Assembly (NCBI GenBank): GCA_963924565.1
Contig: OZ004611.1
Span: forward strand, 30,814,001 to 30,878,000
Direction of reading: 5' to 3'
Source of the DNA: Ascidiella aspersa
Lineage: Eukaryota
Length of the DNA stretch: 64,000 bases
Shown here: positions 1-64,000 of the stretch, piece after piece
Layout of the letters: each line of letters begins with the position of its first letter
Numbering within the stretch: the stretch's first letter is position 1
Made by a program: the position numbers and the translations under genes
The notes under the pieces: model-generated
Seen by the model: the letters and a program-made list of their open reading frames with translations, nothing else
Databases searched by the model: none
Told to the model about the DNA's origin: nothing

Positions 1-1025
1 ACACTTGACTTAAAATAAATTCAATACTAAAACATAGGGATTTTTAAGACTTATTAATATGTAAATCACTTAAAATACATTCGCTATCCCATTCAGTTTT
101 TTTCAAAACTTGTACCACCCGAATTTTGATGTTTACATCAATAACCCATAAATCAAACTGAATTAAAATCACATTTTAATTTGCAAATTCTTCACATTTG
201 TAAACAGATTGTTTAAAAGTTTGGCTAGAAAATTCGGATTTACGGTAAAACTATGCACTATATAGCAATAGCTAGATTACGGTTTAAGCCTCTATTTGTC
301 GCTTAAGGATTTTAATTAAAGCACCTTATTTGACTAAATTAGGGTATGCTGGATTCCACGATTGAAAACAAGGGTAATGGTGACGTCATAAACGCGACTA
401 GTCCATTACAGTAAGTCCCATATAAACACGATCCTTTGACTGGCGGTTGCATTTGGTCATCCTACTGCTAAACTTTTAGTTCATATTGATTTGTCTTGTC
501 CATGGCGACCCAACCAAAATAAATGGTGACCTAGTTTTGCGTCGCGACCTACATAGGTTGAAAAATAGTGGCCAAAGAAAAATCCATGATTTTGCATTAC
601 TAAAACAGGCTTACGAAAATAAAATAGAATGTGGGTCTTACCTTTTATAACCACAGAGTTCATAATGTTGTCTTTTTGATCGATGTTTTTAGCTTTAAAT
701 TTACAGCCAGGCTCCTTTGCGGTGCTGTGTAAGGAACCCATTTTTTCAACATTCACTTTTAAAATAATATTGTTTTTATTAGCTTGGTTACTATGAGCAC
801 AATTTCAAATATCTTTTACAACTTATCGAGCGATAACTTGACTAAAGCCTGATTCTGAAACAAAATAAAAATTAAAAATAAAAGGCCTTTTTTATTTAAT
901 TGTATTTTAAATTCTAGTCAAAAAGATATATTTATAAAAAGTATATTTTATATCAGTGAAAACAAACAATCTGTATTAGTTATTTTTACGAATGTTTACA
1001 TTCTGAAAAAGCATAGGCTGTAGGT

Positions 1026-1505
1026 CAGTGGTTCTTAAACTGGGGGGCGTGTGAGGTTCACAAGGGGGCGCGAGAAATTGACAAACTTTGCATGAATTAT
1101 GACTAAACATTAAGGCGAGGTGATTCCCTGCTACTAATCCTCAAATTAAACATTTGGTATCCAAAAAACATAAATTGCTGTTTAGTTTAATATTTTTTTG
1201 ATTTTGAAACAATGTGAGGCACGAGTTTCGTTAAAATTGTAAAAGTTGGGCGTGTCTCAAAAAGTTTAAAGGCTGGTTCACACTAGACGCGTCTACTGTT
1301 AACGTAAAACGTTTTTAAAAAACGCTTTCGGTTGCGGAAAAGTTTAATTAGATATTAACTTTGACGCATTCGGTTAGAAGCGAGGAAATTTTCCGTTAAC
1401 GCTGGCAACGCGTTATGTGTGAACTGGACGACGTTAGCCGTTGGACGCCATACGCTAACGCTAGACGTTAACGCGTCTAGCGTGAACCAGCCTTAAGAAC
1501 CACTG
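1026..1505. mobile_element. hAT-type MITE interrupted by a nested insertion
   Basis: TIR CAGTGGTTCTTAAACT ... AGTT(TAA insert)GAACCACTG; the TIR is restored when 1270-1493 and one TAA are removed. Confidence 0.75.
1270..1493. mobile_element. PIF/Harbinger-type MITE
   Basis: TIR AGGCTGGTTCACACTAGACGCGT / ACGCGTCTAGCGTGAACCAGCCT; TAA TSD at 1267-1269 and 1494-1496. Confidence 0.85.
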
Positions 1506-3051
1506 CTTTAAGGGTTCGTGGACTATTGTTTAAGAGTATCTTGATTTAATAAACAGACTTTAATTAAAAATTAGGCTTTTTACCTAACCATAAACCCCGA
1601 CCATAAGTACATCACTAACTCCCCTAATAATTTCAACCCTAACCCAACCTTTAATCCTAAACAAGGCCTAACAATCCACTGCCAAAACTAGGGCGTCCAA
1701 ACGCCGACACCATAACGGCCGATGTCAAATCGATGGACCCCAAACGTCCCATTCCCTCTCCTTAAAGTTTCAGCTGAAATTTTTACCCATTTGTAGAAAA
1801 TCCTTATATTTGTTTTTTGTAACATTTTTTGTTTTTCCTATTAAAATTAGTGCCATAATAATATAAACTTTTAGGTTTCAAAATTATTAAACTTGCTGAA
1901 CTAGAATAGAATGCAAAATTTGCAAAAAAATGTACATACAAAACTGAGGGTTAAAAAACTTGCAAGTTTGAACTTTCATGAAATATAGTTGCACTAACGG
2001 ACTGTATTACTGTCAACCTTGCTTTGTAATATCAAATATCAAACTTTAATTCGTCTAAAAGCTACAATTTTAAATCCAAACGTTATCATTCAATGGCAGT
2101 TTGCAACATAAAATATATAAATCATTCAATATAACATACGGCAGAATAATAGGATGAGCACTAGCATTTGACAAAATTCTCTAAACTATAACTTGTCGGC
2201 ATTTACTACTTTTACCTACAATAGACCAAACTATTTTTGACGTCTGACTTTCACATAACAATTCAGGAATAAACCTAAATAATTACAGTGTTAGAATTGG
2301 CCGCCAGAAAATAGCTGTGTGACGAAATAGAGGCCATTCTTGTACAACAATCACAGGTTTCTAGCAGATGAATTGCGAGAAAATGGGTTTTGTGAAAGTT
2401 TTTCAGCAGCGTTTTTTTGAGTCAGATCGCCTTGTTCTTATGCACACCACCACGAAATAATTTGAGCAGAAAAATTGACTTTTCGGGCGCTTGCAGAATC
2501 AGCAGCAATACACCTGAAAAAAGTCTATAAACATTAAAATACACAAAAAAAACAAGAATCTATTTGAAAATGTAAATTTCTTCGTATTTCTTCAAAGCAA
2601 TACAGTTGAATGCACTCTTCTGTATTAACATCTTTGGTTTAACAACATTTGGCTTTTAGTTATAAATATAATATTGAAACCCATCTTTGTCAAGAGACTG
2701 GTCATTTTTACAAATTAATCTTTTCCTTTCCATGTAAAATGCTTAACCTGACTTAGCCGTTTTTTCAAAAAAATATCAATATTTATAAATATTGATACTC
2801 AGTCTTATTCGGCCTTACAATTTAATCGTGTTCAGGAATTATTCAGGGTTAGTGTGTTAATATTAGTTCGAAAATTCATAAACGTTAAAAATGGGTCATT
2901 TGACTACGAGTTCCTGGGGTGACGTCATCACTAACTGAGAGGTGGCGCAGAAATGTGCTGGCCAACTTGTGTGACGACACAAAACAACAGTAACATTAAT
3001 GTGGAAAACATGAAAAAATTAATCAAATAATTACAGGTTTTATAGAAGTAA

Positions 3052-3274
3052 AGGCCCGTTTACACTACAGCTGCACTGAGCTGAGCAAATCGTAATTTGA
3101 ATTTAAATTCTATTGTGGCGTGTGTTTCACTATTTGTAAACCCAAGCCCCGTGCAGCTATAGGAAAACATGACGATTTGGGGTGATTTTCAAGCCCAGTT
3201 TAGCTCAGCGCAGCTATAATGAAAAACATTTTACGCTCAGCTCAGCTCAGAGCAGCTGTAGTGTAAATGGGCCT
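3052..3274. mobile_element. PIF/Harbinger-type MITE
   Basis: TIR AGGCCCGTTTACACTACAGCTGC / GCAGCTGTAGTGTAAATGGGCCT; left TAA, right TSD decayed. Confidence 0.7.
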
Positions 3275-4246
3275 TGGGTTTTGAAAAAAAAAAAGCATTC
3301 GCTTGAGTTTTTTGCACTTTTTTTAGTCCAGGTTTGAAGAATGGTTGGTTCAAAGTTGTGGACTTTAGTTTGCGCGAAGTGCAAAATGCACATTTTAAGC
3401 ATTAGGTTAGAAAACTTTCACTTTCAGAGGAGTCATAAGGTGTTTTAAAAACTTTATTAAAAAAATTCCACAACATGTAAAAAGTAAAATGAGATTACGT
3501 GAGTAAATTAATTCGCACAAACAGAAAAAATTGTTTACACAAATATAAACTACATGAAGAAGGGGAATCCTGACAACAGAAATTAGAAGGAAACGAAGAA
3601 AAATACATTTTCTACCGGCGATAATTATTTAACGGCCCGATCAAACCATTCCGACATATTTTCAATCAGCACATTTTTCCTGTGAACCCGGTGCATTGAA
3701 GATTTACGCAAATTAGGGCATTCAAGAACAAAAAAGTCTTGCTTTTAGACCTTGAATTTGTAGATAATGCACAAATGGGACCTTGTAAAACGCAGCCAAA
3801 CATTATAACTATTAAACGTACTTATGTTGTTGGCACCCTTATGTTGTTGAGCTTGCATTTTACAAATAAACAACCAAATACAAAACGGGCCGAAAACCAG
3901 GCCTGGCCGATTTTTCGAAGCCACGGCTTATAAAAAGGTGCCAATCAGTCGGCCGACCTTCGTTCTTTTGCGGTTAAAAGCGCCAGCGCCTTTTTCCAAT
4001 CGTGTGACTCTGCTGTTTACGATATCACCTGCGGCGCGCCAGCCGGGCGCCCAAGCTGCCGTGGAAATAACGCCCGGCTCACGGGCCACCAAGGCTCCAA
4101 AGTCCAACGGCAATATTGCAGAATTGTTGTTTTCCCCTTTTTTGTGTTGCAATTCTCGGCCGCGGCAACTCTTTTACCTTTTTCATTTGAGTTATTGCTG
4201 AGAAATAAAATTCGAACAACATTTAAAATGGCAGTTACCGTTAGAT

Positions 4247-4533
4247 CAAGGGTTCTTAAACATTTTTTACCGCGGACTCCTAACTTTTTTTTGCTTTGCG
4301 TGGACCACGGTAGTCAGAATTTTTTTAAAATGACGTCATAAATTGTCTGCAGTTTTCAGTCCACAAAATTTGAAACTATATATAGTTTAAATAAATTTAG
4401 TAAACGTTTTTAATTTCAACTATTTTTTTTAAATGATTGCTTCTTAAAATAACATTTCAGTTTGGCCTTCATGGTCCCCCAAAATTAGTTCACGGACCCC
4501 AAGGGGTGCATGGGCCCCAGATTAAGAACCCTG
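4247..4533. mobile_element. hAT MITE (CAGGGGTTCTTAAAC family)
   Basis: TIRs; 8-bp TSD CGTTAGAT/CTTTAGAT; relatives at 19564-19892, 22343-22414, 56426-56730, 60447-60780. Confidence 0.8.
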
Positions 4534-6904
4534 CTTTAGATGCTTTGGGTCAAGGGCTTTTCAGAAAACCTTGAACACGCAATTTTTTGGGTTAATTATA
4601 AACACTCAACATTTGTGAAACTATCGCGAGAATTGCGGTAATTTATAATGGCTTTTAAGCTCAAAATATTGTTCAACGAGGTCCGAATTTGTTACCAGCT
4701 GCAATAAACAACCTATTCATTCCCACACTGCGTCCAATGGGCTCACAGTAAGTGAATGTTGCTGATTGGTTGTTGTCCTTTTATTTCGTGTTGAAATTCT
4801 TGGCGGCTATGAAATGTTTTTCACTTTTGTTTTCATATTAGTAAATAGTTAAAATTCGTGCTTTACAGTTTTTCAGACTGCATTTAAAATGGCAGTTACC
4901 TTTGGGTTTTCTCAAATTCAATAAAAACTAGAAATACAGTTGAGGACGTTCTGAAATTACATAATCGTTAAATAAAGAAAAACCTTCTAATAAAATCCTA
5001 TAGGTGTTTGCTCGCCAGGATTAGCCCTATATATTTCACCTAATTGGTTAAAAAAATACGGCTTTTTCTAAAACACCTAACGAAAGCGCAGGGCCCTTGT
5101 CCGACTGTGCTAAAGGTAAATAAAAATCTAATAAAACGATTGAATAAACCAGGGTGGTCCAAGGTTGATAGCACCGCGGGCCTGGGTTTGAACAATCCTG
5201 AACTAAACCATCTCAGATTGAGCCGACATTTGTCAAATTCAAAGGTTATAATTCCGGTACAACTTTTAAAAGACGAACTAAATTTTAATACTGATTTAAG
5301 CTTTCAACAAAATAAGACAAACTTAAAAGTGTAGCTTAACTTAACCCCGTATCATTAAGGCCAATATCCCGAGATTAACTTCTATTTAAGCTTTCCTGAT
5401 TAGTTGCCAGCATACAAGTTCTAGTAAATCCCACGCTATTTCAACGTCAATAGGAAACGATTGGTGCAATTAACACACGCTTGCTTCCTTTGGGGATTTT
5501 GGAGCCAATTAAGCCGCGATCTCTTATTCCTAAAGTCGTATTTTTCTTTTGCTTGCAGTTAACTGGGTTGGTGTCGTTTTGCCGTCGGATTTGTCCTTTG
5601 GATTTAATCGTAAGTTGGACTTTGCGCAATCATTTGGCATCTAGTAGAAGTTCAAAATGAGCACAGAAATTAGGCCAATTGCCCCTTTATATTTAGTCGT
5701 AGTGGAATTTCCAGCTAGACAACTTTAAAAGGCGAGTGCAAAAAGTATCGGCGCATTGTTGTTATTAACAACAACAATTTATATTTATTTATTACCAGGG
5801 TGCTTTGGACTGGCTATTTAAATCTTGTGGTACCTTACAGGTACTGACATTGTGAAAGTAAAATAAATGTGTCTATAAAATATGTCTACATTTTTTTTGT
5901 TATGTTTTAGTAAGTTACCTACATTTTTTAATCATCTGTAGTATGTGTCCTACTTTACCTGCTATTTTCAAAATAGGAGCGGCAATGAAAGTAGGGAGCC
6001 AAAACTAATTTATATTTTCTTCAGTCAAAAATATATAAGTTTCCTCACAATTTCGACTTTTTTGGTAGTCTTCCTTATACAAGTTTTGTGTACGATTAAA
6101 ACGACCAAAAAGTACATGTTCCAGCAGTGTGGTCAGATGATATGTGTTGTTGCCACTTCTTTACAGAAAAATCGCAATAAACAACATAGCTAAATTGTTA
6201 ACAAGGGGGCAGGATTTTTTTAAGGGTGCCAAAAGTCCAAAAACTTTAGGAACCACTGCTATAGTTTTGCACTGCGTACTTTGAACCCAGTGAAATTGCT
6301 GGGGAAAACACGGGAGTCTTGATTGCCCTATTTGACGCTTTGGGGATCTAAAGGCCGATCAATCTTGCTTGCTTTTGTCGACCACTGCTTGAACGATCTT
6401 CCAAGATTGGACTTTGACCTTTTGCACACGAGACGCGCGGGGGTTTAAATGATTTGTTGCCAGCGACATAACTTACAGTTGCGCGGTGAAGTTAAATGCT
6501 AAATAAAGACCTGGGAATTACCGTAACAAGACTTGGACAACTAGATAATTCTAGTTTTCTAATATAATTAATTAGAGCGAAATTCGGCTAATTTAAGTCT
6601 TATCTAATTTGAGAATTGCATATGTGCTCTGGTTCTACTTCTAATCTAATTTGAAAAAGATAAAATCAATCTAGTTGTCTAAGTCTGACCAACGGGCGTC
6701 ACTATTATAGAATTACATTTCAAACAAGTAAACTTACGTTTAAAAGATAACATTTTGTAACAAGTTATGCTGCTCCAGGAAACTGCCAATTTGGTCAAAA
6801 AAAAATTACATATTTTGTTGATTGTTTACTTTTATCATCATCATTCTATAGCGTTGTTTGTACTAGAGTTACGTAAAGAAAAAAACATCCCAAAATCAAA
6901 CTCT

Positions 6905-8170
6905 ATAAATGGTGTGAAACTACTTTTGCACGTTGGGTTCAAAGTTCAAATAAAGGCTTTCACGGAACTGGCGCCGTTCGGTCTTTAAGCTTTTTTACAC
7001 GCGTGAGTTATTCACCTTTAAATCCATAACGAGTCCATTGGGTCACAGCTTGGGTTTATTTCATCTGTGTTTAGCATGAATGGTGCGCAACTTTTTTGTA
7101 CTTTATCTATATTTTTTGCACTTTAATTTTCCACGCGTTAGTCGCATGCTTATACTGTTACAACCATTTGTAACCAAATGCGTTAAAGCTTGAATTCACT
7201 TCACCTATAGGTTTAGCATAAATGGTGCTCAAACTTTTTGCACCTTATTTTTTAGCACCTTTGATTTTTCACGCATTAGCTACATACTTATTTTAACAAC
7301 CATATGCAACCCATATCGCCACAGCTTGAGTTCGCGTTACCTGTCTTGAACTTTATTTGTTTTCTGTTTATTTTTTGCAATTTTTCACGGGTTGGTTACA
7401 TACTTTTACAACCATACGCAACACATGGGCCACAGTTTGAATTTATTTCACCTGTGTTATGGCTTGAATGGTGCGCTTTTTTGCACTTTAGTGCAACTCA
7501 AGGATTTCACAGAATTGTAAACGAAAAATCGGGTGGCACCGTTAGGTCTCCAAACTCCTAATACAAGCGTTAGTTGAGTGTTACCTTTAAACCCATATTG
7601 AACCCATTGCGTCACGGCTTGAGTTCACCTCACCTGTATTTAGCATAAATGGGGCGCAACCTTATTTGTGCTTTATTTTAAGGTTCAGATAAGGATTTCG
7701 TGGAATTGCAGTCGAAGAATCGAGTGGCGCCGTTGGGTCTCCAAGCTTTTGTTACACGCGTTAGTTGAATGTTACCTTTACATCCATATCGATATTACCA
7801 CAGCTTGAGTTCGCTTCATTTTGTTTTCGCTTCATTTCATTTCACCTGTATTTAGCATAAATGGTGTGCAACCCTTTTTTTCACTTTCTTTTTTTTTACT
7901 TTAATTTGTCATCCGTTAGCCGCATGCTTACTTCTACAAACATATCAAACACTTAGGCCACAGCTTGAGTTCATTTCACCTGTGTTAGCATAAATAGTGC
8001 GCAACTATTTTTACACTTTATTTTAAGGTTCAGACAAAAATTGTTATGGAACTGCAATCAAAAAATCGGGTGCCGCTAGGTTTTCAAGCATTTATTGCAG
8101 CAAGCGTTACCTACCCACTTTTACAACACATATTACTCCAAAGCGAGTTCACTTCACCTGTGTTATGTCC
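6905..8170. repeat. Degenerate tandem array, ~110-190 bp units, 8-9 copies
   Basis: Recurring CACAGCTTGAGTTCA(C/T)TTCACCTGT(G/A)TTAGCATAAATGGTGCGCAAC at ~7044, 7186, 7320, 7430, 7613, 7799, 7959, 8140. Confidence 0.8.
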
Positions 8171-9220
8171 CGCCACCTGTTTACCCCAGTTTGCCCGCAG
8201 ACTAGCAAACGACGCCAGCTGTCTTGCGGTTGGATTGTGTGGACAAATCGTTACACTTGCTCTTTGAGCTTGTATTTGGTCGACACCGGCTCCAACTTGG
8301 CGGATGGCTGGCATATTTTGAAGTTTATAACTAAGGGCGGACTGGATGGCTATTTATTGGGCCTTTTTTAAATGGGTTAATACTTTGGCCTTTTTTAACC
8401 GGTTTAGTTCTTTGGCCTTTTTTAAATTAATTTTTATGTAAATTGCCTTTTTAACTTGCTTTTCAATAATCGCATTTTGTATGGAATTTTATTTGACTAT
8501 TTTTTAAACCGAAAGCTTCGGAGGACGCGGCTCCAATTCGGCCGATAGCTTGGATTTATGAAGTTTATAACTGGAGGGCGGACTGGGTAGCTTGGCTCAA
8601 ATCTTTCGCCTTTTTAGAACATTTGTTTCAATCTTTTGCCTTTTATATAAAGTTTTTTTTTTGTATTTTGCCTATTTAATTTGCTTTTCACAAATCTGAT
8701 TTTTATTTTAATTAAAGTGATTTTTATTGGTTTGCCCTGTTTATTTTATATTTTTATAAATCAAACTTTTTCAATCTTTTTTTAGCTAAACCTAATAATT
8801 TTTGTTACACACGTTGCCATGTTTTTTTTTACATTTTATTTGATTGTACTCTTGTTTAATTTTATTTTAAACCAATATTTTCTGTTTCATATTTTGTTAT
8901 ATTAAATTAATGTTGTGAGAAGTATTCTTATTTTCTTGATCATTCCGAAGAACTTTTATATCTCATACTATTTGTTTACAACTCACTTTATTATGGCTTT
9001 GAAAAAATATGAATTTCAAGTATTTATTATTATGTTTTGCCTAAAATCATTTAAGCCTATGGTGTTTTATCAGGCAGAATTAATTTGCAAATATAATTGA
9101 AATCCATTAAATTTGAAAAAACTGTTTCTTAAAACCTTTAAATAACATAAGGTAAACATAATTATGGCAAAAATATCAGCACAGCATGGTATCAGATTTT
9201 GTACGTATATGACTCATTAA

Positions 9221-9398
9221 CTTGATAATGAATTTCAAAGCCAAAAAAGGTCGAGTAAATTGACAACATCTTAAAAATGATCATTAACATATACAAGCAG
9301 GTATCGAACATTTTACCAAGATCATGTAAATTTACTCGACTTTTTGCCTTTGAGAGATTCATTGTGAAGCTACATAACAGATCCGTGCATAGTATTTC
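9221..9398. mobile_element. Penelope-like element (family 1), ribozyme core lost
   Basis: Inverted arms; tail ACAGATCCGTGCATAGT; 13-bp TSD with 2 mismatches (9208-9220/9399-9411). Confidence 0.6.
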
Positions 9399-10556
9399 TA
9401 TGAATTATTAAAATACGAAAAAAGCGAAAATAAGTTATTGCGCAAGAACGCGCGCGGTATCAGCGCTTTTATGCAAACTTTTTTCGCGGTCTGGATTTAG
9501 TTTACCCGGACAGGAGACTCGAATCCCTGACATCGACAAACAGTGGCCAGGTTTGACGGCAAACAGGATACCTGAACACCGCAGAATACTTGGCGTCAAT
9601 CCTAGGCGTCGATTTGACGCCGGGGTTACTGGACTCTGCTGACTCGCAACAAGCAATATGATATTGACGCCTTTTTCGATATTCTTCCCGACCTATGTAC
9701 CGTTTAGTTACAAGCGTTTTCCGTTTCATTTCTTCCGTACTGCGATCCATATATTCCCTTAAAGATGTATAAAGTGCGATTAGCCATACAAGATCAAACC
9801 AAATAATGTATGAAAGAGTAAAATCGAACAAAACACCAAAAATAAAGTTTCATGCACAAATGTTTAGCGTCGACTTTTGATTGAAACAGGTCTACGTTAA
9901 ATTCAAATTAGGATGTCGAAATATATTTTTTTCTGATTTTGTGTTTCTTTTCCTAGATTGTTAAATAACTTTGTTTTGCTCACCGCTAAAAATGTATCGG
10001 TAATCGTTCGATACTAACGTGGTATCGATGCCAAACAAAAATTTATAACGGAATTTAGCCTTAATTTACGAACCATTTATTTACAAGCACTTGCCGTCCA
10101 TTTCATTTCTGCCTTAATTACTGCGATCTATATATTTCCTTAATTGATGTATTAAGTGCGATGAGCCATACAGGATCTGACCAAATAATGTAGTAGAAAA
10201 GAGTAGAAACTTAAAAGATTAGAAACGAACAAAACACCAAATATAAAGTTAATTGTCCAAATATTTAGTGTTGAATTTTAGAATGAAACAAATTAACGTT
10301 AAATTTAGGATGGTGGATAACTTTTTTTTACTCACAATGTCCAATTATATCGGATCTGAGCTGATACGTGATGCCAAGCAATAATATCGGCATTTGTCCG
10401 ATACTTGAGCGATCGGTGCCGATCGGATACTAAAATTATATCACAATTATATGTTCAAACGCACCCGTTCCTTCTTTGAAATTTAAATGCATCAAAAATA
10501 ATAGGTTCACAACTTGACCTAACTAAACTTCTCAACGGTGAAGCAAATTAAGACCT

Positions 10557-10866
10557 TAATGGTGAAAATAACGGCCCAAATAGACGTTAAAAGCGACATG
10601 CTTTATTTTCAAACGTTTCGGCAATTTCTAATGCCATCATCAGTGATATCAAACCTTTTTTTACCTGGCAAAATGTTTTCCGTTTCGTAAAAATAAGAGT
10701 TGACCCCATAAGTTACGGTTTTTTTTTAATAGCAAAATTAAGTAAGTCTAATGGTGAAAATACATTTGCCGAAACGTTTGAACAATAAAGCATGTCGCGT
10801 TTAACGTCTATTTGGGCCGTTATTTTCACCATTAAACTTATGAACAGATCCGTATATAGTGTTCCA
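10557..10866. mobile_element. Penelope-like non-autonomous element (family 2): inverted arms, tail, hammerhead motif
   Basis: Arms 10557-10624/10767-10834 inverted; ~32-nt tail; 12-bp TSD AAATTAAGACCT. Confidence 0.7.
10609..10646 (-). ncRNA. Minimal type I hammerhead ribozyme motif
   Basis: UCA-CUGAUGA-U-GGCA(loop)UGCC-GAAAC-GUU-UGA. Confidence 0.65.
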
Positions 10867-13198
10867 AAATTAAGACCTGTTAACCTTGAAAAACTTGTCT
10901 TTAAACGTTTCATTTATATGTGTTTTGTTTGTTAAATCACAGTAATGACGTCATTTAGTATCGGATCGGCATCGCGATATTTTTGCCCGAAATATCGGTT
11001 ACCGGGATAAATCTCAAGTATCGGGCATTGACTTCGGCTATTTTTGGACAACAATACAACCTTTCTGGCATGAGATATTATATTATAGACCATGTCTATT
11101 TTCGAAAAACGTAGACTTGCTGTTTATTTTTGTAAAACACGATTTTTGGTTCGGATATTTCCCAACTTTTCGAGGGGGTCAGGGTTGTCCAATGGGGTGG
11201 TGCTTTACCTAGTTTAAGTTGTTACGTCATCACTCTTATGTTTCACAAAAGCTCTGCACTGGGCAAATGCCTTGAGCGTTTTTTAAAGACACGTTTTACC
11301 GCAGTTTAAATTTGTATTTTTATTTAAGCTCAAATATCCTACTTGCAGAGTCCAAAGTCCATAGCAATGGTTGGAAGTCAGATCGCAATTCGAAATCCGA
11401 CAGTAAAAGATGACGTGAAACTCACAGAATCGCATTTAAATCCTTTTCCTGAACAACCTTCAAAATAAAGTTGCGATTTAAATTGGGTCCAAATTCCACG
11501 GAGCTATTCAAACCAATTTTTGGTTACTGTCTCCTGGTAATTCGTATCAATAAGTAATTAATTGAATGCATCAAAAGAATGACCCTCAACCAATTTCTCT
11601 GAAAATCCATTGTTAACAAATTTGGTTGCTTTATCATTCTGTAATGTCTGCTTTTATTTCGTATCAATAAATCATTAATTTTATTTATGAAATGAATGAC
11701 CCTAATATAAATTTCTCCGAAAAGCCGTTGTTTAACGAATATAGAGAATATATATTGGTCTACTCTATACTATTAGAATTTAATTAATTGAGGAAAAGCT
11801 GTAAAAAAACCTTCTGCGTTGACTACTGGGTACAACTCTATTGTTTGATTTTTATGAATCTCCAAAGATCATCATAATTTCACCAAGGTTGTGAGAACAT
11901 CGTTTAAAGTTGCTTATAGTTCAGCCTTAACCTGTAGTTATTTTTAAAGACAAAATTGCAAGATCAAAAAAAAAATATAAAATAAAAAAAGTCATTTTCG
12001 CTAACATCTACTAGAACTAGATATTTTACAGCAAATGAATATATTATTTTTGCAAGGATGGTGTAAGAATCAATCCTTTCCATTTAAAACAGTAACTTAA
12101 AATTGGGCAATTTTTTTACTTTAATTTCGACCTACTTAAAAACACCGATATACAGGGTGGTGTTAATTCTAAATGGATTTTTCCCATAATTAAAAACTGG
12201 GCGTTTAAGTTTGCAAGAAAGCCAAAAGACCTTTATCTTGAAATCAAAGAAAATCGGATTGCGTGAGATTTCAATTCCACGGTTCTTAGCTCGTGGCTTA
12301 GCCTTCGTATTACACCTCTTTACTGTGTATAAATCGATATAAAAATATTTTTTTAATCAAATTAAAACAAATCGGTCAAGTTTTTAAAACTGGGGTTAAA
12401 TTAAAGTTAATTAATTGAATCAGCAGAAAGTTGAACGTCTAAAAGCAAGCAAAAGGCAACGAAACTCACAACAAATAACTCGACTTTCGTAAATACAAGT
12501 TAAATAAGCATTCATTTCACTCGCAACGCAAAAATTTTCTTTATTTACGCGAATGCAAGAAAACCGACCAAAATGAATCTCGAGCGTTCGACGGTTAAGT
12601 TGAATTGTACGACGAATGGAAAGGACGAAAGGCGCATAATCCGCTTGCTAATCATCGTTGATTGTGACATTATACATGTTTAGGGCCTAGCGTTTGTGTA
12701 TGAAGTTGGGAATATGGAATGTCATCTTCAGAAAATTCATGGATATTGCATAAATGACTTTCATAGATAGATGCATAAATGACAACGCAAAGAAATTGAT
12801 TTAAAAAGGTATAGCCTGATGTCAGTCGTAAAAATGATAATATCAGAAAAAACAGAAGCAAAAATACGAGTTTCGTTAATATAAATTTAATGATCAAAAC
12901 GTTTGCGCAACCCTACAAACACAATAAAGTCACGCGCTACGCAAGAAAGCTGACTCAAATCGGGCAGATCTCGAAGGTTCGATGGCCAGAGCAAACTCGT
13001 CGGTTTGCACAGCTCGTTTGCACAACATCGGGTCTAGGCGACCACAGCTGGTTCCTCGTAAATGTTGATTTGCGCGACCGCTTCCAGGTTTTCTGGCGTC
13101 AGTGCAATCAACCCACGCGCCAAGCGTCGCGCTGCTGCAGAATGCATTGAAACCACCGCGGGAACTAAAAACGGAACAACAGGGCCCTGTGGAACTTT

Positions 13199-13555
13199 AA
13201 AAGGGGGGGGGAGGGAGTTTTGTAAAAGGGTAGTTTTGAAAAGCCGGAGAGTTTTGTAAAGGGGGGTGATGGGAGAAGTTGTGTTAAAAAAGGAAGGGGA
13301 AGGGAGAAAATGTGAAGGGAGAAAGTTTTTTCTGAAGGGAGAAAGTTTTCTAAAGGGGGTAGTTTTGTTAAGCGGGATATTTTTTGTAAAGCAGGGTAGT
13401 TTTGTAAAAGGGGCAGTTTTATAAGGGGGATGATATAAAGAGGTAAAGTTTTATAAATCGGGTGATATAAGGGGGAAGATTTATAAAAGGGGGGATATAA
13501 ATAGGTCAGTTTTATAAATGGGGGTAATATAAAAGGGAAAGTTTTGTAAAGGAGA
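13199..13555 (+). repeat. Purine-rich degenerate ~20-bp minisatellite
   Basis: Repeated (A)GTTTT(G/A)TAAA(A)GGGG units; C almost absent on the + strand. Confidence 0.75.
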
Positions 13556-14566
13556 CAACACAAAGGTGTTTGATCTTACAAATACCAATAAAGGGATTAC
13601 TTGAATCCCAAAGTATATCTAAATCTATTCATAGAACAATCAGGGTTCTTAGTTCCAGGGGGCAGCAAAAGACCGTTAGGTAGATCGTCAACTGCTTCCT
13701 TGTTGTGATTCTAGTAGAACTACAATATTATGGCGTTTTCCATCTGGAAATAATAAATACTTGAATCCAAATACTTGAATTTATTCAAATTTCAAATTTG
13801 CTGCCTCAACTTAAACGGTTAAACAACCTACAAAGATTGGCGGCTCAACTAAAACATCGAGTGGTTTTCTTTGAAACATAAATGCCAATGATGCTTTTTT
13901 GGCGAAATATAGAAATATCTTCTAAAATGTTTTACTTTTTGAGCTGTAACACAATGTCTCAAAATATGACGGTACATTACACAGCAGTTGTTAATTATTA
14001 AGTGCTTCAGGTTTGGATGTAGATAGCGCTCATTAAAGCAGTTTAACCTAATAATAATTGAAGTATTGCAAAAGTAGAATAAAACCATTTTATTTTTGGC
14101 CAAAAAGCGGACTAAAATATATTACTAGGTTTGTCGTTACACAGCCGAAGTATATACCAAAGAAACACTTCCGTCAACCTTTTAATTAAATTATATTATG
14201 TTATTTTATTGCTCAGCATTGTCATGCTTTACAATATTATGGCACAGTTGTTTAACCAGATATAAAATCATTTAACTTTAATATTTAACAAAAATGATAT
14301 TTTCTATTAAAAACCCGCGGCTATTATTTCTTAGTATTTAGACTTTGGCAAATTAAACTTAAAAACACAAGTTTAACCTCCACCGGTACCTGAATTTTTA
14401 ACCTCCACCGGTACCCCGCCAATGTGCATTGCATTTCTTGCATCCCAGCCACATTCAAACTCCCAGTCAAGGCGCCAGCGGGAAAACAAGACTGCTGGCG
14501 TCGTCCTGACCACAAATGGCGGCCAAACGCGACCGCCCAGGTCCAATGTGCAGCACGGCTCGCACC

Positions 14567-14603
14567 TATAAATACGAGCGCGCTGCGAACTTGAAAATCA
14601 TTC
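14567..14603 (+). promoter_or_regulatory. Core promoter: TATA box and Initiator
   Basis: TATAAATA at 14567-14574 and Inr-like TCATTC with A at 14600 (TATA starts at -33); ATG 91 nt downstream. Confidence 0.75.
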
Positions 14604-14690
14604 ACCGTTGAATCGGTTCGAAGTGAGACCTACAGTGCAAATAAAAGTTAAAAGAGAAACTTAACTGCTGGGCAGATAAGTGCGCAAATC

Positions 14691-14772
14691 ATGGAGAGCG
14701 GTCAACTCGCTTTGTGGATTGTGCTCGTCTACGCTACCTTTTCAGTTGGACAGCAGCTACCTAACATTGAAG
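14691..14772 (+). CDS. exon 1 (signal peptide)
   Basis: MESGQLALWIVLVYATFSVGQQLPNIE; donor G|gttagt, phase 1. Confidence 0.9.
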
Positions 14773-17700
14773 GTTAGTAACTATTACGATTGACCTGTAC
14801 TTGCTAAAATGTGTTCCCCTTAAACCAGTGGTTCACAACCGGGGTGCCCTGGTGTGCCACTTCTAATTTTCAAGAGCATCTGCGACATAATTGAGAATCT
14901 TTAATCTGTTTTTTTGCTCAACTCTTACAACATTTTGTGTAAGATTACAGTGGAATAAATCCAATTATAACACCCTACGTTGTGCAGAGTTTATGTGTGT
15001 TGTTTCAGTTCCTTTTATTGTGACATTCTAGTGAATTACCTAAAAAAATGCTTTAAACCGCTTCCTAACACTGACAGTTGGTACCTTTCGATTTCCGAAG
15101 GTATGAAATCAGTATTTTATGTTCATGGAAACCTACGTAAATTCCTTTAAATGCCCGAATCACTTACTTTCCTATTACGCTACGTGAAGTTGAACGTGTT
15201 ACAGCAAAAGGGAAACGTTATTTCGCTTATGACCCCCTGTTTAGAGAATTTACCTCTTTCGACAACGTTTTTAAAAATTTTAATTTATAGCATCATCAAA
15301 TATATTACGTTTCTTTGATTTATGTTAAACCGTGAGGCAAAGGACTGTGTTTTTTCGGCCAAATATAAACACGGTAATTTACTTGCAAAAAATCCAATTC
15401 AGCGGAGCCTTTTTATAGAAATCCAAATCCATAACTAATAAGGCAGTTTGCCTGTCGTAAAAATGCGGTTAAGGCAAGGCGAGTGAGTTACTGAACGTTT
15501 TATTAACTCCAAAATTGCCCCATTGTTTTATTACACCAATGCCGGAGCGTTTCTAATTAAAACCATAATATATAGCTTACATTTATTGTATTGTGAACGT
15601 TTTATTATTACCGATATGAGCGAATTGAAAAAATCCTTTTCCCAAATAATGTAGTATACTCACATTTGAATTGAACAACCTTATAATATATTAACAAATA
15701 AATATTAACAATAAATATTTTTAAATAAAAGTTGTTCATTATTTTACATTTTGGTTTTGGCATTATCGTATTTGACCACTGTTTATAAAATCTCATCTTT
15801 TTTGTATTTTTATTAGAGATATTTTTTTGTTTGTACCGTTATTTGAAATAGCATTTTCATTTTCGTTTTTTTGTTAGAGATATTTTTGTTCGTACCGATT
15901 TTTTTAAATCGCTTTTCGCTTCGTTTTTCAGCAAACCCAAACGACTTTTTCAACCTTCCGACATGCAACCGTGAGTACTTTTTATTTATTTTATTATTGT
16001 CTAACGAAATAAAATGGTTGGAAGATGCTTAAATTAATTTAGAACAGTTTATATAACAATTATACGCTAAACCGTTTTAGATTGGATTTTATATGACTAA
16101 AAATTTAATACGGCCTAAAATTTAATTTATATATTTTTGGCGACATATTTTTGGCGCATGTATTTAGCACGTATTTTTCCATTTCCGTAACTAAAAAGTT
16201 TCGAAATTTGGTACTGCGCATGAGCACGTCGGACTCGGGATTCGGGTAGTTTTACGCGGTCTTACTCGTGTCCCGAGTCCGACTCCGCCTTCTATTAAAC
16301 TGTTTTGATCTCAAATTATGTTCAAGAATTTCCAGTGATACAATTTTGGATTTTTTTTATATAAAGTTTCATGGCAACCCTGTATAATTATCAGATTAAT
16401 ATTATGATTAAAAGATTAATATTATGATTTTCCTTGATTTGCAGCTGTACAGAGCTTTATCCTTGGTCGCAAGTATACGTACAGCTACGAGGGAATCATG
16501 GAAAGTTATCAAGGCGCTGAACCGAACGGAGCAATGCTTCGGTAAGTCACTCAACCTTTTTAATTACACAGTAATTGGTATTATTAACAGTGGTGGGTTG
16601 GAAGTTTATCCAGATAATCCCTTTGGTTGGCTTTTGAGTAACGCACGATTTCTCGATTCTTTAAGAACATCACTTTTACTATCAATTTATGAATTTTTTC
16701 AGTCAGGCTCTCGTTAAGGTTTTTCAATTAAATAATATTTCGCTCTAAAAAATTCCGAAACAATCAAGTCATTGAATGGAAACACTAGTTACACATTTTT
16801 TGAATTTCTTGAAAAAAACATAGACACCTTATGAGACATGCTTTATTTTCACAGCTGTTCGATTGAGATGAGCATTCCGTACAAATGCGCGGGAACCTTG
16901 CGCGCCACCCAGTGCCAGGTCCTGCAGGCGACGCCCCTGGCCAACGGAACCCTGGCCTACACGACCCCCTCCCCCCTTAATAACCAGGCTGTCAAAATGA
17001 TGAGCCGGTACCCAATCTACTTCCACTTTGGTGATGGAAAGGTTTGGGGGATTTTTTTTTAACTTGTTCAAAAATGAAATTTTTAGCTTCTGTATGAATG
17101 TAGCAATAAAGTTGTGAGCTTTAAGTTTAATTAATAAAGTTAGTATTGTTTACAGAATTTACTCAACGTCATATTAATTGATTTGGTGATCCAGACTCAT
17201 ATTACATTTTACAGACATTTTAGACAGGGTGGACACACATTTTTTTAATTTTATTAAATAATTTTTTTGATACCCACTATGGATTTTCTTTTTGTCATAC
17301 AAACTATGAAGTGTCTTCTTTATGGATTTTTGTTGTTTAAAATGTTGCCATTCCATTATTTGTGACATAGGAATAAGAAATTGAGCCAGAAAGTTTTACG
17401 GGCAAAATAGGGTACGTTTTTGCAGATTTCTCAATGTCATATTGACTTTTTATACAGTAAAAAGTTATTACCCAGACTTGTCTGAGTTCCTGTTTATCGC
17501 AAAAAAATATTCAAAGTATTTGGTCATCAAAAAATTTACCTAGCAATGACGTTTGCTAACTTCCTCAGAACTATGAACTTACACAAAAGTAGGTAGCATT
17601 TTGAACCTTACGAATATCTCTTTATTCACCTTCAACATCACAACGAAGTTGAAAATGACAAAATATTTACTCGAAACGTCCAAAGTGCTATACCTATTTC

Positions 17701-20700
17701 TGTTTGGGCTTTGATATTCTTACTATACATTGACTTACAGTTTCCTTACACAAAATAGTTAAGTTCCACATATTGCCTGTTATTAACTTTTACTTTTTCA
17801 TTAAATCTCAGATACAGAGGATTTTTGCATTCCGTTCTGAGCCGTCAGATGTTCTTAACATGAAGAGAGCAATCCTCTCAGCACTTCAGGTGGACTTTGT
17901 GGCCTTCAGGAACACAGCCGTCAACCAAAAAATACAGGTACTTATTTGTGCTTCATTCTGGTGGTGTAGCACTGAATATGTGATATTGGAAATCACCTTG
18001 ACCCTTGCAAGATAATGGTCGACCTTAATTGCTGATCAGTAATTACACAATACTCTTACAAAGCTAGCAATTCAAGTCAGCCAGTATTAAAAGATTTTAA
18101 AAGGTATATATCAATATTTCGCCAGCAAAGGCAGCGTCAGTATATATTACTCAACTAGAACGATTTTATTAATGATTCTACAGACTCTATTTAAATAAGA
18201 TATGCTGACGATGCCTTTGGTGGCGATATATGATCTTGTTATTGTGTCTGACCTGAATTGTTGGCTTAGCTAAGTATTCAGTTGTTGATTCTGGTGATTA
18301 AGTCAATCGAAAAGTCACTATGAAAGACTCGAAACCGCCATGATGTCATTAGTATTCTTATATAAACAAATTCGATTCACTAAAACGTTCAAACACAAAC
18401 TTTGGATTTAAGACAAAAACAGTCCTTGTATATTAAACAAAACATTAAAATAACGTCATAGCAAATAATAACTGACACATTTTACATTTCAATTCCTAAG
18501 TACCCCGAAAGCAACATCTTTGGCGCCGGGAACGTGACTGCCACCGTGCGGTCGCTCTCGGTCGGCGCCCCCCGCCGCGTGGTGGTGCAACGGAGCACGC
18601 TCGACATCGTTCATCCTTACAGTCCGAGTGAGTTTGGGCACATGCACACCTCCTTCCAGGAAAACGACATCACAAACTTCGCCAACGACTTGGTACGTCA
18701 AGTTGCGCGGTTTTTATATAACTTACAGAGTTTTGAAAAGGTCCTATTGCAGCTTTAGATTTTAAATGCGCCATCAAAACCCAAGTTTACATAAAACTTT
18801 TTTAAAGGAATATGCAAATTGACCGGTTATGAAAATGTTGCTTTATTTTGTGCAATTAGTTAAAAAAAAAGTTTGATCACAATTTTTTGGTCAATATTTA
18901 ATTTTAATATTTATGTTCACTAAGTAGCCTATAGCAATTTTTTGCTGTTTTGTATTAACTGTCGTGTTTTAAATCCTTTGCGAACGAAGTTAAATATGTC
19001 AAGTTAAGCGTTTTTCGTATAAATGTCAGAGTTGTGTAAACGTTTTGCAGCTTTAACGTTAAACGCGCCACCGAAATACAAGTTTGCATCGACTTTTTTA
19101 ACCGACATGCAAGTTTTAACAAGTTTTTTATTTTGATCAAATAGTGGCAGAGTCACAAAACAATAAGTCTAACAGTTTTACAATACGTTTTATCTCATAA
19201 TATTGCTTAAATCAATTATATAATACCACGGTTTTTGCGACTCTGAAATACTATTTGATAAATATGTTAAAACACTCGTTTAATCAAACGTTTTTAACAT
19301 TTTGAAAACAGATTTGGCGTTGGAGTGGTTGTACACTATACTCACTTTGCTGTAGATTAGACATAACTTGAATAGTACAGTTTTTAACTGTCGTGTCTTA
19401 AATCCTTTGCGAACGTTTTTACCGATTATTTTTAATTTACAGTTTACAGTACACCTAATTTTTTGTAAGGTATACTTCACGCCCTTCTAAACCAGTTTTT
19501 TTCCCAGGTATTCTGTAGAGTTCATTTCACGCTGCTTTTCCTCCTTTTTTAGATTATTTAGTACAGTACGTCTAACTTGATGCTGGGGTCCATAGATTCC
19601 TTGGGGGTTCGTGAAGTAGTTTTAGGAGTCAATGAAAACCCAATATAAATATTAGTGTAATTTAAGAAGTATACTATTTATCAAAGAACAATAAATAAAA
19701 CGGTTTTGCACTAAATGCATTAAGACTTCATTTCACTTTCATATTTTTGGACCGAAATCAGCTGATTTATTAAGTCCATTCGTATTGTGACGTAAATTTA
19801 TGACGTCAATTTTTGATTTTTTGCCTACCGTGGTCCACGCGAGGCCAAAAAGTTTTTTAGGGGTCCGCGGTAAAAAAAGTTTGAGAACCCTTCTCTACAG
19901 TAAACTTAACTACTTTAAGGTAAACCTCAAGCCTTTTCAAACTCTTTTTGTCCCAGGTCATGAGCGCAGCGAGCAACATCGAACGAAACTCTGCGCAGGA
20001 GTGCGATTACACGCTTGAACGCGGACGCGTCATCGAGCAGGTCACGTGTTCAGAGCGCAGAGCGCCAACCACAGTCCAAGGAACTTTCCTTCAGGTGAGA
20101 GATAACTAAAGAGTATTTAAGTCCAAGTCTTTTTAAATAAATAAGAAGTCAAGTCCCAGTCAAGTCATCATTAGGCAAGTCAACTTCAAGTCACGTCCTT
20201 GTCGTAAAAATAAAACGTTAAACTATTGGAATTTTTTTAACTCGGACGATTATGAGCAATAACTGAACTAAAAAATAAAAAATAACACAACATATAGAAT
20301 GCAAATTTGTTTTGTGTGCAAAAATTTTGATAAATATCTCAATTTTATTGAAAAAAAGTCTTCCAGAAAACACTTCATTTCAACCCAAGACATTTATCAT
20401 TTGCCCAAAAACTCAGGTCAAGTCACGTTATTTGAAAACAGTGACTTAAGTGCACTTAAGTTAAGTCATTCACTCAAGTCATTACAACTCTGGTATAAGA
20501 CAAACTAAATAACAGTGAGCACACAAAGCGCATTGTGATGTCACATAAGAAAATGTTTTGTTTCAAAGTTTTTCTCGCATGCGAAAATACTTGCACTGTT
20601 TAGATTTTTCGCCAATTAGTGATAGAGTCACATTTTTAATCACGATTTTTTGCTCAAAAGTATGTTTTTAATGTTTTACGTTCACAAAGTATATCGATTT

Positions 20701-23700
20701 TGTTTCCTTTCTGTCTACAAAGTCTTTTTTCTTCAACGATGAGGTCAATATTTAATGCTAAACGCTATGAGTTATTTGCTTTTATAATAGTAAAGTCGAA
20801 AATTACTGCAATATATATAATGATCGAAAAATTCAATGACTGTAACATCACTACAGATAGAGGTCACACTCACAAATTAATTTTTAACAAATAAATGCAG
20901 AAATAATACTGCAGTTAATAAAAATTGCAGTCATGATAAACACAAGGGTCAATTGACCCTCTTGGTAATTACCGTAGGAAAAATTTTCAGTAGTTCTAGG
21001 GTTAAAATATAAAAAAAAACGTTACAGTTCCTGTCATGTTAATGTTTGTACAAAGCCGAAACCTATTTTTTTTTCACAGCCGATCATGGAACTGCTCGTG
21101 AGCGCCACTGGTGTCAGCGCCGTTGAAACAATTGTAAGGTTGAACATGAAGCGAATTAGCGAGGTTCCTATGACCAAAGAAGACCGCATTACACCAGGTA
21201 AGTTCAAAGTATAGGTTTCGAAAGAGTCGATAAGAATGGGAGACTAGTTTTTATAGTTTTATCTTGTGGAGATTGCGTTAAAGTATATCTACAGCTATTT
21301 TTATGAAATTTATGTGTTCGCAACTTTTTATATCTCACTTTTGTCCCCCCCCCTCCTCTAATTTTACAATTTTTACTGTTAGTAAGCTTCGAATGAGTCA
21401 TTTTGCTGAAAATTTCTAAATAACAAGTGTCGGAGACTAGTTTTATCTTGTAGAGATTGCGTTGAAGTATATCTACACTGATTTTTATGAACATTTGGTA
21501 ATAGGAACGTTTTTTTTATTTTATTTTTATTTCCCCCCCCCCCCACATTTTTCGTAATTTACGATATATGCTCTAAGCACAGACAAGATATTTAATTTTA
21601 TAGAAAGGCAAAGTTGTCCTTGTTGCTATAGTAACATAAAGAGTAGACTGATTTTTTACAATTAAGAAAAACTTGATGATGCCATTTACTTGCCGTAATG
21701 CATATTTTACAATATAAGTTTAAGACCCTGCTAACTAAATTTTGTTCGAAGCGGTGCATTTCGCAAGCTTTTAAAAACGTATGTTAAAAAAAATTGTTAT
21801 CGTCAAAAGTGTGTGTTCTGTTGGACCGCAGGATTCTCTTAGTGAAAACATACTAAGCTTAAAGAATAGACTAACTGAACAACAACTGGTTTCAACAAAG
21901 AAATGCCTCAAACAATACCTTGACCTGGACAACTGGTGACTTTAACTGGGACTTGACTTGTTACCTATTTAAAAGACTTGGTCTTTGTTTTTTTTACAAT
22001 ACTCTGCCTTTACACCCTCTTTACTGAGTTGTTATTGACAGACTTAAGCACGAAAATAGATAAGCTTTGTACATTTTAATCTACATATCACCCAGGTCAT
22101 TCCATTTACCATTTAACGCAATGCTGGCGAATACTATTTGCTTTAAACTTGTCAAGTTCCTCATAGGCGTGGGCTAACTCAGGCTGACCAAAGAATTGTG
22201 GAACCTTTAAAATTATTTAATCTCACCTATATTTTCTTGTGTATAAAGTTTTCGTTATTTTTAGTTGAGTTATTGCTCATAATCGGAAGGGTGTACCAGT
22301 TTAAATAGTTTAACATTTTATTTTTATATCAATGACTTAACTCAGGGGTTCTTAAACTTTTTTTACCGCGGACCCCTAAACATTTTTTTTGTCTCGCGTG
22401 GACCACGGTAGGCAACTGATGTCTTGTACTGGGGATGACTTGACTTAGACTTAAGTCATTTGTAAAATGAACTTGGGTAACTGATGTCTTGTATTAGGAC
22501 TTGACTTGTTATTTTTGCAAAAGACTTAACTTGGACTCAAGTTTTTTTTAAATGACTTTACTGGGACTTAAGTTATTTGAAAAAGACGTGAATGATAGTG
22601 AGCACACAAAGTAAAATGACTTGTTTACAACACTGCTGTCACCGCTTTTGACTGTGAGTCCTACTTGTATTTCACCAGGGGAACGAACTCTGATCCAGAC
22701 TTCTTACAATCTCGCCAACGTTATGTTCGAGCAGCAGTGGCGAGAAATCACCAACGGCGAACTCGTCAACTTTGACCCCGTTGCGACCTTCGACTCAATG
22801 GTGCGTGACCCACGTGACCCCTACATGGCGGGAAAGTTTTCCAAGCTGGCGCATTTAATCTCCACCCTTCCCGCCAACCGCATCCAGTCCATTTGGAGTC
22901 AGGTCTCCGGGACCTTCACCGGAAAGGACCTGGAAACTGCCACGTGAGTGTCATTTTGTTGAAACAGAACGATTTTTCATGTCATTGAAAATGACGTAGT
23001 TTGTTGGATGTTTGATGTCATTGAAAATGACGTAATGAGTTCAATTTTTGATGTCATTAAAATTACGTATTGATTTCACTTTTTGATGTTATTGAAAATT
23101 ACGTAGTGAGGTGGATTTGTGATGACGCTTTAGAAAATGGTAGATTGGTTGACGAACATTTGTTGGCTTGGTGAAGTGCACAACCTCCTAAAATCATTTC
23201 AGTTTCTAGTGAATATTGTTTATCAGTCCTTGTTAAGTCTCAGTTTAAAATGTGTAATAGTTTCACTAGCCAACAAACCGATTAAACTATTAACAAACAC
23301 TGAAAAAAAAGCACTCAAAACAAGGTGTTTTTTATTTTGTCTTGTTTTAAAACATCGTTCCTGTTTTTATTGAATTCGAGAAAGTTTTGAAAGGATTGCG
23401 TTGCTGATGCTCCTAGATAAAATTGTAAATTGCCTGTGAAATTTTAACAAACTTATTTTCAGTTGTTAACCTATAGTTATAGAATATATCAAAGACCATG
23501 CAGAAGTAGGTTGCATTTGGAACGTTTCGAATGACTCTTTATTCATTTTCAACACCAAAAAGAGTCTAAAGAATTATTCTGAAAGCTTCAAGATGCTACT
23601 TACTTCTGAATGGGCATTGATATTCTTACTGTGTCTAACTACAACCTCCAGCCATTATCTTAAAAGTTATTTGAAACGTGGAAATTCTACCTACTTCTGT

Positions 23701-26700
23701 ATGGGATTTGATATTCTTGCTACGTCTTACTACGACCTCCAACCATTATGCTCCAAAGTTTTTACCCTCTTTACTGAATTCGAATTAGTTTCATCTCATA
23801 TTGATCAACAAATTTCAAATTTTGTTTTAATAACCCTTAATCTAACTCAATTTTATTTTCTCAGGGCCCTTTGGGTTCAGATCTTGAACCGCTGCAGCAG
23901 CATTGCCCAATGGTGTCACCCACCGGTTTGCAACGCCGCCATTTATTGTCAGCAGGCGCTCAGCAGCTTCATTTCTGTTGACGTTATTCCGACGTGGCCG
24001 GCTGAAATCTTGACCGGGGTGACCCGGGCTCTGGTCAGCTTCAAAAAACCAGCACCGGAAGTCGTCAGCGCTGCTCTGGTGCGTAACTTCCGGTTAAATT
24101 TGTTTTAATTTTTCGGGACTAAAAAATGTAGGTTTTTATCTCTTTGAGGAAGTATGTTTTCAAAATCATTGTGACTATATTTGATTTTATGTCATGATTT
24201 TAGGCTAGTTGTTTCAAAAATTTTTTTGAAAACATTTAAACAATTCCTGAGCCTTTGGATAATAAAATGAGGATTTAAAAATAAGACATCGTCTAAAAAT
24301 TTCACAGTCTTTGCTTGCGAAACAAGAAGTATTTTTTTCTCATTTTAACTATTGTTTTTTTTTAAGTTTTGCAGTTTAATGTTTTTTTTTATTTGTATTT
24401 TGTTAGTTGTGACGTTTGTTTCGCCAAATCAAATCGTTTATTTGACTAAAATGTTTTTCTTTCTGTCTTGTTAATTCTACCTTCATTAATAAATAGAGAA
24501 TCCATTAAAAGATCATATAATAAAACTTTTTGGCATTTTTGATTAACTGTTCAGTGGAAAAAGAGTGACCCAAATAAATGATAAAAGATTCATTGATTTA
24601 TTTGCAATCGTTTCGGCAAGTGCTTCTGCCATCTTCAGTGCGGTAAAATGAGGTTGAGATAAACGCGAATATTTTATCATTTATTTGTGCCACTCTTTTC
24701 CTAGTGAAGATTATGAACAGATCCCTGTCTAGTGCTGCTGATTAATTGTATTTTTGATAAACAAGAAACAGTCTTTTCATACTTAGTTCATCAAATTATA
24801 AACAACGTCCTTTAACGGTTAATTTCTCTTCACTCTACAAAGGATCAATTAAAAACTATAAAACAAAACAATTTATTCCTTTTGTGATTAATTCTAGTTT
24901 CGATAAACAACATTTTAAACAGAAAAAAACCTTTGTACCCCAGATGATCGCGCGTACCCGCCCCACCCCTCTCACCATCTTGACCTTGGGCAAGGTCATC
25001 GCCCTTCACGCGAACACGTGGTCAGCGCCAGCCACTGAACCGATCGTAACTCAAGCGGTTGCCTTCCTCATAAGCCAACTCAACCGTGACTGCAGCCTGA
25101 GCAGTGACGTCATTCGTGAGTTAGATTTCTATTTTATATTTCGATTCTCTATTTAGCGCACTATAAGGAACGCAAGCAATAATTTGGAAAGAAGTTTTAA
25201 TGTAATTTGAAAAGCATTACTAAGTTTTCTAAACTTTATATTAAAAGTTCAAAAGGTGAGTTTTACGACAAAAGTTGGAATTTAATCGACATTTTTTGCA
25301 CCCCGATTCTCTATTCAACGCATTATAAGGAATGAGGTAAAGATTTAAAAACAAATTTAAGTGTTATTAGCATTAGTTGGCGTTAATTTAACTATGATCA
25401 ATTTATGTCGACGTTATTATGAAATCCGATTGCCTATTCAACGAAATTTTTCATTCAATTTTATGACCTTTTGCTCAGAGCACATGATTTTGTCTTAAAC
25501 GTTTGCTTACATCAGCGCAAAATTCACCATTCTAACCACACATCTTCTCAGAGCACGAACAAATAATGCTGGTCGCGGTGAAGTCCCTTTCGGTGCTTCC
25601 CCAGAGCGTCATCGCCAGTCCTGCTCAGTTCGTGGCGTGTGTGCGCAACGTAAACGCCCCCAAACCAGTTGCGCTTGAAGCTGCCAACGCACTCAAAGAC
25701 CGCGCCCTGGACCCTACCGTAAGTGCAGTTCTTCCCTGGGTCCGTTGTAACCCCTTGAGATTAATTTGCTTATTAGTGTAGATTTGCTGGTGACTGTAGC
25801 GGCCTTATGTCTTATATTAGTTAGTTTTATTAATATGCTTTACTAGCTAATTCTGCCTATTTATTTGAGGACAACGACCGCCGTGAGTTCGTGTTGTTTT
25901 CCTAGATTAATCTTGTTTGAAGCTTGCAACAAAACACACACCACTCGATTCTAATTGATAAGATATATTAAATGCATTAAAGTTAGTATTCATAATTATT
26001 GCCAAACGAATCGATTGATGTACACAAAACACCATGGTCTTACATTTCCGAATATTCTAACATATTACGAATTAAAAACATTAACTGACAATTGATAATT
26101 GAAAACTTACAACCGATAAACTTAACATGTCCAAAGTAAACTCAAGACAAATCACAAAGCGTCGCCGCTGCTTAGGCAGCCGAATTGGAGAGCTTTAGTT
26201 AGCGTCTGCCTTTCCGTCTGGCGTTCAGCTCGTAACTTGGCTGGTATTCCCGACCGAATTGCCAGAATTAACTTCTACGCAGCTGAGCAGGCGAGATATT
26301 AATTGGATTGATACAACCACATGTAAGTTAATTACATGTTGCGAACGTGACGTAACAGTGACGCAACAGCGACGAAACTTGAAAAGTCAGAAGTTAAGCG
26401 TAATTTTGTGCCTAAACATCACGTTTTTCTTCGTTATTGGCTGGTCAAGGCGGAAACCAATATAAAGAACTAAATGAGCATAATATAACTCATGTAAGGT
26501 CTTCCGCCTTCTTTTGTACTTTTACCCACTCCGCTGTTCCAAAATTTGGCTTTTACTAAAATTTAAACCACTTAGTGCACACAACTTTAACTTTTATTAA
26601 CCATTTTTTGGGGTAAATTGTGTCGCTGAAAAATGTTTTGGGTTAATTCTTTAAAAATAATCCATTTTTACTCAACTTTGTAGATGCGTGCACAAATCGT

Positions 26701-29700
26701 TGAGATCCTGGCATCGAACGAACGTCCAATTGAACTGCGACTAGCGTGCTACCTTTATATCATCAACCATGACCCGACACCCCAAGAGATCAGCAGGGTT
26801 CAAGAAATAGGTAAAATAACAAAACGTTTAGATAAAGTACAACTAACTTGCTATATTCTGACGTTTTAAACGAGTTTTTCGCGTAAGATGTTTCAGAGTC
26901 GGTTGCATTGAAGAAATAGGTAAAATATCAAAACTTTAAAAAAAAAACTATTTGGCTTTATTCCGACGTTATAAAAGTATTCTTGTGACCTGTAAGATAA
27001 GCTTGTCTACGCCTCTCCATATAATATATTTTTTCTAGGATTTATAAATTGGGTTTTTTAACCTATACCAAATTAACAGGGTTCAAGAAATCAGTAAAAC
27101 TTTATATTTAGAAAAAAACTAGCTTTATTCTGACGTTTTAAAAGAGCTCCTGTGGTCTGTTAGAATTTAAATTTAGGCTTGTCTACGTTGTTGCTAAAAT
27201 ATTGAACCTCTTACATTTAAAAGACACTCTGTAAGTAAAAATTGTTAATTTTTGTAGCCTACAGTAAAAGTAAAATGTACAAAAAAAAGTAAATAGTGGT
27301 AAAACAATATGGTAAAATATTACCTAATGGTTACTACAAAAATTACACTTGGAATATTTAATGTGTTATAATTACTACAAGCTTTTCATTGGGTTTAATA
27401 TTAAACTGTGCCGAATCTTGCTGTTTGTTTTAGTTGAGCTGCCTGCAACCCCCAAAGCTGTTCAATACTACGTCAAAGAACACCTCAAGTCACAGATTCG
27501 ATTCAGAGGAACGCAATATTGCACCCTCAAGCCAAGGTAACACTTACATTATTTTGGTTTATATTTTTTGCAAGGTTTTCTACAGAAAGTGGTTTCTACA
27601 GGAAAATTCGCGTGTGTCTCATTTTAAACTCTAGGCTTTAGCTATCGCTATGGAACGTCTACTCTACATAGACTAAAATAATTGCAACATTTCCATTTTG
27701 ATAAAGATCACTGTAAGATGTTTCAATGTTGACCTCAATTAACTACAATATTTTCACGATTAATACTCATACAATTTAGTTCAAGCTACGTCGTTTCAAA
27801 AAATAGACTTAAACAAAAGGCAACATTCGCAGTTTGATCAACATCACTGTGAGATGTTTTACAAACGACTTGACTTGTACTAAGTCATTTCTTGTATTCA
27901 AGTCATTTCTAAATGACTCTAAATACCTTGTTTAGAACACTAAATAATAACAATAGCAGTAAGATTAACACTCATCGAATCTACAGAAAGTACTACGATT
28001 TAAACTGTTGACCTAAAGGTCATAAATTAACTACAGCATTCATGAAGTTACATTCTCACAGAAGCTTTTGTCAAGCTAAGCCGTTGAAAAAAACGAAAAA
28101 CCATTGACTTAAACCAGGGGTGTCCAATTCAAACATGCCGAAGTACTGATATTTATCTTATAACTTCTTCCCGTGCCAAAGTTTAGCAACTATTTTTTTT
28201 AATATTGAAAGCGCTTTTATACAAAAAAATAAAAAAGAGTATAGACTTAGTGCTATAATATCAGAAGTAATTGCCGTAATTGTTTTGTATTGTGAATAAA
28301 CAATGACAATTGGCTGTATAACAATTTTAGCTTTTATAACAATTTACAGTATTTTTTTTTTTTTTGGGGGGGGGTCTTGCGTGCCATTTTTTATTAGGTC
28401 GCGTGCCACATTTGGTACGCGTGCCTCATGTTGGACACCCCTTAAGTCATTTCTAAATACCTTGTTTAGAACACTGAATAATAACAATAGCAGTAAGATT
28501 AACACTCATCGAATCTATAGAAAGTCCAACAATTTAAAAATGTTGACCTAAACTGACTATAATATTCATGATTAACATTCTCAACGATTTTAAGTTCAGG
28601 CTAAGCCTTTCAAAAACATTGACTGACACAAATGACAACATTTCCAGTTTTGAAAAAAAATGTTGACCTAAATTGATTACAACATTTTCATAATCAATAC
28701 TCATAGAATCTTAAATAAAGTCCAACGAAAATAAATATTGACCTTAATTAACTATAACATTCATGATTAACATTCTCAACGATTTTAAGTTCAGGCTAAG
28801 CCGTTCAAAAAACTTTGACTCAAACAAATTGCAACATTTCCAGCTTGATCAAAATCCTCAAGAAATCCATGCACAAGAACAACTGGATCGGAGTTGATCG
28901 CAGCAACATCCCAAAAGTTGAAGAAAGGAAGTACATCACATCCAAGCCCATCTTTGTTCCCTACCTCAACCGTGAGATCATCTGTCATGTGAGGAGCAAC
29001 GTCGTGATGCCTGAGAACGCTTTCATCCCACTATTCGTGAATGTTTCCATCATGGGAGAGGTATTAAGCAGTATAATAATGTTTAATAAAACGACTTATT
29101 TTAATGCCCCAAATATACTGACTTTTAGTATTTGTTTAGATGTTTGTTGTTATTTACAATGATTAATTATAATTTAGTTGGATTTGGAAGCTCGTGTTTT
29201 TAAAAGGCATTATGGGAAAGGTAGTGAGCGGTATAATATTTAATGCAAAATATTTTACTTAAGGCGCCAAATATACTGTTTAATTGAGCCTAACCTTAAA
29301 ATGACTTGTGTACAACACTGATAATAAAAGTCAAAAGTCTCGTAATAACGGGTCTCAACAACAATTAAAGTAAATTCTTTACATTTTATTGCCCCCAATT
29401 ACAGTATAAAAATGGAACACAATACACTGGTTTAATTAGTAATTTAACTAAAAATAATAAAGACATAATATTTAAATTTGAACGACATTTTGGTGTTCGC
29501 AATCGTTTTGGCAATATCTCATGCCATCTTCAGTGAAAAATATTCTGTCATTTTTTTTGTTTTCTTTCTTTTATCTTCACTTGAATTTTTTACACTGATT
29601 ATAGAGCATAAAACACGATTATAACAAAATCTATTCAAATTATGAAACTGACAATCGAATCTTAAATTTCATGGGTCCAGGAGGCAAATAAACATCAGCT

Positions 29701-32700
29701 ATGAAATAAATTTAAATAGATCTTCATTACAACCAATCCATTTACCTTAATATTTAGTGTTTGAAACTGCCTTGCTTGATCTAGTGATAAACATATATGT
29801 AAACGGCTTGATTCTAACAACATTTATTTAAGTTATTAGTTAACAAAGAACAATATGTTTTAGGCTTTAGAGCATGTAAACATTTTCTAACTTTGAGTTA
29901 ATTCTCTCCATAGATGTCAAACAAGAATGTTTCCCTGCTCGATCTCTCAATCGACATGACCAAGATGATTTCGATCATTCAGCCTTTGTTTGGCAGCAAC
30001 GGGATCTTCCCCGAACCGAAACTCAGCCAGCTGCTGAGCCTTCCTATTGGTCAGTTGCTGGCGGGAGCGACCAATCAGCTGCCTCCCCTGAACGCACAAG
30101 AGTTGGCACAACTTTCACGCGTACAAAACGAGGTAACTAATTTGTCCACGTTTTTTAAATCTGTTTTCTTTTAGATAATGAATTGCAAAGCCAAAAAGGT
30201 CGAGTAGATCGACATCGTTTTGATTAAGACGTTTCGATTGGAACTGTATCTTCTTCTGTTAATGTTCGTATCGAAACGTCGTAATCAAGATGATGTCAAT
30301 CTACTCGACCTTTTTCGCTTTGAAATTCATTACCAAGCTACATTATAGATTCGTGTATGGTGTGTGTTGTTTCGTTCTAGCTGTGCAAGTTATGTATATA
30401 ATTTGTAACAACCAAGGATGTCTAGTTTACACGACACATTTAAAAGACTGATCCGTTTATTTACACGTTTTAAACTTTTAAACTAATTTTTATTGCAAAT
30501 TGTTCGGTTTCTGATAAAAACAACGAAATGTTTTGAGTTATAATACTATACCATTTCGTAGGGCAGTACTTCGGCTAATTTTTGTTAGTTAGAAAATTGA
30601 TATGCACTAATTCTTAAAACGTAATTTCATTTTTGTAGAAAAGATGACTTTAGGAATAAGTCCTGTTTACCTTAAAGCCAAAAACATGTCCATTTATTTA
30701 CAAACCTGTCAAGTGTATACACTTTTCTTTCTAAAGCTTTACTACTTTTTACCCAATATATTTGTTGCTGATTAAAACCAATGGGTTAATGATATTTGCT
30801 TTGTCTTGACTACAGTATATAGTAGCTTTACGAGAACACCTATAGTTAATGAGCAGCAATATGCATTAATTCCAAAACCAAAAAATGCTTAAAATAATAA
30901 AAGTGTTAAAATCCAAAAGGTCCAGTGAATCGACATCATTCAAATAGAAAATTCGAGAATTGCGTTTCACCTTTTGTAAGCGAGGTTTCGATATATTTCA
31001 GTCACATCAACTGATGGTGATACAAGTGCGTATCGAATAGTCTTTATCAAGATAATGTCGATTTAATCTTCATTTTTGGCTTTGACACTTATTATTAAGA
31101 TAATTAAAAAGCCGCTTAACATTTCTTTTATACAACAACGAGGAAACAACATAACGCAAGTTTTTTATTATTATAACATAGGGTTACACAACAGAGATTG
31201 TGCTCAAACGATCAATATAAATCGAAAACCAACTTACCTTTTGACAGGCTTCGATGGCTTACACCATGGCAAAGACCCAGTCCAACATCCCAGTGTTCAT
31301 CAAAGTACTGGGAACTCAAATCGACCTCAACTCAATCCTCCAGATTCCATTTATCCGCGAACTCAACCTTATGAGGATGTGGCAGGTGAGACTGGGACCG
31401 TTGTAATATCGTATAGTTACGGGTTTTTTAAACTGGTGTCCGTGGGCCACTTTTGGAATGTGGCCTAGTTTTAGGGTCCCGAAAGGCGATAATGTGAAAT
31501 CGGAGCGATTATATGCTAAGTGTTAATATACACCCTAACGTGCAAATTGTTATCTGTTAACTTATTCCCGTGACAAGGTGTAGTAAACTATTTTTACCTT
31601 TATAAAGCGGTTTTTGATTAAGAAACAAATGTACCGTTGGAGTTGATTTGTCTTTATATTTCGGTAAAAGAGATAAGCAATGGTTGGCCTACCTTTTTAA
31701 TTAAGCTATAAAGATTATACTTTCCCAACACCCTAAACGTTGGTCAGAAAGCAGCATCCGAGTGGCTAGATTACAGTTGTTAACAAATCGTTAAACCTTC
31801 ATACTAAGCTAATTCATGAAGAGTATAGTTCCGACAGCGTATATTTCACGCAGCTTTCCGAGAACTTAGCCACTGGAATCAACTTATCAACTCTGGTAGC
31901 GGACGAGACTCTCCACGCCCATGTGGCCGTCCCCACCTCGATCGGCTTACCCCACGTCACCCACCTTAACCTGGCCTATTACCTCAACGCCCAAGCCAGG
32001 TTAACCGCCCAGATCAGGAATATGATCCTCTATGGACGCGGAAACGTTCAAATTGCCTCCAAACCTATGTGAGTTGAACTGACAATTCGTGGTAATCTTC
32101 TCGTTAAAATTTAAATTTAAAAATTTTCCTTGCTGTTTGGCTCAGAATAATTTGTTTTAAAGAAAGATGAAATATGCGGTCAAAATACCAATTAGTTGTT
32201 TTAATCGAAAATGGATAGAAAATGTCCACATTAACTGATGATTTTTGATGAACTGACAATTCGCGAATCTTGTAATATTTGCTGCAAACACTTGTCTGCT
32301 TTAGTTTGCTCGAATGTTGGAATTCCATAATTTTTAATAACTCTCAAACGTTTGTTTTCTTAAAGTTAGTTGATACCGTTGGCGAATTGTATTATTGCTA
32401 AATAACTTTCGTACAACTTTGATTCACTAAGTTAAAGTAAGAGATTTATAGATTTGGACTAAGACTTCAATTTACCTTTAAAACTAACAAATAGGAAAAG
32501 TTTTAGCTACAAAATAGGCTGAAATTACGACTTCAGTATTTCTTGAAAATATACATTAAACACCAAACACATGAAAAACTTAGAAAACGCCTTAACGGGA
32601 AATATCCTTAACACTAACTAAAAGTGCAAACCGATTAATCATTGTTTTTTCCAGTTTGAGAACCACCTTTCTTGTGAGCCAAAAGATCCAGCTACCCGGC

Positions 32701-35700
32701 GGCGCCACGTGCGGTGGAGGTTACGTGATGACCTTGGGACACAGCAGTGACGTCAATGTGAGCGTGAAGGTCGAACCTACTCAAGTGCAACTGAACGTGG
32801 CACCACTACCGGCCACTACAGAGATAATCAGCTTCAGGTAAGTCGCTTTTAAAAAGTCGGAACGTTTTGCCGTATAAGTAAACGAACTATAGACCCCCAA
32901 ACCTCACAATCAACATGGCATATGTCAGACAGGTGTCCTCCAATCATCCCAGACTCTCCTGCCTGTGAGTTTGGGCGTTATTTTCTCGATTTAGGCCTTA
33001 TTCCAAAGAAATTGGGACTTATTCAGGCGATTTTAAATTTTATCTGTGGGGTTATTGTTTCATATTCAACAAATTTAAACATTAAGAGCAGAATGATCAT
33101 CAGAATCGGCATTTTCTAATTTTCTCATAGCTTATTTTTGTACGCTTAAATATGATAAATATTTAACAATTTAAGCTGGAATAAAACACGGTTTGAAATA
33201 ACACCAAATTAGGACTAATACATAACAGTCGTAATAACGTAACAGTCGTAATAAAAACAGAGTCCTAAACCCGTTGGAATAAGAGCCAAATAGCCTGATT
33301 GGTTTATACCAGGGTTTCTTAACCAGGGGGGCGAGAACTGTTCCAAGGGGGTGCGAACTTTTACCAAAACAGCGGCGCACAAGCGGCACTGTTTAAACTA
33401 GGGCTCCCAAAACTCGACATCAAAATCGGCCAGTGTCAAACAGGTGTCCCTCAATCATGTCACTCTTTATCCCTTAAATATTAATTATTTTGTCAATTTT
33501 GGTGTTGTTGCTATACATTTAGGACTTGGTCTTATTCGGATTTAGCTCTTAATCTATCGTGGTTATTGCTGCGTATCTGGATTTATTATGTCGTTGACCT
33601 TAATGCAATGGTGTAATGTGGTTATTCTGATTTCGATAATGTTGCACTTCGTATCTTCACCAAACGGTTCAAACCATTTGTAGTCTCAATATAACTTTAT
33701 TTGCGCAGTTCAACTCCCCTGAGGATTGTAAACGGAGCCCTGACAGTCCCTGCAAAGCAGCCGAGACCAGCTTGTGAAAGCAACTGCTTATTTGGCAATT
33801 GCCGTGCAGGAACCAACATCAAGTATCAGGTATCGCCGACACTTTATTTTTTAATATTGAACTGTTTAAATGAATATATTGAAAAATTCCCCCAACAGAT
33901 TGGGTAAATGGTGTCATTTAAAATTTTAACATCAGACTGAAAAATTAAAATAGAATATACTGTATAATCGACTTTAAAAAAAAGGTAAATTAATAAATGT
34001 AAAATAAATCAGTTAATTTTTATTTTAGCAAATATGGTTTTTAGGATATATGAAAACTTTCCAATTGTTACTTTCTATCTATTTTTTTTCATGTTTCGAT
34101 TTTTAGTCATTTGTATACACATACGGACTTAAGTATACAAATCCAATCGTTCCTAAATAATTTTTAATTTTACACATCGGTGCCTACGCTACCACTTATT
34201 GGTTAGACAAATATGGCTACTAACTATAAATGACAAATAACATAAATGAAACAAAAAAAAAGTAAATAGAAACTTACAATTAAAAAGCATGCTTAAATCT
34301 AAAAAAAGTGGATTTGCCAAAGTAAAAACAAACCAATTTATTGCAAGCCTGTATTTATGCCATATACTTGTTATTTTACTTATTTTTGAAAAGTTAAATA
34401 ACTATATTCTCTATTAGGAATTTAGTCTGCCCTCATAAAAAAATATAAATGCAATAAAACATGCCGAACATTCATAATTTTCACGATTTTTTTGTTCAAA
34501 GGCTTGCTTGAACCAACCAATGACGCTCGGACTCTTCGTCGAGAGCGACCAGCGAATGCACTATGACGTCATAATGCAGAGTGGCGAACTTGTGACGCGC
34601 GTCGAGGGCGAGAGCTTGGAATGCAAGGGGGTCGAAATCAGCGTAAAAAGAACTTTTTGTTGTTTTAATTTTTATTTAGTTAATCAGGGAAGAACAAAGG
34701 ACAAAGGGTTGTAATAAAAAAGGTTTGAAATATTAGATTATTTCACACTTTAATTATGTTTAGATTTTAGTGCACTCAAAATGAATGTCGTAATTGGCCT
34801 AAAATAGATATATTATACCTAAATGTTATAAAATAGTAAATAAAGTAAGCTTTCGGAAAGTTTTGTAGTAAGATATACTCAACATTTACGATTTTACCAC
34901 CTAATGTTTGCTAACCTAATATTTGCTATATTCAGGTCGCCACCAAAGCAAGCATAAACGCCGCGAGAAATGAAGTCCTGAGCTTGGCTGCCAAATACCT
35001 GCCAACGCTTTCGCAACTCAGGTAAGCATAAAGTGAACAGGCTGATACAAAAGACTTACCTTTTGACGATAATACAACGCATTTCGATATTAAGGGTGAA
35101 ATTTAATGTAGACTACAGTAATATTTTAAGTAAAGGGATCAATGTAATTTCACCTGCTTTGACTTCTAACATTCAAACCGGCAACATTTTTTTCTCAGAT
35201 TCGAGTACAGTGCTGGCACCAAACTTCCCTGGTCAGTGATCCTCAAGTCTGCCTGGCTCAACGCCGACAAAAGCGTCAGCGCCGTTGCGACCGACAACTA
35301 CATTGCCGGTATTGACGTTACGAGCCCTGACGGTAGTTACGTCACAAAGAACGAGCTGAGCGTCGCGCGACGTCAGCCCACCGCCTCCCACTTCCTCGAC
35401 ATGTTCCGCTACTTCGCGCACGTAAGTAAACGGAGCGTACGCGTGCGTGAGGATAGGTAACTTTGCGTTTACGGATACGTAAAAACTTTTGTTTCCCTAA
35501 TTTTTGAAACAATTGCTTATTTGCTTATTTGCTTATTTATTAGCACTTATATGCCCGTGAGTTACCCAGGCGAACTTTGAACATTGACGGAACTGTAAAT
35601 GTTTTGTTCTATCCGGGTAAACGTTTGCTCAAGAAGACGTTGTTCTCTAGCGTTTAGTTGTCAATTACTGCTGCAAAGCTACTATATCCAAAAGTATATT

Positions 35701-38700
35701 CCTCTTTTCAAACTGTACTACAGAGAAACGAGTAGCTTGTAAGGATATGTAAGGTTGCGTATACGGACGCACGAAACACTCATTTTTTAAAACTTTTGCA
35801 ACAATCGTTTTGCACTATTACTTTATATTCTACTTATTTTACATTAACCTAAGTAAACGGAGCATACGCGTGCGTAAGGAAACGTAACACTGCGTATACG
35901 GAGACGTAAACATTTTTGTTTTCCAAACTTTCGCAACAATAGCTTGGGACAATTACTTGTAGTTCGCGGATTTACATTAACGTCGGTAAACACAGAGCGC
36001 ACGGATACGTAATGTTGCGTATACGGATGCGAAAACTATATATTTATGGCATGGACGGACACATAAATAAACAAGTTTTTGAACTAGTTCTCGCTTATAG
36101 GAATGTAAAATTCACGGATATATAAGCAACATTTCAAGCATTATATTTTAAGCATGAGGAACGAACCATTAACAAAACAATGTTAAACCTCAAGCATTTA
36201 TAGCAATATTTCATGCAATAGAAGACTCAAACCAGTAGTTTCAGAGATTGAATAAAACCTTTACCTTAGGCGTTATAATTTATATTTAATGTTAAAACTT
36301 CAACACGCAGCATTCCGAAGAAGCTGATACTTACACAGTGGACGGAAAGATGGAACTGCCAGTTGTCGGCGTATATTCGCTTTCTGGTATGATCAAGAAC
36401 GAAGTGATCAACTCGCCATCCTACACCCTAAGAATGAAGGTAAATAAAGTTTTTAAGTTATTGTCATTAATATCCCCAAAATCTCAAAACCTGGGGGTCG
36501 TTAATAAACACATATGTGCGCGTGTCTTTTATTTAATTTGGGTATTCTTCTTCCTCGAAATCTTGCTTAATTTATTTGGAAATCTTCACTTTACTGGAAA
36601 ATAACAAACTCTGTGAGATGTAAAACCTAATTAAAACCGTGGCCGTCACAACATGACTCCTAGGTGCACAGTTGTTTTAAACAAATTTCACATTTTTCAA
36701 AATTAAATTTTCCACTTTCTGCTGTGGAGGTTATTCATCTGTGGATAAAAATATTGGTGTATTAATTAATTAATTTACCGTAGTTGGCTAACTCTCAGAT
36801 CGGATATCTGAAAGGATTAGTTTAATTGTCTGTTTAATATCAAACTTTTTTTACATCATTTAAACCTAAAGTCACTTTAAAGTTTGTCATAAGTTATTAA
36901 ACAAGACTCCGTAGTAACATAAAACTTGAGAATATATGTTAAACAAATGTGTTTAGTTGGTGTTTTCTTGTATTGCAAAAACAGATTTTATAATGATTCA
37001 TCAATAGATATACATCAATAGAGCGTTCAAATATTATGATACACTAAAATTTGTAAAATACATTAATAACAAATATTAAGTATACCAAATGCCATAATCT
37101 GGTGTAAATTATAGTATTATTACCATACTTCAATTCACTTCAAACCTCCATTTTTCGCCTTTTCAGATCCAGAAAGGTCTCATTAGCAACTTGCGCGCCA
37201 CGCCCCTTTGCCACGTCACGGTAAAGACCACGCCCATCTCTGAAGGACCACTCAACGGTCAAAGAACCACAGCCTCCATTGAATCCATCCAAATACCAGC
37301 ACTGCCCTACAGAGAGATCAGCATACAACTGACCACTATGAATGACACAGCAGGTCACTCGAAGGCCATTGTCCACTGCCAAGCGCTGCGGAAGGATACC
37401 AATCCGACCGAGTTCTTCAACTGGCGGATGAATATCAGGCGTACGGTGCCAAACTCTCCAACTCCCGTTGCTATCAACACGACCTTCACTTGCCCCACGT
37501 GGCAAGCACAATTTGACCTTGCCGCGCCCAACATGACCTTCATCGATAACGTGGTGCGTCTGGTCGTGCCCGAAAAGAAGATCCCTGCGTCACTGATGAC
37601 GTCAACAGACCAAGACGCGATTCGTATTACAGAAACGAGCGCCATCTTTAATCCCACTTGCATCACCGCACGCGCCCTTCTCGCAAGGTCACCTGAAGAT
37701 GAGACCAAGGTCAAGGTCGAGTTCACAACAGCTCCAAGCAAAGGTCGATTCCTGCGTTGGATTAAACCGGACAAGACAAGCTACTACGCGTTTGCGACTC
37801 TTAGCCCTAATGTGTGTCTTTACTGTCACGACATACAAGTCCGCCTTCCTTACCTTAACTTCTACAGCAGGGTTAAAGGACTTGAAAGTTCCTTCTGGAA
37901 CAACAACGTCGACGCTGGGTTTGAGTTACATAGAGACCTTATGCCTTACCTTGGAGCCAGCAGCAACCTGATAAACCTTGCAGACCGCTTTGTCTTCACA
38001 GACGGATGGCTCAGGGTTGGCATCTTGGAGCAGCTGTCAGGCGACCGAATGGAGTTCGGATACCGTCTGGGCGCGCGCAAATTCAACGCTAAGATAACAG
38101 CCAGCTTCAAGGACCCTGTAGCTCACGTCAAGACGGTTTTAACTTGCACAAGATGTGTCCCACTTTTTGACGTTACTTTTATCAACACGTTAGAGATCAC
38201 GCACCAGCGTCTGGCACAAAGCAGACTCACAACCTTAGCGGCTTCAGACGGCTTCTCACAGCACATGTCAATACAGCATAGTCACGTCGGATTAGCCAAC
38301 ATCAGCACCTTTATAAACACTGAAGCTGCTTGGAAGAGAACCGAGCTTAGAAGACTTGTGATCGGCAGCAACTTTAAGTACACAGCTCTTAGACCTTCAC
38401 TGCTCACAGTACTTCTATCGAGTAGCGAGTTTGAATACCCGATCAACATCAACGTTACGGTTTCCGACACACCTACTCACCCCGGGGCAACCGAGTATAA
38501 CCTTGGACTCAGACTCGGACCCTCCATGATTTGGGATGGAACAGTTTCAAAGGAGGTAGTTACTTCGGAGCGATTCCCATTGGTTTGTGTTGCAGGAACT
38601 CCTTGCGTTCGCACAGCAATCACACTCACCAAGGTATGTAATATCTTGTGTTATTTTAGTAGGCTACATTCAAACAAAAAGTAAACAGGTTTTTAATTTT

Positions 38701-41700
38701 GGGTACACGGTAGCACAGTTCCTGTCAAACTTTATAAAATCGGTCTGCACTATTAATCGTTTTTTTTTTACTGGTAAAAAAAGTTAATAAGTATTTGCGT
38801 TTTACATATAACAATAACTAAATCGAAATTTTCGGACACAAGATATGTTAATTCTTAATATGTTGGTTATTTAGAATCTTTGACACTTTAAATGAGTCAT
38901 TGAAAGTCATTATTTCGGCATATTAAAGTTTTGAAAATTGTAAAAAACAAACTTCAAAAAATGGCAAAATCGAACATTAATGGCGTATAACAGCAAATAA
39001 GCATTACTGAAAACATAAAATAGATCTAATAAAATATTGGCAATTTATTATCTCTGTTATCTTTACTAAAAAATTGAAAGCGGAAAAAACAGTAATAAGA
39101 AAAAAAAGGAAATAAAATTTCTGCAATTATGTATACTAAAACAACCTTTATTTTTTCAAAGAACACCAACTGTGCAAACTTCAGCGTTTTCTACGCCGGT
39201 GGCTCCCCACAGCTCCACGCCTATACCACCACGCACTGCGCTCAGATGCAGTTGGAACATGTGTCCTCTGGATCCAGGAGGTACAACACCAGCATCCGGG
39301 TGGTGGGAGACGGTGATCCTTCATTCCTCATCAACAACCTCTTCATCCTGATGGAAAACATCCCAGAAAAACATCACATCCATGCCAACTGGGAGATCGC
39401 GAGTCCAATCATGTCCGTCGTCCCCACAACCGGGAAAATCGGCTTACTCATGAAGCCAAAAGTCTTCCGGATCGAAGCGGATCTTGGTAGGATGAAGATC
39501 GATATCCTCCGTCGCATCGTGGAGGAGCGTGATGAGAGCATTATCTCGCTGACTCTCAACGATCTTGCGATAGAGTGTGAGCTCCACCAGAGAACATCAG
39601 ATTCCAACATCCTCGATTTCGCCATCCCACGCTGCTCCCTGCGCTTTGTTCCTCTTGCGGAAGAGAGAATATACAACTCCAGCCTCACAGCTCGTGTTTC
39701 TTCCTTGTGGGATTTTAGGATTTCCTCGGAAGCGCGGGAGGACAGAAAACCGCTCTTCAACGCAGCTGTCGTGTGTAGCTCGGTGGACTGTAGGATCACA
39801 ATCCTAGGAGGAACCCCAGTGAACCGCATCAATCCGATCAACATCACCTCCATCTTCACTCCCGCTTCCGTTGACTTTGCCGCCAAGATCACCGAATCCT
39901 TCAACTCAAGACTTCTCCTAAAGAGGAACAACATGATGTTGCTCTTTGTTACCCCGAAAGTCGTAATCAACGCCAGCGCGATCATGCTCCCAGAACTCCG
40001 AGTCAACGCCATCTTCAATATACCCGGAGTTATGACTAACTCACTCGAGTACGCCAGCGGCCAGCTGAGGAGTTTGAACTCTGTCGGCCATCAGCTCCGC
40101 ATCCCCGGACTCCAGGATCCTTACTCGTGGACGTGCAACTTCTTCAACACCCAGGAAGCTCCTCTTAACCTTAACATCGCTTGGAACGCAGGAGTATCGA
40201 CAACTTACGGATTCGTTTACTACTACGGAACAAATGATCCATCGATTCCAGCAGTACACGTTGCATCTGCTCCACCCACCAGCAAAATCCTCCGAGTCCG
40301 CTTCTCACAGGTAGCCTGCTCTTCCAAAGTCCTCCTTGACAACGCGTACGTCTGGACGCCGCTCATGGACAGACTTGTCTCCGCGGAGTTGAACGCAAAC
40401 TCAAACGCATGGATCTTCAATAGCCACAACCGCTTAGGAGAAATGACCATCGCTGCCAAGTACGACGCTGCACAGCAAACTATTCCAGTGGTCGATATAA
40501 CTGCTACTATATCCGAAAGCGGGCAGATCTCCATGAACTACGCCCTTGGTCCTTTGGAAGCAGAAGATGCTATTTTCCTAAACGGAGCAACTAAGATCAT
40601 CTACGGAAACCCAACAGTTCAAACAAGTCCGTCAGCGACCCTAGCCACCACCTTCAACATCGTTCAGTCAGCTTTCAAGGCACAGTTTGACATCGACTTG
40701 CGTACAGCGGGCTACGGAGAAAACAACTTAGTGTTCTTCTGTAGGAACAATATCTACAACGCGGCGCTCACAGCTGAAATGCAACTGCGCGCTAAGGAGA
40801 CTTCCATGAGATACTTGGTCGCGTATGAGAACAACGCCCTTCATCTGCTCTTTAGGTATGAATTTCTATGTGTAACCAAAGCACCCTGTTGTTATTCGAT
40901 ATAAGGATTGTAAAGAAACATGTAAATAGGGCGTAAAGCGAATTAACGAGCTTGTTTTTCATTTGACATTTAATCTAACTACCGAATCACTTTGATCCGT
41001 ATAAAATAGAAAAACACTTAAATCGATGCAAACTATTGCACTTAAATCGATACAAACTATTGCCTAGGTTCGTATCCTGGCCAGCTTATCCCTTTGGTGC
41101 ATGCAAAACATAAAGTGGTACAAACTACATGACCATTGGTCGTTTTGTAGCCTAAACATTCGTTTCCATTGATTGGTTAGGTTAAACCGCGTTTTCTAAT
41201 CCCTTCACAGCTAAATAGATTCATTAATGGATTTTAGAAACGCAGTTGTTAGTCTGAAATCGTAAATTATTTTATTTTGTTTAAAATAAATATTTTTCTT
41301 AAAATTATATTTACATAAATACTCGGCGTTTCATATTGGATTTATAAGTGCATTTTTTCAAATTATTGTGCAGCTACCCGAACACGCGGGACGCTGACCT
41401 TCGCCTTGACCTTGACGTAACCAGCGGCGGACTGCTGACCGTTCGTGACGCACGCTTTAAAATCGGTCGCCATGTTTGGTCTCTGACCGGGATGACGGCC
41501 CAAGTGCTGGTTGACACTGAAGGTCGCGCCAACGGTTTAGACGTACGCGACGTGACCTTGAGGCGGATCTGCACGTGCTCGCCCAAGGTCGACTGCGAAT
41601 GTGCCCTCACAATCGTCGGTCACGCTCTGATGCAGATCGGCGGTGAATGGAACGTCGACTTTCACGATACAAAGCGTGAGCTGATCATCATCACCTTCGT

Positions 41701-53700: not shown

Positions 53701-56700
53701 AGTCAATAAATAAAAAATATGGAGTAAATGGTCAATAAATTTAAAATTCCAGAATGCCAGAGTTGGAGCAGCACATGAAAGTTCACGTCTTGCAGAAAGC
53801 AAACGACGTTATTTTGCGCATCATCAGCAACAACCAAATGATGAAAATTACCGCCAACTGGAACATTAGGCAAGAAAGTTTGTAAAATTCTAAACTAGTG
53901 GTGCCAAACTTTTAGTAAACTTATTATAGTATTTTTACTAAAGTGGTCCTGAACCTTCCACGAGTCTTGTCCCTTTCAATGAACTTCAACAACTTGCTCC
54001 CCCTAACATTATACAGAACGACACAAAGGCGGTCTATGACGTCATAGTGAAAATCACGAATTTCAGTGAAAAATACAAATATTTTAAATTTAATCATATT
54101 ACTCATAGCAAATGAATGATGCAGACAGATATGCGGGTTAAAAGCGGTGGTCTAGCCCGTCTGAAGCTGCTTTATGACCAACGATTACGGCTTACGTATC
54201 TAGGTGTACTCATAGCAAATTAATAAATAATTATGATTTGATGCACCTTTTAACTGTTGTTATTTTCTTTTCAGGACGATGCGATTCGTTAGCGCCACCA
54301 TATTGATGCCGATGTCGTCGGAATGCATCAACGTCACCACTTCGACAAACGGAAATGACATCATCTTCAACTTTAATGACGTTAATGGATCCCCGTACAC
54401 TTGCGTGCTCACCACAACCGGCGCCATGACCTTCACGTGCCACGTGACCGTAAGATAATAACTTCACATTTGGCCGCCATATTTTGTCAAACGTTGAATT
54501 AAGACATTAAGGTTTAAAATCTGCAATCGAAATTAAACATTAAACCATCAATGTAACATACACATTACCTGTTTCTGTTCTTTTGTTAAATTATAGAAGT
54601 TTGTCACAGCGAAAGTTGTACAGCCTTGCCTTAGGTATAAAACATGACTCAACTTTTGTTGTTATCGGCTATAGATTTGTTAGAATGGAAAACATGCAAC
54701 CGGTTTTGAATTAATGATTTTTGGCTACAATCATGATTACAACATTATTGAGTTTTACTCAAATAAAATTTAAAGGTTTTTAAAATCAAAATAGGCCAGA
54801 TAGTATGTCACCAAAATTATCCAGTTTATATAGCTTTTTTTATTTTCGCTCTTAAAACTTAATTTACCAGATTAAACATTGCAAAGGCATATACTTACTA
54901 TTACCTGTACATCTCAAATAAAATTTAGAAAAGATTAACTAAAACAAAGTAGATAAAACAAGGTTCCATCTTACTCCAGTCTCCTGCCCTACGCTTTTCC
55001 AATGTTCTATGGTTTCCTTTCAGAAAAACGGCAACAGGGTGCGAGTGTGCACTGCTCAGCTGCCCCAAGAGAAGCGTACCTGGGCCAACTTGGTCAGGGC
55101 GGGAATATTAGTTACCCCGATGGTATACCGAGCCGCCCTGCGTCCAGAAGAATTCAAGCGTGACCTAACGCGGGTGAGTGCTCCTCTAGTGGTGAATGTA
55201 AGCTATTTTTTACAAATTTTTGACTAGGAGGGAAGTACTAATCTCATGTAACCACTATGCGATTGCTGTAATTGAGAATGGAATAAAGAATATATTGAGA
55301 TTTTTTTTGGATTAATTGAAAATGATAAAAACAAAACTATTTAGTAGAAGTGCACCTCCAGTGAAAATTGCAATTTGCTGTTCTGACAACTAGTCGTGTA
55401 ACTGCTCTCCGAGACTGTAAATTAGATTGAAATTAAACTTATAAAATAAGAATTGTTAGTGGCTATATCGAGAAGCATTACAGTTTTAGCCGACTGGTGT
55501 GACTAGTACTAATTGTTAACGTAGATATGTAGATAACATACAGTTAAAATATTGTCGGATCCAATTGTAAACTTCGTTTTATTGGAATTTCACACTAAAC
55601 GACATTTTCACATAACTCAGTATAGTTTTTGTTAAATAAATATTTGTGTATCCTTCATTTAACGTTAGTCATGTTGATAAAATTCAAAGCAAAATTTCAT
55701 ATTCAGCCCGCCATTATGACTACTGAGTCAAGCCCTTTAAAAGAGCACTTTTGTTAGTAGTTAAAAACACCTCTAATACGTGCTGGTACCCTTGTGTTTT
55801 TTGTTTCAAAACAAACCTTAAAATAATTGCTTTTTATAAACAGAGTAAATGCGAGTCCAGAACAATTCAAACGTAACCTCACGCGGGTGAGTGCGCCTCT
55901 AGTGGTAATGATGTGTTCGTTTTTTACGAATATTTGACTGAGTGAAATGTCGTGTAACACTCGCCGATTATGTAATTTAAAATCAAATAGAGGATTTTCA
56001 ATTAATAATGTTACAAATCAAAACGATTTATAGTTGGAATGTATCACGCGGGTGAGCTGATTATAAGGTGTTTTTTCGCGCAACTCTGTTAACGAGATTA
56101 AATAACTCGCCAATCAATCAACGCTCTTGCTAAGCGAACTTTATCGTGTATCGAAGGATTTCTCGCGGCCTATACTCCATTATCAAACAATTCTTTATTT
56201 CTTATATATTTATATATATATGACATATATATTGTGTTTCCATAAAAATGCGTGATTTTAAAATAGGAAAGGGCGTTTATTTCATGTTTCTGATGAGAAA
56301 AATGTTTAAAAGACGAACAATGTTAAAGGTTGGTACTCGGCTATAATTCACCATTCCATAACTATACTTTGGCCGTCAAAATGGTAATAACCAAAGCAAG
56401 TTGTATTTCTTGACTGGGTATTGGTCAGGGGTTCTTCAACTGGGGTCCATGAACCAGTTTTAGGGGGTCCATGAAGGCATACTTGAAATATTGATGTATA
56501 ATTAAGTAGTAATAGACTTATCAAAGAAAACAGTTTAATTAAAAACAAAGCGGTTTTGCACTGAATGCATCAAGACTTCATTTCACTTTTACATGTTTGG
56601 ACCGAAATCAGCAGATTTCTGAATTCTATTTGTATTGTGACGTAAATTTGTGACGTGATTTTTTTGCCTACCGTGGTCCATGCAAGGCCAAAAAAAATTA

Positions 56701-59700
56701 GAGGTCCGCGGCAAAAAATCTAAAATCCTGTGTTAGCCATATGAACAACAATCCACTTTTCGAGATGTCAATTTTGACAAGATTTGGTTTTTGCAACCTA
56801 TTTGCTGGCACTTTTTCCTGAACAATCTTTGTTTTTTCATCCCAGGGATTAAAATTCGTGTTTTACGACAACGAGGCACGTGACGTATTGTGCAATGGCA
56901 TAAGCAACAAGTGCAGGAATTACGTTAACTTCGTGAACCAACGAACTGCCAACTACATTAAGAAGATCAGCGCAGACCCGATGACCGAGTATTACTTCGG
57001 TAAGTTAAGCGACTCGAGGTGAATTAATTAAAATACCTAAATCAAAGTCGACTTGATATTTAACAATTTTAGTTATTTTCTCATTTTTTAAACCAATATA
57101 GTTGAAAATTGGTCTAGTTTGACGTAATGCGTAACTTTTTGAGGTTTATATTTGTATTTCATCTTGTTTGCTAATTCCTAATTCTGCACAAAAGTTAATT
57201 CTTAAAGTAAGAAAGTGGAAACATGATTTAGTTCAAGATCATAACTTAGTGTTGAAACTGGTCAGTTGTTATGTTTACTTTAATTTAATTACGTTTCTTA
57301 CAATCCCCATTTTATTGTTGCCGAAGAGCCAAGTTTTCTGAACTCGTACTCACCGAAGGCAACGAAATACATTAGGCACTACCAGTCTATTATCGCTCAA
57401 TACCACATGTGAAGCAATTTTTACAAAATTTTTTTTACAAAGGCCATGATGTCAGTTTTTAGTTTCTTGCTAACCTTATTGCGTTTCTTACAATCCCCTT
57501 TGCATTGCTGTCGATTTTTTGTAGTTTTTCAACCAATGTCTACATTCCGTGATTCAGCCCTAAGCAAAGGAAGCTGCACGCATCATATAGTACACCGAAC
57601 CGGTGTTCCCTTTTATATCACTCGTTGTCTCTCAATACTGCACGTCAAACAAAAGGGTTAATTTTCCTCAATTTCATTTTGCAGAGGCCATGAGGTCAGT
57701 TTTGGAAAACCTTCTCATTGCCGACACCATACCTTCTTTCGTTACTGAACATCGCTTTACCTACAGCAGCTCACAAGATATCTGGGATTCGATCTTGGAG
57801 GCTTGCTTCGAAAGATTGGCTGATGGCTTCCAACAAATTGGACAATTTTATAACAAGGTTGGACTTATGGCACTGATTGCTATCGCGATGTAAAACTTTG
57901 CCTAGTTCTGAACAAGTCATTGGCTTTAAATAGGCTGTGGATACTGACCGATCCATTGGAATATCTTTGCGTTCAATAGTCGAGTATATATATAACTTTT
58001 AGTAGTTTTATCATAAATTTTTATCGTTTTTCAGATCAATAGTTTAGGAAGTTAGCCAAAAAATTGCTTGGCAACAATTAAAATTTAATGCAAAAATTGT
58101 ATTGAATGTAACTCTTCTCAATATACATGTCCTTTGATAACACTACGAAGGAATTATCGTTAACGAGACGCGATAAAAAATTATAAATCGCTATATCAAT
58201 ATATATTGATGCACTTACTCGCACAACAAGCAAAATAAACTAGAGAAATAGTTTTGCTTTTAATCAGACGAAGAAATCGTTCGTTTAGAAAGATGTTTCC
58301 CGTTTTAAACGGATAATGTTTAAATCTACTTTGTGTCAGATCGGAAAGAACATTTTACTTAAAATAAGAAAGCATTTTAATTTCATAATAGGATTTATTT
58401 ATAAAAGTTCTATTTATAGTAACGCCCTTCGTATGTTACAAGTCTACACAGTAAATTAAATGTAACAAAAATGCTCATGCTACAAATCAAATAAAGGAAA
58501 GTATTTTGGTCTATAAATAATCTTAACAATTATATTATCCCCTTCTTTCCCATTATTTCGGCCCGCAATGGAACAAATATTCCCTTCTTTATTCATAATA
58601 GGAATTATTCATGATACGCTTTATTCATAGTAACACCCTTGTGTTTTACGAGTCTACACAGTCAATAAAAATTAAGAGATTTATGCTACGAATAGATAAA
58701 GGAAAGCATTTCTGCCTAAAAATTCACAAATTTGACCTTCTTCTCATTAAATCAAAAAGACCCTAATTCTCTTAATATATATTTATGTTTTTAAAGCAGT
58801 GTCTTAGCAAATTATCACCTTGGTGATAAACAATGTTTAAAACTACTTTATATCAGATCTGAACAAATGTTTTACTCAAAAGTAAGAAAGCATTTTGATT
58901 TTCAGATCAAGAAGAGTCTGATTCTTCCCGCTCTTCCAAACCTTCGCTTCGATTTTGAAAACTACATCCAGAATGCCAACAACTACGCTGAGGTTTCTAT
59001 ACTGGTTTTACGCAATTCGTGTAAAAACTAAATAGTTTGTTTTAAAACGTAATAAAAATATCAAAACCCATACAGAAGGAGCTATTTAATAATTTTTGTC
59101 TCACTATGTTGAAAATGAACGAAGATTTATTCGAAACGTCCAAAATTCTACTACTTCTGTATGGGCTTTAATAGTCTTACTACGTCTTACTGCAACCTCC
59201 AGCCATTATGCTCCAAAGTTTGTTTTAATACTTGTTTAGATTTGTTCAACCTCTAAACTCTTACATTTGTTCCAACCTATTTAACTATAACAGCGGACCG
59301 GCTGTAACTCTTATATTGTATTGGCTTGTTCTATTCTAAGGTCAGAGATTAGATCATTTTTTGACGAATTAATTACATTTTCGAATCCATAAAGTGCACC
59401 AGCAAGTGTTTTGACAAAGTGCTTCTAACGAAATTCTTTATAAAGTGTCCTTTGAAATTTTTAATTTACAAGAGGGTTATTACACAAGTTTAATTGGTAA
59501 TTCAATCCCAAGGAAATAGGGAACCTTGTTTCAAATTATAACGCATGACCAAAATTAAATAGAAATTTATAAAAATACACATCTTTTTGACAGCGGATTG
59601 AATATAAACCACTATAGTATTGAAACAAAATTTAAAATATGTTAAATAAAATTAAAATAAAAGTAGCCCTACCTTTTAAAATATTGTTAGCTCTAATAAA

Positions 59701-62700
59701 ATACTTAACGAGTGAATGATTTTGCAAAGAGCCGGTAAATAGATGGTATTAATTAGGATTCATTAATAACACTTGCACTACGTTATTTAGAATGTCTACC
59801 TGGTGCACTTCATGTGCAACAAGCTGGCATCCCAACCAAACCAGATCCAGCCTGCCTTTAACTACATCTACCAGCGGATGGACTTCACCAACATGATTTG
59901 GAACCTCTTCGTTGCAATTCAAGGTAAGAAATATGACGCGGAGTTGTACTAAAGTAGAAAAAAAAAGAATTGAAGTATAAAACAAATAGTTAGATCCTTG
60001 TGTTTTAAGAAAGTATTAAACTCGCTTGATATTTAAGTTATTTGTTATATAAATACTTTTTTAGGGAATATATTTCGCTGTTTGGAGTTATATCCATTTG
60101 GATTTAAAGTAGTTTATTTCTTGGTAGCAACAAGTCAAACGTCAATTTAACCAAATTTAAAAAATCTTAAAGTTTGATTCAGCATAAAAATATATAAATT
60201 TATTAATGTTTGCATACCACTCACTTCATGTCATGGCTGTTCGTTTTCTGAACACCGCGTTTTTTTAGACCAGTTTAAGCTTTAAATATAAACGTATTAT
60301 GACATGTCTTATCATATTTCATGTGAGAAACTGGCCACTTGCCAATTTAAGCAAAAACAATTTGTAAATCTCGAACCGCAATCAAAACAATCTAATGTCA
60401 AAGTCATTTTGTTCAGAGGACTTAAGTCAAGCCAAGTCATTTAAAACAGGGGTTCTTAAACTGGGGTTCATGGACCCTTGGGGGTTCGTAAACTATAGTT
60501 TTAGGGGGTCCATGAAGGCCTAATTGAAATATTCGTCTATATTTTAAAAGTTACCAAGAAAACAGTTTAATTAATAATAAAACGGCTTTGCACTGTATGT
60601 ATTTAGACTCCATTTCACTTTCACATTTTTGGACCGAAATCAGCAGACTTTTATTTTCATTATGACGCCAAATTTATGACGTCATTTTTTTTTTTTTGAA
60701 TTTTTTTTCCCTACCGTGGTCCACGGAAGGCCCCCAAAAAATTGTAGGGGTCCGCGGTAAAAGAAGTTTAACAACCACTGATTTAAAAACAACGACTGAA
60801 GTACACTTAAGTCAGGCCATTGACTTAAGTCATTACAACACAACCATCCACCTACTGTAGATGCAATACTGAACCATTACGTTATTTCTCGCACAGGTCA
60901 ACCCGCCTACTACAACTTTTGGACTCCTGAGATCAACCAGGTTGTAGCTTACAACGGAGAATACATACAACTGCCCGTCTTGCCAGCTAACAGCCAATGC
61001 ACGTACATCTACGCAACTGACCCCATCGCTAACCGCTTCAGTATCCTCGCCAGGGGACAGAACATCATACTAGGTAAAAAACACTTGAACAAGCAACGTT
61101 TTTATTTGTATAAAACGTTTTTTTCAGTAAAAATAGCTCGTTACGTTTTTCATCTTATTTTTAGAATATGTTATGAAATAAATGCAACCTCGCTTTTCCC
61201 TCATCGTACCTGAATATCATACTAGGTAAAAAACATTTTTCAGTAAAACTACTTTTAACCTTGATTTTAGATAATGTTATTGGATAAATTCCACGCTTGT
61301 AAAGCAACTTTACTTTCCCTTACTCAATGCTTTTTTTGCTTTTTGACAAAGATGCTTACAGTATGTGCATTCAAATCCCATTTTTAACGCGGCCCTGTAG
61401 GACGTTTTATGTTTCTACTGCGACCCCTGTCTAAAATAATTCTCCACCGCTGGTCTAACAAAATAGGCTTCCTTAGCCTATGAGTAAATGTTTCGAAGGT
61501 TAAATCGTTTACTTTTTAAAAATATACTTTTAGAGAAAAATTATGTTTTTTGCGGTGCGAAAAGTTTTAAACCTACAAGTTTCAGACAGTAAAAATCAAA
61601 TGTTAAGTTTGATGGTTTTCTAAGACTAAAAAATAATATTTTTTCAACCGTATTATCAGATAGGTAGGGATACTTCACGGCCCGATATTACGTCTAGGCT
61701 CCGATCCAATATTATCGCCTACTCACTATTCTCTTCTTAAATTACATTTTAATATCAATAAATCAACAACTTAAACCAACCTTTCTCTTTACAAACGCAG
61801 CCTTGCCTGGAAAACTGGTCGAACCAGTCACCGCTCGTACTGCTTACGTCACCGCTCTGACGTCACCCAACAGCACGCGCACGCTGGTCAACCTTCCCTA
61901 CGTCAGTGATGACGTCATCTGCCTGTACGAGGGCAACACGGCGAGGTGCGACACCCCCAACTTTTCGCTCACCGCTAAGTTCCTGGGCACCAACAAAGTA
62001 GTGCGGATTATCAAGGTTTGTGCTTCTGTTCTACGATGCTTCTATGACGTCACAGCGGTGATTGAAGAGCGCGCGCGCGATAATCGCGAGGAAATTTGTG
62101 TGTGCTAACTTGTGTCTCACCGGGAACCGGCTTTCAGCAAAACAGCTTGATTGCCTTTTTCGCTAACAATGCGCCTCATTTGTGCGTCACAATGGAAGTT
62201 AAGGCTGTGTGATTTGAACTAAAACAAGATTTCGATTAGGCGTGAAAGACTGTGATTTTATTACAGATGATGCCGTAAAAATATGTTTCTTTTGAATATC
62301 TTTGTACATAAAAATATTTTAATTGCTACAAAAACAATCGAAGTGTTACTTTTAAGCCGCAGTTTAATAAAAGGAAATTAAACCCATGGATTAGGCTCTT
62401 CTATTAAAATAGATTACCGCTCTTCTATTTTTAAATAGACAATCTTTTAACATTTTTTTAAACCTAAACCAAACTTGTGTGCAACACAGTTGAAAATAAA
62501 ACAAAATTCGTTTTTTCACAGCTGTTGAACCCAGAGTTGAACTGTGTTGCTGGAGCCATCGGAGCCTACTCGAATGCCAAGATGCCACTTATGCTACTCC
62601 CCAACGGAGACAAGGCGTCCAGCCCGAGTCAGCTACTCGCCGCCTACTCGCTTTCACAAGACGCGAGTTGTAAAAACCTGCCGATGGTAAGAGTAGGCGA

Positions 62701-63502
62701 GTACCGAGTACACAAAACGCGCGTTTTGACTCAAAATCTAGTAATTTTTGTTTGTCGAACTTTTCCAATCATATTGTTATTATCATATAATCGAGATATT
62801 AAGTTCGTCGCAAGTCCTAGTGTGTTGGGTACGTCTTGGGACGAAAGGTTTAAATTTTTTAAAGGATGTCCGATAAAATCGGATCGGAGCCGATACCCAA
62901 TACTGAGTGGTAGTATCGGTACTCGTCCGATGCTAGGCTAGTATCAGTGCCGATACGATACCAAATTGACATAGAAATTTCGGCCATAATTTGCAATCCA
63001 ACGCAGTGAATTCTGCCTTGAATCACTTTTGTCAATCAAACAGACCTAGTCTCTTTAAAACATTTAAAAGTCAGTAACACTTGAAAATATTAAAATGGCA
63101 GGATTAGAGAAATCATCGTATGCAACGAAAACGGTTTGCTGGGTTGACTTTTTCGATTACAAACCATTTTTTATTTTGCGTTTTTATTTCACTGTTAATA
63201 AAACACATGTTCTCTTCTATGCATTTTCTTGCAAGTTGTATTACCTGAAAAACAGCCTTAAAATCTTATACTTCCCCGCTTTTAGACAAGGTCCGCTTCT
63301 CTGGCGCACCCAGTGGTCGTCAACAGCGAGATTTGCAAGCACCAGGTGTCGCCATCGATGATGACCAGCTACCCGAAGCAGTACGCCGCTTACATGAAAG
63401 CCTGTTCCTTGGGAGAAGCCAGCTACCATCCGATTGAAGCTTGTTTGTACCAGGAAGCATTCTCCATTCACATGAGCATGATGTGGCAACCTAGAATCTG
63501 CT
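14691..63502 (+). CDS. APOB-like: Apolipoprotein B / apolipophorin-like large lipid transfer protein (LLT N-terminal module, long central region, C-terminal vWF-D and C8-like domains); 50 coding exons in window, 3' end beyond window
   Basis: Exons (listed below) join with consistent phases into an open 11,938-nt frame. Motifs match apoB/LLTP: signal peptide; GRKYTYSYEG (apoB RKYTYNYEA); CSIEMSIPYKCAGTLRATQC (CKVELEVPQLCSFILKTSQC); MSRY; EPSDVLNMKRAILSAL (EPTYILNIKRGIISAL); QECDYTL..VTCSE; LRLACYL; PTSIGLP; vWD-like VAYNG..CTYIYATD..FSIL. Confidence 0.9.
15932..15970 (+). CDS. exon 2 (39 nt)
   Basis: ttttcag|; ANPNDFFNLPTCN; |gtgagt; phase 1/1. Confidence 0.85.
16445..16541 (+). CDS. exon 3
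   Basis: PVQSFILGRKYTYSYEG...AMLR; cag|..|gtaagt. Confidence 0.92.
16855..17041 (+). CDS. exon 4
   Basis: CSIEMSIPYKC...MMSRYPIYFHFGDGK. Confidence 0.92.
17589..17744. mobile_element. Penelope-like element (family 3)
   Basis: Inverted copies of TTGAAAATGA..TCGAAACGTCCAAA; 11-bp TSD CTTACACAAAA. Confidence 0.6.
17812..17937 (+). CDS. exon 5
   Basis: IQRIF..EPSDVLNMKRAILSAL..KIQ. Confidence 0.9.
18027..18301. repeat. Decayed foldback element
   Basis: TCGCCAGCAAAGGCAGCGTCAGTATAT inverted at 18200-18226 (24/27); outer CAATTCA(A/G)GTCAG pair. Confidence 0.7.
18501..18692 (+). CDS. exon 6
   Basis: YPESNIFGAGNV...ANDL; aag| acceptor, |gtacgt. Confidence 0.85.
19564..19892. mobile_element. hAT MITE, same family, decayed
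   Basis: Shared internal blocks GGACCGAAATCAGC, CCTACCGTGGTCCAC, GGGGTCCGCGG. Confidence 0.7.
19957..20094 (+). CDS. exon 7
   Basis: VMSAAS..QECDYTL..VTCSE..FLQ. Confidence 0.9.
21080..21197 (+). CDS. exon 8
   Basis: PIMELL...RITP; |gtaagt. Confidence 0.88.
22679..22943 (+). CDS. exon 9
   Basis: GERTLIQ...LETAT; |gtgagt. Confidence 0.88.
22973..23125. repeat. ~40-bp tandem repeat, 4-5 copies
   Basis: TTTGATGTCATTGAAAAT(G/T)ACGTA repeated. Confidence 0.75.
23482..23760. mobile_element. Penelope-like element (family 3), inverted plus tandem partial copies
   Basis: Left arm inverted; two head-to-tail 3' segments ending CC(A/AG)CCATTAT(G)CT. Confidence 0.6.
23865..24078 (+). CDS. exon 10
   Basis: ALWVQILNRC...SAAL. 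Confidence 0.88.
24551..24738. mobile_element. Penelope-like element (family 2) with hammerhead-like motif at 24604-24641 (-)
   Basis: Inverted arms; tail ATGAACAGATCC; TSD TGATTAACTGT/TGATTAATTGT. Confidence 0.65.
24944..25115 (+). CDS. exon 11
   Basis: MIARTRP...RDCSLSSDVI; |gtgagt. Confidence 0.88.
25552..25718 (+). CDS. exon 12
   Basis: QHEQIMLVAVKSL...DPT; |gtaagt. Confidence 0.88.
26684..26810 (+). CDS. exon 13
   Basis: MRAQIVEIL..LRLACYL..VQEI. Confidence 0.88.
27434..27536 (+). CDS. exon 14
   Basis: VELPATPKAVQYYVKEHL...LKPS. Confidence 0.88.
28115..28442. mobile_element. hAT-type MITE
   Basis: TIR CAGGGGTGTCCAA / TTGGACACCCCT. Confidence 0.7.
28844..29060 (+). CDS. exon 15
   Basis: LIKILKK...AFIPLFVNVSIMGE. 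Confidence 0.88.
29914..30132 (+). CDS. exon 16
   Basis: MSNKNV..LFGSNGIFP..VQNE. Confidence 0.88.
30172..30365. mobile_element. Penelope-like element (family 1) with hammerhead-like motif at 30223-30263 (-)
   Basis: Inverted arms plus tail; relatives at ~30895-31100 and ~45250-45380. Confidence 0.65.
31248..31385 (+). CDS. exon 17
   Basis: ASMAY..FIKVLGTQI..RMWQ. Confidence 0.88.
31854..32068 (+). CDS. exon 18
   Basis: LSENL..VPTSIGLP..SKPI. Confidence 0.9.
32655..32837 (+). CDS. exon 19
   Basis: LRTTF...EIISFS; |gtaagt. Confidence 0.88.
33709..33829 (+). CDS. exon 20
   Basis: STPLR..CESNCLFGNC..KYQ. Confidence 0.85.
34502..34642 (+). CDS. exon 21
   Basis: ACLNQ...VEIS; aag| acceptor, weak |gtaaaa donor, phase fits. 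Confidence 0.78.
34936..35021 (+). CDS. exon 22
   Basis: VATKAS...SQLR; |gtaagc. Confidence 0.85.
35199..35421 (+). CDS. exon 23
   Basis: FEYSAG...RYFAH; |gtaagt. Confidence 0.88.
36311..36439 (+). CDS. exon 24
   Basis: HSEEAD..MELPVVGVYSLS..LRMK. Confidence 0.88.
37167..38633 (+). CDS. exon 25 (1,467 nt)
   Basis: IQKGL...TLTK; overlaps ORF 37191-38684. Confidence 0.92.
39162..40855 (+). CDS. exon 26 (1,694 nt)
   Basis: NTNCAN...LLFS; within ORF 39129-40904. Confidence 0.92.
41374..41958 (+). CDS. exon 27
   Basis: YPNTRD...QWDLW; TG|gtgggt phase 2. Confidence 0.88.
42677..43168 (+). CDS. exon 28
   Basis: YPRNPV...SIIVR. Confidence 0.9.
43335..43844 (+). CDS. exon 29
   Basis: LPNSVP...NAPF; |gtaagt. 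Confidence 0.9.
44361..44627 (+). CDS. exon 30
   Basis: ITYHTK...ATQS. Confidence 0.88.
44783..45154. mobile_element. TAGGG-terminated MITE with CCGATA sub-terminal repeats
   Basis: TAGGGAAGTCCGATA ... TATCGAACATCCCTA; related fragments ~10345-11030 and 62862-62960. Confidence 0.6.
45423..45753 (+). CDS. exon 31
   Basis: TPLLNH...CVRKE. Confidence 0.88.
46326..46442. repeat. Near-perfect 53-bp inverted repeat (hairpin)
   Basis: Arms 46326-46378/46390-46442, one mismatch, 11-nt spacer. Confidence 0.9.
46626..46805 (+). CDS. exon 32
   Basis: APRPHK...TLRT; |gtaagc. Confidence 0.88.
46820..47309. mobile_element. hAT-type element with GACTTGACTT sub-terminal repeats
   Basis: Starts CAGTGTTGTAA; 8-bp TSD CTGGTTAG (46812-46819, 47310-47317); fragments at ~20115-20491, 22250-22635, 60400-60843. 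Confidence 0.75.
48073..48346. repeat. Foldback palindrome with telomere-like GGGTTAG motifs
   Basis: GGCGCTCTTTCACTATTGTACGT...CCGCATACCACAAC..GGGTTAGG mirrored around ~48207. Confidence 0.85.
48455..48563 (+). CDS. exon 33
   Basis: RFHVTD...WNPEL; bridges phase 0 to phase 1. Confidence 0.82.
48973..49219. mobile_element. hAT-type MITE
   Basis: TIR CAGTGCTTCTTAA / TTAAGAAACACTG; internal TTCACCC repeats. Confidence 0.65.
49347..49518 (+). CDS. exon 34
   Basis: AYQVMG...ITCPK. Confidence 0.86.
50250..50369 (+). CDS. exon 35
   Basis: CDKVL...IMAT; aag|, |gtaagg; phase 2/2. Confidence 0.8.
50872..51010 (+). mobile_element. tRNA-derived SINE head or tRNA pseudogene
   Basis: A-box-like TAGCTCAGTTAATAGAGC (50879-50896); B box GAGTTCGAACC in T-arm TGAG/CTCA; acceptor stem not intact. 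Confidence 0.6.
51109..51307 (+). CDS. exon 36
   Basis: IPIRPV...CICNKLE. Confidence 0.86.
51981..52109 (+). CDS. exon 37
   Basis: GETLGP...TIKQ. Confidence 0.86.
52660..52762 (+). CDS. exon 38
   Basis: ELGIHN...MMAA. Confidence 0.84.
52850..53045. mobile_element. Penelope-like element (family 3), decayed
   Basis: TATCAAAGCCCATACAGAAGTAG arm inverted against CCTACTTCTGTATGGTCTTTGA. Confidence 0.55.
53211..53328 (+). CDS. exon 39
   Basis: EANSIP...TSVT; |gtaagt. Confidence 0.86.
53753..53869 (+). CDS. exon 40 (GC donor; alternative GT end at 53881)
   Basis: MPELEQ...WNIR; AG|gcaaga or TT|gtaaaa, both phase 2. Confidence 0.78.
   Translation, partial: NARVGAAHESSRLAESKRRYFAHHQQQPNDENYRQLEH
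54275..54449 (+). CDS. exon 41
   Basis: TMRFVS...CHVT; |gtaaga. Confidence 0.86.
55024..55173 (+). CDS. exon 42
   Basis: KNGNRV...KRDLTR; |gtgagt. Confidence 0.86.
56426..56730. mobile_element. hAT MITE, same family
   Basis: CAGGGGTTCTTCAACTGGGGTCC start; same internal blocks. Confidence 0.72.
56846..56999 (+). CDS. exon 43
   Basis: GLKFVF...EYYF; |gtaagt. Confidence 0.87.
57685..57857 (+). CDS. exon 44
   Basis: EAMRSV...FYNK. Confidence 0.85.
58906..58992 (+). CDS. exon 45
   Basis: IKKSLI...NYAE. Confidence 0.8.
59047..59220. mobile_element. Penelope-like element (family 3) with U3-A8 hammerhead-like motif at 59107-59142 (+)
   Basis: Inverted arms; tail ending CCATTATGCTCCAAAGTT; flanking repeat AGTTTGTTTTAA(A/T)AC 59034-59048/59217-59231. 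Confidence 0.65.
59791..59923 (+). CDS. exon 46
   Basis: NVYLVH...VAIQ; |gtaaga. Confidence 0.85.
60447..60780. mobile_element. hAT MITE, same family, with perfect TSD
   Basis: TIRs CAGGGGTTCTTAAACT / AGTTTAACAACCACTG; TSD ATTTAAAA on both sides. Confidence 0.85.
60897..61073 (+). CDS. exon 47 (start of vWF-D-like domain)
   Basis: GQPAYY..VVAYNGEYIQLP..CTYIYATD..FSIL..NIIL. Confidence 0.88.
61801..62015 (+). CDS. exon 48
   Basis: ALPGKL...RIIK. Confidence 0.84.
62522..62686 (+). CDS. exon 49 (vWF-D-like C-terminal part)
   Basis: LLNPELNCVAGAIGAYSN..LPNG..LAAYSL..C..PM. Confidence 0.87.
63286..63502 (+). CDS. exon 50 (C8-like Cys module)
   Basis: TRSASL..CKHQVSP..YMKAC..ACLY..RIC; T|gtgagt, gene continues beyond window. 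Confidence 0.85.
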
Positions 63503-64000
63503 GTGAGTCGTCTAACACTTGTTTAAGAACACTTTTAAAAGTGGCGGCAATGCTTAAACGCCTAAAACAGTGTTTCTCAACCTTTTTTCAGGGCGATCTG
63601 AAAACTCAAGTACAACATAGAAGCCTTAGCGAAACTATTCTCTCAACTGATTTTTTTAAATAGAAAAAAACATAAGAAGTTAGCATTGATCAGTGAACAT
63701 TTAATTAATCTAAATATTGCCTCCGCAACATTCTCAATATATCAGATTTAAGCATTTAAGCTAATTTAACCAGAATTCGTTTTCTTAACCTGGGACAAAT
63801 TCTCTCTGGTGGCCCATCAGCATATAATATTTTAATTAAACTGAAAGTTATGTCTACTGATTAGAAGCGACACAAAACGTGCGATGTTCCACGTTCCATT
63901 TCTTAAACGCCCTGAAATACCGTAGACCGGCGTAAAAATTAAAAAAAAAATTTCCCTGTAATTTTACGCTTTCAGCAATTCGCACACATTAAAAAGAGTA

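Follow-up and report, generated by a model that had tools for sequence, protein, structure and literature searches.

The window analysed here, a stretch of 64,000 nucleotides from a 308.6 Mb eukaryotic assembly, contains several short inserts with hammerhead-like motifs, which raises the questions of what kind of element they belong to and whether the ribozyme has any part in its propagation or any effect on the host. With high confidence, the inserts, referred to as copies A to D, derive from that end (pseudo-LTR) of a Penelope-like retroelement (PLE) which bears the hammerhead. They are truncated at the 5' side and mostly arranged head-to-head, were likely written by target-primed reverse transcription and are decaying in a manner that looks neutral; their PLE identity was missing from the preliminary description of the window. 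The family is an ordinary mobile element, representing further PLE pseudo-LTR stubs with a minimal hammerhead, a class already known, to which one testable mechanistic lead is added.

Positions in the unit are counted from C3 of the hammerhead (position 0), which places the cleavage site at +32. Copy A is a palindrome of unequal arms. Its arm 1 (30173..30265, minus strand) spans unit positions -7 to about +86, forms the untailed end and includes a damaged minimal type I hammerhead (30223..30263, minus strand; U4>A, helix II damaged), while arm 2 (30264..30363, plus strand) spans +15 to +114, is 5'-truncated within helix II and carries a tail of ~30 nt. The arms are joined at a 2-nt microhomology, and no target-site duplication (TSD) of this insert at 30172 was found. 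The arm described previously is present, but it is one of two inverted arms. Copy C (30956..31114, plus strand) is an older diverged unit, -56 to about +104, with 76% identity to the reference and a weak inverted remnant of 26 nt (30915-30940); its hammerhead (31006..31047, plus strand) has A9>G and A14>U, and the base following A15.1 is altered as well. Copy B (45252..45379, minus strand) is a single tailed arm, -7 to +117, with no inverted partner detected, whose hammerhead (45336..45377, minus strand) carries G5>A and G8>U with helices I and II intact. Copy D (9218..9393) consists of head-to-head arms, +38..+91 (minus) and +9..+112 (plus), separated by an 18-nt filler. The region 9221-9398 had been listed as a fourth copy with a 13-bp TSD; it is indeed an insert of this family, but with arms starting at +38 and +9 it has no complete hammerhead, and the duplication, present at 9208..9220 and 9399..9411 (both plus strand), is imperfect (11/13 identical). 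The three hammerhead-like strings quoted earlier, 30223-30263(-), 45336-45377(-) and 31006-31047(+), read exactly as given, with differing lesions, and the suggestion that the window copies decayed after insertion is upheld.

Copies A, B and C are apparently intronic in a long plus-strand gene, with splice-like signals at 30134, 31247 and 45408 and putative exons at 29914-30133, 31248 onward, 37098-38684, 39099-40904 and 45409 onward. A Pfam search with five pieces of the host ORF, the large exons included, gave nothing at cut-off. Relative to this putative gene, copies A and B carry their full-span hammerhead in antisense orientation and copy C in sense orientation.

The first-look search of the genome returned 1940 candidates for the element, 40 of which were scored. 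The exact 32-nt core has 455 matches genome-wide, compared to none for the reversed control, which speaks against a chance motif; because so many exact intact cores exist, the intact form needs no reconstruction from differently damaged copies. At each of the 12 core columns the canonical base predominates, both in a consensus of the 28 best-matching copies (2 of 30 loci were dropped as duplicates) and in a systematic sample of 95 evenly spaced 10-kb stretches (950 kb), where the weakest column is G5 (14/20). The genome-wide majority, CUGAAGA and GAAAC-GUC, contains both CUGANGA and GAAA, whose lack from the consensus had been named beforehand as the refuting outcome. The 950 kb sample includes 21 inserts as identified by blastn or 22 by a profile, corresponding by extrapolation to about 7,000 genome-wide; 10 of its 30 arms are cut within the hammerhead, and all core bases are kept in four of the other 20, so that damaged copies form the majority. 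Comparison of the window with two contig sets, one of which may be the source sample, revealed 3731 and 4902 matching contigs, nearly all on the element, and resolved no empty insertion site. Two pairs of loci, L220/L221 (G000:C1:31881935 and 32033616) and L240/L241, have the same flanks and represent segmental duplications, which were counted once in the set of 5' ends described below.

Judged by its sequence, the motif is a minimal type I hammerhead (min-HHR) rather than a canonical one: helices I and II are 5 bp long, an unpaired base precedes helix II, and helix III is replaced by the self-complementary ACGU. Of the earlier designation "canonical minimal hammerhead", the type I family consensus is retained, while the word "canonical" is not, since helix III is missing and the 11 matches at E<=5 from the Rfam scan of the window include no family of hammerheads. 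When the motifs of 29 natural intact arms are folded alone, the probability of helix II is at least 0.9 in 28 and that of helix I is at most 0.13 in 27. In folds of the whole inserts the helices are largely lost because the antisense arm pairs with them, the probability of helix I being 0.00 in all 29 and that of helix II at most 0.12 in 20. RNAcofold of two motifs did not return a hammerhead dimer; this program does not model the core, which makes the result uninformative on dimer activity. For min-HHRs, no cleavage of monomers and low cleavage of dimers have been reported (Cervera and De la Pena 2014, PMC4209133), and the hammerhead of the PAc element was described as cleaving only with protein and as dispensable for insertion (Frangieh et al. 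2024, PMC11167929). By analogy, cleavage here would probably need a dimer or the element protein, and the earlier inference of an active ribozyme is not supported. In read-through transcripts of palindromic inserts the ribozyme is predicted by the folding model to be locked in a long hairpin, and therefore little effect on host genes is expected.

In longer copies the shared sequence continues upstream of the unit, and the hammerhead unit occupies the place of a 3' pseudo-LTR, downstream of an ORF encoding reverse transcriptase (RT) and endonuclease. At locus L061 an ORF of 202 aa, ending ~100 nt before the hammerhead, matches a profile of homologue C-termini at E 5.9e-54, and RT domains were recognised at loci L091 and L109 (PF00078 at E 2.5e-9 and 1.2e-7). 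The RT query retrieves 183 homologues of at least 759 aa (about 760-900 aa), with a best identity of 38%; those among the matches listed all contain PF28514 and PF26215. The GIY-YIG domain (PF01541) was identified in two of four scanned homologues, in one of them above the Pfam curated cut-off, and the element's own C-terminal pieces gave no GIY-YIG match in Pfam. The profile of homologue C-termini, together with the Pfam matches of the homologues, indicates an EN+ PLE with a putative C-terminal GIY-YIG endonuclease. The other attributes of EN+ PLEs, namely, a PLE-type RT, inverted pseudo-LTRs, a one-sided tail of 30-40 bp and a target-site duplication, are present as well; no extra Cys motif ahead of the endonuclease is visible in the PLE translation, the lack of an additional Zn-finger in the RT-EN linker being, together with RT phylogeny, what sets the Penelope/Poseidon clade apart from Neptune and Nematis. 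The sequence after the hammerhead weakly resembles a PLE N-terminus (the top three among 36 frames compared, with E 0.006 at best), and in Adineta Pen2a and Anolis PAc the pseudo-LTR is described as covering the first ORF codons (PMC3846280, PMC11167929).

The RT region is rare, with only 11 candidates genome-wide, all of which are broken or truncated as far as examined. In none of the 11 does a 5' pseudo-LTR continue into an intact ORF, as it would in a full-length copy; homologue matches begin at residue 170 at best, and the N-terminal 170 residues are reached by no RT candidate. Among 117 distinct tail ends, none runs on into shared sequence except one duplicated pair. All five further RT-bearing loci combine a short inverted end arm with the 3' unit or else with some of the element body. 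RT-bearing copies thus share the inverted short end, and therefore the stubs represent the small end of one size range.

The architecture of the inserts is asymmetric. Among 123 distinct insertion clusters, part of which were chosen with a palindromic query, 68 are head-to-head and none is tail-to-tail. One end lies at +108 to +119 (at +117 in 47 cases) and the other at +74 to +104 in 65 of the 68 head-to-head inserts, and none has two long ends. In agreement with this, in a set of 91 arms chosen by the core alone, the 59 arms with an inverted partner comprise 55 long-short, four short-short and no long-long combinations; a partner was undetected for the other 32. TSDs of at least 9 bp flank 42 of the 68 head-to-head inserts, compared to 8 of 400 shuffled flank pairs, and are absent from 26; they are mostly 10-16 bp long, with a mode at 12-13 bp. 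At 62 two-arm junctions, filler is present in 41, microhomology of 1-4 nt in 18, and three are blunt; overlaps of at least 2 nt occur in 12 of the 21 filler-free junctions versus 20% of simulated blunt joins. Inverted pseudo-LTRs, one-sided tails of 30-40 bp and 5' truncation are standard PLE traits (PMC8557442), and two internal RT starts bounding the tail have been shown for PAc (PMC11167929). The bases following the tail are non-random (in the 117 distinct tail ends, A in 93, A in 89, a G-rich third base in 38 and T in 78), which may reflect target preference of the endonuclease or short pairing of the target with the continuing ORF RNA.

Being palindromic, about 190-200 bp long and very abundant (1940 first-look candidates, 21-22 inserts per 950 kb), the inserts resemble MITEs, non-autonomous DNA transposons, whose long terminal inverted repeats would carry a hammerhead-like string by chance. 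However, the arms are unequal, with the tail on one side only in 65 of 68 cases, their centres vary freely, and sizes are continuous from 128 bp to kb-long RT-bearing copies. The TSDs are variable and long, and the symmetric fixed ends and short fixed TSD of a MITE were not found in these inserts. This origin, already contradicted by the continuity of the unit with the PLE ORF, is extremely improbable.

The 5' ends of the PLE pseudo-LTR copies were analysed in 136 deduplicated arms not selected for length, 104 of which start within -59..0. Of these, 21 start at -7, 2 nt before helix I, and 42 within -9..-6, a few calls near -8 and -11 being indel artefacts of the end-caller; in a held-out set, 8 of 22 arms start in -9..-6. 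Only one of 59 arms starting in +1..+70 begins near the cleavage site (+30..+34). The accumulation of ends at -7 and their near absence at the cleavage site therefore suggest an uncleaved, probably capped template.

The same data bear on non-LTR retrozymes, non-coding tandem units that are self-cleaved to monomers, circularised and retrotransposed. Such an origin would account for the presence of a type I hammerhead in a unit that is short, non-coding and far more numerous than RT-bearing copies (1940 vs 11 candidates), and retrozymes have been proposed as derivatives of PLE pseudo-LTRs (bioRxiv 10.64898/2026.07.22.740005). However, head-to-tail tandem units each with a hammerhead were not observed at the examined loci, where only four distinct same-strand neighbours within 1 kb were found among 207 arms. 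No permuted units were found, and the single end near the cleavage site among 59 likewise argues against this origin; a retrozyme is very unlikely.

Several features suggest that the -7 ends of the PLE copies correspond to an RNA 5' end. The base at -7 is the A of an initiator-like YYANWYY context. The accumulation is present in three sequence subvariants. A G precedes the start in 9 of the 21 arms starting at -7 compared to 7 of 66 at other starts (p 0.002), but this did not recur in the held-out set (none of three). In full-length L1 insertions, copying of the cap leaves an extra G (PMC11702581), and PLE promoters have been located in the pseudo-LTR (PMC2377424), although the start site of the D. 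virilis element lies ~120 nt before helix I (PMC2377424, PMC4209133), unlike the 2 nt found here. The -7 ends fairly probably represent the capped transcription start of the element RNA.

Alternatively, the pile-up could be due to pausing of the RT or to a processing cut, or could arise secondarily from splicing at an acceptor-like motif located just upstream. A pyrimidine tract ending in AG is indeed present at -11/-10, an intron in D. virilis has been reported to end at helix I (PMC4209133), and some of the G's ahead of -7 may derive from the partner arm or filler. However, the peak is at -7 and not at the exon start, -9, and no shared exon or leader ahead of the -7 ends is visible among the listed arms. 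The occurrence of the peak in three subvariants, the excess of G ahead of it and a comparable fixed start in a second hammerhead family (23 of 27 arms) also argue for the capped start, so that these alternatives together are possible and rather doubtful.

In the mechanism favoured here, the element protein, for which a dimer is predicted in the only PLE examined in vitro, would nick both strands 10-16 bp apart, and two internal RNA sites, near +88 and +117, would each serve to prime one cDNA. The template would be uncleaved RNA, and many cDNAs would extend to its fixed 5' end 2 nt ahead of helix I, probably the capped transcription start, after which the two cDNAs may be joined head-to-head through microhomology or filler-type end joining. 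More tentatively, with somewhat less than even confidence, the thousands of stubs can be viewed as a fossil record of the PLE reaction, every one of them made by a protein dimer that starts a single cDNA at either internal site, the tail site never being used twice, while the RNA stays uncleaved and many cDNAs run off its capped 5' end. In that case the inserts would be copies, by reverse transcription, of the beginning of the PLE mRNA or of transcripts from solo pseudo-LTRs, brought to high copy number in a SINE-like manner, with the hammerhead never cutting.

The finding of the ribozyme is itself of little weight, such motifs occurring by the thousand in animal genomes. If the proposed reaction is true, it bears on the origin of the inverted pseudo-LTRs and the one-sided tail and on whether the hammerhead cuts the template, and its predictions, for 5'-end mapping as well as for the in vitro system already established, are precise to the base. 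A published fixed 5' end ahead of a PLE hammerhead was not found in the literature search, supplements and most subscription papers lying outside it; nor did the search find work joining Penelope, ascidian and hammerhead.

As an extension of the earlier inference, the decay of the core might be attributed to harm done to host transcripts by an active ribozyme, with selective inactivation following insertion. All three full-span copies of the window have lost the intact core, which just 4 of 20 arms of the random sample keep; genome-wide, G5 and G8 of the core have 54 and 23 single changes, more than a loop G (13), and in the random sample together with the window the core is changed more than the downstream region (36/251 vs 107/1156, p 0.02). 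However, the two rates are equal when these arms are pooled with others not picked by core (53/785 vs 225/3438, p 0.81), and in similarity-picked arms the core rate is the lower one (9/430 vs 94/2335). The excess at G5 tracks sequence context: 35 changes fall on the helix II G, which shares the TGA context, a non-core site in the G5 context mutates equally often (20/172 vs 11/94), and the order of single-change counts follows trinucleotide context. Moreover, G>A equals C>T (140/2881 vs 136/2801), and the hammerhead fold is predicted to be masked in the whole insert. Selective inactivation is accordingly regarded as unlikely; no sign of selection against the catalytic core was found, and its decay looks neutral, with room for a small selective effect. 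Deamination of cDNA as the cause of G>A was rejected because the equality with C>T leaves no strand asymmetry. A single inactive G5>A subfamily is also unlikely, 20 of 54 such places having mixed subvariants and starts.

Other repeats are present in the window. A second palindromic family with a minimal hammerhead shows U3-A8 core covariation at 17649-17679(+), 23522-23552(-) and 59109-59139(+), with a degenerate copy at 52891-52923(-); this covariation is known from Schistosoma (PMC4209133). The second family has 1173 pattern matches in the assembly (none in the control), and among the 100 matches listed U3 is found in 100 and A8 in 98. Its conservation starts sharply at -3, 3 nt before the core, in the 23 of 27 arms mentioned above, with a G before the start in 7 of 22, and its downstream frame resembles a PLE N-terminus. 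Further near-perfect palindromic or inverted-repeat elements are located at 46326-46442, 48128-48296, 10556-10835 and 3038-3288; their miRNA matches in Rfam are weak and below gathering scores. A dispersed repeat family with CAGGGG-type ends (4241-4321, 19693-19890, 22337-22419, 56426-56719 and 60447-60786) presumably resembles hAT-type non-autonomous DNA transposons, and a tandem array at 13405-13582 comprises five copies of ~31-bp units.

In its anatomy the family corresponds to PLEs as published (PMC3846280, PMC8557442, PMC11167929, PMC4209133). Non-LTR retrozymes (bioRxiv 10.64898/2026.07.22.740005) are likewise non-coding, PLE-related and equipped with a type I hammerhead, but are defined by head-to-tail tandem repeats with a hammerhead per unit, unlike the present inserts. 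A closer match is provided by the min-HHRs of metazoan PLE pseudo-LTRs (PMC4209133), which share the type I core, the 5-bp helix I, the unpaired base before helix II, G10.1-C11.1 and the palindromic 15.2-16.2 without loop 3. They are mostly scattered single motifs tied to truncated PLEs, with opposite-strand pairs 100-700 bp apart, and the U3-A8 variant occurs among them too. Helix II is 7-8 bp long in the Schistosoma families and 5 bp here, and that survey apparently does not name the host lineage of the present element.

PAc, a Poseidon element of Anolis (PMC11167929), has the hammerhead at the junction of the pseudo-LTR and the ORF and two internal RT start sites bounding the tail; both strands are cut and extended, the template is unprocessed RNA, and there are no ends at the cleavage site. 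It differs in being active and in occurring in tandem repeats, whereas the present family yielded no intact ORF and consists mainly of short inverted inserts; its published description apparently mentions neither a fixed start ahead of helix I nor a strict pairing of one long and one short end. Adineta vaga Pen2/Pen2a and D. virilis Penelope (PMC3846280, PMC2377424, PMC8557442) have inverted head-to-head pseudo-LTRs that extend over the first ORF codons, TSDs of 8-10 bp, a one-sided tail of 30-40 bp and an internal promoter with an Inr-like motif. The head-to-head junctions of Adineta have been explained by self-priming on an antisense template (PMC3846280), while for the junctions described here two primed cDNAs are favoured over self-priming. 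The Adineta and D. virilis elements are low-copy and mostly long, in contrast to the present family of ~7,000 (extrapolated) mostly ORF-less stubs with TSDs centred on 12-13 bp.
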